From positions 1 through 47,476 of the forward strand of contig JAGHJJ010000032.1 of NCBI GenBank assembly GCA_017886705.1: DNA of 47,476 bases, read 5' to 3'. The DNA comes from Bacilli bacterium. GTDB lineage: Bacteria > Bacillota_I > Bacilli_A > RF39 > UBA660. The notes below the pieces were generated by a model. It was not told the origin of the DNA, searched no databases, and saw nothing but the letters and a program-made list of their open reading frames with translations. The position numbers were made by a program, and so were the translations under genes. Every line of letters begins with the position of its first letter. The stretch's first letter is position 1. This document shows, piece by piece, positions 1-47,476 of the stretch.

Positions 1-29
1 TGACATATATTAAATTAAGAGGTGATGAT

Positions 30-347
30 ATGTATCCAAACCCTTATCTAATGACTACTGCGCCAAAAATAAGTCTACTAAGTAAGGGCTTATCTTCTTT
101 AAAAACCATAAAATGGGGATCACTATTAGAAGGAACACAAAAAACATTAGGTGTAATTAATCAAGCAATCCCTATCGTCTATCAAATAAAACCAATCGTA
201 AGCAATGCCAAAACTATCTTTAAAATTGCAGATTCTCTAAAAGAAACTCCTACATCATCACAACCAGTAGAAGAAGCACCTAGCACCATAACACCAGCAA
301 CCAATACAGAAACCACACAATCAACAAATCCCATCTTTTATATATAA
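30..347 (+). CDS. small YqfQ-like protein (hypothetical)
   Basis: ATG at 30 follows an AAGAGGTGA Shine-Dalgarno (SD) sequence. The core LLEGTQKTLGVINQAIPIVYQIKPIV resembles the Bacillus YqfQ-family motif. The tail is Ser/Thr/Pro-rich. Confidence 0.45.
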   Translation: MYPNPYLMTTAPKISLLSKGLSSLKTIKWGSLLEGTQKTLGVINQAIPIVYQIKPIVSNAKTIFKIADSLKETPTSSQPVEEAPSTITPATNTETTQSTNPIFYI

Positions 348-370
348 CTAAGTAAAAGAAGGTCGTGGAA

Positions 371-396
371 AACAAAAAAACTCAGGAAATCCTGAG
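371..396 (-). terminator. rho-independent terminator downstream of tRNA-Met
   Basis: Stem CTCAGG (381-386), loop of 4 nt, stem CCTGAG (391-396). On the minus strand it is followed by TTTTTTTGTT (371-380). Confidence 0.6.
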
Positions 397-407
397 TAAT
401 ATCATAT

Positions 408-484
408 TGGTAGCGACGGAGGGAATCGAACCCACGACCTTCTGGGTATGAACCAGACGCTCTAGCCAGCTGAGCTACATCGCC
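408..484 (-). tRNA. tRNA-Met (anticodon CAT), elongator type, CCA encoded
   Basis: The reverse complement GGCGATGTAGCTCAGCTGGCTAGAGCGTCTGGTTCATACCCAGAAGGTCGTGGGTTCGATTCCCTCCGTCGCTACCA folds as a 77-nt cloverleaf. The anticodon loop is TTCATAC and the T-loop is GGTTCGATT. It lacks the initiator features (1:72 mismatch, three G-C pairs in the anticodon stem). A lysidine-modified tRNA-Ile2 cannot be fully excluded. Confidence 0.9.
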
Positions 485-503
485 ATTTACATGCGACAAA
501 ATG

Positions 504-532
504 ATTATAACAAATAAAATTTAGTTTTTCAA
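504..532 (-). promoter_or_regulatory. sigma-A type promoter for tRNA-Met
   Basis: On the minus strand, TTGAAA (527-532), a 17-nt spacer, then TATAAT (504-509). The -10 box ends about 20 nt upstream of the mature tRNA 5' end. Confidence 0.55.
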
Positions 533-603
533 TACTTTTTTTCTTTATTTCTATACAAAATAACTTTTTTTAAGTATAATAACAATTACAAAGGAGAAAT
601 GAT

Positions 604-915
604 ATGAAAAAAAATTATACAGGAAATATAAACCGTCTATATTTATTAAAACAAGATGGACAATATATCCAACAAGCAGAACTATTAGAAAAAAACATCC
701 CACTACATAGAAACATTTTTGGTCGCTGGGTCAGAGATAATGGAGATGTTCCTACAACAGAAGAAGAAGCACTAGATTATGCATATGATATTGCAGCACA
801 ACATCCAGATATTCCTAACGGAGAGCTAATTGGAGGATATAGCTATTTAGATGAAGGAAGTATAAAACCAGCAACCATAACTAAAGGAAAAATGTTGCAG
901 AAAAAAATAAATTAA
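604..915 (+). CDS. hypothetical protein (103 aa)
   Basis: ATG follows an AAAGGAG SD. No family recognised. Confidence 0.5.
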   Translation: MKKNYTGNINRLYLLKQDGQYIQQAELLEKNIPLHRNIFGRWVRDNGDVPTTEEEALDYAYDIAAQHPDIPNGELIGGYSYLDEGSIKPATITKGKMLQKKIN

Positions 916-1691
916 TGAAAGAAAAAATTATATAATTTTAAAAAGAAACCTTGTATCCAAGGTATACGAAGAATCTTCTTCGTTTTTTTGTTCTCCATTT
1001 CTAAGACAATGCGCCGAGCCAATTTCTCCACCTTTCTAGATTCTAACAACAAAAATAGCTTTCTTTGATAAGAATGCATAGATAAAAATTTCTGATAGAA
1101 AAAAGGCTCTACATATTTTTCCTGAGAATCAATCATAACCTGATTAAATCCAGTAGCATAAGCACCAGGCTCCACCAAACAAAATGAAATACCATGACGA
1201 AAAACTTTTTCTTCTTCTTGCAATGTTTTAACAACTTGTGAAATTGCTGCTTTACTAGAACCATACACTCCAAAAAAAGGCATCGGAAACATACCAAGTA
1301 AAGAAGACGTCACAAAAATCTTACCGGTTATCTTTCTATCCATCATATGTCGATATACTTTTTTTAATAATAAGAAGGAACGAAAGAAATTAACCTCATA
1401 AATATCCCGGAGACTCTTCTCATCTATATACAAAATACTACCCGCTGTACCAGTACCAGCATGATTAAATAAACAATCAATATCTAGAGAATCAACAACA
1501 TTAATATCATCAGTGAGTAAATCAAGCTTCAAGCAAATAGCATGCGCTCCTTCTCTTTCCAACTTTTCTCGTAACATAAACACTTCAGCCACACTTCTAC
1601 AAGTCATGTACACCAAATGTCCACGCTTAGCAAGCATCACTCCAACCTGATAACCAATACCAGAAGCAGCACCTGTAATTAAGACACGCAT
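912..1691 (-). CDS. short-chain dehydrogenase/reductase (SDR) family oxidoreductase
   Basis: Contains TGAASGIG (TGxxxGxG) and YGSSKAA (YxxxK). I placed the start at the internal MRVLITG codon, which has an AGGTGA SD, rather than at the ORF-track start. Confidence 0.85.
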   Translation of the reverse strand: MRVLITGAASGIGYQVGVMLAKRGHLVYMTCRSVAEVFMLREKLEREGAHAICLKLDLLTDDINVVDSLDIDCLFNHAGTGTAGSILYIDEKSLRDIYEVNFFRSFLLLKKVYRHMMDRKITGKIFVTSSLLGMFPMPFFGVYGSSKAAISQVVKTLQEEEKVFRHGISFCLVEPGAYATGFNQVMIDSQEKYVEPFFYQKFLSMHSYQRKLFLLLESRKVEKLARRIVLEMENKKTKKILRIPWIQGFFLKLYNFFFH

Positions 1692-1734
1692 AAAATCACC
1701 TACTATTACTATAACCAAAAAAAGAAATTCTATT

Positions 1735-3009
1735 TTAGGAATTTCTTTTTATAATAAAGGATACACCTTTTTTCTCATTTTTAATTGTAATATCATAATT
1801 CATAATATTTAAAGTCTTTTTAACAATCGATAGTCCTAGACCAAACTCTCCTTTAATTCCTTTCCGGAACGGAGTAAAGATTCCTTCAAGAAAATCATCA
1901 TCGATGTGTTCACCATCATTATAAAGGATAAGTTTGTTTTGTTTTGCAGTAATTTTAATAGTAGTATTAGCATATCTCATAAAATTCGAAAGCAAATTAT
2001 CAAAAATGGTTTCCCAATGTTCCATAGTACCATAATACTTTGACTTTTTATCAATATCCGTAACAAAATTAATTTCTTTTCTATGAAACTTAAATTTTTC
2101 AACTTCAATAATTATAATTTGCTCCATATCGACTAATTTAGATTCAATATTTTTAGAATTTTTAAGATAATCAAGTTTATTTAAGTAAAGAAGTGAGTGT
2201 ACTTTTTGTTCTAATTTGTCAGTCTGCTGTTTAATAACCCGAAGTGCGGTATTACTATCTTCAACATTATCTTCAACAGCTTCAATATATGATTTTATAA
2301 CGGTGAGAGGTGTCTTAAAATCATGTGATATATTTTGATACATTTGATTGCGATATTCTTCCTGGTTAATTAAAGAAATTCGCATATCTTCGATTGCTAA
2401 AGCAAGAGACTTAATCTCGTCATCAATTTCAAAATTAATATTATGATTATAATCTGGATTATCAATATGATCTATCTTATCTTTTAATTTTTCAATCTTC
2501 TTAACAATAAAGGAAGACCAAATAACAAGAAGTAGACCAATTAATAAACACGTAGATAAAACTATTGGAAAGATGGCACTTAAAATCGCAGCTTTTGTTT
2601 CATTGATATAACTATCATTTGAGATAGCAACTTTTGTAATTTTATCTTTGGTAATTGTATAGTAGTAGTAAGTATCGTGATTATAGTTAAATTTACCATA
2701 ATCATCTTTAATATAGGATAATAATTTATCAGTATCACTGATATCGATTACTTGTTGTATATTTTCACTGGTTGTCATGGTATCATCTACAATATATATA
2801 TAAGCAACTTCTGTATTAAGTAAAGATCTATCAATACGATTATTACCTACAAATTTTAAGGGTTCACTTAAATAAGTATAAATATTTTTTTCGGCTACTG
2901 GAATTAACATCTTGGGAAGAATAATACCTAAGGAAATAAATAAAATAACAAATGCAACTCCGATTAAAGCAATCAACTGATGACTTAGTTTTGTTTTTCT
3001 AAATTTCAT
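1735..3009 (-). CDS. sensor histidine kinase
   Basis: Two TM segments flank an extracytoplasmic domain. H-box SHDFKTPLT and a C-terminal HATPase_c with GLGLSIVK are present. The start overlaps the upstream response-regulator stop by 4 nt. Confidence 0.9.
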   Translation of the reverse strand: MKFRKTKLSHQLIALIGVAFVILFISLGIILPKMLIPVAEKNIYTYLSEPLKFVGNNRIDRSLLNTEVAYIYIVDDTMTTSENIQQVIDISDTDKLLSYIKDDYGKFNYNHDTYYYYTITKDKITKVAISNDSYINETKAAILSAIFPIVLSTCLLIGLLLVIWSSFIVKKIEKLKDKIDHIDNPDYNHNINFEIDDEIKSLALAIEDMRISLINQEEYRNQMYQNISHDFKTPLTVIKSYIEAVEDNVEDSNTALRVIKQQTDKLEQKVHSLLYLNKLDYLKNSKNIESKLVDMEQIIIIEVEKFKFHRKEINFVTDIDKKSKYYGTMEHWETIFDNLLSNFMRYANTTIKITAKQNKLILYNDGEHIDDDFLEGIFTPFRKGIKGEFGLGLSIVKKTLNIMNYDITIKNEKKGVSFIIKRNS

Positions 3010-3668
3010 GATAAACGATACCCGTATCCATAAACTGCACTAACATTAAGTAAAGGCATCTTTTTTCTAAGTCGTCTTACTAAATCATCCACTACTCTAT
3101 CGGTTCCAAAATAATCTTTTCCCCAAACAGAATCAAGTATTTCTTCCCTTGAAAAACATTTATTTTTGTTTTGAACAAATAACAACAACAAGTCAAATTC
3201 TAAAGTTGTAAGTTTTATTTCTTTTTCTTTTTTATCTAAAGCAACACGTTTATCAACATCAATTGTATAATCATCATATTTAATTAATTGCTTAGGAGTA
3301 TCTTTATATACTCTTTTTAAAATTTTATCAACACGTAAGACTAATTCCTTACTAGAATATGGTTTTGTGATATAATCATCGCTACCTAATTCTAATCCTA
3401 AGATTTTATCTAAATCTTGATCCCTTGCGGAAGTAAAAATAACAGGTACATTGCTATCTTGCTCCCGGATAGCTTTGATTATATCATAGCCATTGACATC
3501 ATCTCCTAACATAATATCCAGTATCCAAAGATCAGCTTTATTGCCAATATAATCAATCGCATCGCGTCCTTTGGTAAATGAAACCACTTGATAACCAGAA
3601 CGTTCTAAATAGGTCCGAATAAGGTTTGATAAGTCAATTTCATCTTCAACAAAACAAATTGTATACAT
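3006..3668 (-). CDS. OmpR/PhoB-family response regulator
   Basis: Receiver domain (FVEDE, LWILDIMLGD, KP motif) plus a winged-helix output domain ending YGYGYRL. ATG at 3668 has a GGTGG SD. Confidence 0.9.
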   Translation of the reverse strand: MYTICFVEDEIDLSNLIRTYLERSGYQVVSFTKGRDAIDYIGNKADLWILDIMLGDDVNGYDIIKAIREQDSNVPVIFTSARDQDLDKILGLELGSDDYITKPYSSKELVLRVDKILKRVYKDTPKQLIKYDDYTIDVDKRVALDKKEKEIKLTTLEFDLLLLFVQNKNKCFSREEILDSVWGKDYFGTDRVVDDLVRRLRKKMPLLNVSAVYGYGYRLS

Positions 3669-3902
3669 AATTACCACCTACCAATAGTATAACACTATTC
3701 CCTGAATTCTTCTATAACCTTATGGGCATCGCCTCCTTTAATAATAATATTTTTAATGTTTTCTAATCCACATCCATCCTTTCCAAATCTATATAAAATA
3801 AATATTAATCATCTTAAATCTTTTTTCTATTTTTTCTTATCTATCATCCTCCTCTTGACAATATAACTATATCGTATAAATGTGTAAGAATTATTAAATA
3901 AT

Positions 3903-3930
3903 TATGGGAAATTATGGGAAATTAATTTCC
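3903..3930. promoter_or_regulatory. tandem TATGGGAAAT direct repeats running into a perfect 14-bp palindrome (candidate regulator binding site)
   Basis: TATGGGAAAT occurs at 3903-3912 and 3913-3922, in a 10-bp register. GGAAATTAATTTCC at 3917-3930 is its own reverse complement. A third exact TATGGGAAAT lies at 4008-4017 and a partial TATGGGCAT at 3721-3729. All are in the 360-nt gap upstream of the two-component operon. Confidence 0.3.
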
Positions 3931-4022
3931 GATGAACAATTTTTCTATCATATCCTCCTTTCATGTTACCAGTATAAAATAGTATTATGAAAACTATTTG
4001 ATAAAAATATGGGAAATTACGG

Positions 4023-4048
4023 AAAAAAAAGAAGACCAATTAGTCTTC
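4023..4048 (-). terminator. rho-independent terminator of the 4040..4762 gene
   Basis: Stem GAAGAC (4031-4036), 6-nt loop containing the stop codon, stem GTCTTC (4043-4048). A T8 run follows on the minus strand (4023-4030). Confidence 0.6.
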
Positions 4049-4762
4049 AAAACGTACACTACTAACAAGAGAAAAAACATTGTCATCATTAAAATAATTA
4101 TCTTCCAAATCAACATTACGAAAAGATATACTATATAAATAATCCCCATTATATAAGTAAAACAAATAAAAATTCTTCTGCTTAATAAGATATCCTTCAT
4201 AATCACCATCTATATAATACAAATCCCCCTCTGGCAATATGACATTTACTAACTTCCAAATAGTATAATAATCCTTTACATCAGATATTTTAGAAAACAA
4301 ATGGAATTGATCATTTTGATGTTTTTCATAATAATGAATAACATCATTTCTAGTAGAAAAATGATACTTTTTCATAAACTCTTCTGCATCAATATCACTA
4401 TCAATATCTAAAATATCATCCTCCAACGTAATATCATATTTTCCACCCATGATATCACGTTTTTCCAAATCACGAAAATGAACAATATCATCCCAAACAT
4501 TAGTTAAAGCAAAACCATCAGGTACACACATAGAAAAACCTTTAAAAGAAACATCACAAGTATTAGATTGATTCAAAGTAATAGTTCCTCGAAACTTTAT
4601 AATAGGATCTTCTGTTACTCGATAGCCTAAATAAACCAAAAATGCTTTAAAAGCTAACCAGCCAATAACAACTAAAATCAACAAACCGATAGCAATTCTT
4701 ACACCTTTTCTTCGAAAAAACGCTCTCCCCTTACTACACCTCTTCTTAACTCTCTTTTTCAT
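4040..4762 (-). CDS. single-pass membrane-anchored protein, unknown family (paralog A)
   Basis: Basic N-terminus plus one TM helix. Shares conserved blocks with the 5478..6152 product (C-D-x-S, FSxC[VL]P[DE], HYY/HYL, GDYxGY, [IV]SS[IV][HR]F). Confidence 0.6.
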   Translation of the reverse strand: MKKRVKKRCSKGRAFFRRKGVRIAIGLLILVVIGWLAFKAFLVYLGYRVTEDPIIKFRGTITLNQSNTCDVSFKGFSMCVPDGFALTNVWDDIVHFRDLEKRDIMGGKYDITLEDDILDIDSDIDAEEFMKKYHFSTRNDVIHYYEKHQNDQFHLFSKISDVKDYYTIWKLVNVILPEGDLYYIDGDYEGYLIKQKNFYLFYLYNGDYLYSISFRNVDLEDNYFNDDNVFSLVSSVRFED

Positions 4763-4814
4763 ATACTCACTCCTATGATATCATTATATCAAAGAAAAAA
4801 GAAAAGAAAGTAAA

Positions 4815-5360
4815 TTATTTCCTTTTCTTTGTATAGCAATGTAAACAAGTAATCTCTTCTCCCTCTCTATTAATTTCTCTAGAAAAACCAGAAGCACAAG
4901 CGACCTTAATACTACTAGAATTAAAAGGACTTATAAAGCATTCACAAAAATCAAGTTGATAAACTCTATTTCGTAACATTTCATCACTAACAATACTTAA
5001 AGTATCCTTCATATATCCATGTCCTCTAGCTTCTTTTATTAAAGCATAAGAAAAATCAACATAAGAAAAATCGGGTGTATATAAAATGCCAGAAATATCT
5101 AAAAAGCCAATAGGAAAATCTCCATAGTAAATAGAAAAAGCAGAACTATATAACTCATCGTGTTTTAAATATCCTAAATTTAAAAACGTCTCTTTTTCTA
5201 AATTCCAAAGAAATCCTTGACTTCCCTCCTCTTCTACTTTGAGAGGATCACCATAAACATCCTCATCTATCGTTAAATGATGAAGTAACCATAAATCTTT
5301 CTCATTCGTAGGTTCTATCTTTTTCATCTGTAATTGCCCTTTAATTGGATAAAATTCCAT
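4815..5360 (-). CDS. GNAT-family N-acetyltransferase (putative)
   Basis: The block ALIKEARGHGYMKDTLSIV ... NSSSIKVACASGF resembles the acetyl-CoA binding core. I placed the start at MEFYPIKG, which has a GGAGGG SD. The ORF-track N-terminal extension lacks an SD. Confidence 0.6.
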   Translation of the reverse strand: MEFYPIKGQLQMKKIEPTNEKDLWLLHHLTIDEDVYGDPLKVEEEGSQGFLWNLEKETFLNLGYLKHDELYSSAFSIYYGDFPIGFLDISGILYTPDFSYVDFSYALIKEARGHGYMKDTLSIVSDEMLRNRVYQLDFCECFISPFNSSSIKVACASGFSREINREGEEITCLHCYTKKRK

Positions 5361-5477
5361 AATAGCCCTCCTAGCAGACCTATTATAACAAAATAAAATA
5401 ATAAAGTAAATTACATAAAAACTTAAAAAAGTAAACACATTCTATTTGTGTTTACCAATTGTCTTAAAATTTCAATA

Positions 5478-6152
5478 CTAGTTCTTAAAATGAATACTAC
5501 TAATAATATTAATAACCTCATCTTGAGTAAAAGGGATAGGGCTATCAACACTAGAAAAATAAATCACATAACGCCTATGATTATGAATCAAATTAACTTC
5601 ATAATCATTATTATAATAATTGATATATCCTGTATAGTCACCAGTAACATAGCTTCTTTTTTCTGTAGGAATTGTATTTTCAAAAATCTTAGTAAGAGCA
5701 TAATTTAATTTAACCTCTTTAAGTGAAGAAAAATAATGAGTACTAGTATCATGACTATCTAAGTAGTGCAACAAATCCACAGTATTTTGAATATTAGCAT
5801 CCTCTAACAAATCAACTACTTCAAAGCTTCCATCTACATCACGAAAAACTTGACTTAAATCTTCATTAATATCAGCAAAATTGATACTTCTATCATTAGA
5901 ATCATGATATACATACATCGCCTCATCAACAGTATGTTCTTCATCCAAAACAAATTCTTCTGGAAGGCAAAAAGAATAATTACTAATAGAAAAATCACAA
6001 GACTGACCACTTTCTATTCTTACTTCTCCTACTGTTTTATTATAATCAGAGGTAATCTTATACTTGCCATAAATTAAATAAACACGATAACCTAAGATAA
6101 CACCAACAATTAAAACAATTACACAAATCAAAATTTTTATACTTTTTTTCAT
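5478..6152 (-). CDS. single-pass membrane-anchored protein, unknown family (paralog B)
   Basis: N-terminal TM helix. Paralogous to the 4040..4762 product (see that entry). Confidence 0.6.
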   Translation of the reverse strand: MKKSIKILICVIVLIVGVILGYRVYLIYGKYKITSDYNKTVGEVRIESGQSCDFSISNYSFCLPEEFVLDEEHTVDEAMYVYHDSNDRSINFADINEDLSQVFRDVDGSFEVVDLLEDANIQNTVDLLHYLDSHDTSTHYFSSLKEVKLNYALTKIFENTIPTEKRSYVTGDYTGYINYYNNDYEVNLIHNHRRYVIYFSSVDSPIPFTQDEVINIISSIHFKN

Positions 6153-6229
6153 ATAAACTCTCCTCTACAAAAAATATAACACAGAAAAAAGAAAATACAA
6201 TAAAAAATACAATATTTTTTGCATGTTGA

Positions 6230-6252
6230 CAAAAAAAGACTATTTCTAGTCT
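6230..6252 (-). terminator. rho-independent terminator of the thioesterase gene
   Basis: Stem AGACTA (6237-6242), loop TTTC, stem TAGTCT (6247-6252). A T-run follows on the minus strand (6231-6236). The hairpin overlaps the stop codon. Confidence 0.6.
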
Positions 6253-6650
6253 ATATAAAAATAATCCATCACTGCTTTCGCAACCATCACATCTTGATCA
6301 TCATAAATATCTGCTTCATAAACAGAAATATTTCGTCCTGTCTTAATAGCATTGACAACTACTTTAATCTTACTTCCACGAGCAGCATGTAAATACTCAA
6401 TATGAGAATTTACAGTAACAGCTTTTCTTCCTGTTGCGCGAGCTGCTACACCACAAGCAGTATCTGCAAGACCAAATATAAATCCACCATGAACAACACC
6501 ATAATAATTTAAAGATTCTTCTCTAATATCTGCATCCATCACACAATAATCCTTTTTAATATCCACTAACCGGTACTGATTATATCGAATAAATCCTCCA
6601 ACATCTTCCATATATTTTTTCCCAAACTCTAATAACTCTTGATCACTCAT
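6246..6650 (-). CDS. PaaI-family hotdog-fold thioesterase
   Basis: The GVVHGGFIFGLADTACG motif and the 134-aa length are typical of the family. Confidence 0.8.
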   Translation of the reverse strand: MSDQELLEFGKKYMEDVGGFIRYNQYRLVDIKKDYCVMDADIREESLNYYGVVHGGFIFGLADTACGVAARATGRKAVTVNSHIEYLHAARGSKIKVVVNAIKTGRNISVYEADIYDDQDVMVAKAVMDYFYID

Positions 6651-6664
6651 AATACTCCTCCTAA

Positions 6665-7675
6665 CTACAATTCTTCCAACTTCTCTACAGCATCTTCTAT
6701 CGTTTTAACAGGAATAATCTTAATATCTAACTTATCCTCTTTTGCCACCTTTTTACAAGTTTTATAATTATCTCCAGCAGGTACTAAGAAAACATCAGCA
6801 TCACCTTGAACAGCACCAAGTAATTTATACTCTACTTCTCCTATTTCACCAATAGAGCCATCCGCTTCAATAGTACCCGTACCAGCAATATTTAATTTCT
6901 TTGTTAAATCTTTCTTCGTTAATTGATCATAAATAGATAATGTAGTAATAAGCCCTGCCGAAGGACCAGATTCATTAGCTTCAAAATGAAACTCTACTTT
7001 AGGATCAACATCATACGAAAAAACAGCTTGTAACGCAACCCCTAAAACTTTTCTATCATCTTCTTCATATAACTTACAAGTAACATCTTGCTCTTTTCCA
7101 TCTCTTAAAATAGTAACCATAACCTCATTACCAGATACTTTCGATAACTCTTGTTGTGCATCATCTAGACTACTACATTCATTACCATTTACTTTTAAAA
7201 TCTCATCCCCTACTTCTAACGGATTACGATAATCATCAAAAGAAACAATAACATAAAGCTTCGTATCGACAAGACGACAAGGCTTCCCAGCTAACTGATA
7301 TGCATAATAAATAGCATTACTATTAGAATACTGAAGATCTAGTGTATTACGAAACTCAATATCTAAATAATCCTCATCTTCAGTATACTTATAATCATTC
7401 ATACTAACTCTTTTCCAATGAGGCATAACATAACTAAGTAAATAACTAAGTGTCGTTCCTTTTAACTCAGACACATAAGACAAATTAAAACTTCCCTTAC
7501 TCTGATATCCCTCATCTACAACAACACGACTAGAAATATCACTAATTCCTCCCCCTATAACAATATAATAATTAACTGGCCATATACAAACAACATAAAA
7601 GACCACTAAAAACAAAATAAATTTATACTCTAATTTAATAAAATTCTTAATCTTCTCATACAATTTCTTAAACAT
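6665..7675 (-). CDS. YlbL/SdrC-like membrane-anchored PDZ plus Lon-type S16 protease domain protein
   Basis: One TM helix, a PDZ segment (EVGDEILKVNG) and a Lon catalytic Ser motif (GPSAGL). I placed the start at MFKKLYE, which has a GGAGG SD. The track extension to 7828 would overlap the divergent gene. Confidence 0.8.
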   Translation of the reverse strand: MFKKLYEKIKNFIKLEYKFILFLVVFYVVCIWPVNYYIVIGGGISDISSRVVVDEGYQSKGSFNLSYVSELKGTTLSYLLSYVMPHWKRVSMNDYKYTEDEDYLDIEFRNTLDLQYSNSNAIYYAYQLAGKPCRLVDTKLYVIVSFDDYRNPLEVGDEILKVNGNECSSLDDAQQELSKVSGNEVMVTILRDGKEQDVTCKLYEEDDRKVLGVALQAVFSYDVDPKVEFHFEANESGPSAGLITTLSIYDQLTKKDLTKKLNIAGTGTIEADGSIGEIGEVEYKLLGAVQGDADVFLVPAGDNYKTCKKVAKEDKLDIKIIPVKTIEDAVEKLEEL

Positions 7676-7718
7676 GACTCTACCTCCATGATACATTATA
7701 ACAAAGAAATGAGGAAAT

Positions 7719-8609
7719 ATGAAAAAAAATAAAAAAAGTAACGTAATTCTAATAATTTTAATCTGTCTAATGATTCTATACATAATCAATTCTACTTTAA
7801 TAACAAAACATATATTAATATATACCAAATTATTTTTAGAAAAATTATTTCCAGCAAGCTTTCTATTTTTTACTTTCTCTAGTCTACTAATAGAATATAA
7901 TATTATAGAAAAAATAAGTAAAACACTAAAAATAAATGGCGCTAATTTCTATGTAGTAGCAATGAGTCTAATTAGTGGATTCCCTAGTGGTAGTAAATAC
8001 ACCAAAGACTTATTAGAAAAAAACTTAATTACTGAAAAAAGTGCTAATTACTTAATCAAATTTACTCACTTTCCAAATCCTATTTTCATATTAGGACCAG
8101 TCTCTTTATTATTTCCAAATAAAACTTACGCTCTAAAAATATTAGTTTGCATTATCATAGCAAACTTTATAATAGCCATAACCACTTATCAAAAAGAAAA
8201 AAGCACACTACCATTACAAAGAAAAGAAAACATATCTTTTGCTAAAATATTACCAAAAGCAGTCATTTCGTCTATTAAAACAATCATAATTATATATGGT
8301 ACCTCTGTATTTTTCTATTTAATTATAACCATAATAAATCACTATATAAAACTTCCTATAAAAGAATATATTTTAATGAATGGATTTTTTGATTTAACAA
8401 ATGGAACATTTTTAACCAGTCTAATAACAAATCCTACAACAAGAGCACTTTATATTATTTTCTTCTTCTGTTTTGGAGGAATATCGGTACACATGCAAAC
8501 AAAAAGTATCATTGCTGATACTAAAATAAAATATAAGAACTTTTTGATTGCTAGAATATTTCAAACGATAATTGCTAGTATATTATTTTTATTAACTACT
8601 AATTGGTGA
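7719..8609 (+). CDS. YlbJ-like polytopic membrane protein (nucleoside-recognition/Gate-type)
   Basis: Multiple TM helices. The N-terminal LFLEKLFPASFLFFTFSSLL resembles the YlbJ family. It sits next to a ylbL-like gene, as in Bacillus. Confidence 0.5.
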   Translation: MKKNKKSNVILIILICLMILYIINSTLITKHILIYTKLFLEKLFPASFLFFTFSSLLIEYNIIEKISKTLKINGANFYVVAMSLISGFPSGSKYTKDLLEKNLITEKSANYLIKFTHFPNPIFILGPVSLLFPNKTYALKILVCIIIANFIIAITTYQKEKSTLPLQRKENISFAKILPKAVISSIKTIIIIYGTSVFFYLIITIINHYIKLPIKEYILMNGFFDLTNGTFLTSLITNPTTRALYIIFFFCFGGISVHMQTKSIIADTKIKYKNFLIARIFQTIIASILFLLTTNW

Positions 8610-9224
8610 AACAATATCGATAGAGTGTTTAGAAGCTAAATCTGGATGAGATAAAACAATTCGAATAGAAAAAATATTATCATTCGTATTAATACTAACT
8701 TCATTAATCTGTAAACTATAGATTGTATGCGTAGTAGCACTTCCATCATACGCTTGAATTTCTTCATGACCTAAATCAGGAAGAGGATACTCAGTCAAAT
8801 TTCCTTCTGGTCCGTAACTAATAGAAAACTCATCACTTTGATTAGGATCGATACCTCTAATAGTACATAAATCATCTACTTCTGCAGCATCAACAGCGGA
8901 ACATCCAAATACTTGTCTAACTTCTAAAATTCTTCGGCTCCCATCACGAAGTGTTAAAATAACACGATATCCTACAGGCTTACCTAATTCAACCATAGAC
9001 TCTGATTGAACAGCAGTAAGTCCTACTTTAATCAAATCATCTTGAATATCTTTGGTAAGTAAATTTTTATAAGTAACAAGACTAAGTTTATAAGAAGCAA
9101 CAGTTTCTCTAGTTTTTAATCCTGAAATACCATTATACATAGAAACTACGATAATAGCAACAATAACAAATGTTATTAAAATTTCAATTGCCGTCATACC
9201 TTTATTATTTAATTTTTTTATCAT
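8592..9224 (-). CDS. type IV pilin-like pseudopilin (prepilin-type N-terminal signal)
   Basis: MIKKLNNKG/MTAIEILITFVIVAIIVV has Gly at -1, Glu at +5 and a hydrophobic helix. I chose the internal ATG. Confidence 0.7.
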   Translation of the reverse strand: MIKKLNNKGMTAIEILITFVIVAIIVVSMYNGISGLKTRETVASYKLSLVTYKNLLTKDIQDDLIKVGLTAVQSESMVELGKPVGYRVILTLRDGSRRILEVRQVFGCSAVDAAEVDDLCTIRGIDPNQSDEFSISYGPEGNLTEYPLPDLGHEEIQAYDGSATTHTIYSLQINEVSINTNDNIFSIRIVLSHPDLASKHSIDIVSPISS

Positions 9225-9266
9225 ATCATCACCCTTATCCACTATATTTTTTCTATAACCTTATAA

Positions 9267-9875
9267 TTAAGTAGTTGGAGAAACAGGAGGTGTGACAGCA
9301 CCAGAAGTAGGTCTTAAAATCTCCATATTAGCATAAGTATAATAAGAATCACTATCCTCATCACTATCCATATTACGTTCAAATTCAATCAACACACGAT
9401 ATTGTGCACCATTTAAAGATGGAACTAAAAAATTAGGTAAAAACTCAAGATAGGAAGTAAAAGAACTTCCGAAAGAATTAGCCAAACTATCATCATCTTG
9501 CAATTTCTGTTTAAATTCCGTCATATCATAATCTGTAATGATTACCTGCTTAATATCCAAGCGATCCCAGAGATTAGTACAATACGTTGCTTCAGTAGCA
9601 ACAGTTAAATCACTACATTTAAAAGAAATATACTTATTACTACTAATAGTATCTGCAGGACCACCACTACGATAAAAATCATAAGCAGCACCTTGAATAA
9701 ATCTTTTCATCCAATAAGCACCATATTTGCTATCAACATCATCATAAAACTCTCTTCGTTCATATTCACCAGCTAAGGGATAAAAATTAATATAAATAAC
9801 TGAAAAAATTGCCATAACAAAAACAGTAACTACCAAAGTTTCAACTAAAACAAAGCCTTTATTATTTTTTTTCAT
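9267..9875 (-). CDS. type IV pilin-like pseudopilin (prepilin-type N-terminal signal)
   Basis: MKKNNKG/FVLVETLVVTVFVMAIF has Gly at -1, Phe at +1 and Glu at +5. Confidence 0.7.
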   Translation of the reverse strand: MKKNNKGFVLVETLVVTVFVMAIFSVIYINFYPLAGEYERREFYDDVDSKYGAYWMKRFIQGAAYDFYRSGGPADTISSNKYISFKCSDLTVATEATYCTNLWDRLDIKQVIITDYDMTEFKQKLQDDDSLANSFGSSFTSYLEFLPNFLVPSLNGAQYRVLIEFERNMDSDEDSDSYYTYANMEILRPTSGAVTPPVSPTT

Positions 9876-9984
9876 CTTTTCACATCTACTTTCTTGCTAT
9901 TCTTATAAAACTATTATATAATAAAGTAAGATAAAATACCATAGTAAAAAATAAAGAGAGCAAAAAGTAAAAGGGGTTGACACT

Positions 9985-11907
9985 ATGATAAAATTTGACT
10001 TTACAAAGACACCAATTACGCAAATCGCTGATTATATAATCATATCAGCTGCAAAATCAAATGCATCAGACATCCACTTTGATCCAAGAGAAGATGGTAT
10101 GATGGTACGGTTTCGTGTCGATGGAGATTTACAAAATTTTACATATATACCAAAAACATATGAAAGAAATTTAACTACAAGATTAAAATTATTGGCAAAC
10201 ATGAATATTACAGAATCTCGTCTACCCCAAGATGGAGCCATCAAAGGAAACTTTGGTGGTACTTATTTGGATATGCGTGTATCTTGTCTTCCCTTAAATG
10301 AAGGTGAAAAAATAGTTATTCGTATTCTAGACTATTCCAGAAGTTTACAAGGTTTAGATTATCTAGGTTTTAATGAATCTAATCTAGCAAGATTAAAACG
10401 TATGATTCAAGTACCTAATGGCATCATATTAATTACAGGTGCTACTGGTTCTGGTAAATCTACAACAGTATACTCTATACTACAAGCCTTAAATAAAGAA
10501 GAAACAAATATTATTACAGTAGAAGACCCTATCGAAATGAATATTGAAGGAATGAACCAAGTACAAGTAAATGCCGAAATAGGAATGACCTTCGCCGCAG
10601 CTCTTCGTTCCATACTACGTCAAGATCCAAACGTTATTCTAATTGGAGAAATTCGTGATAGTGAAACAGCTCAAATCGCAGTTCGTGCCGCTATCACAGG
10701 ACACTTAGTTCTATCAACAATCCATACCAACAATACATTATCTACTGTAGAACGTTTACTAGATATGAACGTAGAGCGTTACTTACTATCCACTGCCCTA
10801 ACCGGTATCATTTCACAAAGACTTGCCAAAAAAATTTGTACAAAATGTCGTGTAGAACGAGATACCTCTAAATTTGAAAAGAAAGTATTTAAAAAATATT
10901 TAAAAAAAGATATTGATAAAATATGGGACGCTAATCCAGATGGATGTGATGCTTGTCGTAAAGGTTATAAAGGCCGTGTTGCAATTCAAGAAGTACTAGA
11001 ATTAGATGATGAAATGCGTAATGCATTAAACAATGAAAATTTAAGTAAAGATGATTTAACAAAATTAGTTTATAGTGATAAAGTAATTACCATGTTACAA
11101 GATGCTCTAGGAAAAGTAGTCGATGGAACAACAAGCTTTGAAGAAGTACTACGTGTAATCGAAATAGAAGATGCAGAAGATTTCTTTGAAAATGATGTTG
11201 CTGAAAAACTAAAAGAAAAAGAGAAAGAAAAGGATGAAAAAATAAAAAAAGAACTAGAACTTCAAGAAGAAAAACAAAATAATGAAAAAGAAGAAACTAA
11301 AACTAATAAAAATGAATTAGAAGTAGTAACACTAAATACGATAGACAAAAAAGAGAATAAAAATCAAGAACAAACAAATCAAGTAATTCCTAAAGTAATT
11401 CCAACATCTGTCAATAAAGATGAACCACCTCAAGTAAAAGCAACAAACGCAAACAAGCCAATAAATACATTAGAAAAGATACAAAAGATTGATGAAAAAA
11501 ATGCAGAACCTACACTAACTTCTAAAATACCAATAAAACAAAATCCAATCTTAAAAACTACAAATATCCAGCCAGAAGAAACAGAAATATCACAAACAGC
11601 AGCAACAACAACACAACCGACAGAACAACAACCAGAACAACACCAAACTTTAACAATTCCAACAATCAACAAAAAAATTACAAATCCAGTTACTCTACCA
11701 ACAGGACAAATAAATAATAATATAAAACCTGTAGTACAGCCAGCAGAACAACTGCAAAACTTACAAAAACAAATAAAAACTCAACAAGAACAAAATAATA
11801 TTCAACAACCAAAAATAAATCCACAACCACAACCACAACCACAACAAGAACAAGAACCTCCCCTTCCACCAATACCACTAGTAAAAATAACTCCAAGTCA
11901 AACATAA
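9985..11907 (+). CDS. GspE/PilB/ComGA-family secretion ATPase with long low-complexity C-terminal tail
   Basis: Walker A GATGSGKST, Walker B/Asp box ILIGEIRD, His box GHLVLSTIHTN and a tetracysteine CTKC...CDAC. The core ends near residue 395. The remaining roughly 245 residues are K/E-rich and then Q/P/T/N-rich. Confidence 0.85.
   Translation: MIKFDFTKTPITQIADYIIISAAKSNASDIHFDPREDGMMVRFRVDGDLQNFTYIPKTYERNLTTRLKLLANMNITESRLPQDGAIKGNFGGTYLDMRVSCLPLNEGEKIVIRILDYSRSLQGLDYLGFNESNLARLKRMIQVPNGIILITGATGSGKSTTVYSILQALNKEETNIITVEDPIEMNIEGMNQVQVNAEIGMTFAAALRSILRQDPNVILIGEIRDSETAQIAVRAAITGHLVLSTIHTNNTLSTVERLLDMNVERYLLSTALTGIISQRLAKKICTKCRVERDTSKFEKKVFKKYLKKDIDKIWDANPDGCDACRKGYKGRVAIQEVLELDDEMRNALNNENLSKDDLTKLVYSDKVITMLQDALGKVVDGTTSFEEVLRVIEIEDAEDFFENDVAEKLKEKEKEKDEKIKKELELQEEKQNNEKEETKTNKNELEVVTLNTIDKKENKNQEQTNQVIPKVIPTSVNKDEPPQVKATNANKPINTLEKIQKIDEKNAEPTLTSKIPIKQNPILKTTNIQPEETEISQTAATTTQPTEQQPEQHQTLTIPTINKKITNPVTLPTGQINNNIKPVVQPAEQLQNLQKQIKTQQEQNNIQQPKINPQPQPQPQQEQEPPLPPIPLVKITPSQT
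11821..11844 (+). repeat. (CCACAA)x4 in-frame hexanucleotide microsatellite
   Basis: Exact ccacaaccacaaccacaaccacaa, encoding PQPQPQPQ in the ATPase tail. Confidence 0.9.
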
Positions 11908-11979
11908 AATATGAATAAAAGCAAAAAAAAGATGATTCCAATATGCAAGAATCATCTTTTATATTATAATCTAAATTTA

Positions 11980-12648
11980 CTATATACTCTCTAAATATTC
12001 GAGTATTTCATCATTAATATCAGAAACATCCCGAATAACACCATCTTTAACACATTCAATTCTCTTCCAATTATACATCTCAGAAAGTTCAATATAAGCA
12101 TCTTCTGCATTTTTCAAATGTTCTTCGGAACGTTCATTCTCATCTAACACTTTCCTATTCTTTCGTAATTCTAAAGAATATTGATAAGGCATATGTAAAA
12201 AGATAGTATAATCTGGTTTAGGTAGTTGCAACAACCAGTACTCTAACTTATCAATCCATTGATACATTAAGAATCTTTCATCTTTATCTTGTATCTTACT
12301 TCCTTGGTGAGCTAGATTTGAAGTCGTATAACGATCTAAAATAACATAATAACCATCATTTAAATAAGGAAGGATTTTCTCCATATTATATTTTCTATCC
12401 GCTGCATAATATAAAGAGGCAATATGTGGATCAACTTTATCCGCGCCTTCTGGAAAATAACCTAAAGAAATTTCTGGATTACCAAGATAAGGACCACCAA
12501 CAATTCTACCCGTAGGTGAATCATACATTGGAAATCCAAAATGTACACATTTCTTTCCCTGATCCTTTAACCGTTTTTCCAATAAAACAGACTGTGTCTC
12601 CTTACCAGAACAATCTGTTCCTTCAATAACAATAATTTTACCCTTCAT
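11980..12648 (-). CDS. thymidylate kinase family protein with atypical P-loop
   Basis: VIEGTDCSGKETQ P-loop, DRYTTSNLAHQG block and about 220 aa. The residue after the P-loop Lys is Glu (GKET) rather than Ser/Thr. Confidence 0.7.
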   Translation of the reverse strand: MKGKIIVIEGTDCSGKETQSVLLEKRLKDQGKKCVHFGFPMYDSPTGRIVGGPYLGNPEISLGYFPEGADKVDPHIASLYYAADRKYNMEKILPYLNDGYYVILDRYTTSNLAHQGSKIQDKDERFLMYQWIDKLEYWLLQLPKPDYTIFLHMPYQYSLELRKNRKVLDENERSEEHLKNAEDAYIELSEMYNWKRIECVKDGVIRDVSDINDEILEYLESI

Positions 12649-12681
12649 ACCAAAGCCTCCATCAATTATCTATTCTTCTCT

Positions 12682-12710
12682 ATCATATCAAAAAATAAAT
12701 AATATCGCAA
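12682..12710 (-). promoter_or_regulatory. candidate sigma-A promoter for the Tmk-like gene
   Basis: On the minus strand, TTGCGA (12705-12710), a 17-nt spacer, then TATGAT (12682-12687). It lies just downstream of the HD-gene terminator. Confidence 0.4.
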
Positions 12711-12741
12711 CCAAAAATAAGTGTCCATTTAGACACTTATT
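12711..12741 (-). terminator. rho-independent terminator of the HD-domain gene
   Basis: Perfect 10-bp stem AATAAGTGTC (12716-12725) / GACACTTATT (12732-12741) with a 6-nt loop containing the stop codon. TTTTTGG follows on the minus strand. Confidence 0.7.
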
Positions 12742-13310
12742 CTATTATTATCATCAAAAGGGACAAGTAAAAACTTACGACTAGCTAAATAATCACACAT
12801 ATGAACAAAATTCTGATACTTTGTCTTAGGAGCTTCTAACACCTCATTACCATTATAATCCTGAGTCCAAGGTCCCATATGTGTTTTAATAACCGAACAA
12901 AGTAAATCAATCTCTTCATCACTCATAAGCAAATCTGCCTTATGTTCCATAATATAATTAGCCATTAAAATAGGATGATCAAAGCGAACATACTGTTCTT
13001 TAGGAATACCATGCTTAATTCCATCATGAAGTAAAAGTCCCATTAACATAATATCTTTCTCAATACTAGTATATTTATCTCCAATAGATGGATCTTGTAA
13101 TAACTCATACCCTATTCTAACTGCTGCCTTCGTATGACGAAGAAGTCCTCCTTCTCCTAAAGAATAACTAGGATGATATTTACCAGTAGAAGATGCAGGA
13201 ACTAAAAAAAAGTAATCTGGTAGTAGCTCTATCATCGTACGACAATCCTCTTGAATAGTCTCATCTTTAATATATCCTAATTCCACTTCAAACTCATCTA
13301 TTTTATTCAT
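12729..13310 (-). CDS. HD-domain phosphohydrolase
   Basis: Contains KYHP...H and LLLHDGIKHG (the HD motif). ATG at 13310 has a GGAGGAG SD and overlaps the hemW stop by 8 nt. Confidence 0.75.
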   Translation of the reverse strand: MNKIDEFEVELGYIKDETIQEDCRTMIELLPDYFFLVPASSTGKYHPSYSLGEGGLLRHTKAAVRIGYELLQDPSIGDKYTSIEKDIMLMGLLLHDGIKHGIPKEQYVRFDHPILMANYIMEHKADLLMSDEEIDLLCSVIKTHMGPWTQDYNGNEVLEAPKTKYQNFVHMCDYLASRKFLLVPFDDNNRISV

Positions 13311-14406
13311 AACAACACTCCTCCAATAATCTAACAAGGATTTCATTACTAAGATAAAAATATTTCTCTGGAATAGCTAAATACTCATCATCTTCTATAA
13401 GATAACCTTCTCTAACTAATTCTAAATAAGAATAGCAGTCTTCCAATTTCATTGAATATTTATCAAAAAAATTCTTCTTAGAAATACCTTTCTTAGTCCT
13501 TAAATTTAAAATCATTTCATATTCCATTTTATCATAAATGCTTAAATTTTCTTCCAGATATCGAAACTTCTTTTGTAAATAATGTGTAATACTACGAGTA
13601 TTAGTATAACGAATATCTCCTAAATATCCACTAGCACCAAGTCCAAACCCGTAATATTCCCGGTTCTGCCAGTAACATAAATTATGCCTTGAAGAATATC
13701 CCTCTTTATAAAAATTACTAATCTCATAATGCGTATAATCAGATAACTTAGAACAAATTACCTCATACATCTTTGCATCTAACTCTTCAGATATAGATTG
13801 TTCTTTGTCTAAATATAATTTCGTATGTTCTTCTAAAATTAACGAATAAGTAGAAATATGAGGAACATCTAGATTTTGAATAAAATTGATATCTTCTTCC
13901 ACCTCTTCTAAACTCTCTCCTAAAAAAGCATACATCAAATCAACATTAATATTACAAATACCAATCTTCTTACAATAAGCAATGATATGGCGAACATAAT
14001 CTAAATCCAAACTACGTCCCATCTTCTCTAAAATCCAAGCATGAGTAGACTCTAGACCAAAACTAATACGATTTACTCCATATTTCTTACAAATATCCAA
14101 CTTAGACTCTGTAATACTATCAAAATTTGCTTCAATCGTAACTTCACAAGAAGAAGATTTTTTTAAAACAGATAAAATAGAAAATAATTTTTCTAACTCA
14201 CTATCAGATAAACTACTAGGAGTTCCTCCTCCGATATAAATTGTATCTAACTCTTCCCCTTGATAATATGTAGCAATTTCTAACTGTAAAGAATCTAAAT
14301 ATTGAGAAACATACTTCCTATCGTAAAACAATTTACAAAAATCACAATAACTACAAATCTTTTTACAAAATGGAATATGAACATAACAATTTCTTACACT
14401 ACCCAT
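13303..14406 (-). CDS. hemW: radical SAM heme chaperone HemW (HemN-like, oxygen-independent coproporphyrinogen oxidase family)
   Basis: YVHIPFCKKICSYCDFC contains CX3CX2C, followed by IYIGGGTPS. The gene is near lepA, as is typical in Firmicutes. I prefer the start at MGSVRN. The track start at 14439 has no SD. Confidence 0.85.
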   Translation of the reverse strand: MGSVRNCYVHIPFCKKICSYCDFCKLFYDRKYVSQYLDSLQLEIATYYQGEELDTIYIGGGTPSSLSDSELEKLFSILSVLKKSSSCEVTIEANFDSITESKLDICKKYGVNRISFGLESTHAWILEKMGRSLDLDYVRHIIAYCKKIGICNINVDLMYAFLGESLEEVEEDINFIQNLDVPHISTYSLILEEHTKLYLDKEQSISEELDAKMYEVICSKLSDYTHYEISNFYKEGYSSRHNLCYWQNREYYGFGLGASGYLGDIRYTNTRSITHYLQKKFRYLEENLSIYDKMEYEMILNLRTKKGISKKNFFDKYSMKLEDCYSYLELVREGYLIEDDEYLAIPEKYFYLSNEILVRLLEECCYE

Positions 14407-14570
14407 GCAATACAACTTCCCTCTATTAGAACCTATCATCCGTAAACGATGCTTTAATGATTACCGAATCATAGATTTTCTCTGACTCAACGTATAAACT
14501 TTTTTGTACTTCACTTAATCTACAGATTTTTCCAAATTATTTAAACCAAGCCGGTAACACCATCACATAG

Positions 14571-14780
14571 CTACAAGACTTCAAAACTATATCCTTTTTC
14601 ATGACATAAACCCGAAAAAGCATCCTGAAAATGATGAATATCATCCCATTCAACAATTCCTCTATTATCATATTCTGCCATACAAATGAAAGCATTCGCA
14701 ATCATCTTTTCCTCTACAATAGTATTACCACTCAACCATAACACACCTAATATGACTAATTTATTTGACTTTTGATACAT
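14571..14780 (-). CDS. short ORF, possibly a truncated paralog of the upstream 185-aa gene
   Basis: The internal start MIANAF (14705) has a GAGGA SD. MIANAFICMAEYDNRGIVEWDDIHHFQDAF loosely parallels VLANAMIDISKRDSRYIIDNQDIMDYTSALLNAF in the 14756..15313 product. Confidence 0.3.
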   Translation of the reverse strand: MYQKSNKLVILGVLWLSGNTIVEEKMIANAFICMAEYDNRGIVEWDDIHHFQDAFSGLCHEKGYSFEVL

Positions 14781-15313
14781 TCAATTTGTTTTTGATACAC
14801 TTTAATAGACTCTTCTGCTTTTTGCTTCTGAGAATTCGTCCTATTTAACAAAGACTGTAACGCTAATTGATAATTTCCTTCTAAAGAAGCAAATTCTGGA
14901 ATGGAACGTTTAGGAACATCTTCCATATAATTTACATTATCACGTTCAAATAAACAAAACATACTATCTAACGGATAATTACTACGGTACTTACGAATTA
15001 AATCATCTCGACTGACCCAGGGTAACAAAATATAACTATGAATATGTTGCACACCTTTATTAAGTAACAACTTACCATTAGAACCAGTAGGCATAAAATA
15101 ATCAGTATTAATATTTTTCAATTGATTAATATCACAGTATCCTCCACAAAAATAACTTACATCAACATCAACATGATATTGCGAAAAAGCATTCAAAAGT
15201 GCACTGGTATAGTCCATAATATCCTGATTATCAATAATATATCGACTATCCCTCTTACTAATATCAATCATAGCGTTAGCTAAAACCCTAACATCACTCA
15301 TAAAATATTTCAT
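14756..15313 (-). CDS. hypothetical protein (185 aa) between lepA and hemW
   Basis: ATG lies 19 nt downstream of the lepA stop. No family recognised. The C-terminus looks coiled-coil-like. Confidence 0.55.
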   Translation of the reverse strand: MKYFMSDVRVLANAMIDISKRDSRYIIDNQDIMDYTSALLNAFSQYHVDVDVSYFCGGYCDINQLKNINTDYFMPTGSNGKLLLNKGVQHIHSYILLPWVSRDDLIRKYRSNYPLDSMFCLFERDNVNYMEDVPKRSIPEFASLEGNYQLALQSLLNRTNSQKQKAEESIKVYQKQIECIKSQIN

Positions 15314-15332
15314 AGCATCACATCACTTTCTA

Positions 15333-17129
15333 TTATTTATCACTAGTAGATAAAATTGACAAGAATGCTTCTTGTGGGACTTCAACACTACCAATTCTTT
15401 TCATTCTCTTCTTACCCTCTTTTTGCTTTTCTAAAAGCTTCTTCTTACGAGTAACATCTCCACCATAACATTTCGCTAAAACATTCTTACGAAGTGCCTT
15501 AATATCAGTTCTAGCAATCACATGATTACCTATCGCTGCTTGAATCGGTACTTCAAACATTTGTCTTGGAATAATCTCTTTTAACTTTTCAACTACAACT
15601 TTACCACGATTATAAGCAAAATCTTTATGAACAATAACCGATAATGCATCGACAACATCACCATTTAATAAGATATCCATCTTAACTAAATTACTTTCTT
15701 TATATCCAATAAACTCATAATCAAAAGAAGCATATCCCTTAGTATAAGACTTTAACTTATCAAAAAAGTCATAAACAATCTCTGATAAAGGAAGTTCATA
15801 ATGAATTGTCACCCTACTTTGATCTAAATATTCCATATTAAGAAATGTTCCTCGTTTATCTTGGCAAAGTTCCATAATCGGACCAATATAATCAGTCGGT
15901 GTAAAAATACTAGTTTTAACATAAGGCTCCATAGTCTTAGATATCACTTCTCTCTTTGGCATTTTTGTAGGAGAGTCTACCAGCATCTTAGAACCATCAC
16001 TAAGTATTACTTCATAGACAACTGAAGGAGAAGTCGCAATCAAATCAATACCAAACTCTCGCTCAATCCTCTCTTCAATAATCTCCATATGTAAAAGTCC
16101 CAAGAAACCACAGCGAAATCCAAATCCTAAAGCCTTAGAAGTTTCTGGCTCAAAAGATAAAGACGCATCATTTAATTTTAACTTTTCTAATGCCTCTCTC
16201 AAATCTTCAAACTTACTAGCATCAATCGGATAAAGTCCAGAATAAACCATAGGCTTCATTGGTTGATATCCAGGTAAGGCAACATCCGCTGGATTACTAT
16301 CCAAAGTAATAGTATCTCCTACTGAAACATCACTAATACTTTTAATAGAAGCATATAAATAACCAACTTCACCAGCTTTTAAAGAAGAAACCTTAACTTC
16401 TTTTGGCGTATTAATCGAAAGTCCTACAACATCATAGACTGCACCCGTATCCATCATACGAATGATATCCCCTACTTTTACTTTTCCTTCTACAACACGA
16501 ATACTAATAATAACACCACGATAAGCATCAAATAAACTATCAAAAATTAACGCTTTTAAAGGCTTCGTATAATCTCCGGTTGGAGCAGGAATCTTCTTAA
16601 TAATAGCTTCCAACAACTCATCAATACCTACACCAGTTTTCGCACTAGTAAAAATAATTTCATCTTTAGAAAATCCAATATTTTCAAGTTCTTCTATCAC
16701 CTTAGGAATATCCGCACTAGGTAAGTCAATCTTATTAACAACAGGAATGACTGTCAAATTATTATCAAGTGCCAAATACAAATTAGCTAGCGTCTGTGCC
16801 TCTACTCCCTGAGCCGCATCAACAACAAGTAATGCTCCCTCACATGCAGCTAAACTACGAGATACTTCATAAGAAAAATCAACATGTCCTGGAGTATCAA
16901 TCAAATGAAAATAATAATCTTCTCCTTCATGATGATACGTAAGTTGTACAGCATTTAATTTAATAGTAATACCACGCTCACGTTCAATATCCATAGAATC
17001 TAACATCTGACTCTTTAATTCACGCTTTTCAATAGCACCAGTTTTTTCCAAAATACGATCGGCAAGCGTACTTTTACCATGATCAATATGTGCAATAATA
17101 CAAAAATTTCTAATATTTTCTTGTTTCAT
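15333..17129 (-). CDS. lepA: translation elongation factor 4 (LepA)
   Basis: [26 protein letters not shown] and NKIDL G-motifs. The 598-aa length and conserved C-terminal LepA domain also fit. Confidence 0.97.
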
Positions 17130-17150
17130 AAACTTGCCTCCACAGAACTT

Positions 17151-17159
17151 ATTATAACA
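17151..17159 (-). promoter_or_regulatory. candidate extended -10 promoter element for lepA
   Basis: The minus strand reads TGTTATAAT (TGn plus TATAAT), about 22 nt upstream of the lepA ATG. No clear -35 box. Confidence 0.35.
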
Positions 17160-17164
17160 AACTT

Positions 17165-17196
17165 CTAAAAGAAAAGATAGAAATATCTTCTATCTT
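17165..17196 (-). terminator. candidate terminator of the 73-aa membrane protein gene
   Basis: 9-bp stem AAGATAGAA (17174-17182) / TTCTATCTT (17188-17196) with a 5-nt loop. TTCTTTT follows on the minus strand. Confidence 0.5.
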
Positions 17197-17416
17197 AAAA
17201 AATAAGACTACTAACAAAGTAAACGATAAACCCTATAATAATAGCACCAATAATGACTAATATTTTAAGAACTAATATATTAGGCTTCTTAGACTTCCTT
17301 GGTTTAGAAGAACTATCAGAACTAGACGAATCAAAATCATCAAACTTAGAATTCTCTTCTTCTAAATCATCATCTTTTTTATCAATAATATAATTTTCCT
17401 CATCAGGTACATACAT
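17195..17416 (-). CDS. small tail-anchored membrane protein (acidic/Ser-rich N-terminus, C-terminal TM)
   Basis: ATG (MYVPDEE) has an AGGAGGG SD. The C-terminal helix is ILVLKILVIIGAIIIGFIVYFV. Confidence 0.5.
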   Translation of the reverse strand: MYVPDEENYIIDKKDDDLEEENSKFDDFDSSSSDSSSKPRKSKKPNILVLKILVIIGAIIIGFIVYFVSSLIF

Positions 17417-17476
17417 AATAGTCCCTCCTATCATAATTTAATTATACCTAAGAAACTAGAATTCGTAAATTATTTC

Positions 17477-19060
17477 TTAAAAAAAAGGCTTGTATTTTTG
17501 AATAATCCATTCACTAACCTTAATACCATCCATTGCAGCAGTAGTAATTCCTCCAGCATAACCACTTCCTTCACCACATGGATAAATACCAGAAATATTT
17601 GCTTCGCCCTTATCATCTCTTATAATCTTAACTGGAGAAGACGTCCGACTTTCAACACCAGCAAAAATCGTATCCTCCCTATCAAAACCAGTAATTTTCT
17701 TCCCAAATGCAGGCATAGCTTCACAAATTGCAGAAGACACATAATCAGGTAACACATCTTTCAAATCGGAAAACTGATACCGCCCTTTCATAACTGGTTG
17801 AATCTCTCCAAAAGAAGTAGAAAAAATACCATCTTTAAAATCCCCATATAACTGTACAGGAATATGACCAGAACCAGCTAAATAAGCCTGTTTTTCTAAT
17901 TCACGCTGAAAAGAAACCCCATCTAACGGATGATGACCAAAGTCATCGGGTCCTACTGTAACAACCAAAGCACTATTGGCATTTTCACTTCCTCGGTCAT
18001 GATAGCTCATACCATTAACGGCAAGACCACCCTCTTCACTAGATGCATTAACAACATATCCACCAGGACACATACAAAATGAATAAACTCCTCGACCCTT
18101 CTCGGTAGTATAAGTTAATTTATAATCGGCAACCGGCAACCTAGAGTCAAGACTACCATATTGACTAAATTGAATCATTTTCTGTGGATGTTGTACCCTA
18201 ACACCAACTGCAAACGGTTTTGCTTGCATCATAACACCCCGGTCATATAACATCGAAAAAGTATCTCTTGCACTATGACCTATCGCTAAGACCAAAACAG
18301 AACAAGGAATAATCTCTTGATGATTAACCTCAATTCCTACTAACTTTTGATCAGAAATCACTAAATTCGTAAGACAAGTAGAATATAAAAACTCTCCACC
18401 TAAACGAATAATACTATTTCTAATATTTTTAACAACATCTCTTAACAAATCAGTTCCGATATGTGGTTTTTGTAAATACATAATCTCGGAAGGTGCACCA
18501 TGCTCTACAAAAATAGAAAAAACTTCCTTACCGCGAAAATACTTATCTTTAACAAGAGTATTTAGCTTACCATCAGAAAAAGTACCAGCACCACCTTCTC
18601 CAAACTGAACATTAGAATTAGGATTTAAAACACCCGTCTCCCAGAACTTCATAACACTCTCTACTCTCTCATCCACTTTCTCTCCTCGTTCGATAATCAA
18701 TGGATGATAACCAGCTTTTGCTAACATATAAGCACAAAATAATCCCGCAGGTCCAGTACCTACAATAACAGGACGACTAGATAGGCTAACACTTCCAGAA
18801 TCAGGATATTGATACTCTTCTTTTGGCGTTAAGAAGATATCTTTAGAAAAAACCTTCTTCAAAATTCGTCCTTCCTCTTTTACTTTAACATCCACTTCAT
18901 ACACATAATGAATATCATTCTTCCTTCTAGCATCCAATGATTTCTTTTGAATATGAACTTCTAAAATATTAGAAGAAGCTATCTTTAACCTTTTCGCAAC
19001 AATATCACATAACTTATCTTCACAATCTAAGGCAACTTTTACTTGTCGAATACGAATCAC
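17477..19060 (-). CDS. FAD-dependent oxidoreductase (COG2509-like)
   Basis: IVGTGPAGLF dinucleotide-binding motif, and the conserved C-terminal block PCGEGSGYAGGITTAAMDG. The GTG start overlaps the upstream stop (GTGA). Confidence 0.8.
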   Translation of the reverse strand: MIRIRQVKVALDCEDKLCDIVAKRLKIASSNILEVHIQKKSLDARRKNDIHYVYEVDVKVKEEGRILKKVFSKDIFLTPKEEYQYPDSGSVSLSSRPVIVGTGPAGLFCAYMLAKAGYHPLIIERGEKVDERVESVMKFWETGVLNPNSNVQFGEGGAGTFSDGKLNTLVKDKYFRGKEVFSIFVEHGAPSEIMYLQKPHIGTDLLRDVVKNIRNSIIRLGGEFLYSTCLTNLVISDQKLVGIEVNHQEIIPCSVLVLAIGHSARDTFSMLYDRGVMMQAKPFAVGVRVQHPQKMIQFSQYGSLDSRLPVADYKLTYTTEKGRGVYSFCMCPGGYVVNASSEEGGLAVNGMSYHDRGSENANSALVVTVGPDDFGHHPLDGVSFQRELEKQAYLAGSGHIPVQLYGDFKDGIFSTSFGEIQPVMKGRYQFSDLKDVLPDYVSSAICEAMPAFGKKITGFDREDTIFAGVESRTSSPVKIIRDDKGEANISGIYPCGEGSGYAGGITTAAMDGIKVSEWIIQKYKPFF

Positions 19061-20289
19061 TCACCATCACCTCGAATACTCTTCCCAACAATCATTCCTG
19101 ACATCCAAGCAAATCCCAAGTTATATCCTCCACAGTCACCATCGACGTCCAACACTTCCCCTACAAAATATAAATGAGGTATCTTTTTTGCTTCCAAACT
19201 AGAATTAACGGAAGATAATTTTACTCCACCAGCGCACACCTGTGCATAAGAAAAATCACGACAACCAGTAATCACAAGAGGAAACTCTAAAATATAAGTT
19301 AGCAATCTTTCTTTTTCATCATCAGTTAAACTAGACCACGTAGACGATTTAGAAATATGAGCCTGAGAAAGGATAACCATAAGTAATTTATAAGGAAGAA
19401 GACCTTCTAAGAAAGAAACCATAGAATAATCTCTCAGTTGTTCTCCTCTCTTAGAAAACCAAGAAGTAATATACTCTTTACTTTTATCTTTTAAAAATGG
19501 TAAAAACGATATCTTTAACTCCATTTTACTATATCGATATTCTAAACTAGCATATCTACTTAAATTAAAAATACAAATACCACTAACACCATAATCTGTA
19601 AGTTGTATCTCTCCTTCTTCTTTTCTAATAAACTCCCCATTTTGATATAAGGATACAAGACAAGCAGCTCTAACACCTGCCCAGGATTTCAAAAAATCGC
19701 CAGAAGTCTTTAGTGCCACCAAAGCTGGATGGACAATACTAACATCTAAACCAAATTTTTCAGCAAACAAATATCCAGACTCTCCCTCACTACTTTTCTT
19801 AAAACTAGCAAGAGAACCCGTTGCAATGACTAAATCATCAAAATACTCTTTTGTATCACCACTCACAACAACAAACTTCTCACCATCTCGGTAAATATCT
19901 ACAACCTCACTACCAAGAGAAAACATAACTCCCTTTTTACGAGATGCCACCTCTAACAAATCACGAATACTACTAGCTTGATTAGAATAAGGATAATAAT
20001 AACCATTACGAATATTAGGAACAACACCTAAAGAATCAAAAAAATCAATTACTTCCTTCTGTATCTTAGGTGTAATAATAGAAGGAAGTAAACTCTCTTC
20101 ACTACTATGATAATGACATAAATCCTGATCACTATTCCAATAATTACAGCGACCATTACCAGTTGTTAAAAGTTTTTTCAAAGGAATAATATTTTTATCA
20201 AACAAAACAACTTGTGTATCACTACTAGCGGCATGAATTCCACACATAACACCAGCAGCTCCTGCTCCAATAATTGCTACCTTTTTCAT
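19057..20289 (-). CDS. HI0933/YhiN-family flavoprotein (aminoacetone-oxidase-like)
   Basis: IIGAGAAGVMCG, TGNGRCN and the C-terminal GEVLDVDGDCGGYNL blocks are characteristic. Confidence 0.85.
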   Translation of the reverse strand: MKKVAIIGAGAAGVMCGIHAASSDTQVVLFDKNIIPLKKLLTTGNGRCNYWNSDQDLCHYHSSEESLLPSIITPKIQKEVIDFFDSLGVVPNIRNGYYYPYSNQASSIRDLLEVASRKKGVMFSLGSEVVDIYRDGEKFVVVSGDTKEYFDDLVIATGSLASFKKSSEGESGYLFAEKFGLDVSIVHPALVALKTSGDFLKSWAGVRAACLVSLYQNGEFIRKEEGEIQLTDYGVSGICIFNLSRYASLEYRYSKMELKISFLPFLKDKSKEYITSWFSKRGEQLRDYSMVSFLEGLLPYKLLMVILSQAHISKSSTWSSLTDDEKERLLTYILEFPLVITGCRDFSYAQVCAGGVKLSSVNSSLEAKKIPHLYFVGEVLDVDGDCGGYNLGFAWMSGMIVGKSIRGDGE

Positions 20290-20310
20290 AGTCCACCTAC
20301 TTCCATTAAT

Positions 20311-22308
20311 TTATATAGAATTAGAAGATGTTTTTTGAATTTCCATAACATGACCAGCTTTATGTAAATCCATATTCATCATAACCCGATTTTTTCTATC
20401 TATCAAATCATAATATACTCTAGTTGCTGGCGTATCTTCATGTTTACTTAATGAATCTTGCAAAGAATAAATTCTAAAGCCACTAAAAGTTTCATAATAA
20501 GTTCCAAATAAAGAATTTAACCCGTCAAAATTTTCCTGTCCAACAGTATCATAAATAAGCTCTATATTGCCATTCCTTCTACTTCTAATAATAGATTCTT
20601 GATTCTGTTCATAAAATTCTCTTACCAAAAACAAAGAATGTTCATAACTAGTAATATTTTTATACCGAGAATCTTTAGGGTCATCAAAAACAAAAACACC
20701 ATCATCATGCATCATTTTACAAATATCTTGGCTAATCAATTCGTTCATAATCTCATTAAATAACTCATAAGGTCTTTTTTCATCACTAATATGTACAGTT
20801 TCTGCAACATTCTTAGATTTTGCCATCGCTTCATTAAGTCTATCCCATCCTACAATAACACTATAATGATCATCATTAACATTATCTAAAAAAAGTTCAA
20901 ATAAATGATTTAACTCATGAACAATATCATGATCATTAAAATTACTATCATAATCCCCTTTTACAAGCAACAAAGATGACAAATCATAACCATTAGATGT
21001 TAAAGTAACATTAGGATTAAGAAAAGTTCCATGTTTTTTATAAATAGCAGCATCAAAACTATCATTTTTATCTAACAAATTTCTTTCTTCTATTTCCTGC
21101 CTTATCTTTTTATTTTCTGGTAAACTGTCAAAATACTCATTATGATATTGATTTAAAATTTCATCATGAGAATTCTGTAACTGCTCAATTCTTTCATAAG
21201 AAGGCCAAATTGCTTTCACTTCTTCTTTATCTAAATAATCTTCATAACGGTCTCCAAAATCTATTCCATTAGCTTTAAAATAAGATATTCTTTTATTCTT
21301 AGTCTCACTAACCAACCATGCTCTAGCATCCTTATTATGAAGCATCTCTTCATTTTCCTTAGAAAAAGCAAATAAGGAAATATCCCCAAATAAAGAATAA
21401 CCAAATACATCCTTAATATAAGAATTTAACTTATAAGAATTATTAGGATTTTCAAAAAACTCTTCTAAGCCATCCCTTTTATCAACAGGTATCAAATCAA
21501 GATTTTCTTGAATAAACTTTGCATAATATTTATCTCGTAATCCATAGTCTAAATTTTCTGCATCACTAACATAATCCGTATAAGATTGAAACTTACTCAT
21601 ATATAAAGAAAACTCATCAAGTGCACCTGCATATCTTTCCACCAACTGGTTTAAATCTAAAAACTTCGATTCTTGTAATTTCTCATTAAAATTATCCTGA
21701 GTAATAGAAGAATCAACTTTACTTAATAAGGGAAGCGAAGCTTGAAAAGCATCCAAGTATTTTTTTGTAATATTATTAGAATCAAAAACATAATCAAAAT
21801 TCCCCTTTAACCATAAAGGAAGTGAAGCATATTCATTTGGAATTTCCTGTTTTTGAACAATATCCATAAAATCATCAAAAGTTAATTCTGGTAAATATTT
21901 ATGAAATACCAAATACTTTTCCTGATAAAATTCATTTTTTCTACCATCTTCTCCTAATTGATATAATTTATAAAACTCTAAATACTTATGAATAGGCTGA
22001 AGACTACTATAAGTAAACTCATAATCAGAAAATAAATCCTCCTTCGTAAGAGAAACTGAACTATCTTTAAGTAAAGAATCGATAAGTTCATTAGATTTAC
22101 CTTTAGCAATTTTATTTAAAATTGTTTTTATTCTAGCTGGCTCCTGATGTCCTATAAAAAGACACTTACTAAATTTTTCTTCTATCTCTTCTCTAATACC
22201 TTCTCCATAAAACTTACTATAAAAACGAATAAAGTATTCTTTAAAAACATCAATATGATCTCTCAAATATTGATTAAAATCCAAAAACTTTAATAATCTA
22301 TCTTCCAT
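20311..22308 (-). CDS. large cytoplasmic protein with a single HExxH motif (putative gluzincin-like metallopeptidase, unknown family)
   Basis: HELNH is at nt 20905-20919. Candidate third ligands lie in ELFNEIMNE about 55 residues downstream. No signal peptide or TM helix. ATG at 22308 has an AGGTGA SD and overlaps the upstream gene by 11 nt. Confidence 0.6.
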   Translation of the reverse strand: MEDRLLKFLDFNQYLRDHIDVFKEYFIRFYSKFYGEGIREEIEEKFSKCLFIGHQEPARIKTILNKIAKGKSNELIDSLLKDSSVSLTKEDLFSDYEFTYSSLQPIHKYLEFYKLYQLGEDGRKNEFYQEKYLVFHKYLPELTFDDFMDIVQKQEIPNEYASLPLWLKGNFDYVFDSNNITKKYLDAFQASLPLLSKVDSSITQDNFNEKLQESKFLDLNQLVERYAGALDEFSLYMSKFQSYTDYVSDAENLDYGLRDKYYAKFIQENLDLIPVDKRDGLEEFFENPNNSYKLNSYIKDVFGYSLFGDISLFAFSKENEEMLHNKDARAWLVSETKNKRISYFKANGIDFGDRYEDYLDKEEVKAIWPSYERIEQLQNSHDEILNQYHNEYFDSLPENKKIRQEIEERNLLDKNDSFDAAIYKKHGTFLNPNVTLTSNGYDLSSLLLVKGDYDSNFNDHDIVHELNHLFELFLDNVNDDHYSVIVGWDRLNEAMAKSKNVAETVHISDEKRPYELFNEIMNELISQDICKMMHDDGVFVFDDPKDSRYKNITSYEHSLFLVREFYEQNQESIIRSRRNGNIELIYDTVGQENFDGLNSLFGTYYETFSGFRIYSLQDSLSKHEDTPATRVYYDLIDRKNRVMMNMDLHKAGHVMEIQKTSSNSI

Positions 22309-22609
22309 AAATATCACCTAACAACCTCTTAAAGATGGCATAATTAGCTGGAAAAACGCCCTTGCCATGATAAACATCTTCTACTCCTTGAGAATACACC
22401 TTAATAGTAAACTCTTCTGCATCTATTTGCTGTGAACTACCATATTCATTTTTAAAAGTATAAAGTATATCTTTTAATTGCTTTAAAAACAAATCATCTA
22501 CTGAATATTTTTTATCATTTATATAACATATCTTATCTTGATAAACAACAAGAGCACTAACTTGAGGAAGAATTCCATTACTAATATTTATCTCTATCAT
22601 ATCAATCAT
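22298..22609 (-). CDS. small hypothetical protein translationally coupled to the HExxH protein
   Basis: ATG at 22609 has an AGGTGA SD. Its stop lies inside the start region of the next gene. Confidence 0.5.
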   Translation of the reverse strand: MIDMIEINISNGILPQVSALVVYQDKICYINDKKYSVDDLFLKQLKDILYTFKNEYGSSQQIDAEEFTIKVYSQGVEDVYHGKGVFPANYAIFKRLLGDIYGR

Positions 22610-22692
22610 TTTATCACCTATCATTATAATATCACAACTTAATAAAAATGAAAAATAAATATCTCACCAAAAAAAAGGAACAAATAAGTTCC

Positions 22693-24456
22693 TTAATTTT
22701 TTAGCCTTCTATTGTTAAAATAAATCACACTACTTACAATTCCAAATATACAACATCCTGCAAAGAATAGATAATATATTAAAATATCAGCAGTATTAGG
22801 ATTTCCTTCCGCAACCGGTGGAATATCTGATACACTTTGTCTAAAATATCTGGCCGGTCTTAATAAAGTATAAAAATCTTCTCCTATGATAGTCTGTAAA
22901 ATATTATTTATTGTATTTGAATCAGCAATCTCTACTAATGTTCCATTTTCCATTGTTATCAATTTATGATCTAAATATAAATATGTCTTCTCTTCATTTC
23001 CTGTAAAAGATATTAAGATATCTCCATCCATAAGATAATCTTCTCTTACTTCTTTAATAACCCCAGAATTATATTGAACTACAGTCTTAGTACCAGCATA
23101 CATATTATGTACCTGCAATTTTTTTATGAGTTGTTCTTCTTCAGTAAGTTGAGCATCATCTTGCTTCAAATAGTAAAAATCAATATTAGAAGATGTCTTA
23201 GCAGTATCAAAAAGGGCTTTATGTATATCTTTAACACGATACGAAGAAATATCAATTCCTACATCTCGATAAACAGATTTTAAAAATTCATTCATATCAC
23301 TACTACTTTGATACTTACTATAACCTGACCTAAGTAATGTTAACTGTTCTTCTGTAAAAACAGTATCTACAGGAATTTTAATTGTCTTTGCTAAAATACC
23401 TCCAACAAAAGTTTGACCACTAACAATATCTTTACCATACAAACTAGAATCTTGATTTACCTTTACACGATAAGAAACTATTTTTTCCTCTCCTGCCCCT
23501 AAAGAAAGATTACCAATAATTTTCCCATCTTGTTGTATAGAAAAATCATTAGAAAGTCCAGCTACATAAGTAGTATTAATAGGGATTTGATCTTGATAGC
23601 TAACAGTATAAGGTACAGAAGAATTATTCTTTATCTTAACTGTATATTCAATTTCATCTCCAATATCAACAGCTTGTAATTCTGTAACACTAGAAGTCTT
23701 GTCGATACTAAGTCCAGGATATTGCATTCTTTTAGTAGTATCCTCAGTAATTGGATAAGCGTCATCACTAGCTACATTTAAAGGGCGTAAAATAGTATAA
23801 CGATCGCTATAATTCGTATTTAACATAATTTTTAATCTATCATCCAAATTAGCTTCTCCAATAGTACCATTTTCTTCATATTTTTCTTGCTTATTATTCC
23901 AATCAAAATTATATCCAAACGAATGAAGAATAGTATTATTACCAACATACAACATAGCATGCCCAGCCCGTTTTTTATCAGAATAATAAACCAATACATC
24001 TCCTGGCTGTAAAATCGATTTAATCTGATTCATTACATCAGTAACATTAATAGAATCTGTAACATCACCACGATTAACTACAATATCTCCAGTTAACGCA
24101 ACCATATTCTGAGTAACGCATTGTCTTGGTTGACCAACTAATTGATAATTAATAGCTTCTTTATAAACATTATAGACAAAAGAACTACATACAAAAAACA
24201 AAGTATTCTGAGAAGTAGCATCCTCTGGTGGAACCATATAGCTCCCTCGAAAAGAAGAAACATCAAACCCTTTATCTTTTACATTAACGCGAGTAAAATT
24301 ACTGCCATCATATTGAATCATTTTCCCTTTATAATAATAAGAAGATGCTGTTTCCACCACTGCCTTTTGTCTTTCTTCTAAACTAGCAGCAGAAACATCC
24401 AAAAAGGAAAAAATAGAGCAAAACAATACACCAACAAAAATAAACTTTTTAACCAT
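22693..24456 (-). CDS. secreted NlpC/P60-like cysteine peptidase with DUF11-type repeat domain and C-terminal sorting-signal-like anchor
   Basis: Signal peptide ending VSAAS. Cys (FFVCSSFVYN) and His (AGHAMLYVGNNTILHS) are arranged as in NlpC/P60. A DUF11-like block follows (GDEIEYTVKIKNNSSVPYTVSYQDQIP). The C-terminus is NPNTA, then a hydrophobic stretch, then RRLKN. Confidence 0.75.
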   Translation of the reverse strand: MVKKFIFVGVLFCSIFSFLDVSAASLEERQKAVVETASSYYYKGKMIQYDGSNFTRVNVKDKGFDVSSFRGSYMVPPEDATSQNTLFFVCSSFVYNVYKEAINYQLVGQPRQCVTQNMVALTGDIVVNRGDVTDSINVTDVMNQIKSILQPGDVLVYYSDKKRAGHAMLYVGNNTILHSFGYNFDWNNKQEKYEENGTIGEANLDDRLKIMLNTNYSDRYTILRPLNVASDDAYPITEDTTKRMQYPGLSIDKTSSVTELQAVDIGDEIEYTVKIKNNSSVPYTVSYQDQIPINTTYVAGLSNDFSIQQDGKIIGNLSLGAGEEKIVSYRVKVNQDSSLYGKDIVSGQTFVGGILAKTIKIPVDTVFTEEQLTLLRSGYSKYQSSSDMNEFLKSVYRDVGIDISSYRVKDIHKALFDTAKTSSNIDFYYLKQDDAQLTEEEQLIKKLQVHNMYAGTKTVVQYNSGVIKEVREDYLMDGDILISFTGNEEKTYLYLDHKLITMENGTLVEIADSNTINNILQTIIGEDFYTLLRPARYFRQSVSDIPPVAEGNPNTADILIYYLFFAGCCIFGIVSSVIYFNNRRLKN

Positions 24457-24567
24457 ACAACTATCCTCTACTTTCTACTTAAAAGAGTAAAATAAAACCT
24501 AGGAAAAGTCAATTATAATTAAAAAAAAATAAATTAGTTGACAAAAAATATCAGAACCTTTAAATAT

Positions 24568-24726
24568 TTAAAACATAAATATAACCATCATAAAGATAAC
24601 AAAAATAATAATAATACTAATCAATCCTAAAATAAGAACTAGTACCCCTTGTTCTTCGTAACAATAAGGACATTCCTTAGTAAACAAATCTATTTCTTTT
24701 TTACAAAAACTACATCTTTTTTTCAT
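24568..24726 (-). CDS. 52-aa zinc-ribbon membrane miniprotein (not in ORF track)
   Basis: My translation is MKKRCSFCKKEIDLFTKECPYCYEEQGVLVLILGLISIIIIFVIFMMVIFMF. It has CxxC-N11-CxxC and then a TM helix. An AGGTGG SD lies 8 nt upstream of the ATG. Confidence 0.5.
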   Translation of the reverse strand: MKKRCSFCKKEIDLFTKECPYCYEEQGVLVLILGLISIIIIFVIFMMVIFMF

Positions 24727-24869
24727 ATTTTTTACCACCTATCGACAATAAAAACGCCAGCAAAGACTATAAAAAGCCTATACTAGCGCTTTTAGTAAAA
24801 ATAGTATAACATAAAACCAATCATCTGTATACCCTAAATATGGAAAAATGTAAATTAAAAGATTACATA

Positions 24870-25709
24870 TTAACCAATACTGACATCTCCCATATCACTT
24901 TCAACAGTTAATACATATGCTGCTTCTCTATTATTATTTTTAATTTCAACATCCCCTAAATCCGTTGTAGCATCTACATAAGCATTAGTAATACTAGTAA
25001 TTTCTAAATCTCCTAAGGAAAGAATTATCTTAGAATCTTTAACCAAATTTAACTTCTCTATAGATACATTTCCCATTTCACTGTCAATTGACACTTTTTC
25101 TGTAACATTAGCAACTTCAATATCCCCCATATCTTGTGTAACAGTTAACTTACAAACATCACCAATAGAAACATCTCCCATTTCACTAGCAATAGATAAA
25201 CTATTTGCTTGAGTAACAGAAATATCTCCCATATTAGCATTAATATCAAAATTAGCATTAGAAAAATCTAAAACAGAAACATCTCCATAATCAGTCGCAA
25301 GAAAAACCTCTATATTACTAGTATCAGGAAGATAGATACGAACCAAATCTCTAGACTTAGGAAATGAAAAATGAAATCCTTCTTCTTCTGAAAAAATAAT
25401 AGATAAACGACTCTTTGTATCATCAATATCAAACAATTCATAATCACTATAAATAGCTACATGAACACGACTATCATTAGAAGGTAATACTTCAATATTA
25501 CCAACACTAACATCTACGGAAATCTCTTGAAAATTAATATCATATACTTCTTCAAATGCCAAGTTTTCACTCACTTTAGAAGTGCCAAAATTAAAGTTCC
25601 AAATAGGAAGTACACCACATAGAACAGCTATCATAAATCCAAGTAACAACATGCAAAGAATAGATAATAATATAATAAGTACTATAGTTTTAGTTTTATT
25701 AGTCTTCAT
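24870..25709 (-). CDS. DUF4097-type beta-helical repeat protein with N-terminal TM anchor
   Basis: Repeated MGD[VI]S[IV] / LGDVEI strands. The start overlaps the upstream XRE gene by 11 nt. Confidence 0.7.
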   Translation of the reverse strand: MKTNKTKTIVLIILLSILCMLLLGFMIAVLCGVLPIWNFNFGTSKVSENLAFEEVYDINFQEISVDVSVGNIEVLPSNDSRVHVAIYSDYELFDIDDTKSRLSIIFSEEEGFHFSFPKSRDLVRIYLPDTSNIEVFLATDYGDVSVLDFSNANFDINANMGDISVTQANSLSIASEMGDVSIGDVCKLTVTQDMGDIEVANVTEKVSIDSEMGNVSIEKLNLVKDSKIILSLGDLEITSITNAYVDATTDLGDVEIKNNNREAAYVLTVESDMGDVSIG

Positions 25710-26373
25710 CCCGAACTTCCACTCCTTTCAAAGAAAAACACAATTTAATAATCTCTGTAAGGAGTGCATAAACAATCCATAAAATCCAAGTAATAAACCA
25801 TGCCATAGTTAAAATACTAGCTATAAGATAGATTACTAAAACAAATAACGCAAGTACACTCGTAATCTGCTTATATAATTTCTCTTCTCTAGACAATACT
25901 CTCTTTTCTTTTTCCTTCACTTCTTTACTAGGCCTCATCATCTCTATATAAACTAATAATCCTGTCGCAATAGCAATCACAACAAAGAAAATACACACAC
26001 CAACAATCGGACTACGTAAAACAACAGAAAAGAAAATAATCACCACAATAGAAAAAATATATAACACAACAGCAATCGTAGTAAATAAAGCTCTCTTATG
26101 AGTATGTTCTATAGGATAAGTATGTTCTATAGAATAAGTATCTTCTACAGTATCTATTTCTCCATCTACAGAAACAACACCATCTTTAAACAATTCATCA
26201 GTTGATATCTCATACAAATCACAAATAGGAACAACTTTATCAAAATCAGGCATACTCTGATTAGTTTCCCATTTGGAAATTGTCTGTCGTGTAACATGTA
26301 ATATATCCGCAACTTCTTCTTGAGACAATCCTTTCTTTTTTCGTAAACTTAGTAATTTCTCGCCCAAATTCAT
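25699..26373 (-). CDS. XRE-family HTH regulator fused to a multi-TM membrane domain
   Basis: The N-terminus LGEKLLSLRKKKGLSQEEVADILHVTRQTISKWETNQSMPD is a Cro/C1-type HTH. Four predicted TM helices follow. ATG at 26373 has an AGGTGA SD. Confidence 0.8.
   Translation of the reverse strand: MNLGEKLLSLRKKKGLSQEEVADILHVTRQTISKWETNQSMPDFDKVVPICDLYEISTDELFKDGVVSVDGEIDTVEDTYSIEHTYPIEHTHKRALFTTIAVVLYIFSIVVIIFFSVVLRSPIVGVCIFFVVIAIATGLLVYIEMMRPSKEVKEKEKRVLSREEKLYKQITSVLALFVLVIYLIASILTMAWFITWILWIVYALLTEIIKLCFSLKGVEVRDED
26101..26154 (-). repeat. three tandem degenerate 18-nt repeats inside the XRE-TM gene
   Basis: Units agtatgttctataggata, agtatgttctatagaata and agtatcttctacagtatc. They encode the hexapeptide repeats DTVEDT/YSIEHT/YPIEHT in the linker. 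Confidence 0.6.
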
Positions 26374-26503
26374 TTCTTTCACCTCATAATCATTATAATA
26401 AATATTCCAGTTGCATACTACCAAAACAACATGGAATTTTGTCAACTATACTTAACAAAAAGAAAAAAGCTCCAAAAAGAGCTATAAATACACCTAAAAA
26501 ATT

Positions 26504-27085
26504 TCATCTATGAGAACTATTATCTTCAGAAAGAACTTCTATATGAGAAAATTCTTCCTCACTAAGAAAACTATCTACACCAGAAGAGTCATCTTCGTCT
26601 TGCATATCCCATTTAATCTTTTTCTTCAAGAAAGTAATATTACGAAATACTATAAATACACCAACCAGTAAAAATAACAATCCTAAAACTAAAAAAACCC
26701 AAGGAAACTTTCCTAAATTAAATGTATATTCATCAGGATTATCAGGATTATATCGAATCTGAAATTCTGAGCCTTCATCTAAATTTTTAGGAAGGCCTAC
26801 AACCTTATCATGATAATAATATTCTCCATAAATAGTATAGGAAAAGTTATACTCATCAACACCCTTAACAACCTCATGAGATTCAACCAACGCAGTAGTA
26901 GAAGGATAAGAATGCTCTTTTATAAACGTTTGAATGGATTTGACAGCAAAATTTAAAACAACAATACCAATGATAAGAAAAAGTACTCCTCCTAAAATCC
27001 ATAAAATATTTTTCTTTGATTCTTGAATAATTACTTTAAAAGAAGTTGTCTCGTTCCCGTCACGTTTCATATTTCTAAAATTCAT
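26504..27085 (-). CDS. DUF3592-like membrane protein
   Basis: TM helix, beta-rich domain, TM helix. The block EFQIRYNPDNPDEY fits that family. The C-terminal tail is acidic. Confidence 0.55.
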   Translation of the reverse strand: MNFRNMKRDGNETTSFKVIIQESKKNILWILGGVLFLIIGIVVLNFAVKSIQTFIKEHSYPSTTALVESHEVVKGVDEYNFSYTIYGEYYYHDKVVGLPKNLDEGSEFQIRYNPDNPDEYTFNLGKFPWVFLVLGLLFLLVGVFIVFRNITFLKKKIKWDMQDEDDSSGVDSFLSEEEFSHIEVLSEDNSSHR

Positions 27086-27147
27086 ACTTTCACTCCTTTA
27101 TTAGATTGTAACATATGAAAGTAACAAAAATGAAAACTTCTTGTATT

Positions 27148-27714
27148 TTATGATGTAGTTGACACCATATTTAACTTTTGAATAATTCTCTGAAATACAG
27201 GAATAGTAAAAAACACAATATTTTCATAATCAAGTTCATCCAAAGAAATCCACTTTACACCTGCACTTTCTTCTTCACGATAACAAAGAAGAAGACTATC
27301 ATCTGCTTCTACCAAATAAATAACATCAAAATGTATATGAGAAGAAACATAGCATCCACGTTTAACATGACCGACAATAGGACAAGAAGAAATAGCAAAA
27401 ATAGAAGAATCTAACACTTTTGCCTTTAATCCCGTTTCCTCTTCTACTTCCCGAAGAGCAACACTAAGTAAATCCTCACATCCATCAGCATGACCTCCAG
27501 GATATACCCAGCCTTTATATATATTATGATAAACAACCAGTACTTTATCTCTAGCCTTATTAACAACAAAACAAGAAGCAGAAAAATGACCAAATTCATT
27601 TTCTCTAGTTAAAACATCAGAAAAAGTATCAATAAAACGAAGAAAATGCTCTTTTTCTTTTTTCTCCACTTCATCAAAGGGAACAAACTCCTCAATCTCT
27701 TGTCTAAGCATCAT
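27148..27714 (-). CDS. NUDIX hydrolase
   Basis: Nudix box GGHADGCEDLLSVALREVEEETGL. ATG at 27714 has an AGGAGTG SD. Confidence 0.8.
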   Translation of the reverse strand: MMLRQEIEEFVPFDEVEKKEKEHFLRFIDTFSDVLTRENEFGHFSASCFVVNKARDKVLVVYHNIYKGWVYPGGHADGCEDLLSVALREVEEETGLKAKVLDSSIFAISSCPIVGHVKRGCYVSSHIHFDVIYLVEADDSLLLCYREEESAGVKWISLDELDYENIVFFTIPVFQRIIQKLNMVSTTS

Positions 27715-27729
27715 AATCACTCCTAACTT

Positions 27730-28278
27730 CTATAAACAAGAAAGAATTTCTCTAAACTCTAAATATCCGCTTTTTTCATTAAAATGACCTGCACCAGAAA
27801 CAAATTTTTCTCTAGCACAAATACTATCACAAAAACTTTTTAAATTATCATAGGAAACATAAGGATCATTATCAGAAACAAAACTAATTCTCTCATCACA
27901 AATAGAAGAAAAAATAGAAAGTGCTTCCCAATCTAAATAAAATGACTCATATAAAGAAATATCATCAGAAAACACCACCAGATTAAATCCAGACACGGTA
28001 ATAAGTTTCTTTATCTTAATATTTTTCTCTAACAAAAACTTAATAATAAAAATAGAACCTAAACTATGAGTAATAAACACAGTATCAGAATTAATACAAC
28101 CAATATCTAAATAACTAGATAAAATATGACTCCAACTATCATACGTTTGAAACTCTAAACTAGGAAAATGTGGAACAATACATAATCTACCCTTCTTACT
28201 TAGTTGCCTTTTTAACCAAGGAATAAAATTCTTATAAGGATTACCATAAGAGCCATGAATAATAAAATAGTTTTCCAT
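27730..28278 (-). CDS. YdeN/RBBP9-like alpha/beta serine hydrolase
   Basis: FIIHGSYGNP and the nucleophile elbow THSLGS. About 180 aa. I placed the start at MENYFIIHG. Confidence 0.65.
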   Translation of the reverse strand: MENYFIIHGSYGNPYKNFIPWLKRQLSKKGRLCIVPHFPSLEFQTYDSWSHILSSYLDIGCINSDTVFITHSLGSIFIIKFLLEKNIKIKKLITVSGFNLVVFSDDISLYESFYLDWEALSIFSSICDERISFVSDNDPYVSYDNLKSFCDSICAREKFVSGAGHFNEKSGYLEFREILSCL

Positions 28279-28328
28279 AAAACACCTGACCTCTAACATT
28301 AGTATAACATACCAAAAGAAAAACTCGT

Positions 28329-29615
28329 CTATAAAACGAGTTCTTCTTCTTTTGGTAACATAGTAACAACTGCCAAATTATGAAAATCGATTTGAGATAC
28401 AATCTTTTCTAATGTCTTCATATCCATACTACGGATAACATCTACTTTATTAGGAATAACCCTATGATAACGTATGATATCATCATAAACATTATTTACA
28501 GTCGCATCAATACTATCAGCAATCTTAACTTCATTGGCAATCCATACTTTTTTCATACGTTGAAACATAGCTTCATCTAACGGATGATTAGAAAGTTCTT
28601 TCTTAATTGCTTTTATTAATTCTTCAGGCTGATTCGTAGATGCTAAAATAATAAAAGTTTTATATTCTTCTATATTATCCCAATCAAGAAAAATACTATT
28701 AAGTAATTTCTGACTACGAGCATGTTCTCTAAAAATAGAAGAAGAACCAAATAACATCGTACTAAGCATCGTTAAATATAAATCAAGTTCTAAATCATCA
28801 TATTCTCCTAAATCTTTAATTGCAATCTTTAGTCCAACTCCAATCTTAGGAACTTGAATATTACCAGAAATAGAATCCTCCTTTTTACAAACAGACTTTT
28901 TCTCCTTTGCTGGTACAACACTAGCAATTCCCAAATTTTCTCTATAATCTAACTCTTCATGAACTACCTTGATAGCATCATCTACAGAAAAGTTACCAAC
29001 AACAAGTAAAAACATATTATTAGGACTATAAAAATTACGATAACACAAATATAAATCTTCTTTCGTAATCTTATTAATCTCATCTACCGTACCACCAATA
29101 TCTACTCTTCTTGGATGTACATGATAAATATTCTCCCGAAGTCTAGTCTCAAGTTGTACATCTGGCAAATCAGCATACATCTTCAATTCTTCCGCAATAA
29201 TACCTTTTTCTTTCTCAACATTATCATCAGTGTAATAAGGAGAATCAACATACTGAATCAAATAACGCAAATTATCTAAAAAATTTTTAGTACCATAACA
29301 AATATACTGCGTACTATTATAAGAAGTAGATGCATTAGATCCCGTACCAGTTTTAGAAAAATAAGCAAACGGATCCTCCCCAGATTCTTGCTCAAACATT
29401 TTATGCTCTAAAAAATGAGCAATACCATCAGGTACCTTAACTGCTTTCTTCTCTCCAGCAGGAATAAAATTAGTAACTTCTGATCCAAAATAAGTAGCAT
29501 AACTCATAAAATAATTAGCCTTATTTTCAAAAGGAATGAAAATAACATCAAGTCCATTATCCAAAGTTTCTGTATAAACAGCTAAATCTAATCCCTTTAA
29601 ATCAATTTTTTTCAT
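28329..29615 (-). CDS. M16-family zinc peptidase, active subunit
   Basis: Inverted zinc motif HFLEHKMFE (HxxEH). Overlaps the upstream M16 gene by 14 nt. Confidence 0.85.
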   Translation of the reverse strand: MKKIDLKGLDLAVYTETLDNGLDVIFIPFENKANYFMSYATYFGSEVTNFIPAGEKKAVKVPDGIAHFLEHKMFEQESGEDPFAYFSKTGTGSNASTSYNSTQYICYGTKNFLDNLRYLIQYVDSPYYTDDNVEKEKGIIAEELKMYADLPDVQLETRLRENIYHVHPRRVDIGGTVDEINKITKEDLYLCYRNFYSPNNMFLLVVGNFSVDDAIKVVHEELDYRENLGIASVVPAKEKKSVCKKEDSISGNIQVPKIGVGLKIAIKDLGEYDDLELDLYLTMLSTMLFGSSSIFREHARSQKLLNSIFLDWDNIEEYKTFIILASTNQPEELIKAIKKELSNHPLDEAMFQRMKKVWIANEVKIADSIDATVNNVYDDIIRYHRVIPNKVDVIRSMDMKTLEKIVSQIDFHNLAVVTMLPKEEELVL

Positions 29616-30873
29616 CGCTATCCCCCTCTAAAAAGAACACAGTATCAATCTTTACTTTTTTCGCAACCTTAACAATATCTTCTTTGGATACATTCATAAT
29701 ATTGCGTCTTTTTTCTTCAATCGTATCCGTACCAATTAACTCCATCATATAATAATTATCTAATATTTGATTAGGACTATCTTCAAGTTCATCTAACGCT
29801 GTACAAAAATATTCTTTCGCAACTCGAATTTCTTCATCATTAATTTTCCCTTTTTTCATATCTAATAAAATATTATCTATTAATTCTAATGTCTTAGTAT
29901 AATTTTCTTTATCAATACCAGCTCGAATTAATACTAAATGATCAAGTTTATTAGGAACAGAATTAATAACATAACAAAGGGAATACTTTTCTCTAACTTC
30001 TTTAAATAATTTAGAGTCTCCACTTCCTCCTAAGATAATATTAAATAACGTAAGAGCATAATTTCTCTCATAATCACTAAGTCCATGAACACGACATCCA
30101 ATAGCTAACTTAGATTGTGAAGTAGAAACAATCTCTTTTTCAAACAATCTCTTAGAACGAGGCCTAACATCTTCAAGTAAATAAGGGATTCTTTGTCTTT
30201 TTACTGTTTTAATAGGAATAACCTCACGAATCATCTGTGTCATTTCCTTAACATCAATATCTCCTATAACAAAAATATCCACTAAATCACTACGAATCAT
30301 TTTTTGATAATATTGATAGATAGAACTTGGTGTAATCTTTTCTAAATCTTCTAAATATCCTACCATACGATAAGAAGATACACGATTTTTATCCATAGTT
30401 TCAAATAATCGAAGTAAACTATAACTAGCACCATCCTCCTTCAAGGAAGAAAGATGACTCTTAGCAGTTGTTTTTACAATTTCTAATTTTTCTAAAGAAA
30501 ACTTCTGATTTAAAACATCGGGATGAAAAACAATTTCATTTAAAAAATCTAAAGCTTTCCTAAAATTTCCCTCTTCTGTGTATCTATCATGTAAAACGGA
30601 TAAATAAATATCTAAATTATTATAATTACCTAATCTAGAATTATAAGTTTGAATATCTGCAGCATATAAATCTTGTGCCGCAATCGTTAACTCTCTCTTA
30701 CTTGGATATTTACTACTAGATTGCAAAAACATATCACATAAAATATTACGAACCGTAATCTCCTCTTTAACAACAGGACTTCGAAAGGCAATTCGCACCG
30801 TAATAGTTTTAAACTTATTTGTCTTAATTAAATGTAAATTATAAGAACCTAAATCTTTTTTTACGTATTCCAT
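29602..30873 (-). CDS. M16-family peptidase-like protein lacking HxxEH (non-catalytic partner)
   Basis: M16 length and a pairing like Bacillus ymfF/ymfH. I see no HxxEH motif in the N-terminal region. Confidence 0.75.
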   Translation of the reverse strand: MEYVKKDLGSYNLHLIKTNKFKTITVRIAFRSPVVKEEITVRNILCDMFLQSSSKYPSKRELTIAAQDLYAADIQTYNSRLGNYNNLDIYLSVLHDRYTEEGNFRKALDFLNEIVFHPDVLNQKFSLEKLEIVKTTAKSHLSSLKEDGASYSLLRLFETMDKNRVSSYRMVGYLEDLEKITPSSIYQYYQKMIRSDLVDIFVIGDIDVKEMTQMIREVIPIKTVKRQRIPYLLEDVRPRSKRLFEKEIVSTSQSKLAIGCRVHGLSDYERNYALTLFNIILGGSGDSKLFKEVREKYSLCYVINSVPNKLDHLVLIRAGIDKENYTKTLELIDNILLDMKKGKINDEEIRVAKEYFCTALDELEDSPNQILDNYYMMELIGTDTIEEKRRNIMNVSKEDIVKVAKKVKIDTVFFLEGDSDEKN

Positions 30874-30896
30874 ACTTCACCCTTTTCTATATTATT

Positions 30897-31613
30897 TTAA
30901 AGTACTGCCGTATCTAATGCCAATTCTATCATCTGATTTAGTGATGTCTCTCTCTCCTCACTAGAAAGACTTCTCTTATCATAAAAAGAATCAACAACAG
31001 TCATCAAACAACTAGCTTCTCTACCTAGTTTTTTTGCAATATAAAACAAACCAAAAGCTTCCATTTCTACAGCTAAATAATCATCCCCTGGAAAATTAGT
31101 TCGAAAGACATCTTCACTATCTGTATATAAATCAAACACATCACTAGTAATAGTTTTACCAATTTTTACAGGAATATGTGCATCATCTGCAACTTTTTTA
31201 ATTTTATCATTCAAATTATGACTTGCTTCAATGTAATTAATATCTTGATTATCGAGCAACTGATCAAAATAACTTTTACAATAAGCACCAGTAGATAAAA
31301 CTACATCTAATAATTTTACATCTTTATGAAAAGAACCAGACGTACCAATACGAATAATTTTTTCTACATGATAAAACTTATATAATTCATAAGAATAAAT
31401 TCCAATACTCGGAACTCCCATACCAGAAGCAAATACGGTAACTCTCTTTCCCTTATAATATCCAGTATATCCGAACATATTTCTAACAGTATTAATTAAT
31501 TTATAATCCGTTAAAAAATTTTCTGCAATATACTTGGCACGTAAGGGATCTCCTGGCATAAGTACAACTTCTGCAATATCTTCTAACTTACTTTCTATAT
31601 GTGGCGTAGCCAT
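30897..31613 (-). CDS. deoD: purine nucleoside phosphorylase, DeoD type
   Basis: MATPHIE...VVLMPGDPLRAKYIAENFL and the VEMEA block closely match hexameric DeoD. Confidence 0.92.
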   Translation of the reverse strand: MATPHIESKLEDIAEVVLMPGDPLRAKYIAENFLTDYKLINTVRNMFGYTGYYKGKRVTVFASGMGVPSIGIYSYELYKFYHVEKIIRIGTSGSFHKDVKLLDVVLSTGAYCKSYFDQLLDNQDINYIEASHNLNDKIKKVADDAHIPVKIGKTITSDVFDLYTDSEDVFRTNFPGDDYLAVEMEAFGLFYIAKKLGREASCLMTVVDSFYDKRSLSSEERETSLNQMIELALDTAVL

Positions 31614-31678
31614 AACATACCTTCTTTCTACAATATTTATTATATCAAGAATAAAGAAAAATACAAAGAAAAAGAGTA

Positions 31679-32329
31679 CTAATTACTACTCTTAAACTTC
31701 TGATACCATGACTTAACACGTTCCTTGACATTATCTTTACCTTCTCTAAAATCATCACCAACTTGATCTTTAATATCACCTAAGGCGTGATAATTCTCTT
31801 CTCCCAAATAATTCTTAATCTTATCTAACACAGAAAGATAAATATCACTAACAAAATCTGAGGCAACTTGATACTTTTCCGATAAGTCTTCTCTCCAATT
31901 AGGAACAAACTCATCTCCTAAATCACCAATAGTATCAATACTATTCATAGTAATCTCTTTTCCCTCTGCAGTTAAATCATCAAAATAAACACCCTTAATT
32001 GGTTCATCATAAAAAATAAAATCAACACCTGTAATAAAAACATCTTTAATTTTACTTTTTGCTTCTTCTATTCTTTCTTGTTGAATAAACTCTTCAATAC
32101 TAGATAAATCAGAAGAAAAATAATCAAAAGAATTATCTTCTAAACTTTCTTGACCAGTATCGTAAGAATCTAGAGAATCATCTACTCTACTATCTTCGCT
32201 CTCCTGATTCAAAGAAGCAGATGGCATATCCAAATTATTAGATGACTGACCACATCCAGAACAAGAAAGAACAACGCCTCCACTTAATAATAAAACTTTT
32301 AAACTTGTAAAAATACGAACTTTCCTCAT
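31679..32329 (-). CDS. putative lipoprotein, acidic, unknown function
   Basis: Signal peptide with a lipobox-like VLSC/SGC. Asp/Glu/Ser-rich mature N-terminus. Confidence 0.55.
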   Translation of the reverse strand: MRKVRIFTSLKVLLLSGGVVLSCSGCGQSSNNLDMPSASLNQESEDSRVDDSLDSYDTGQESLEDNSFDYFSSDLSSIEEFIQQERIEEAKSKIKDVFITGVDFIFYDEPIKGVYFDDLTAEGKEITMNSIDTIGDLGDEFVPNWREDLSEKYQVASDFVSDIYLSVLDKIKNYLGEENYHALGDIKDQVGDDFREGKDNVKERVKSWYQKFKSSN

Positions 32330-32337
32330 ATTACCTC

Positions 32338-33255
32338 CTACTTAACTTTTTGCATAGCAATACTACTTTGATAAGAATCAATAAACCCGTCACCAGAAAT
32401 AGTATCAACCAAAGCATCACCATTATTTAAAAAATCAACTAAAGAAGAATAATCATCAGCATGTTGTGATACAAAATCAGAAAAAGGCAAAACTTGATAT
32501 TCAGATAAATTAGGAACTTTGCTTCCTCTTAATAAATCCACTTGATAAATAGAAGGACTAATTCCTTCTTGATATTGATCAACTAAATAACAATAATTAG
32601 AATTATAAACAACATCAACATCTTCTACCGGAACATAATTGATATAGCAAACATTATCCTCCGTACTAGAAACTCTAGAAACACCAAGATATTTTTTCTG
32701 CTCATATGTTGCTAAATCAAAAATAGTACTATCAACTTCTTGTAATATTTTTTGACTATCAAAAATTGTAAAATGTAAATACTTATCACTAACAGCACTA
32801 GAAAACAAAGTTGAGTAGCTTTCCATATATGCAGATAAAGGAATCACTTCATTCAACACAAGATCATCTGGAACAGCTCTATCTCGTAAATAATCGTAAT
32901 AAGTATTATACTTTCTTCCTTCTTCATAATCCTTTACAATATAAAAACTATCACTGGCTGTAAGAACAGAAAAAGAAGAAAGTGGCATATACCGAATACA
33001 GACAGAATCAGAATAAGAATTAGCATCATAAGAACGAACTAAAAAACCAACATAATCTTCTCCTAATCGAAAGGCTTCCTGACTTACTTCACCCAGACCA
33101 TATTCACCCTCTTCAGCTTCTTCTACTACTTCCTCTATAACTTGACTATCCTCTTCAGCAATAGGAACACTCTTAGTATTCTGACATCCAACCAAAGACA
33201 TTCCTGTAAAGAAAAATCCACTCATAATAGATAATTTTTTAATATGTTTTTTCAT
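32338..33255 (-). CDS. putative lipoprotein, unknown function
   Basis: MKKHIKKLSIMSGFFFTGMSLVGC contains the lipobox LVGC. I chose the internal ATG. Confidence 0.55.
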   Translation of the reverse strand: MKKHIKKLSIMSGFFFTGMSLVGCQNTKSVPIAEEDSQVIEEVVEEAEEGEYGLGEVSQEAFRLGEDYVGFLVRSYDANSYSDSVCIRYMPLSSFSVLTASDSFYIVKDYEEGRKYNTYYDYLRDRAVPDDLVLNEVIPLSAYMESYSTLFSSAVSDKYLHFTIFDSQKILQEVDSTIFDLATYEQKKYLGVSRVSSTEDNVCYINYVPVEDVDVVYNSNYCYLVDQYQEGISPSIYQVDLLRGSKVPNLSEYQVLPFSDFVSQHADDYSSLVDFLNNGDALVDTISGDGFIDSYQSSIAMQKVK

Positions 33256-33365
33256 AATTGTAATCCTCATATTTTCTTCTTAATAAAGAGAAAATAAGCT
33301 TTCTATTTAATAACATACTATACATCAAAATTTGGAAAAAGAAAAGGATAAACTCCTCTTCTTTA

Positions 33366-35648
33366 CTACTCTTCTTCTCCTTGATTATCAGTACTATCTA
33401 ACTGTACTAAAACTTCTCTAGGCTTCGCACCATTAGCCGGACCTACAATACCACGTTCCTCTAATAAATCAACAAGTCTTGCTGCCCGGTTATATCCAAT
33501 CTTAAATCTTCTTTGTAATAAAGAAGCACTAGCCTTTTGTGACTCGATAACAAACTGAACGACATCATTATAGATTTGATCATCATCATTAGCAGCATCA
33601 CCAAACTCGACTCCAGACGCATTATTAACATTATGATCACTAACTTCCAAATTCATTAATGACTCATCATATTGTGCTTTCTGCTGATTAATAGTAAAAT
33701 CAATAATTCGTTTAATTTCATCATCGGTAATAAAAGAACCTTGGATACGAGTCGGAGCATTTACACCAATTGGTAAAAATAACATATCACCTTTACCAAG
33801 TAACTTTTCAGCACCAGTCTGGTCTAGGATAGTACGAGAATCAATTCCAGATCCTACTGCAAACGAAATACGCGATGGAATATTAGCTTTAATTAAACCA
33901 GTAATAACATCAGTAGATGGTCTTTGTGTTGCAACTATCAAATGAATTCCAGCAGCACGTGCTTTCTGAGTAATTCTTAAAATAGAGTCTTCCACTTCTT
34001 TTGCTGCAACCATCATCAAATCAGCAAGCTCATCGATAATAACAACAATATAAGGAAGCCTAGCCTTTTTAACATCATCTGCTTTATGTTCTTCGTTCCA
34101 CTTATCAATATAAGCATTATAAGACTCAATATTCTTAGTCTTAGTCTCACTAAACGTCTCATAACGTCTCTCCATCTCAGCAACCATCTTACTAAGAGCA
34201 ACCGCTGCCTTTTTAGGATCACTAACAACTGGACACATCAAATGCGGAACCCCGTTATAAACAGAAAGTTCAACTACTTTAGGATCAACCATCACAAGTT
34301 TTACCTCATCTGGTCTAGCACGCATCAAAATAGAGCAAATAATACCATTAATACATACTGATTTACCAGAACCAGTAGTACCAGCAACTAACATATGAGG
34401 CATCTTATTAATCTCACAAACACCAATATCTCCCATGATACTCTTACCAAGAGGTACCATAAGTTTCTTATCAGGCGCATCCATCATCTTCTTACTACTA
34501 ATAATCTCATAAAAACTAACTGGTGTTGCTACATCATTAGCAAACTCAATTCCTACTGTATTTTTACCAGGAATAGGAGCTTCAATTCTAACATCTTTCT
34601 TAGCAAGAGCCAAAGCAATTTCCCGATTAATACTAGTAATCTTATTAACTCTAGTACCTGATGCAATCTCTAACTCGTATTGAGCAACTGTAGGTCCAAT
34701 ATGAACTTCTACAACTTTACCAACAATCTTAAAATCTTTTAATACTTTCTCTAATATCTCTATATTCTTCTCAATAGAAGAACCATCCATTTCTTTTTGT
34801 TTCTTCTTAGGTTGATCAAGTAAACTAATCGGTGGCAATTGATAAGAAGTATTTTGCATCGGAGCCTGTTCAGAACTAGTATTCTCTGTTTTCTCATCTT
34901 TAACATTTTCCTTAACTGGAACTTTAGTTAACTCATCAATACTAGTAATTTTAATATGTTTATCAGCATTACTTGCATCCTCTTCCTCTTCTTCTTCACC
35001 ATCACTAATAATAACAGCCTTTTTATCTTGTTTTTCTTTCTTCTCTTCTTTAGCATGAACAAGCTTTTCTTTTTGCTTTTGAAGTCCATCTTTTACAAAA
35101 CCAACAATAGAAAAACCAGTAAATAAACAAAAACCACATCCCATGAGTACCCAGGAAACAATCTGCATACCAGTATAAGAAAATAACTTATCAAAAATAA
35201 TCGCAAAAATTCCTCCAATAATACCTCCTCCAACAGCATACCAATCCTCTAAAATACCAGTATTCATAATACCATTAAAAGAAGCGACTAACTGATCAAT
35301 GGTTGCTCGAAAAATAAGCATCATATTACCATCATTTTGTAAAACAAAATCTTGATGCATAACAATCAAAAAGCCAAGGACAAAAATATATAATCCTATT
35401 AATTTCGTAGAAAAAAAATCAGGCCATGCTCGTTTTACTAATAAATAAGCACCAACAATAAAAAATACTAACAATAGTACCATATAAATAGAACCTACTA
35501 AAAATAACGCAAAAGAAGCAATCATTCTTCCAACCGGTCCATATTTACCAATTCCTAAAACAGAAGCAAGTAGCAATAAAAGACCATAAACTTCTAATTT
35601 ATATTCAAAACCACCCTTAGTTTGCTTTTTTTTCTTTTTCTTTGCCAT
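33366..35648 (-). CDS. ftsK: DNA translocase FtsK/SpoIIIE
   Basis: N-terminal TM helices, an acidic/Lys-rich linker, the motor domain with Walker A GTTGSGKS, and a C-terminal gamma winged helix (LLQRRFKIGYNRAARLVD). Confidence 0.95.
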   Translation of the reverse strand: MAKKKKKKQTKGGFEYKLEVYGLLLLLASVLGIGKYGPVGRMIASFALFLVGSIYMVLLLVFFIVGAYLLVKRAWPDFFSTKLIGLYIFVLGFLIVMHQDFVLQNDGNMMLIFRATIDQLVASFNGIMNTGILEDWYAVGGGIIGGIFAIIFDKLFSYTGMQIVSWVLMGCGFCLFTGFSIVGFVKDGLQKQKEKLVHAKEEKKEKQDKKAVIISDGEEEEEEDASNADKHIKITSIDELTKVPVKENVKDEKTENTSSEQAPMQNTSYQLPPISLLDQPKKKQKEMDGSSIEKNIEILEKVLKDFKIVGKVVEVHIGPTVAQYELEIASGTRVNKITSINREIALALAKKDVRIEAPIPGKNTVGIEFANDVATPVSFYEIISSKKMMDAPDKKLMVPLGKSIMGDIGVCEINKMPHMLVAGTTGSGKSVCINGIICSILMRARPDEVKLVMVDPKVVELSVYNGVPHLMCPVVSDPKKAAVALSKMVAEMERRYETFSETKTKNIESYNAYIDKWNEEHKADDVKKARLPYIVVIIDELADLMMVAAKEVEDSILRITQKARAAGIHLIVATQRPSTDVITGLIKANIPSRISFAVGSGIDSRTILDQTGAEKLLGKGDMLFLPIGVNAPTRIQGSFITDDEIKRIIDFTINQQKAQYDESLMNLEVSDHNVNNASGVEFGDAANDDDQIYNDVVQFVIESQKASASLLQRRFKIGYNRAARLVDLLEERGIVGPANGAKPREVLVQLDSTDNQGEEE

Positions 35649-35742
35649 AGTGATACTCCTTATACTTAGTTATTACAAACATATTATACAACAAATCATA
35701 AAAATACTAAACACCAAAACACAAATTTAACAGTAAAGAAAA

Positions 35743-36858
35743 TTATAATACTTTTTGATAAACTTTATTATTCCCAGAAAAATCCCAATGAATTCCTTCT
35801 TCTTTAGTAATATGATAATTATTATCACATCGTAAAAAATCAACATCCATAGAAGAAACACTACCCTTTTCATAATGCAGATAAGAAAGATAAGCAACAA
35901 CACCTCCTAAATTATATTTACTAGTAGAAGGAACTCCTAAATAAATGATTTGTTTTTCAGGAGTAAAAGGACAATTAGAACTATAAATAAAACCATTATG
36001 TAAATGAGCAGACCATAAAACATCATGGCGATTATCTAGCCAGCGTTTTTCTTGTGCTAAATCATCAAGACCAGAGATTTTCACATCAGGTCGAATCCAA
36101 CTAAAGTATAACCGGTGACTAAAATGCATAGAAATATTAGAATCATGAGAAAGATTAGGAAAATTAATAATAAACTTTTCTCTAGGAATAACGAAATAAC
36201 TAGGTCGATAACTATTTAATCCTCTTAAATCAAAAGTATAATGTTGCCTATAATCCACTCTAGGATGAAAAAATCCTTGAATAAACTCATCATGATTTCC
36301 AATATTAGCATAAGTTCTCATCTCCCTAGGAGATGGATTAGGATAAAAAGAAATAAAAGAATTAAGCTGCTCAAGCATTTCCTCTTTAGAAAATATTTTA
36401 TTCTTGTCTTTTGGTCCATGAAACTGATCTCCTAACAAAAAACATACAGTAGCTCCTTCTCCAATGACAAAGTCATATAAGCTATCTAACATACGAAAAT
36501 CTTCAAACTCTGGATTTCCAATATGTGTATCAGCCATATGCATAAAAATCTTATCAGAAACACAATCATCCACCGTAAAAGAATAATGATGTCTAGAATA
36601 AGAAGAATTACGAAGTCTAGAACTATCGATATAAGAATACACTGCTCCTTGATTCCAATAATCATCTCGTTGAATAGAACCTTCATAAGTAAGTAAATCT
36701 GAAATAACGCCAAAAAAATCTTTATCATCAAGCAAAATTCCTTTCGCTTCTAACAAAGATTTTAACTCTAAATCAGTAATACCATCCGGATGTTGCTGGA
36801 TTATATCACAAACCGTACAATATAAAGGCAGTCTCTTGTAGTAATATTCAAAATCCAT
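35743..36858 (-). CDS. calcineurin-like metallophosphoesterase with about 100-aa N-terminal extra domain
   Basis: Contains MADTHIG (DxH), LLGDQFHG (GD), GNHDE (GNHD/E) and SAHLHNG. ATG at 36858 has an AGGTGA SD. Confidence 0.75.
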   Translation of the reverse strand: MDFEYYYKRLPLYCTVCDIIQQHPDGITDLELKSLLEAKGILLDDKDFFGVISDLLTYEGSIQRDDYWNQGAVYSYIDSSRLRNSSYSRHHYSFTVDDCVSDKIFMHMADTHIGNPEFEDFRMLDSLYDFVIGEGATVCFLLGDQFHGPKDKNKIFSKEEMLEQLNSFISFYPNPSPREMRTYANIGNHDEFIQGFFHPRVDYRQHYTFDLRGLNSYRPSYFVIPREKFIINFPNLSHDSNISMHFSHRLYFSWIRPDVKISGLDDLAQEKRWLDNRHDVLWSAHLHNGFIYSSNCPFTPEKQIIYLGVPSTSKYNLGGVVAYLSYLHYEKGSVSSMDVDFLRCDNNYHITKEEGIHWDFSGNNKVYQKVL

Positions 36859-36936
36859 ATACTTCACCTATTAGTAAAATATTATAATGGATTTAAATCA
36901 AAGATACAATAAATTTTTATTTATGATTAACTTCAC

Positions 36937-37518
36937 TTACACCGTCATTAAAAAAATAGTATCTAACTTTTGTTTTAAATCTTTTGCAGCAAGACTTCTA
37001 GCACTGCACTGATTCTTCTCATCAAAAGTTAACTCAGCTAAAGTCTTCCCATTAGGAAGTTCAAAAATAGAGTCAAACCCGAAACCAAGTTCTCCTCGAG
37101 GAAAAGAAGCAATTCTTCCTTCTAATATACCCGTACCAGTAATAGGCTTCTCTAAAGAATCATAATACACTAACTGACAAACAACTTTAGCACTCCGATT
37201 AGATAAACCTTGACATTTTTCTATAATTGCTAAATTTCTCTCCTCATCAGTAGCATTCTCTCCCAAAAAACGATGCGTCATAACTCCAGGCCAGCCATCT
37301 AGAGAATCAATGCAAAGACCGGAATCATCAGCTAAAGATGCCTGCTTCGTAATAGAATAAACTTCCTTAGCTTTCTTAGTAGCATTTCCTAAAAAACTAT
37401 CCTGGTCTTCCAAAACATCAACACTAACAGAAACATCTGCTAAAGATAAAATTTCATAATTTGATAATATCTCTCTAATTTCTTTTAATTTTCCCTGATT
37501 ATTAGTTGCAAAAATCAT
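36937..37518 (-). CDS. rdgB: non-canonical purine NTP pyrophosphatase (RdgB/HAM1 family)
   Basis: IFATNNQGKLKE and GELGFGFDSIF signatures. The start lies 8 nt after the upstream stop and has an AGGAGAA SD. Confidence 0.9.
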   Translation of the reverse strand: MIFATNNQGKLKEIREILSNYEILSLADVSVSVDVLEDQDSFLGNATKKAKEVYSITKQASLADDSGLCIDSLDGWPGVMTHRFLGENATDEERNLAIIEKCQGLSNRSAKVVCQLVYYDSLEKPITGTGILEGRIASFPRGELGFGFDSIFELPNGKTLAELTFDEKNQCSARSLAAKDLKQKLDTIFLMTV

Positions 37519-37526
37519 AAATTCTC

Positions 37527-38417
37527 CTATTTCATAATAATATCTTTTACTTTTTCTACTTGTTCATTTAATGTTAAATTAGTACAGTCTACTAAAAACA
37601 ATTTCCCTTCTAACATATCATGTTCCATCATATATTGATAGGTTTCAAAATAAAGTTGATTATATTGATAAGCCTCTTTATCAAAATCACTAATTACATC
37701 TCGCATAGAAATTCTACGTTCCAATTCTATCTTATCATAATTTACTAAAAAAACAACTTTATCATCATGAGTTTTTAAATATTCTCGATATCGTTTTACC
37801 CTTTCTTCCATAGGAACAGTAAATAACATATATTTAGAAAACATATCCATAGAGCGATCTTTACAAATAATACCAGACAAAAGAAGTCTCTGAATAGTAA
37901 CACTCTTTCCTACCGCATCAGTTCCTTCAATAATTGTAGAATTAGATAAAATACTTCCCTGATAAATTTCACTATTTTCATATCTTTTATTACCTGTAAC
38001 TTCCACAAATCCCTTAGGAGGCTGATATCCATCTAAAGAAGCCTCATCACTAGCTACTTCAACCATAATCATAGAAACCGGCTCTAAAAAACAGTCAACA
38101 TCAATATCATAAGGACCATCTTTATAATATTTACGAATTTTGCGAATCTTTCTACCTGTATCTCGTAAAACTTTTGTAAACTCTTCTTCACTAATCTCTA
38201 CAACATCAGTAACTTTACCCTGTTTAAAATTTCTAGTATATTTCATCTGCCCGTGATCATTATATCTACGATACTTATAACCATTACAAAAGGTCTGCGT
38301 TAGTTCATACTCTTCAATTTCCCTCATACTACCTAAATATTCTTCTAAAAAATTTTCTTTAGTAGGAATAAATTTTCTTTCTTCATTATTGAGTTTACCA
38401 AGTCTTAAAACTACCAT
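37527..38417 (-). CDS. CYTH-domain :: Tmk-like P-loop kinase fusion protein
   Basis: Residues 10-150 carry CYTH hallmarks: NEERKFI (a variant of ExExK with Asn in place of the first Glu), RKIRKYY, DIDVDCF, MVEVAS and VEVTGNKRYENSEI. Residues 160-296 start with IIEGTDAVGKS (nt 37902-37925). This matches the EGTDxxGK P-loop of the Tmk-like gene at 11980..12648. Confidence 0.75.
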   Translation of the reverse strand: MVVLRLGKLNNEERKFIPTKENFLEEYLGSMREIEEYELTQTFCNGYKYRRYNDHGQMKYTRNFKQGKVTDVVEISEEEFTKVLRDTGRKIRKIRKYYKDGPYDIDVDCFLEPVSMIMVEVASDEASLDGYQPPKGFVEVTGNKRYENSEIYQGSILSNSTIIEGTDAVGKSVTIQRLLLSGIICKDRSMDMFSKYMLFTVPMEERVKRYREYLKTHDDKVVFLVNYDKIELERRISMRDVISDFDKEAYQYNQLYFETYQYMMEHDMLEGKLFLVDCTNLTLNEQVEKVKDIIMK

Positions 38418-39769
38418 GTCATCTTTCCTTTCTCAAAATATTCTAAAACATCATCCGTACCAGAAACTGGAATCTCCACAACATTTTCTTTCCCTGCAAC
38501 TAGTCTTGCAGATACAATAGGATACCAATTAGAAGACTTAAGTTCATAGGAAACACTATCCTCCACTTGATAAAAAATAATAATTTTTTTCTTCTTAAAT
38601 GAAGCATAAGTAAGTTCTGTAATACTCCCTGGACTTAATTTTGAATCAAAATAAGCAATAAAAATATCACACTTATCAATCAAATCATTTTCTGTTTGCA
38701 CCACCTCACTGCAAACAGAAGAAGTAAGATTTCCATCACTAGCCATTTCATTATAAAAAGGACCTAAATATTGATATAACAATTTACCATCACTATTTTT
38801 AATAAAGCTATGATTATTAAAATTAGTAAAATCATCTTCATTTCCTATCAATTTAGCACGAAAATCTTCCTTCAAAGTAAATCTTTTTTCATCTACCATT
38901 TTCTTATTAAATTGACAAGCAAAATAAACCTTAGGTAAAAACGGAAGTTCTACATCCTCTAATTGATAATTAACAAATCGATTACCATAATAAACCAAAT
39001 CAGAAAAACCATACTTCATCTTTTTCCAAGAAAAGTATACTTCATGTTTGTCATCAACTTTCCAAGAAAAAGTATCATACGCTTCTCCTGAATAAGTAAA
39101 ATTCTGATCTAAAATTGCTTTAATTTCTTCTCTTTTATCTTTTGATATTGCATTTTCTACAATCCAAAGTGAGCGAGGATTATCAACAAGACCAGTTTTA
39201 GTATTCACATTTAAAAGCTTTAAAGCAAGTGTTTCTATATTAGGATATTTTTGTAAAAACGCTTTTATTTCATCAACCATTTTAGAATAATTACTTTTTA
39301 ACAAAACATAATTGAGACGAATCCTAGCCTTAGAAAATGCATCTGTTTGAAAATAATTATGATCATATCCTAACACATTTCTATCTAAATTCGTATCAAT
39401 AGATGTCGTAGTAACTTCAAACACCCAGTTATGAGAAGTAAAAAGATTATACTTTTCTGCTTCTTCCTTTCGAAATATATTTCCTGAAGTTAATACTCTT
39501 TTTACCGGAATATCATAATCATCGAATAATTCAACTATTTCTTTCAACTTTTTGAAAGAATGTTTTGTTGGCTCTCCATTACCACCAATCGTTACATAGT
39601 GAAATTGATACCCTAGTTCTTTTAACTGCCCAACATACAAACTAAGCATATGAATATCATCTTTTACTACTTCCCATTTTGTAATTTTAGCAGTGCAATA
39701 AGGACAATTCTTATCACAAGAAAAATCACTTAAAATAATTTCTAATTCCTTAAACTTTTTTTCTTTCAT
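38411..39769 (-). CDS. radical SAM domain :: nucleoside 2-deoxyribosyltransferase/TIR-like (SLOG-type Rossmannoid) fusion protein
   Basis: CDKNCPYC (CX3CX2C) is at nt 39695-39718 and IGGNGEP lies about 40 residues later. The C-terminal roughly 170 aa (nt 38414-38932) has KVYFACQF, GPFY and CDIFIAYFDSKLSPGSITELTYA, which resemble the NDT-fold core with its conserved Glu. ATG at 39769 has a GGTGA SD and overlaps the pnuC stop by 20 nt. The track start at 39826 is TTG. Confidence 0.7.
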   Translation of the reverse strand: MKEKKFKELEIILSDFSCDKNCPYCTAKITKWEVVKDDIHMLSLYVGQLKELGYQFHYVTIGGNGEPTKHSFKKLKEIVELFDDYDIPVKRVLTSGNIFRKEEAEKYNLFTSHNWVFEVTTTSIDTNLDRNVLGYDHNYFQTDAFSKARIRLNYVLLKSNYSKMVDEIKAFLQKYPNIETLALKLLNVNTKTGLVDNPRSLWIVENAISKDKREEIKAILDQNFTYSGEAYDTFSWKVDDKHEVYFSWKKMKYGFSDLVYYGNRFVNYQLEDVELPFLPKVYFACQFNKKMVDEKRFTLKEDFRAKLIGNEDDFTNFNNHSFIKNSDGKLLYQYLGPFYNEMASDGNLTSSVCSEVVQTENDLIDKCDIFIAYFDSKLSPGSITELTYASFKKKKIIIFYQVEDSVSYELKSSNWYPIVSARLVAGKENVVEIPVSGTDDVLEYFEKGKMTW

Positions 39770-40346
39770 TTGTATCACCATTTCCTTTTGCTTCTTTATG
39801 CCATGCCCAAAAAGTACCAAGTGCAAGTACTACCCAGATAATATTTAATGCCATTAAATAAATTGCCTTATCTGGTAAAGTAAAATAAACATAAGCCATT
39901 AAAATATCATCTACAAACCAAACAATCCAAGAATCAACCCGCTTAAATGCCATCATTAATGTTGCAGTAAATCCCATTCCCGTAGTAATAGCATCCAAAA
40001 AAGGAGATGGATCATCAGTAGATTTTAAAAACATATACATTCCTACACTAATTCCCAAAAACATAACACAATAAAATATTCTTTCTTTAAAATTACAATA
40101 ACGAATTTTATTTTCATCTCCAAATATCTTCTTAGAAATATTGATAGAGTACCAAGTAAATAAACCTAATAGTCCAAAAATAACATAAACTAAATTTTCT
40201 ACAACATCTCCATAAAGTTTAGCAGTAAAAGAAAAGACAGTTAACGTAACAATATTTAGTAAATAAAATATCCAATTTTCCTTTCTTTTAAACAAAATTA
40301 AAATACTTTGTATTAAACCACAACAAGCAGTAAAAATCTCTAACAT
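39750..40346 (-). CDS. pnuC: PnuC-family (nicotinamide riboside/nucleoside-type) uptake permease, substrate unknown
   Basis: Seven predicted TM helices. Family blocks include ENWIFYLLN, LYGDVVENLVYVIFGLLGLFTWY, PFLDAITTGMGFTATLMMAFKRVDSWIVWFVDD and GTFWAW. The ATG overlaps the upstream stop (ATGTTAG). Confidence 0.85.
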   Translation of the reverse strand: MLEIFTACCGLIQSILILFKRKENWIFYLLNIVTLTVFSFTAKLYGDVVENLVYVIFGLLGLFTWYSINISKKIFGDENKIRYCNFKERIFYCVMFLGISVGMYMFLKSTDDPSPFLDAITTGMGFTATLMMAFKRVDSWIVWFVDDILMAYVYFTLPDKAIYLMALNIIWVVLALGTFWAWHKEAKGNGDTNERKKV

Positions 40347-41182
40347 TTCTTATACTCCTTCGATGAACGATTTACAGGCAATAAAGCTGAATAAGTAGAA
40401 ATAAACCCTAAAGAAACTTCACTTATAAAACTTTCTACTCTACTTTTATCAAAAACATTCAATGAACTATCTTCTACTTGATAAGACTCTTGAATAAATG
40501 TCGCTGTCTTAGAAATAACACTAATAATATTTTGATAATCTACCTCTTCAATTCCAGGATTAACAAAATCCAAATCAACATTTTCAAGTAATTTCTCTAG
40601 ATTAAAACAAGTTCCATACTGTTCTAACAACAACTTATTCATGACTGTGTAATCATGATAAATACTAACATTGCTATCATGACTCCAAAACTCTCCTACT
40701 GGATAAACTTCTCCACTCTTTTTCACTCGCATAGAAACCAAATCAGCAATATACTTTGTCTCAATTCCATCCTTATCTAAACACTCAAAAGTATCATTAA
40801 ACAAATCATGAAAGAACATTTTATCAACATATAAATGATACAAATATCCAAGAGCAGTATAATCTTTGCTAACAAAATCCTGATATTTTTCTATAAAGCT
40901 AGAAACATTAGGTGCTTGAATAGAAAGTTTATAATCTTCTTTATCCCGAAAATGAGTACTTCTCTTTTCCTCTTGCGTCTCCGCTCTCATTTTCTTTTTA
41001 AATGCTTTTTGTTCTTCAATACTCAAATTATCAGGAATTTGTTTTTTAATTCTAGAAGAATCAACAATCAAATTACCTAATAAAAATTGTTTTTTAGCAA
41101 CATCCGATAATAAAACGCCCTCTCTTTCCAAATTGTTTAAAAACGCTTCACCTGCAATATGGTGAATAACAAATGATGCCAT
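40340..41182 (-). CDS. soluble His/Asp-motif protein, possible metal-dependent hydrolase (zinc phospholipase C / P1-nuclease-like?), first gene of the operon
   Basis: N-terminal VIHHIAGEAF, then LGNLIVDS, STHFRD and LYHLYVDKMFFHD. These are spaced like metal-ligand motifs. The family assignment is tentative. An AAGGAG SD lies 7 nt upstream of the ATG. Confidence 0.45.
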   Translation of the reverse strand: MASFVIHHIAGEAFLNNLEREGVLLSDVAKKQFLLGNLIVDSSRIKKQIPDNLSIEEQKAFKKKMRAETQEEKRSTHFRDKEDYKLSIQAPNVSSFIEKYQDFVSKDYTALGYLYHLYVDKMFFHDLFNDTFECLDKDGIETKYIADLVSMRVKKSGEVYPVGEFWSHDSNVSIYHDYTVMNKLLLEQYGTCFNLEKLLENVDLDFVNPGIEEVDYQNIISVISKTATFIQESYQVEDSSLNVFDKSRVESFISEVSLGFISTYSALLPVNRSSKEYKKC

Positions 41183-41213
41183 GCAATCACTCCTTTTCTT
41201 GTCACATCACAAC

Positions 41214-41242
41214 TTGTATTATAGAAGTGTTTGTATTATAAT
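41214..41242 (+). promoter_or_regulatory. candidate sigma-A promoter of the LysR gene
   Basis: TTGTAT (41214-41219), a 17-nt spacer, then TATAAT (41237-41242). Confidence 0.4.
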
Positions 41243-41268
41243 AAAAATACATTTTATTCATATCAGAA

Positions 41269-41283
41269 ATAACTATAAGTTAT
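41269..41283. promoter_or_regulatory. LysR-type T-N11-A dyad (candidate operator)
   Basis: ATAACT-ATA-AGTTAT has perfect 6-bp inverted arms and fits T-N11-A. It sits between the candidate -10 box and the lysR SD, in the 115-nt divergent intergenic region. Confidence 0.4.
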
Positions 41284-41297
41284 ATAAAGGAGAACAC

Positions 41298-42188
41298 ATG
41301 AACATAAATTTTGAATTATATAAAACATTTTATAGTGTCGCAAAAAATCAAAACATAACAAAAGCAGCTAGAGAACTCATGATAAGTCAACCAGCTGTCA
41401 GTAAATCCATAAAAACATTAGAAGAACAACTAAACTGTTCTCTTTTTATCAGAAACAAATACGGTGTGACTCTAACCTCAGAAGGCCAACTATTCTATGA
41501 AAACATAAAACTTGCTATAGAAATGATTGAACATGCAGAAGATGAGCTACAAGAGACATTAAACTTAGAATATGGAACACTATCCCTTGGTGTAAGTAAT
41601 AGCTTAACTCAGAACTATTTGTTGCCATATATTAAAATATTTCATGAAAAATATCCTAATATTAAAATCAAAATATCAACATCTCCTACTTTTCAACTAA
41701 TTACTCAAGCAAGAAATGGTCTAATTGATTTCATCATATTAAACCTTCCCTATAAATTACCATCAGACTTTAAAGAACAAAGGTTAAAAGAAATACATGA
41801 TTGTTTTATCGCAAATAACAACTGGTCCGAACTAAAAAGCAAGACAATAGACCTAGAAAAATTACAAAACTATCCTTTAATTTTATTAGCTAAAGGTTCA
41901 AATACTAGAACATTCTTAGATGAAGTTTGTGAAGAACATAATATATTACTAAATCCTGAAATGGAACTAGCTAGTTACTCTTTAGTAGTAGCTTTCACCA
42001 AAATAGGCCTAGGACTTGGCTACGCTACCAAAGAATTCATGCAACAGGAAATAGACTCAAAAGAATTATTTGAAATAAAAACAAATCCACAAATTCCACC
42101 ACGGTCTATAGGTGTAACGCATTTAAAACAAAAACAACTAAATAAGGCATCTCTTGCCTTCTTAGACCTATTAAAAGAAAAAAATTAG
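41298..42188 (+). CDS. LysR-family transcriptional regulator
   Basis: The N-terminal HTH is FYSVAKNQNITKAARELMISQPAVSKSIKTLEEQL. The C-terminal domain is of the substrate-binding type. ATG at 41298 has an AAGGAG SD. The track N-terminal extension is non-coding. Confidence 0.9.
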   Translation: MNINFELYKTFYSVAKNQNITKAARELMISQPAVSKSIKTLEEQLNCSLFIRNKYGVTLTSEGQLFYENIKLAIEMIEHAEDELQETLNLEYGTLSLGVSNSLTQNYLLPYIKIFHEKYPNIKIKISTSPTFQLITQARNGLIDFIILNLPYKLPSDFKEQRLKEIHDCFIANNNWSELKSKTIDLEKLQNYPLILLAKGSNTRTFLDEVCEEHNILLNPEMELASYSLVVAFTKIGLGLGYATKEFMQQEIDSKELFEIKTNPQIPPRSIGVTHLKQKQLNKASLAFLDLLKEKN

Positions 42189-42214
42189 AGCAAAATCTTT
42201 ACAAAAAAAAGAGC

Positions 42215-42772
42215 CTAAGCTCTTGATACATATTTACCATCACTAGTAGATATAATAATTTTTTCTCCTTCTTCAATAAATAAAGGAACTCTTACTGTAT
42301 AACCAGTTTCAACTTCTGCATCTTTTAATGCATTGTTTGTAGTATTACCTTTAACAGCAGCTTCTGTACGAGTAACAGTAAGTTCTACTTTATCTGGTAA
42401 ATCAATTCCTAATACTTCCCCTTCAAACATAGTAATATATACTTCTAAGTTCTCTTTTAAGTATTTAGCATTGTCACCAATAACATCTTTAGATAACTCT
42501 AATTGCTCATAAGTATCCATATTCATAAAGTAATAAACATCACTCATAGTATATAAATATTGCATTAATTGCTTATCAATATGAGCAGTAGCAACCTTTA
42601 CTCCAGCATTGAAAGTCTTTTCAAAAATAGCACCTGTTCTTAAATTTTTAAGTTTTGCTTTTACAATAGCAGCACCCTTACCAGGTTTTACATGTTGTGT
42701 ATCCATAACAACATAAATAGCACCTTCAACCTCAATAGTAATACCGTTCTTTAAATCATTTGTACTAATCAT
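42215..42772 (-). CDS. efp: elongation factor P
   Basis: MISTNDLKNG...HVKPGKGAAIVKAKLKNLRTG contains the conserved Lys loop. 185 aa. ATG has a GGGAG SD. Confidence 0.95.
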   Translation of the reverse strand: MISTNDLKNGITIEVEGAIYVVMDTQHVKPGKGAAIVKAKLKNLRTGAIFEKTFNAGVKVATAHIDKQLMQYLYTMSDVYYFMNMDTYEQLELSKDVIGDNAKYLKENLEVYITMFEGEVLGIDLPDKVELTVTRTEAAVKGNTTNNALKDAEVETGYTVRVPLFIEEGEKIIISTSDGKYVSRA

Positions 42773-42819
42773 TAAACTCACTCCCTATAATAAAATGAAA
42801 AATAAGTAGTTAACTTATT

Positions 42820-42984
42820 TTATTTCTTTTCCTTATGTGTTGTATGTTTTCTACATCTTGGACAATATTTACTTATTTCAAGACGTTCTGTAGTATTTTG
42901 TACATTTCTAGGTTTTCTATAGTTCTCTTCTTTACATTCAGTACAAACAAGAGTCTTCATTTGTCTTTTTCCTTCTTTAGCCAT
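42820..42984 (-). CDS. rpmG: 50S ribosomal protein L33 (not in ORF track)
   Basis: My translation is MAKEGKRQMKTLVCTECKEENYRKPRNVQNTTERLEISKYCPRCRKHTTHKEKK. It has the L33 zinc-ribbon signature CTEC...YCPRCRKHT. An AAGGAGGG SD lies upstream. The 42835..43029 plus-strand track ORF is antisense to it. Confidence 0.9.
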   Translation of the reverse strand: MAKEGKRQMKTLVCTECKEENYRKPRNVQNTTERLEISKYCPRCRKHTTHKEKK

Positions 42985-43058
42985 TTTAATCCCTCCTTAC
43001 ACGCCTATAGGTATTATATCAAAAAATAACAAAATTGCAAAAGATTTTTTTAAAATCA

Positions 43059-43586
43059 TTAATTTTTTCTTGTTTTCATTAACTGCTTAGCATAAGAATA
43101 ACTCATATAAGGATAAGCTGGTGATTGCCTCTTCTTTAATTCTTGACTATTTTCTAACTCTAAAATTGGAAAAACTGGTAATTGGAAAGCTTTCCTAATT
43201 GTTGCTTCCATCACAGTATTTTTAGTAGTAGGAATTTTGTTCTCTTCTAAAATAGAAAAGGTTTGAAAAAAATCCTTCTTTTTAACAGGAATATCGCATC
43301 CACCATTTGTTAAAAAACAAGTAGGTCGGCCACGGTAATAACTTCGGTCAACTACTCTTGGTAATGGAAATTCCTTTAAATATTTATAAAATGCTTCAAA
43401 ATGAGGAAAATCACTTCTAGAAACAGCTGTTAATAAATAGGAAGCAAGCTCACGTGGTGTATAACGTGACATAGAGTAAAAATCAAGCTCAGTAAAAACA
43501 AAAGTGTTATTTCCTACCGTAATTCCATGCTCTAAATAATAATACATGTCAGATAATACTTGCTGAATTTCTTCATTTTTCTTCAT
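43059..43586 (-). CDS. hypothetical protein (175 aa)
   Basis: ATG (MKKNEEIQ) has an AGGAG SD. No family recognised. Confidence 0.5.
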   Translation of the reverse strand: MKKNEEIQQVLSDMYYYLEHGITVGNNTFVFTELDFYSMSRYTPRELASYLLTAVSRSDFPHFEAFYKYLKEFPLPRVVDRSYYRGRPTCFLTNGGCDIPVKKKDFFQTFSILEENKIPTTKNTVMEATIRKAFQLPVFPILELENSQELKKRQSPAYPYMSYSYAKQLMKTRKN

Positions 43587-43610
43587 AAAACAACTCCTAT
43601 ATAACAAATA

Positions 43611-45158
43611 TTATTGAAGTACTTTTACCTTTTCTAAAGCCTCAGTATTTGTTAATTGATTAAAACCAGCTTGCTCAATATATTTTCCATAATCAATAGA
43701 AGCATAAGAACGATCAACTAAACTATCAATACCTGGACATGTACCAGTTTCTGAAAATTGATAAATTCCATAATTACCAGAATAATCAACGGTCAACAAT
43801 TCATCATTATTAACTACTCCACTACCAGCAGCATATTTAAATTTAGCAACCCAGACAGCATAATCATTAAACTGAGTACCCGTAGGATCTAACTGTTTTA
43901 AACCATTATCATTACAATAAATACCACAATAATATCCATTATCTTCTAATACATCAGCCCAGGCTTTAAAATTCTTAACAATTTGATCAGGATGATCTGC
44001 AAAAAATTCTCGAGCATTAATTGCCTTACCATTTTCATCATAAAATGGTTCGTTTTCTAAAGGTTCAACATCAAAATAAATTGGCCAAGATGGTTGAATC
44101 TGATACTGTCTAGCAAATTTAATAAACTTAGAAGCTTCAACTCTAGCTTGTTCTTCTGTAACAGCACGACTATAAATATAAATTCCATAAGGAATACCAT
44201 TTTCTTGACATCCAATAACATTATTAACAAATTCACTATCTAACTGACTTAATGTACCAGTAAGTTCTAATGTTTCAGGATCTCTTTGATACTTCATAAA
44301 ATAAGAATCAAACATTTTAATAATAGCATAATCTACACCAGATGCTTTAACTTTAGCCCAGTCAATTCGCTTTTGATAAGAAGATACATCAATACCAGAT
44401 AATAAATCCATATTATTTTGTTCAGAAATACTATCCTCTTCAACTCTTCTGCTCGTCTCCTCAGGAACCTTAACATCACCCTGTGCTAAATCCAAATATA
44501 ACTGATAAGCCAATTTCTCATTTCTATCAGTTACTTCTTCATACTTATCATCAGTCATAGTAGCAGTAACAGATAATACATGACCAGCTAAAATAGTATC
44601 ACTAGTAAGATTATTCTGCTCTTTAATATCATCAATATTAACACCAAGATAATCAGAAATAGAAGTTAGTGTATCTCCACTTTCTATAATATAATTAATA
44701 CTCTTTTCACTAGTAGAATTTCTACCATAAATCTCTACTTCTTCACCATAGTTTTTAGCAATAGCAGCATTACTTCTCAAAGACTTATCTACTTTAGCCA
44801 AAGTCTCCGTAGTAAGACCAACACGAGCCGCAATAGAATCAACCGTATCTCCAACTTGAATCGTATATTCTTGTTGATCTTCTTCCTTATCTAAATCAAT
44901 TTTGGCAACTACTTCTACACCTTCTGATAACTCCTCATCCAACTTCTTATTCCAACGTCTCAAATCATCAGAATCAACACCTAACTTATCAGAAAACTCA
45001 TCAATAGTTGTTTCCTCTTTCGTAACTAACGTAACTTTACCAGACTCACTATATAAATAAGAACCTCCAGCAACCGCAAGAGCTGCTACAACACCAGCAG
45101 GAACTAATAATTTTTTTACTCTCCTTCTTCTACTTCCATGGCGTACTAATCTTCCCAT
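43611..45158 (-). CDS. membrane-anchored LysM-repeat GH25 muramidase
   Basis: Basic N-terminus plus a TM helix. LysM repeats (YTIQVGDTVDSIAARVGL, YIIESGDTLTSISDYLGV, and one degenerate copy). The GH25 signature GIDVSSYQKRIDWAKVKASGVDYAIIK is present. Confidence 0.85.
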   Translation of the reverse strand: MGRLVRHGSRRRRVKKLLVPAGVVAALAVAGGSYLYSESGKVTLVTKEETTIDEFSDKLGVDSDDLRRWNKKLDEELSEGVEVVAKIDLDKEEDQQEYTIQVGDTVDSIAARVGLTTETLAKVDKSLRSNAAIAKNYGEEVEIYGRNSTSEKSINYIIESGDTLTSISDYLGVNIDDIKEQNNLTSDTILAGHVLSVTATMTDDKYEEVTDRNEKLAYQLYLDLAQGDVKVPEETSRRVEEDSISEQNNMDLLSGIDVSSYQKRIDWAKVKASGVDYAIIKMFDSYFMKYQRDPETLELTGTLSQLDSEFVNNVIGCQENGIPYGIYIYSRAVTEEQARVEASKFIKFARQYQIQPSWPIYFDVEPLENEPFYDENGKAINAREFFADHPDQIVKNFKAWADVLEDNGYYCGIYCNDNGLKQLDPTGTQFNDYAVWVAKFKYAAGSGVVNNDELLTVDYSGNYGIYQFSETGTCPGIDSLVDRSYASIDYGKYIEQAGFNQLTNTEALEKVKVLQ

Positions 45159-45227
45159 ATAAACACCCTCTTCAAATGTGGCTAAATTATACCACAAAAA
45201 AGAGAAAATGTCAAATTTGACACTTTC

Positions 45228-47297
45228 CTAGGGTTGTGCATAATACATTTCGAAAAACTTATTAGTAACTTCTTTCGTAATATGCAAAGTAACCAAACTA
45301 GCATAATCTCTACTAGAGTTAGGATGAGAAGAATTAGGCGAAGTAACCATAATACTCATCACCGGATTATTAGCAGGAGCATAACCAACAAAAGAAGAAG
45401 TAATAGTCTCTGTATCTATAACACCATTGCCATCAGTATCAACAAAACTTTGCGAAGTACCAGTCTTTCCAGCCGCATCCCAGCGATCATCAATATATCC
45501 ACGTCCATATCCTCCACTAGAATGCATAACAGCATAAAAACCTTCTTTTACTCGAGCCATATATTCAGGCTTCGTATCAATCGTATTTAAAACTTCCCTT
45601 TCTACAGTTAAAATAGTCTTCCCCAAAGAAGCATCTTCAGTCGACTCATGCACTTCTTTTAACAAATGAGGAGCAAGCCTACTACCACCATTCGCAATCG
45701 TTGACACATACTGAGAAAGTTGTAACGGCGTATAAGATTCATACTGTCCCATAACAAAATCAAGTAAATTACCAGAATTAGTATCCTGTTTAGCACCATA
45801 TCCCAATCCTTCAGAAGGTAAATCTATACCAGTCGCAACACCAAGTCCAAAAGAATGATACATATTACGATAAATATCAAAAGCACTCTGATTAAAATTA
45901 AGTTTCATTCCCCTAGAATATTCTTGTCCATTAACTCGAATAGCAGCTTTAAACTGATAAACATTACTACTTTTCGCTAGTGCTGTAATATCGTTAATTC
46001 TTCCCAAATTATTAACAGAAGAACATTTCTCAGGTGCTCCAGCAATCTTAACACACTCATCTAACATATATTCTCCAATTTTTACTGCCCCTGTATTATA
46101 AGCAACAAGCATCGAAGCACCCTTGACAACAGATCCAGGCGTAATAGGTAATAAAAAGATACTAGTAGTATTATCCACCACTTTATCTCCAACTAACTGC
46201 TTAGAAGCCATCGCTAAAATCTCTCCTGTATTAGGATCTTGAATAACAACACTAGAATGATCATAATATTCTGTATTAGGCTCACTCTTAGCTTTCAATA
46301 CTTGCTCTGTTAAAATTCTCTCTACTTCTTGTTGTAGTTTTATATCAATAGATAAGACAATATCATTGCCTCTTTTTCCTTCTTTCACAAGCTTTAATTC
46401 ATGTGAATTAACTACTTGATACTCTGCTTTTTCTCCCTTTAAATACTCTTCATACTCTTTTTCCAAATAACTAAGACCAACTCTATCATTTAAAGCATAA
46501 CCTTTAGCTAAATACTCATCCTTCTCTTCAGCCGGAAGACCTTGAGTAGTCGTAGAAACCGTACCTAAAACACTACGAAAAGTATCTCCGTAAGGATATA
46601 CTCTCTCCCAATCTAAAACTGTATTAAAACCATCAAGTTCACTATTATGTTCCGCAATATAAGCATATTCTTGATCCGTCGCCTCTTCTTTAATTACCTT
46701 CTCATCATAAGTATAACCACGATTCATAAGATAATATAAATAAGCAGCTCTTAAATCCACTTCTGTAAATGTTGCTAACTCTTCTTCTGTAATTCTCTCA
46801 ATCTTAAACTCTTCTAAATCCGTAGTACTAAGTTCTCCTGTTTTCACTTTCTCATTTTCTTTCTGAGTAATCTTTTTCTTACACTCATCAGGATATTTCG
46901 CAAGATAAAATTCTCTTTTAGCCCGATCTGTTAAACTAGAATAAGAAAGTTCCAAATGAGGAGAAACTAAATAAGCAAGTTCTATCATTCTACTAGTACT
47001 AATTTTTTTATCTTTCTTATAAGTAATACTTTTAACTGCTTTATTATCTACAATAATATTATAATTTCTATCATAAATTCTCCCTCTAGGAGAACTAGTA
47101 CCTTCTACTTTAGTATAAGAAAGTTCTTTTAACTCACTCTTATACTCGTCCTTTTTAACTATCATAACAGAATATAATTTAATTCCTACAACACTAAATA
47201 ACAAAAGAAGAACAACCAAAAAAATAAGAAATCGTCTAGATATAATTCGATTATAATTAATTTTCTTTTCTTTCTGATTTAACCGTAATGTACTCAA
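45228..47297 (-). CDS. class B penicillin-binding protein (PBP2/FtsI-type transpeptidase)
   Basis: N-terminal TM anchor. SxxK (GSVVKG), SxN (KSSNVY) and KTG (GKTGTS) motifs are in canonical order. TTG start with a GAGGGA SD. Confidence 0.9.
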   Translation of the reverse strand: MSTLRLNQKEKKINYNRIISRRFLIFLVVLLLLFSVVGIKLYSVMIVKKDEYKSELKELSYTKVEGTSSPRGRIYDRNYNIIVDNKAVKSITYKKDKKISTSRMIELAYLVSPHLELSYSSLTDRAKREFYLAKYPDECKKKITQKENEKVKTGELSTTDLEEFKIERITEEELATFTEVDLRAAYLYYLMNRGYTYDEKVIKEEATDQEYAYIAEHNSELDGFNTVLDWERVYPYGDTFRSVLGTVSTTTQGLPAEEKDEYLAKGYALNDRVGLSYLEKEYEEYLKGEKAEYQVVNSHELKLVKEGKRGNDIVLSIDIKLQQEVERILTEQVLKAKSEPNTEYYDHSSVVIQDPNTGEILAMASKQLVGDKVVDNTTSIFLLPITPGSVVKGASMLVAYNTGAVKIGEYMLDECVKIAGAPEKCSSVNNLGRINDITALAKSSNVYQFKAAIRVNGQEYSRGMKLNFNQSAFDIYRNMYHSFGLGVATGIDLPSEGLGYGAKQDTNSGNLLDFVMGQYESYTPLQLSQYVSTIANGGSRLAPHLLKEVHESTEDASLGKTILTVEREVLNTIDTKPEYMARVKEGFYAVMHSSGGYGRGYIDDRWDAAGKTGTSQSFVDTDGNGVIDTETITSSFVGYAPANNPVMSIMVTSPNSSHPNSSRDYASLVTLHITKEVTNKFFEMYYAQP

Positions 47298-47374
47298 AAT
47301 CTATCCCTCTTTTCTTAATAATTATTCTATCACATTTTTTTAAAGTTATATCATATATTTTAATGAGGTGAAAT

Positions 47375-47476
47375 ATGTATAAAGAATTAATAAAAAGTTA
47401 TATACCAAAATTAACACCTAAACTAATAAAAGAATATGGAAAAAAATTAAATATCTCTCTAACAGACTCCGAAACA
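47375..47476 (+). CDS. hypothetical protein, 5' fragment (runs off the window)
   Basis: ATG follows a GAGGTG SD. The frame is open for 34 codons to the window edge (MYKELIKSYIPKLTPKLIKEYGKKLNISLTDSET). Confidence 0.4.
   Translation, partial: MYKELIKSYIPKLTPKLIKEYGKKLNISLTDSET

Follow-up and report, generated by a model that had tools for sequence, protein, structure and literature searches.

The locus occupies positions 36,937 to 42,188 of a 47,476-nucleotide stretch of Bacilli bacterium DNA (contig JAGHJJ010000032.1, assembly GCA_017886705.1), the whole of which is termed the window here. It consists of four overlapping minus-strand genes, with rdgB immediately downstream and a divergent LysR gene upstream. 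The features identified are listed below, in the direction of operon transcription.

41299..42188 (+). LysR-type regulator, divergent from the operon
41269..41283 (no strand). LysR-box dyad ATAAC-TATAA-GTTAT (T-N11-A at 41270-41282)
41238..41266 (-). Promoter-like site for the operon (CTGATA-17-TATTAT)
40340..41182 (-). gA, a His/Asp protein of unknown family, probably a metal-dependent hydrolase; accessory gene
39750..40346 (-). Pnu-family permease (PnuC-like); core gene
38942..39769 (-). Radical-SAM (rSAM) domain of gC (38411-39769), with a single CxxxCxxC cluster site; core gene
38411..38941 (-). NDT-like domain of gC, a MilB/BcmB-type N-glycosidase or transferase; core gene
37953..38417 (-). 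gD N-terminal CYTH/triphosphate-tunnel domain; accessory gene
37527..37952 (-). gD C-terminal P-loop kinase-like domain; accessory gene
36937..37518 (-). RdgB/HAM1 non-canonical NTP pyrophosphatase; possible accessory gene
35743..36867 (-). Metallophosphoesterase-like protein (MPE), with uncertain linkage to the module

Gene arrangement and regulatory region

The arrangement given in the preliminary description was confirmed. Direct reading of the junctions showed ATGTTAG at 40340-40346, ATGGTAG at 38411-38417, and an 8-nt gap before rdgB. The gC ORF opens at TTG 39826, and a 20-nt overlap with the permease gene (39750-39769) is obtained if the ATG at 39769 is the start, which homologues such as protein P0004 also use; a GTG at 39778 or an ATG at 39781 would give 29-32 nt. 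The LysR ORF opens at 41181, however the likely start is the ATG at 41299, which is preceded by a GGAG site, giving a divergent region of 116 nt rather than the 115 nt first stated.

The dyad lies 3 nt upstream of a -35-like hexamer for the operon. ATAAC-N5-GTTAT, with a variable spacer, recurs at the same place in 10 of 13 LysR-linked relatives, including the split-type loci L034, L053 and L058, so it is more than chance. The promoter-like site was found by consensus scan, and cross-species comparison placed it inside a region conserved across relatives (AAAAGTATTTTTATTATA...TATAATACAAG); its role is inferred from sequence alone. No terminator-like site lies inside the span from gA to MPE.

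Domain identities

The domain assignments proposed initially are borne out, but only by profile and structure methods. Of the Pfam families anticipated, PF04973 (the permease) reached its threshold, PF15891, PF05014 and PF04055 were sub-threshold, and PF01928 and PF02223 did not hit; within the operon and its flanking regulator, only PnuC, RdgB and LysR reached the Pfam threshold. LysR matched PF00126 (6e-20) and PF03466 (6e-33), and RdgB matched PF01725 (3e-54) and TIGR00042 above its cut-off.

The permease matches PF04973 (3e-31) and passes the NCBIfam PnuC equivalog cut-off (TIGR01528, 77.5 bits against 42.45). It carries the W-I-V-W-F-V-D-D family motif, but of the four nicotinamide-riboside (NR) contacts in the solved PnuC (4QTN) three are changed, and only one is retained, in variant form. 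The transported compound therefore cannot be inferred from family membership.

In the rSAM domain, CDKNCPYC and GNGEP are invariant. Its AF2 model has a pLDDT of 90, with the nearest Foldseek match being MoaA (4e-8), alongside SuiB, BlsE and anSME. The family is tiny, with 151 hits among 1.84 billion representative proteins; it is unnamed in Pfam, NCBIfam and PADLOC, and no paper describing it was found. Distant relatives score best against MoaA and prokaryotic viperin, and a sister clade is fused to cytidylate kinase, which points to a nucleotide substrate. The NDT-like domain gave profile matches in the PDB to BcmB (9e-10), MilB (2e-5) and BlsM (9e-5), with the BcmB match covering the catalytic S-x-G-T-x-x-E-x-G-W-A segment. 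Foldseek agreed, finding MilB/BcmB with target-normalised TM of 0.55-0.73. Within the S-x-G-T-x-x-E-L-x-x-A motif, G105 and E109 are invariant and S103 is nearly so.

The gD protein is a CYTH fold plus a P-loop kinase by predicted structure. The CYTH domain (AF2 pLDDT 90.5) matched NE1496 (1e-7) and SaTTM (2e-7) in Foldseek, and phrog_6660 (4e-12), but has N-E-E-R-K in place of E-x-E-x-K, with an invariant Asn (N11) replacing the first Glu of the signature. The C-terminal domain carries a Walker A motif (EGTDAVGKS), and its Foldseek matches include guanylate kinase 2anc (4e-4) and the AtTTM1 kinase+TTM tandem 7z67 (1e-4). The preliminary description termed it Tmk-like, however it is not detectably Tmk, and is better described as a P-loop NMP-kinase-like fold. 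For gA, no Pfam, NCBIfam or PDB hit was obtained, although H7, D41, H77, H116, D120, D177 and N182 are invariant in a family alignment, and a divergent member weakly hits Zn-dependent PLC (PF00882, 4e-3). The window copy of MPE has no Pfam hit, but is 30% identical to the Metallophos protein that follows the module in locus L003.

A conserved trio with lineage-specific accessories

Conserved co-occurrence, proposed beforehand as a test of the cluster, was strongly upheld, but for three components rather than four genes. PnuC-like, NDT-like and rSAM genes are adjacent in about 57 of 61 species-representative genomes from at least four phyla-level groups, comprising gut Bacilli/Mycoplasmatota, Clostridia, Alphaproteobacteria and Gastranaerophilales, with the carriers being small gut MAG lineages. 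The same holds in metagenomic contigs chosen for divergence. The permease gene lies directly upstream of NDT/rSAM in 59 of 63 loci. The trio alone is also carried on a 416-kb viral-catalogue contig and a 652-kb tRNA-rich contig, while a 673-kb tRNA-rich contig carries a PnuC::NDT fusion with no rSAM within 8 kb. This carriage, read as that of giant phages, was not foreseen in the preliminary description, nor were the NAD-like accessory genes of other phyla.

Rosetta-stone fusions further connect the components: rSAM::NDT in the window clade, NDT::rSAM in P0241 and P0243, PnuC::NDT in P0490, gD::rSAM::NDT in P0058 (locus L069), and c25::rSAM::NDT in P0080.

The remaining genes are accessories of particular lineages. 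Among 63 loci, gD is found directly downstream of the core in 20, the His/Asp protein in 17, a divergent LysR in 12, and RdgB inside or next to the module, at varying positions, in 16; the CYTH-kinase, His/Asp protein and LysR belong to some Bacilli lineages. MPE is present in 12 loci, always together with LysR, and in sister genomes L010 and L015 a DHH phosphoesterase occupies the RdgB slot. Other lineages instead carry a NadM-like nucleotidyltransferase (24 loci, directly upstream), a CofE-like ligase, an HD-like protein, an OprB porin (adjacent in 15 loci) or an NrtR-like regulator (17 loci).

Proposed function and alternatives

The initial interpretation is partly supported: the cluster is operon-like and LysR-flanked, its domain composition holds, and uptake plus processing (the first of two models put forward) fits better than nucleotide synthesis, whereas the conserved unit, the kinase assignment, the CYTH signature and the reliance on a kinase for trapping require correction. 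With moderate confidence, the locus is best read as a nucleoside uptake-and-remodelling pathway built round the three-part core. The small gut MAG carriers, the adjacent OprB porins and the LysR or NrtR-like regulators make a salvage-type setting. In this view, the Pnu-type facilitator, as inferred from its family, would let an uncharged or cationic nucleoside-like compound diffuse in, with an adjacent OprB porin serving the outer membrane in Gram-negative carriers. The NDT-like enzyme, which keeps the catalytic Glu and the Ser-x-Gly-Thr phosphate-binding-type motif, would then cleave or exchange the N-glycosidic bond of the imported compound or of its 5'-phosphate, making uptake irreversible; this is inferred from motif, fold and a permease fusion. 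That imported substrate must be trapped by a kinase is not established here, and the PnuC::NDT fusion suggests the glycosidase itself can be the trap. Finally, the small single-cluster rSAM enzyme, physically coupled to the glycosidase, would carry out a radical transformation of the nucleotide or released base into a usable product. In the window's lineage the CYTH::P-loop-kinase protein probably supplies or trims the phosphorylated form, RdgB (or a DHH, HD-like or MazG-like protein in other lineages) would remove or convert off-pathway nucleotides, and LysR would control transcription from the conserved box.

Gene order, overlaps, domain identities, conservation, fusions and the conserved operator are established by this analysis, whereas the substrate, the order of the glycosidase and rSAM steps, the direction of transport and all enzymatic activity are matters of inference. 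A pyridine (NAD-related) riboside and a queuosine-like modified nucleoside are the leading candidate substrates. Several findings temper the model. No riboswitch that would name the ligand was found in the window or in 8 other loci, and as Pnu facilitators are bidirectional in principle (PMC5749112), export of a product is not excluded. Most carriers have no kinase in the cluster, which sits uneasily with a glycosidase that has a phosphate-type motif, and the PnuC::NDT locus without a nearby rSAM gene (L081) indicates that the rSAM step is not always linked. In addition, the model assigns no firm step to the phosphoesterase-type accessory genes (HD-like, DHH, CYTH, RdgB, MPE and gA).

The leading alternative, although held with low confidence, is a variant of NAD-precursor salvage, in which NR, nicotinic-acid riboside or a related pyridine riboside is imported, NDT and rSAM process or exchange the pyridine base, and the CYTH::kinase in Bacilli, or the NadM-like adenylyltransferase plus CofE-like ligase in Alphaproteobacteria, completes the route to NAD. 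Besides the PnuC equivalog match, the best hits of the small nucleotidyltransferase are all NMN adenylyltransferases (NF002243 8e-15, TIGR01527 3e-14), the NrtR-like regulators carry the NrtR winged-helix domain, and gD and the NadM-like gene never co-occur (0 loci). Locus L028 has a gD::NrtR-like fusion, recalling the regulator+kinase design of NadR, and phages are known to import NR through PnuC to rebuild NAD (NARP3, PMC13464706). However, the NMNAT and NrtR hits are far below curated cut-offs (55 against 127 bits and 39 against 400 bits, respectively), Pfam does not recognise the regulators' N-terminal half as Nudix, the NR contacts are mostly changed, and no NAD riboswitch was found in the nine loci searched. 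No known NAD route needs a rSAM enzyme or an NMP glycosidase, cleaving NMN or NR would destroy the precursor, and no NadR, NadV, PncA or PncB lies nearby.

Queuosine-type salvage by non-orthologous parts is less likely. Here the permease would import queuosine or another 7-deazapurine or hypermodified nucleoside, the NDT-like enzyme would release the base, and the rSAM would convert it to a form usable by the cell's tRNA-guanine transglycosylase or a phage DNA-modifying enzyme. In its three-part logic of transporter, N-glycosidase and rSAM this would mirror QueT/QueK/QueL of Clostridioides difficile (PMC11570991, PMC11130926). Distribution is restricted to animal-gut, small-genome lineages, and gut genomes are reported to lack identified Q-precursor transporters (PMC11130926); the PnuC::NDT fusion implies base release at entry, and an acidic D-D pair lies in the permease motif. 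The tRNA-rich contigs have multiple tRNA-Tyr/Asp/His genes near the module, although this enrichment is not significant (6 of 21 and 4 of 12). Against this, no tgt, queA, queG or queH lies within 8 kb in any of 63 loci, no preQ1 riboswitch was found in the loci searched, and the window rSAM matches QueE models only at E about 0.08. Cytidylate-kinase::rSAM relatives and the CMP-glycosidase affinity of the NDT domain point to pyrimidine nucleotides rather than a free deazapurine base.

Synthesis and release of a modified nucleotide or nucleoside, the second model of the preliminary description, is doubtful. A kinase would feed an NTP to a viperin-like rSAM, CYTH or RdgB would strip the phosphates, the NDT-like enzyme would edit or detoxify the product, and the equilibrative Pnu transporter (PMC5749112) would let the nucleoside out to act as an antiviral or antimetabolite. 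A weak PADLOC hit to viperins associated with kinases (pVip, 6e-6), the scores of distant relatives against viperin_w_prok, and NTP-pyrophosphatase-type neighbours (CYTH, RdgB, MazG-like) are consistent with this, and the cytidylate-kinase::rSAM fusions, one of which lies next to an Apyc1-like MBL gene, recall CMPK2-viperin. However, the window protein does not reach any viperin model, there are no other PADLOC defence hits, and the setting is conserved housekeeping synteny rather than a defence island. Kinases are absent from two-thirds of loci, the carriers are reduced-genome, auxotroph-like lineages with porins and nutrient-type regulators, and the permease is the gene most tightly linked to the enzymes and is fused to the glycosidase, which is odd for a detoxifying exporter.

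Deoxynucleotide supply, in which a PnuN-like permease imports deoxynucleosides (a subgroup proposed in PMC7749635, citing Rodionov and Gelfand 2005), the NDT-like enzyme redistributes deoxyribose among bases, the kinase phosphorylates, RdgB or the HD-like protein cleans the pool, and the rSAM performs an unprecedented sugar deoxygenation or related step, is very unlikely: although the NDT superfamily includes deoxyribosyltransferases and dNMP hydrolases, RdgB, HD-like and MazG-like proteins are typical dNTP-pool sanitisers and large phages need dNTPs, the NDT domain is much closer to ribonucleotide (CMP) glycosidases (9e-10) than to deoxyribosyltransferases (5e-3), and no nrd genes lie nearby.

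No described pathway matching the cluster was found in Pfam, NCBIfam, PADLOC, PHROGs or the literature searched. The nearest named relatives of the rSAM enzyme are the NTP-using MoaA and viperin, and the NDT-like enzyme is of the MilB/BcmB type.

The operon and its predicted products

The open reading frame map and the sequences read directly at the gene junctions confirm the observation made in the preliminary description, of four minus-strand genes with overlapping stop and start codons, followed closely by rdgB and flanked by a divergent LysR gene. The genes of the locus are as follows:

40340-41182, minus strand: gA, a His/Asp protein
39750-40346, minus strand: a PnuC-like permease gene
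38411-39769, minus strand: gC, a radical-SAM (rSAM)::NDT-like fusion
37527-38417, minus strand: gD, a CYTH::P-loop-kinase-like fusion
36937-37518: rdgB, starting 8 nt after gD
35743-36867: a metallophosphoesterase-like (MPE) gene

The overlaps are ATGTTAG, a 20-nt overlap if the ATG at 39769 is used (as it is by homologues), and ATGGTAG. No terminator-like site lies inside the gene string. The divergent LysR protein has both the HTH_1 and the LysR substrate domains, and its RBS-preceded ATG at 41299 leaves 116 nt between the two start codons. The dyad ATAAC-TATAA-GTTAT at 41269-41283 is a T-N11-A box, lying 3 nt upstream of a -35-like hexamer for the operon, and ATAAC-N5-GTTAT with a different spacer sequence recurs at the equivalent position in 10 of 13 LysR-linked relatives, so the dyad is more than chance. 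A strongly conserved promoter region follows it. Besides the dyad, the intergenic region (41183-41298, and the equivalent regions of the related loci L009-L015, L034 and L053) has a highly conserved AAAAGTATTTTTATTATA ... TATAATACAAG segment shared by distant carriers, which may be a second operator or an unusually constrained promoter.

Single-sequence scans against Pfam, NCBIfam, PADLOC and PHROG reached threshold only for PnuC, RdgB and LysR. The permease scores 109 bits against PF04973 (3e-31; threshold 27.3) and 77.5 bits against TIGR01528 (cut-off 42.45). It carries the WxxW(x)3D/N motif of TM6 (PMC5749112), with W140-I-V-W143-F-V-D-D147 aligning with W182..N189 of 4QTN, and W-[FL]-[VI]-D-D-I-L-M is kept in relatives. 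The nicotinamide riboside (NR)-coordinating residues Q124, Q196, N214 and Y242 of N. mucosa PnuC (numbering of PMC13464706) align, however, to G58, T129, D147 and W171, of which only the D/N position is an allowed variant, although this rests on a pairwise HMMER alignment of moderate reliability. The permease therefore belongs to the Pnu family, but does not satisfy this criterion for PnuC sensu stricto, nor is it paired with a NadR-type kinase, as no NadR was found in any locus.

The identity of gC emerged only from profiles and structure prediction. In its N-terminal half, C18, C22 and C25 (CDKNCPYC) and G63-N-G-E-P67 are invariant in alignments of 30 and of 25 sequences, with no other conserved cysteines, indicating a single-cluster rSAM domain. 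An AlphaFold model (pLDDT 90.2) has a predicted partial TIM-barrel fold, with Foldseek hits to MoaA (4e-8), BlsE (5e-6), SuiB, anSME and HydE. The Pfam score of the window protein itself is below threshold (13.6 against 29.5), but relatives pass. A profile of the C-terminal domain matches the CMP N-glycosidase BcmB (residues 85-138) at E=9e-10, and also MilB and BlsM, across the S-x-G-T-x-x-E-x-G-W-A catalytic segment, in which E109 and G105 are invariant and S103 is nearly so; Y6 in the first strand is likewise invariant. Foldseek finds MilB and BcmB with target-normalised TM 0.54-0.73, whereas PF15891 and PF05014 remain below threshold.

The model of gD (pLDDT 90.5) shows a predicted N-terminal CYTH/triphosphate-tunnel fold, with hits to NE1496 (1e-7; target-normalised TM 0.64), SaTTM and class IV adenylyl cyclases, and a C-terminal P-loop kinase-like fold matching guanylate kinase (4e-4); the Arabidopsis TTM1 kinase+TTM tandem is also hit. 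In place of the E-x-E-x-K signature, the sequence reads N11-E-E13-R-K15, with N11 invariant in 19 and in 22 sequences, so catalytic competence is uncertain. The kinase-like half had been proposed to be Tmk-like (thymidylate kinase), but there is no PF02223 hit at E<=1, and only the Walker A EGTDxVGK resembles Tmk. The gA family is without database matches, and has invariant His and Asp positions (H7, D41, H77, H116, D120, D177) and one weak hit to Zn-dependent phospholipase C. Profiles of the rSAM, gD, gA and HD-like c2a families searched against the PDB found nothing significant. No Pfam, NCBIfam or PADLOC model covers these four families, and the only PHROG match among them is phrog_6660, a family of unknown function, to gD's CYTH half.

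Elsewhere in the window, a PilB/T2SSE-type ATPase at 9985-11907 on the plus strand (PF00437, 4e-121 over aa 9-390) carries a C-terminal tail of about 250 aa that is low-complexity and rich in K, E, Q and P, explaining the AT-skew spike of 0.458 at 11-12 kb. A second, ordinary radical-SAM gene at 13303-14439 (minus strand) sits next to lepA and is probably HemW-like.

A conserved trio with lineage-specific accessory genes

The window is 99% identical to an uncultured gut Mycoplasmatota MAG, yet encodes PBP2 and a LysM-GH25 lysozyme, so the organism has a cell wall. A scan of one genome per species found 61 loci, in gut Bacilli/Tenericutes-labelled MAGs, Clostridia MAGs, gut Alphaproteobacteria (including Ca. 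Enterousia), Gastranaerophilales, and one Uhrbacteria MAG. Gene content was tabulated for these 61 loci plus two others, L069 and L070.

Gene content of module loci (number of 63 loci carrying each gene)
Core: PnuC-like, 59
Core: NDT-like, 60
Core: rSAM, 61
Accessory: gD, 20
Accessory: gA-like, 17
Accessory: RdgB, 16
Accessory: LysR, 12
Accessory: MPE, 12
Accessory: NrtR-like winged-helix regulator, 17
Accessory: c2 cluster, HD-pattern (c2a) and/or DHH phosphoesterase module, sometimes fused, 32
Accessory: NadM-like nucleotidyltransferase, 24
Accessory: CofE-like ligase, 19
Accessory: OprB porin, 15

The three core genes are almost always contiguous, in the order PnuC, NDT, rSAM where the genes are split, and PnuC then rSAM::NDT in the window's clade. 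Conserved co-occurrence, set beforehand as a test of the proposed system, was therefore found for these three genes, and the functional unit must be redrawn: the core is PnuC-like + NDT-like + rSAM, with the CYTH::kinase, the His/Asp protein, LysR and probably RdgB being accessories of the window's lineage. gD and the NadM-like gene never co-occur.

Fusions link several of these genes. Both orders of NDT and rSAM exist, the window type and the reverse in the proteins P0241 and P0243, the former with a PnuC gene directly upstream. P0058 is a gD::rSAM::NDT protein sitting in an otherwise syntenic LysR-gA-PnuC locus, and P0490 (347 aa) is a PnuC::NDT fusion. In locus L028 (9353-11026), gD is fused to the NrtR-like regulator (557 aa), a kinase+regulator design reminiscent of NadR. 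A recurrent helical protein of about 210 aa and unknown function, c25, sharing a Y-x-[LF]-R-R-F-[LIV]-K motif, sits between PnuC and rSAM::NDT (L001, 5366-6001; L011-L013, about 7302-7976; L083, 8609-9232), and is fused in front of rSAM::NDT in P0080.

The families are small. A profile search of 1.84 billion representative proteins returned only 151 rSAM relatives at E<=1e-3, while gD has 156 clusters, all about 296 aa and all unnamed, and the permease subfamily has 134 clusters. The permease search, which revealed the PnuC::NDT fusion, returned only close, module-linked relatives. gD is 58-69% identical between the fused-type and split-type clades (for example 2602-3492 of L018 against 37527-38417 of the window), whereas their rSAM domains are only about 42% identical, suggesting either that gD is under much stronger constraint or that it has been exchanged laterally. 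A sister branch of the rSAM is fused to cytidylate kinase (P0272 and P0273), and the most distant members score best against MoaA and prokaryotic viperin models, far below their cut-offs. At the P0272 locus (L078, 951-3210), the fusion is followed by an MBL-fold gene whose Pfam hits include the anti-Pycsar Apyc1 family, with no PnuC or NDT, so this may be a different, possibly conflict-related, system; a 188-aa neighbour in L078 was considered CYTH-like, but hhalign gave 1% probability and Pfam gave nothing. In the Ca. Uhrbacteria locus L062 (3688-5530), two tandem paralogues of the rSAM (320 and 304 aa) have no PnuC or NDT neighbour.

The trio is also present on a 416-kb IMG/VR contig (L071) and the related 166-kb scaffold L006. 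L083, a 652-kb contig, carries PnuC, a c25-like gene and rSAM::NDT (8001-10569), with four tandem tRNA-Tyr(GTA) genes (3459-3806) 4.3 kb upstream; its rSAM reading frame is broken near an A6G5 run, representing a frameshift, a sequencing error or a pseudogene. L081, a 673-kb contig of 31% GC that is probably a megaphage or a very small genome, carries P0490 (8001-9044) with no rSAM gene within 8 kb, among 21 tRNA genes including 3 Tyr(GTA), 2 Asp(GTC) and 1 His(GTG). Both L083 and L081 have the module surrounded by tRNA arrays. No kinase accompanies the trio on these contigs. In locus L004 (4342-5253), a called gene next to the module has two in-frame TAG codons, reflecting either TAG reassignment (an alternative-code phage) or a pseudogene. 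Among annotated phage genomes (INPHARED) there was no tblastn hit for the rSAM domain, and a BFVD fold search gave only generic rSAM and NDT hits. A PurA-like gene after the module in L001 looks like an ordinary bacterial-type PurA by length and by its GDEGKGK motif, and was not taken as evidence for a Z-base phage.

Inferred mechanism and candidate substrates

The tight linkage and the fusions argue that the three proteins act on one small molecule in sequence. Pnu proteins are equilibrative facilitators that depend on intracellular conversion of the substrate (PMC5749112), and here the near-constant converting enzymes are an N-glycosidase-like protein and an rSAM, the PnuC::NDT fusion suggesting that glycosidic cleavage or exchange can itself be the trap. 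In MilB, BcmB and Rcl, the Ser-x-Gly-Thr motif binds a 5'-phosphate. The nearest relatives being CMP glycosidases, the cytidylate-kinase::rSAM relatives, the MoaA/viperin-like fold and the many invariant Lys and Arg residues all point the same way, and together suggest that at least one step works on a phosphorylated nucleotide, although the PnuC::NDT fusion would also fit a nucleoside substrate. That would give gD's kinase domain a role, as well as the NTP or phosphoester hydrolases around the core (CYTH, RdgB, MazG-like in L070, HD-like and DHH).

The scheme favoured, with moderate confidence, is therefore uptake, then phosphorylation where a kinase is present, then radical transformation and glycosidic cleavage, in either order. 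Gene order, overlaps, linkage, fusions and the recurrence of the dyad are established by the analysis, whereas transport, the enzymatic activities (including any hydrolysis of a nucleoside 5'-monophosphate), the sequence of steps and the nature of the substrate are inferred from family, motif and predicted fold. The interpretation in the preliminary description is partly supported: its claim of an undescribed nucleoside system is supported, while its four-gene unit must be redrawn and its Tmk-like call for the kinase has no PF02223 match.

Of the candidate substrates, an NAD-related riboside is suggested by the PnuC equivalog score, the NadM-like and NrtR-like neighbours, and the NadR-like regulator+kinase fusion. 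However, those neighbour hits are sub-threshold, three of the four NR contacts of 4QTN are changed, and NAD salvage has no known need for these enzymes. A queuosine-like nucleoside is suggested by the identical logic of QueT/QueK/QueL (PMC11570991), the gut-restricted, reduced-genome distribution, and reported gaps in Q-precursor transport (PMC11130926), but no tgt or que gene lies within 8 kb in any of 63 loci, and no IunH-type gene is present. Searches against Rfam at gathering threshold, using the window and 8 loci, found only tRNAs, with no TPP, FMN, B12, preQ1 or NAD riboswitch to name the ligand. Export of a viperin-like product and deoxynucleotide supply are both less likely. Salvage of the cobalamin lower ligand (alpha-ribazole) was set aside in the absence of a B12 riboswitch or cob genes, and 5'-deoxyadenosine clearance by the NDT domain was considered, but the window already has a PNP/UDP-family nucleoside phosphorylase or nucleosidase 6 kb from the operon (30897-31613, minus strand), and this idea does not explain the permease.

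More speculatively, and only as a tentative possibility, the trio may be a previously unknown micronutrient-salvage pathway of the animal gut, shared by reduced-genome bacteria of several phyla and by megaphages. In this view, the Pnu permease is coupled directly to an N-glycosidase as the trapping step, a group translocation by glycosidic cleavage or base exchange instead of phosphorylation, and a new radical-SAM family then converts the released nucleotide or base into an essential cofactor or tRNA-modification precursor, such as a missing route for queuosine-type or pyridine-type precursors that current gut metabolic reconstructions cannot account for.

A gene trio this tightly linked, across about 60 species and at least four phyla-level groups, with five kinds of gene fusion and carriage on giant tRNA-rich and viral-catalogue contigs, is almost certainly a pathway, yet none of its three proteins has a name, a curated model or a paper. 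The carriers are small-genome, largely uncultured gut lineages whose nutritional dependencies are poorly understood, including RF39-like Bacilli, gut Alphaproteobacteria and Gastranaerophilales, and knowing what they import could explain auxotrophies, help cultivation and reveal a metabolite exchanged in the gut. If the scheme holds, it would extend the Pnu paradigm of a facilitator paired with a kinase trap to a glycosidase or radical-SAM trap, add a new radical-SAM reaction on a nucleotide or base, and identify a new auxiliary metabolic module of huge phages, in a system small enough (three genes, or two with the fusion) for direct test in E. coli.

Comparison with known systems

Full-text literature searches found no description of the module. 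A permease with dedicated cytoplasmic processing enzymes is a familiar arrangement; what differs here is the identity of the partners, and there is a real chance that the chemistry is new.

The module works like the Pnu permease and trapping-enzyme pairs (PnuC/NadR, PnuT/thiamine pyrophosphokinase, PnuX/riboflavin kinase), in that a facilitator with the family motif is encoded next to the cytoplasmic enzymes that would act on the imported compound, phages carry it too, and in some Bacilli a kinase-containing protein (gD) lies in the operon. It is not one of these pairs, as the near-invariant partners are an NDT-like N-glycosidase and a radical-SAM enzyme rather than a kinase, one lineage fuses the glycosidase to the permease, and no NadR is present, the sub-threshold NadM-like gene occurring in 24 loci and gD in 20 others. 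The phage system NARP3 (PMC13464706) was likewise excluded, being PnuC + NadR-like with no rSAM or NDT.

Queuosine salvage of Clostridioides difficile, comprising the QueT/QrtT transporter, the QueK nucleoside hydrolase and the QueL radical-SAM queuine lyase (Yuan et al. 2019, as summarised in PMC11570991), has the same three-function logic of importing a nucleoside, cutting the glycosidic bond and reworking the base with a radical-SAM enzyme, and also a gut setting. The module does not appear to be a member of this system, its transporter being Pnu instead of ECF and its glycosidase having the NDT instead of the IunH fold, with no linkage to tgt or que genes.

The CMP/hmCMP N-glycosidases MilB, BcmB and BlsM of nucleoside-antibiotic and bacimethrin pathways (PDB 4jem, 4jen, 5vto) are the best profile and fold matches of the NDT-like domain and share its catalytic and phosphate-binding segment. 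In the blasticidin pathway, BlsM works alongside a radical-SAM enzyme (BlsE, PDB 7vob) that is also among the fold hits. However, sequence identity is below 20%, there is no glycosyltransferase, CMP hydroxymethylase or other antibiotic-pathway gene, the domain is coupled to a permease, and the carriers are reduced-genome gut bacteria rather than actinomycetes.

With MoaA (GTP 3',8-cyclase) and the viperins, including prokaryotic viperins with adjacent nucleotide kinases, the rSAM shares a small partial-TIM-barrel core, MoaA being the best fold match and both the best named-family matches of distant relatives; a sister clade is fused to cytidylate kinase, and NMP-kinase-like and NTP-pyrophosphatase-type neighbours are present. 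It is not a viperin system, as no NCBIfam viperin model is hit by the window protein at E<=1 and PADLOC pVip scores only 23.9 bits (E=6e-6), no MoaA model is reached, and there is no second Fe-S cluster as in MoaA. The flanks are housekeeping genes (FtsK, EF-P, LepA, PBP) in synteny conserved across species rather than a defence island, and the rSAM is almost always paired with an N-glycosidase-like gene and a permease.

Finally, gD combines in one polypeptide the two folds of Arabidopsis TTM1/TTM2 (a uridine-kinase-like P-loop domain and a CYTH/TTM domain), with PDB 7z67 among its fold hits, but in reversed order, without a membrane anchor and with Asn replacing the first Glu of ExExK, in a narrow bacterial family that is always next to the module.

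Follow-up and report, generated by a model that had tools for sequence, protein, structure and literature searches.

A radical SAM half fused to an NDT-like half behind a PnuC-like permease in gut bacteria

The CMP (hydroxymethyl-CMP) N-glycosidases MilB, BcmB and BlsM are encoded in antibiotic clusters of Streptomyces and Clostridium, in pathways that also employ a radical SAM (rSAM) partner, BlsE. In MilB, the substitution F17Y switches specificity from CMP to dCMP (PMC4081090). Viperin and the pVips are rSAM enzymes of nucleotide-sugar chemistry, coupled or fused to cytidylate-type kinases such as CMPK2.

An importer, an N-glycosidic hydrolase and an rSAM enzyme occur together in one gut-bacterial cluster of C. 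difficile (QueT, QueK and QueL). The queuine-salvage hydrolase QueK is one that we take to be of the IUNH type. In published work on this cluster its family is described only as unrelated to Qng1. Pnu transporters operate by facilitated diffusion and metabolic trapping, and the uniporter adjoins its trapping enzymes (PMC5749112), as in PnuC-NadR, including phage NARP3 (PMC13464706), and in the predicted PnuN uptake of deoxynucleosides (PMC7749635).

The locus considered here lies in a window (the whole stretch of 47,476 nucleotides that was analysed) and encodes a PnuC-like permease followed by a single polypeptide that joins an rSAM half to an NDT-like half. In gene design it can be likened to the C. 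difficile cluster, but its transporter is a Pnu protein, whereas QueT is an ECF S-component, and no queuosine genes surround the module. It shares with PnuC-NadR and PnuN a Pnu protein beside putative trapping partners; these are rSAM and NDT-like, however, and not a NadR kinase/adenylyltransferase, and in the window no NrdR box was found upstream (matches were not above chance frequency, and none lay in the promoter region). As with viperin, nucleotide-sugar chemistry is proposed for the module and a cytidylate-type kinase is the fusion partner in a sister clade, but the partners of the module are a permease and a putative N-glycosidase, and there is no defence-island context. The setting also differs from that of MilB, BcmB and BlsM: the module belongs to gut-bacterial primary-metabolism operons, its glycosidase-like domain is fused to the rSAM domain, and neither a MilA/ThyA-type hydroxymethylase nor a CGA synthase occurs among the conserved neighbours of 67 related loci. 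Both superfamilies are well known, but for their pairing, for the linkage to a Pnu permease and for the rSAM clade itself we found no described counterpart. A sequence-only reading of this DNA had known of no characterised enzyme with this pairing; we found no named family or paper on it, and a literature search on the combination of the two domains or on DUF5662 returned nothing relevant.

The fusion protein and its two halves

The fusion gene (38411..39769, minus strand) encodes 452 amino acids plus stop and was analysed through its translation, its homologues, an AlphaFold2 model and Foldseek. The translated frame has no internal stops. An alternative, longer frame begins at a TTG at 39826; homologues start at the ATG at 39769 or within about four residues of it, and a Shine-Dalgarno-like GGTGAT lies 5 nt upstream of that ATG. 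Because the protein has 258 homologues (E<=1e-3), and because 80 columns, including C18/C22/C25, G62-P67, E360 and E385, are invariant across 44 full-length fused relatives, the reading frame is not a product of chance. The model (mean pLDDT 91.2, pTM 0.88) and the Foldseek searches confirm both halves, so the fusion of an rSAM and an NDT-type domain in one polypeptide, as first proposed from the sequence, is real. Single-sequence Pfam searches gave Nuc_deoxyri_tr2 (E 6e-4) and Radical_SAM (E 0.07), both under gathering scores; what carries the domain calls is therefore the motifs, the family profiles and the model. By sequence, the whole protein aligns with none of the characterised rSAM families of NCBIfam, Pfam or the PDB.

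The rSAM half (aa 1-278; 38936..39769, minus strand) has a single [4Fe-4S] site, a partial TIM barrel and a C-terminal beta region. The two motifs on which the sequence-only reading had based this call are both in place: CDKNCPYC (39695..39718, minus strand), a CX3CX2C cluster motif at residues 18-25, and IGGNGEP (residues 61-67), of which GGNGEP (aa 62-67; 39569..39586, minus strand) is the GGE-type SAM-binding motif. The three cysteines, C18, C22 and C25, are invariant in the 44 fused proteins and in 23 mixed family members, and GNGE is invariant in all forms. Foldseek against the PDB placed this half among rSAM cores, with MoaA, which uses GTP, as the best match (1tv7, E 4e-8), alongside SuiB, anSME, BlsE, HydE and BioB (prob 1.00). 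Family alignments contain only the three invariant cysteines and none for an auxiliary cluster. Against the PF04055 gathering score of 29.5 bits the window protein reaches 13.7, whereas its relatives P0363 (33.8) and P0390 (32.9) pass. Eight Lys/Arg residues of this half are invariant; together with the fold match to MoaA and the fusions and defence-library match described below, they point to a putative nucleotide substrate. We propose that it would cleave SAM reductively to a 5'-deoxyadenosyl radical.

With 160 clusters among 1.84 billion representatives, the rSAM family is small and stands isolated, and we found no description of it. An rSAM-only profile had no real match among PDB sequences, and an NCBIfam scan of 23 members gave only weak, scattered matches to the cluster region. 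In a sister clade the rSAM part is joined to cytidylate kinase (PF02224, E 7e-15), and the tail of a further member weakly resembles MazG/PRA-PH (E 0.046). The best match in a defence library was to 'viperins associated with kinases' (PADLOC pVip; E 6e-6, 24 bits, aa 17-175). This is not a family-level score for pVip, nor is one reached for the NCBIfam family viperin_w_prok, whose cut-off is 180 bits and which 4 of the 23 members matched with no more than 17; no viperin structure was among the best 50 PDB fold matches.

The C-terminal half (aa 279-452; 38414..38935, minus strand), in which KVYFACQF runs from residue 280 (nt 38932), was assigned by family profiles and fold to the MilB/BcmB-type branch of the NDT superfamily. 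It had been described from sequence as NDT/TIR-like and Rossmannoid. The NDT-like and Rossmannoid parts of that description hold, as the half is modelled as a Rossmann-like NDT/MilB fold and not as a SPASM/twitch-type Cys-rich or auxiliary-cluster domain, but the TIR likeness does not, as no TIR domain was among the best 50 PDB fold matches. Foldseek matched the CMP N-glycosidases MilB and BcmB with TM 0.6-0.75 (target-normalised), and also NDT; the family profile matched PDB chains of BcmB (E 6.7e-10), MilB (1.9e-5), BlsM (8e-5) and NDT (3e-3), which makes the first three its closest solved relatives. For PF05014 and PF15891 the window protein stays below gathering (20.6 and 18.0 bits against 30 and 28.8).

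The stretch CDIFIAYFDSKLSPGSITELTYA (residues 367-389) includes the nucleophile motif of the superfamily (S/D-x-G-x-x-x-E-L/I-G/x-x-A), here SPGSITELTYA. Its Glu385 (in ITELTYA; 38615..38617, minus strand) is invariant and aligns with the catalytic Glu103 of MilB, Ser379-Pro-Gly381 (38627..38635, minus strand) is the counterpart of the 5'-phosphate contacts Ser97/Gly99, the mid-domain acidic residue E360 corresponds to D78, and F287 to the stacking Phe F22. In contrast, the ribo-determinant Phe17 of MilB is replaced by an invariant Tyr282 (in VYFA; 38924..38926, minus strand), and 33 of 33 aligned members have Tyr (VYFAG) at this position in place of the CMP-type Phe; this deoxy-type reading of the Tyr, like the phosphate-binding role of Ser and Gly, is transferred from MilB at about 19% identity. 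The module domain further differs from MilB, BcmB and BlsM in an insertion of about 45 residues between the beta-1 motif and GPFY. The Tyr in beta-1, the S-x-G-x-x-x-E-L signature and a Ser, not an Asp, as phosphate binder are instead shared with the dNMP N-glycosidase DNPH1 (Rcl), as would be a predicted dNMP-type substrate and, given RdgB and endonuclease V in the neighbourhood, a theme of pool sanitising; no DNPH1 chain, however, was among the PDB profile matches, and the specificity suggested for the module comes from these residues. The half thus carries what the alignments predict to be an intact catalytic set of the NDT superfamily. Whether it is catalytic or a binding module had been left open, and the invariance of E385 makes the catalytic role the likelier.

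The operon and its distribution

The fusion gene is part of a minus-strand operon whose members, upstream and downstream, had been left out of the earlier reading. Upstream, and overlapping it by 20 nt, is the gene for a 198-aa PnuC-like permease of the Pnu family (39750..40346), which holds this position in every complete related locus. The first gene of the operon (40340..41182) encodes a 280-aa protein to which no function was assigned and which has weak kinship to a Zn-dependent phospholipase C-like protein of other module versions. Downstream, with a 7-nt overlap, follows a 296-aa protein that begins with a CYTH/triphosphate-tunnel domain and ends with a P-loop NMP-kinase-like one (37527..38417), then the non-canonical purine NTP pyrophosphatase RdgB/HAM1 (36937..37518; in 19 related loci) and a 374-aa protein (35743..36867; in 15 related loci) whose homologue in locus L003 is a calcineurin-like metallophosphoesterase. 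A divergent LysR-type regulator (41298..42188, plus strand; probable start 41298) is kept beside the operon in the window clade. A promoter and terminator scan of the operon stayed at chance level, with no internal terminator.

The fusion had been presented as unusual. It is not a one-off: it joins two genes that are separate yet adjacent in about 50 other gut species, in the order PnuC-like permease, NDT-like (170 aa), rSAM (275 aa), and about 60 GTDB species carry the module. In 67 loci the three genes directly follow one another and often overlap; the gut MAGs concerned bear the labels Bacilli/Mycoplasmatota, Clostridia, Alphaproteobacteria and Gastranaerophilales. Separate NDT-like/rSAM pairs always stand behind a PnuC-like permease gene: the linkage is obligate. 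The fusion in the window is a lineage-specific joining of two genes. The order rSAM-NDT characterises the window clade, the opposite order NDT-rSAM occurs in P0361 and P0363, and in P0058 the neighbouring triphosphate-tunnel/NMP-kinase protein has been added (kinase-rSAM-NDT); these fusions arose independently. P0080, considered as a permease-rSAM-NDT triple fusion, was rejected, its N-terminal 200 aa not being PnuC-like.

Recurrent neighbours are the triphosphate-tunnel/NMP-kinase protein, RdgB, endonuclease V, a NadM-like adenylyltransferase, an NrtR-like protein and several phosphoesterases. In Alphaproteobacteria and Gastranaerophilales the operon lacks the kinase, and its neighbours are the NadM-like adenylyltransferase, the NrtR-like protein and a CofE-like ligase. 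Dozens of uncultured gut species with small genomes, spread over several phyla, keep the module as a stable operon, and it therefore probably provides a nutrient or nucleotide that its hosts cannot make.

A possible two-step processing of nucleosides and its alternatives

One possibility, which we favour tentatively and hold as somewhat less than an even chance, is that the protein is a bifunctional enzyme of a transport-coupled pathway: a single nucleoside, imported and phosphorylated, would meet one half after the other, the first changing the sugar by radical chemistry and the second cleaving or exchanging the base. The nucleoside would enter through the PnuC-like uniporter, import being the direction that we infer, and would be trapped by phosphorylation, carried out where present by the adjacent triphosphate-tunnel/NMP-kinase protein. 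The 5'-deoxyadenosyl radical formed by the rSAM half would then take a hydrogen from the sugar, perhaps with dehydration or deoxygenation of the ribose as in viperin, AprD4 or RNR. Pyrophosphatases and phosphoesterases (RdgB, CYTH and others) would bring the product to the 5'-monophosphate, whose C1' would be attacked by Glu385 of the MilB/DNPH1-like half, with release or exchange of the base. With its nucleophile Glu, Ser-x-Gly phosphate site, stacking Phe and deoxy-type Tyr, the NDT-like half looks like an enzyme that could perform this last step; the order of the steps, the sugar chemistry and the phosphorylation state are conjectured from gene content and residues. Candidate nucleosides are cytidine or a deoxy-type nucleoside, or a pyridine riboside.

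In favour of two-step processing are the linkage of the three genes in 67 loci, the independent fusions in both orders, the enzyme-like residues of the NDT-like half, the signs of a nucleotide substrate in the rSAM half, and the accessory nucleotide enzymes: the CYTH and NMP-kinase protein, RdgB in 19 loci, and endonuclease V. Four points stand against it. First, the kinase-less operons of Alphaproteobacteria and Gastranaerophilales point to NAD metabolism and not to cytidine or deoxynucleotides. Second, the deoxy-type Tyr and the phosphate contacts are transferred from MilB at only about 19% identity. Third, the viperin family scores stay far under their thresholds. Fourth, the scheme offers no account of how a cell would benefit from cleaving the base off a radical-modified nucleotide. 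Identification of the substrate would define a new rSAM reaction on a nucleoside or nucleotide, and could bring to light a new route of salvage, whether for B3-type compounds, deoxynucleotides or a modified nucleoside, as well as a new specificity of Pnu transporters; the natural fusion in the window is a handy single-polypeptide target for reconstitution.

Alternatively, the module may serve vitamin B3: the permease would import nicotinamide riboside (NR) or a near analogue of it, and NR/NMN would be processed by the rSAM and NDT-like proteins. The labile nicotinamide-ribose bond could, for example, provide an activated (phospho)ribosyl donor and feed the NadM-type adenylyltransferase. The window permease scores 77.5 bits, above the NCBIfam PnuC cut-off (TIGR01528 equivalog, 42.45), and the module permeases keep the WxxW motif. 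A NadM-like NMN adenylyltransferase lies in the operon at 25 loci (best NCBIfam matches all NMNAT, E down to 5e-15), and in 16 the rSAM gene is in translational coupling with that of an NrtR-like Nudix/winged-helix protein; NrtR genes usually adjoin NAD genes, pnuC among them (PMC2330246). The NMNAT and NrtR matches are, however, under their family cut-offs, and relatives of NrtR control pentose pathways too. We had considered from four altered contacts of N. mucosa PnuC that the permease cannot bind NR, an argument mostly dropped because three of the four are not conserved in E. coli PnuC either; what remains is Asn189, the sole NR-contact residue common to both, which is Asp in 66 of 67 module permeases. 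A homologue search with the permease gave only close relatives (at least 58% identity) and no outgroup. Also against a role in B3 supply are the deoxy-type Tyr of the NDT-like pocket, the lack of any known part for radical chemistry in NR use, and the absence of an NAD+ riboswitch: at the Rfam gathering level, the window and 16 related loci contained no riboswitch, only tRNAs and one group II intron. We consider this explanation unlikely.

A quite improbable alternative is that the rSAM half is a maturase, which modifies the NDT-like half post-translationally (with a radical or an altered residue, for example), and that the two are not enzymes acting on one metabolite. The rSAM half is small (275 aa), single-cluster and of activase size, it has the protein and peptide modifiers anSME and SuiB among its structural neighbours, and the NDT-like half offers a conserved low-confidence loop, GPFYxExASxGxxTSxxC (pLDDT<50 at aa 341-344). 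Yet L006 and L038 have lost the loop and its Cys or have divergent versions, although their rSAM partners lack none of the invariant residues; in the sister clade the rSAMs are joined to cytidylate kinase and have no NDT counterpart; the NDT-like half retains a full hydrolytic/transferase catalytic set; and a glycyl-radical motif is absent.

The weak pVip match and a kinase association as in viperin-CMPK2 could also suggest defence or an antimetabolite, in which the rSAM half produces a nucleotide that is toxic or terminates chains, the NDT-like half renders the monophosphate harmless and the permease exports the nucleoside. The module is present in one megaphage lineage (its IMG/VR match is a single 416-kb contig; tblastn found none in 50,697 records of isolated phage genomes), and HipA, AAA and UvrD genes are close to it in L004. 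However, no PADLOC system matched significantly, the chromosomal position between housekeeping genes is kept across several species, and the stable operon recurs widely among reduced genomes, with porin, NMNAT and regulators, all of which makes a defence function distinctly improbable.

It is very unlikely, in our view, that the two parts form an RNR-independent route to deoxyribosyl compounds. The NDT-like Glu would first capture, as a covalent intermediate, the (phospho)ribosyl group of a riboside that is imported and activated, for example NR or NMN; the rSAM half would strip the 2'-hydroxyl by radical dehydration/reduction, on that intermediate or on a bound nucleotide; and the deoxy-type pocket would hand the 2'-deoxyribosyl group to ordinary bases. 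Such a scheme would cover the obligate pairing and both orders of fusion, the Pnu permease together with the deoxy-type Tyr, and also the NAD-type neighbours, the kinases, and RdgB and endonuclease V as guards against deoxyinosine. The module loci contained no NrdD glycyl-radical motif, which carries no information at about 20 kb per genome.

We give very little credence to a non-orthologous salvage of queuosine (7-deazapurine), with the permease importing queuosine, the NDT-like half freeing queuine and the rSAM half converting it to preQ1. The same trio of transporter, nucleoside hydrolase and radical SAM lyase stands side by side in C. difficile (YP_001088185-187; PMC11570991), an absent QueL substitute has been noted in streptococci (PMC12632869), and the hosts of the module are gut dwellers. 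Against this, no tgt, queA or preQ1 riboswitch lies near any locus, the neighbours are of NAD and nucleotide-phosphate type, and the pocket is deoxy-type.

Finally, since 5'-deoxyadenosine inhibits rSAM enzymes, tight 1:1 coupling would make sense if the NDT-like half were a built-in nucleosidase that merely clears this by-product while the real rSAM substrate is unrelated, but the idea is hardly credible, as neither the Ser-x-Gly phosphate site nor the MilB-like cytosine-type pocket agrees with it, comparable fusions are unseen in other rSAM families, the permease is left unaccounted for, and the window has a PNP_UDP_1 phosphorylase/nucleosidase gene 7 kb away (30897-31613).

Fold and predicted active site of the fused protein

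Translation of positions 38411-39769 on the reverse strand gives a stop-free open reading frame of 452 residues, and the peptides quoted in the sequence-only reading all lie where it had placed them: CDKNCPYC at residues 18-25 (nt 39695-39718), IGGNGEP at residues 61-67, KVYFACQF from residue 280 (nt 38932) and CDIFIAYFDSKLSPGSITELTYA at residues 367-389. A longer frame is available from a TTG at 39826; homologues, however, start at, or no more than about 4 residues from, the ATG at 39769, which has a GGTGAT site 5 nt before it.

That reading had proposed a radical SAM (rSAM) domain joined to a Rossmannoid domain of the nucleoside 2-deoxyribosyltransferase (NDT) or TIR-like type. With the fusion sequence alone, Pfam and NCBIfam give matches that are all below cut-offs (Nuc_deoxyri_tr2, E 6e-4; Radical_SAM, E 0.07; HxsC, E 1.8e-5), and a sequence search of the PDB recovers only the CMP N-glycosidase BcmB (4jen, E 9.5e-4) and MilB, both through the C-terminal part. 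A PDB search with an rSAM-only profile likewise shows no solved rSAM protein to be a sequence relative. An AlphaFold2 model built from the homologue alignment has a mean pLDDT of 91.2 and a pTM of 0.88. Foldseek searches of the PDB with this model place the N-terminal half with rSAM cores (MoaA at E 4e-8, then SuiB, anSME, TigE, BlsE, HydE, BioB and NifB) and the C-terminal half with MilB, BcmB and NDT (target-normalised TM 0.6-0.75); a structure search of BFVD returns the same two classes. Since the matches divide into two domains and the family alignments contain no conserved auxiliary-cluster cysteines, the C-terminal half models neither as a SPASM or auxiliary-cluster domain nor as a non-Rossmannoid fold, and the protein does not align end to end with a characterised rSAM family. 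The proposed architecture thus stands.

A search of 5.8 billion proteins identified 258 homologues, about 80 being full-length fusions (46-99% identity) and many more being proteins of about 275 residues that match the N-terminal 60% only. In an alignment of 44 of the fusions, 80 positions never vary, among them C18, C22, C25, G62-P67, D302, R304, E360, S379, G381 and E385. A profile built from 33 aligned fused and stand-alone NDT-like versions matches BcmB (6.7e-10), MilB (1.9e-5), BlsM (8e-5) and NDTs (about 3e-3). Mapped onto the MilB-hmCMP structure (PMC4081090), the V-Y-F-A-G-K-F segment of the family corresponds to F17-L-G-G-P-F22-R23 of MilB, its invariant Phe (F287 in the window) to the base-stacking F22, E360 to D78, S379 and G381 to the phosphate contacts S97 and G99, and E385 to the catalytic E103. 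At the position of MilB F17 the family has an invariant Tyr, and F17Y in MilB reverses specificity from CMP to dCMP (PMC4081090). Reading across at about 19% identity, we infer that the NDT-like half may be an active N-glycosidase or transferase acting, as DNPH1/Rcl does, on a 5'-phosphorylated sugar lacking a 2'-OH.

Architecture and spread of the module

Related loci were collected by context look-ups and by scanning a single genome for each GTDB species (61 loci), and open reading frames were mapped in all of them. The carriers recovered in this way are all MAGs from the gut of animals or humans and bear the labels Bacilli, Tenericutes/Mycoplasmatota, Clostridia, Alphaproteobacteria (including Ca. 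Enterousia) and Gastranaerophilales; one 'uncultured Mycoplasmatota' gut MAG is 99% identical to the window, and a Ca. Uhrbacteria genome holds one divergent match. Directly upstream in all complete loci is a gene for a PnuC-like permease. Some 50 species carry the permease, NDT-like (about 170 aa) and rSAM (about 275 aa) genes in this order, separately and often overlapping, the rSAM-NDT fusion being confined among mapped loci to the window clade (L001-L005, L009-L016). Loci L006 and L007 have three separate genes in the order permease, rSAM, NDT, with a 169-aa reading frame 32% identical to the window's C-terminal half. L006 (a 166-kb contig) and L070 (an IMG/VR UViG of 416 kb), again with three separate genes, belong to a megaphage-like lineage whose NDT version is without the conserved loop CEQASNG..C. 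Phages hardly ever carry the module: 50,697 phage records gave no match, and IMG/VR a single contig of 416 kb. In L004, the gene that the database calls immediately before the permease gene (6342-7253) contains two in-frame stops when read with translation table 11; a pseudogene, recoding or a non-standard genetic code in this contig could explain them.

An exhaustive HMM search of 1.84 billion cluster representatives with an rSAM-only profile returned just 160 clusters at E<=1e-3, of which 47 reach E<=1e-30, so this rSAM clade is a small one and stands apart; an NCBIfam scan of its members matched no family consistently. Two homologues (P0361, P0363) are fused in the reverse order, NDT-rSAM, and in a third (P0058) the protein neighbouring the window's fusion, of 296 aa, is added N-terminal to rSAM-NDT. 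Fusions in both orders argue strongly that the rSAM and NDT-like parts are functionally coupled, and probably physically coupled as well. In the sister clade, P0392 and P0393 join rSAM to cytidylate kinase (PF02224, E 7e-15 and 2e-9); these kinase fusions argue for a nucleotide as the predicted rSAM substrate. A further rSAM member, P0387, has a weak MazG/PRA-PH-like tail (PF01503, E 0.046, short of the gathering score).

The radical SAM and NDT superfamilies are themselves already known, and in the blasticidin and mildiomycin pathways NDT-type CMP hydrolases and rSAM enzymes co-occur as separate enzymes. Our searches of Pfam, NCBIfam, PHROGs, PADLOC, the PDB and the searchable literature yielded no described counterpart of the obligate permease-NDT-rSAM module, its fusions, the isolated rSAM clade or the restriction of the module to small-genome gut bacteria.

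The window operon and recurrent partners

From 41182 down to 35743 on the reverse strand, genes for a 280-aa protein, the permease, the fusion, the 296-aa protein, RdgB and a 374-aa metallophosphoesterase relative form one tight block; overlaps of 7, 20 and 7 nt occur within it, and no terminator is predicted inside it. A LysR-type regulator gene is divergent from it. The 280-aa protein (40340-41182, reverse) has no Pfam or NCBIfam match and weakly resembles (E 2e-4, with GYLxHLxxDKxF in common) a Zn-dependent phospholipase C-like companion of the module elsewhere. The 296-aa protein (37527-38417, reverse) has no name in databases, and its 156 matches, at least 55% identical, are likewise all unnamed. 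Its model (pLDDT 92) combines a CYTH/triphosphate-tunnel domain at the N-terminus (matching S. acidocaldarius TTM and NE1496 at E about 6e-7) with a P-loop NMP-kinase-like domain matching guanylate kinase 2anc and the kinase and TTM module of Arabidopsis TTM1 (7z67); plant TTM1 has these two types of domain as well. The 374-aa protein (35743-36867, reverse) has no family match of its own; a homologue in L003, at 30% identity, belongs to the calcineurin-like metallophosphoesterases and shows a weak match of winged-helix type at its N-terminus (DUF4423_like, E 0.024, below cut-off).

The window permease scores above the PnuC equivalog cut-off. The idea that it cannot bind NR, because four N. mucosa contacts are changed, was largely dropped, E. 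coli PnuC also lacking three of the four; the sole contact residue common to both proteins, Asn189, is replaced by Asp in 66 of the 67 permeases of the module. No riboswitch was found in the window or 16 related loci, and no NrdR box in the window.

Clustering of neighbouring genes over 67 loci identified as recurrent partners a DUF5662-like, HD-type small protein (32 loci), a NadM-type NMN adenylyltransferase-like protein (25), a CYTH/kinase protein (22), RdgB (19), a CofE (F420 ligase)-like protein (18), an NrtR-like Nudix/winged-helix protein (16), whose gene often overlaps the stop codon of the rSAM gene, the metallophosphoesterase (15) and an OprB porin (14). The commonest, DUF5662-like (for example L053:8921-9439), has the pattern H..HD..K...H..HH...DWE and is fused to a DHH/DHHA1 phosphoesterase in two Bacilli (L036:3134-4078, L059:12248-13465); we found no literature on DUF5662. 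The CofE-like protein (F420-0:gamma-glutamyl ligase family, 397 aa with a large insertion; L043:7724-8917 and 17 further Alphaproteobacteria and Gastranaerophilales loci), encoded between the NadM-like and DUF5662 genes, is odd here, the host gut bacteria not being expected to make F420. Locus L072 has the order permease, CYTH/kinase, NDT-rSAM fusion, endonuclease V, the last (6728-7405) immediately following the fusion; taken with the occurrence of RdgB at 19 other loci, it suggests a pathway that risks entry of hypoxanthine or inosine into nucleic acids.

A candidate pathway and its rivals

Two themes coexist among the partners: nucleotide phosphate handling with hypoxanthine sanitation (kinase, CYTH, RdgB, endonuclease V), and NAD-type salvage (NadM-like, NrtR-like, Pnu permease). 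Pnu transporters work by facilitated diffusion with metabolic trapping (PMC5749112), and a deoxynucleoside subfamily, PnuN, has been predicted (PMC7749635). The reading we tentatively favour, with considerable doubt, is that the two halves serve as two enzymes on one metabolite: a nucleoside would enter through the Pnu uniporter and be phosphorylated, the rSAM half would transform its sugar by radical chemistry, pyrophosphatases or phosphoesterases would then adjust the phosphate state, and the MilB/DNPH1-like half would cleave off or exchange the base of the resulting 5'-monophosphate. This proposal builds on the observed folds, catalytic-residue conservation, gene linkage and fusions, and is presumptive in the succession of its steps, its sugar chemistry and its choice of nucleoside.

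The main rival, which we consider unlikely, is a pyridine riboside substrate, making the module part of NAD salvage. Less likely is that the rSAM half is a maturase modifying the NDT-like half, as the supposed target loop is not universal and sister-clade rSAMs have no NDT partner. A viperin-like defence system is also less likely: the module corresponds to no known defence system, PADLOC yielding for the rSAM half just a weak match to 'viperins associated with kinases' (E 6e-6), and it occupies a conserved location flanked by housekeeping genes. Queuosine salvage, suggested by a design like that of C. difficile QueK/QueT/QueL, is less likely too, no queuosine genes lying near module loci, and so is a by-product nucleosidase role for the NDT-like half. 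An RNR-independent radical route from an activated imported riboside to deoxyribosyl compounds seems very improbable.

In the sister system at L071 (951-3785), the cytidylate kinase-rSAM fusion is followed by an MBL-fold hydrolase, whose Pfam match is of the Anti-Pycsar Apyc1 type, and then a 188-aa reading frame beginning ELEICVK (ExExK, CYTH-like). Elsewhere in the window, three sizeable reverse-strand reading frames have no Pfam match at E<=1e-3 (20311-22317, 668 aa; 31679-32329, 216 aa; 32338-33270, 310 aa), and a PNP_UDP_1 phosphorylase/nucleosidase gene lies at 30897-31613.
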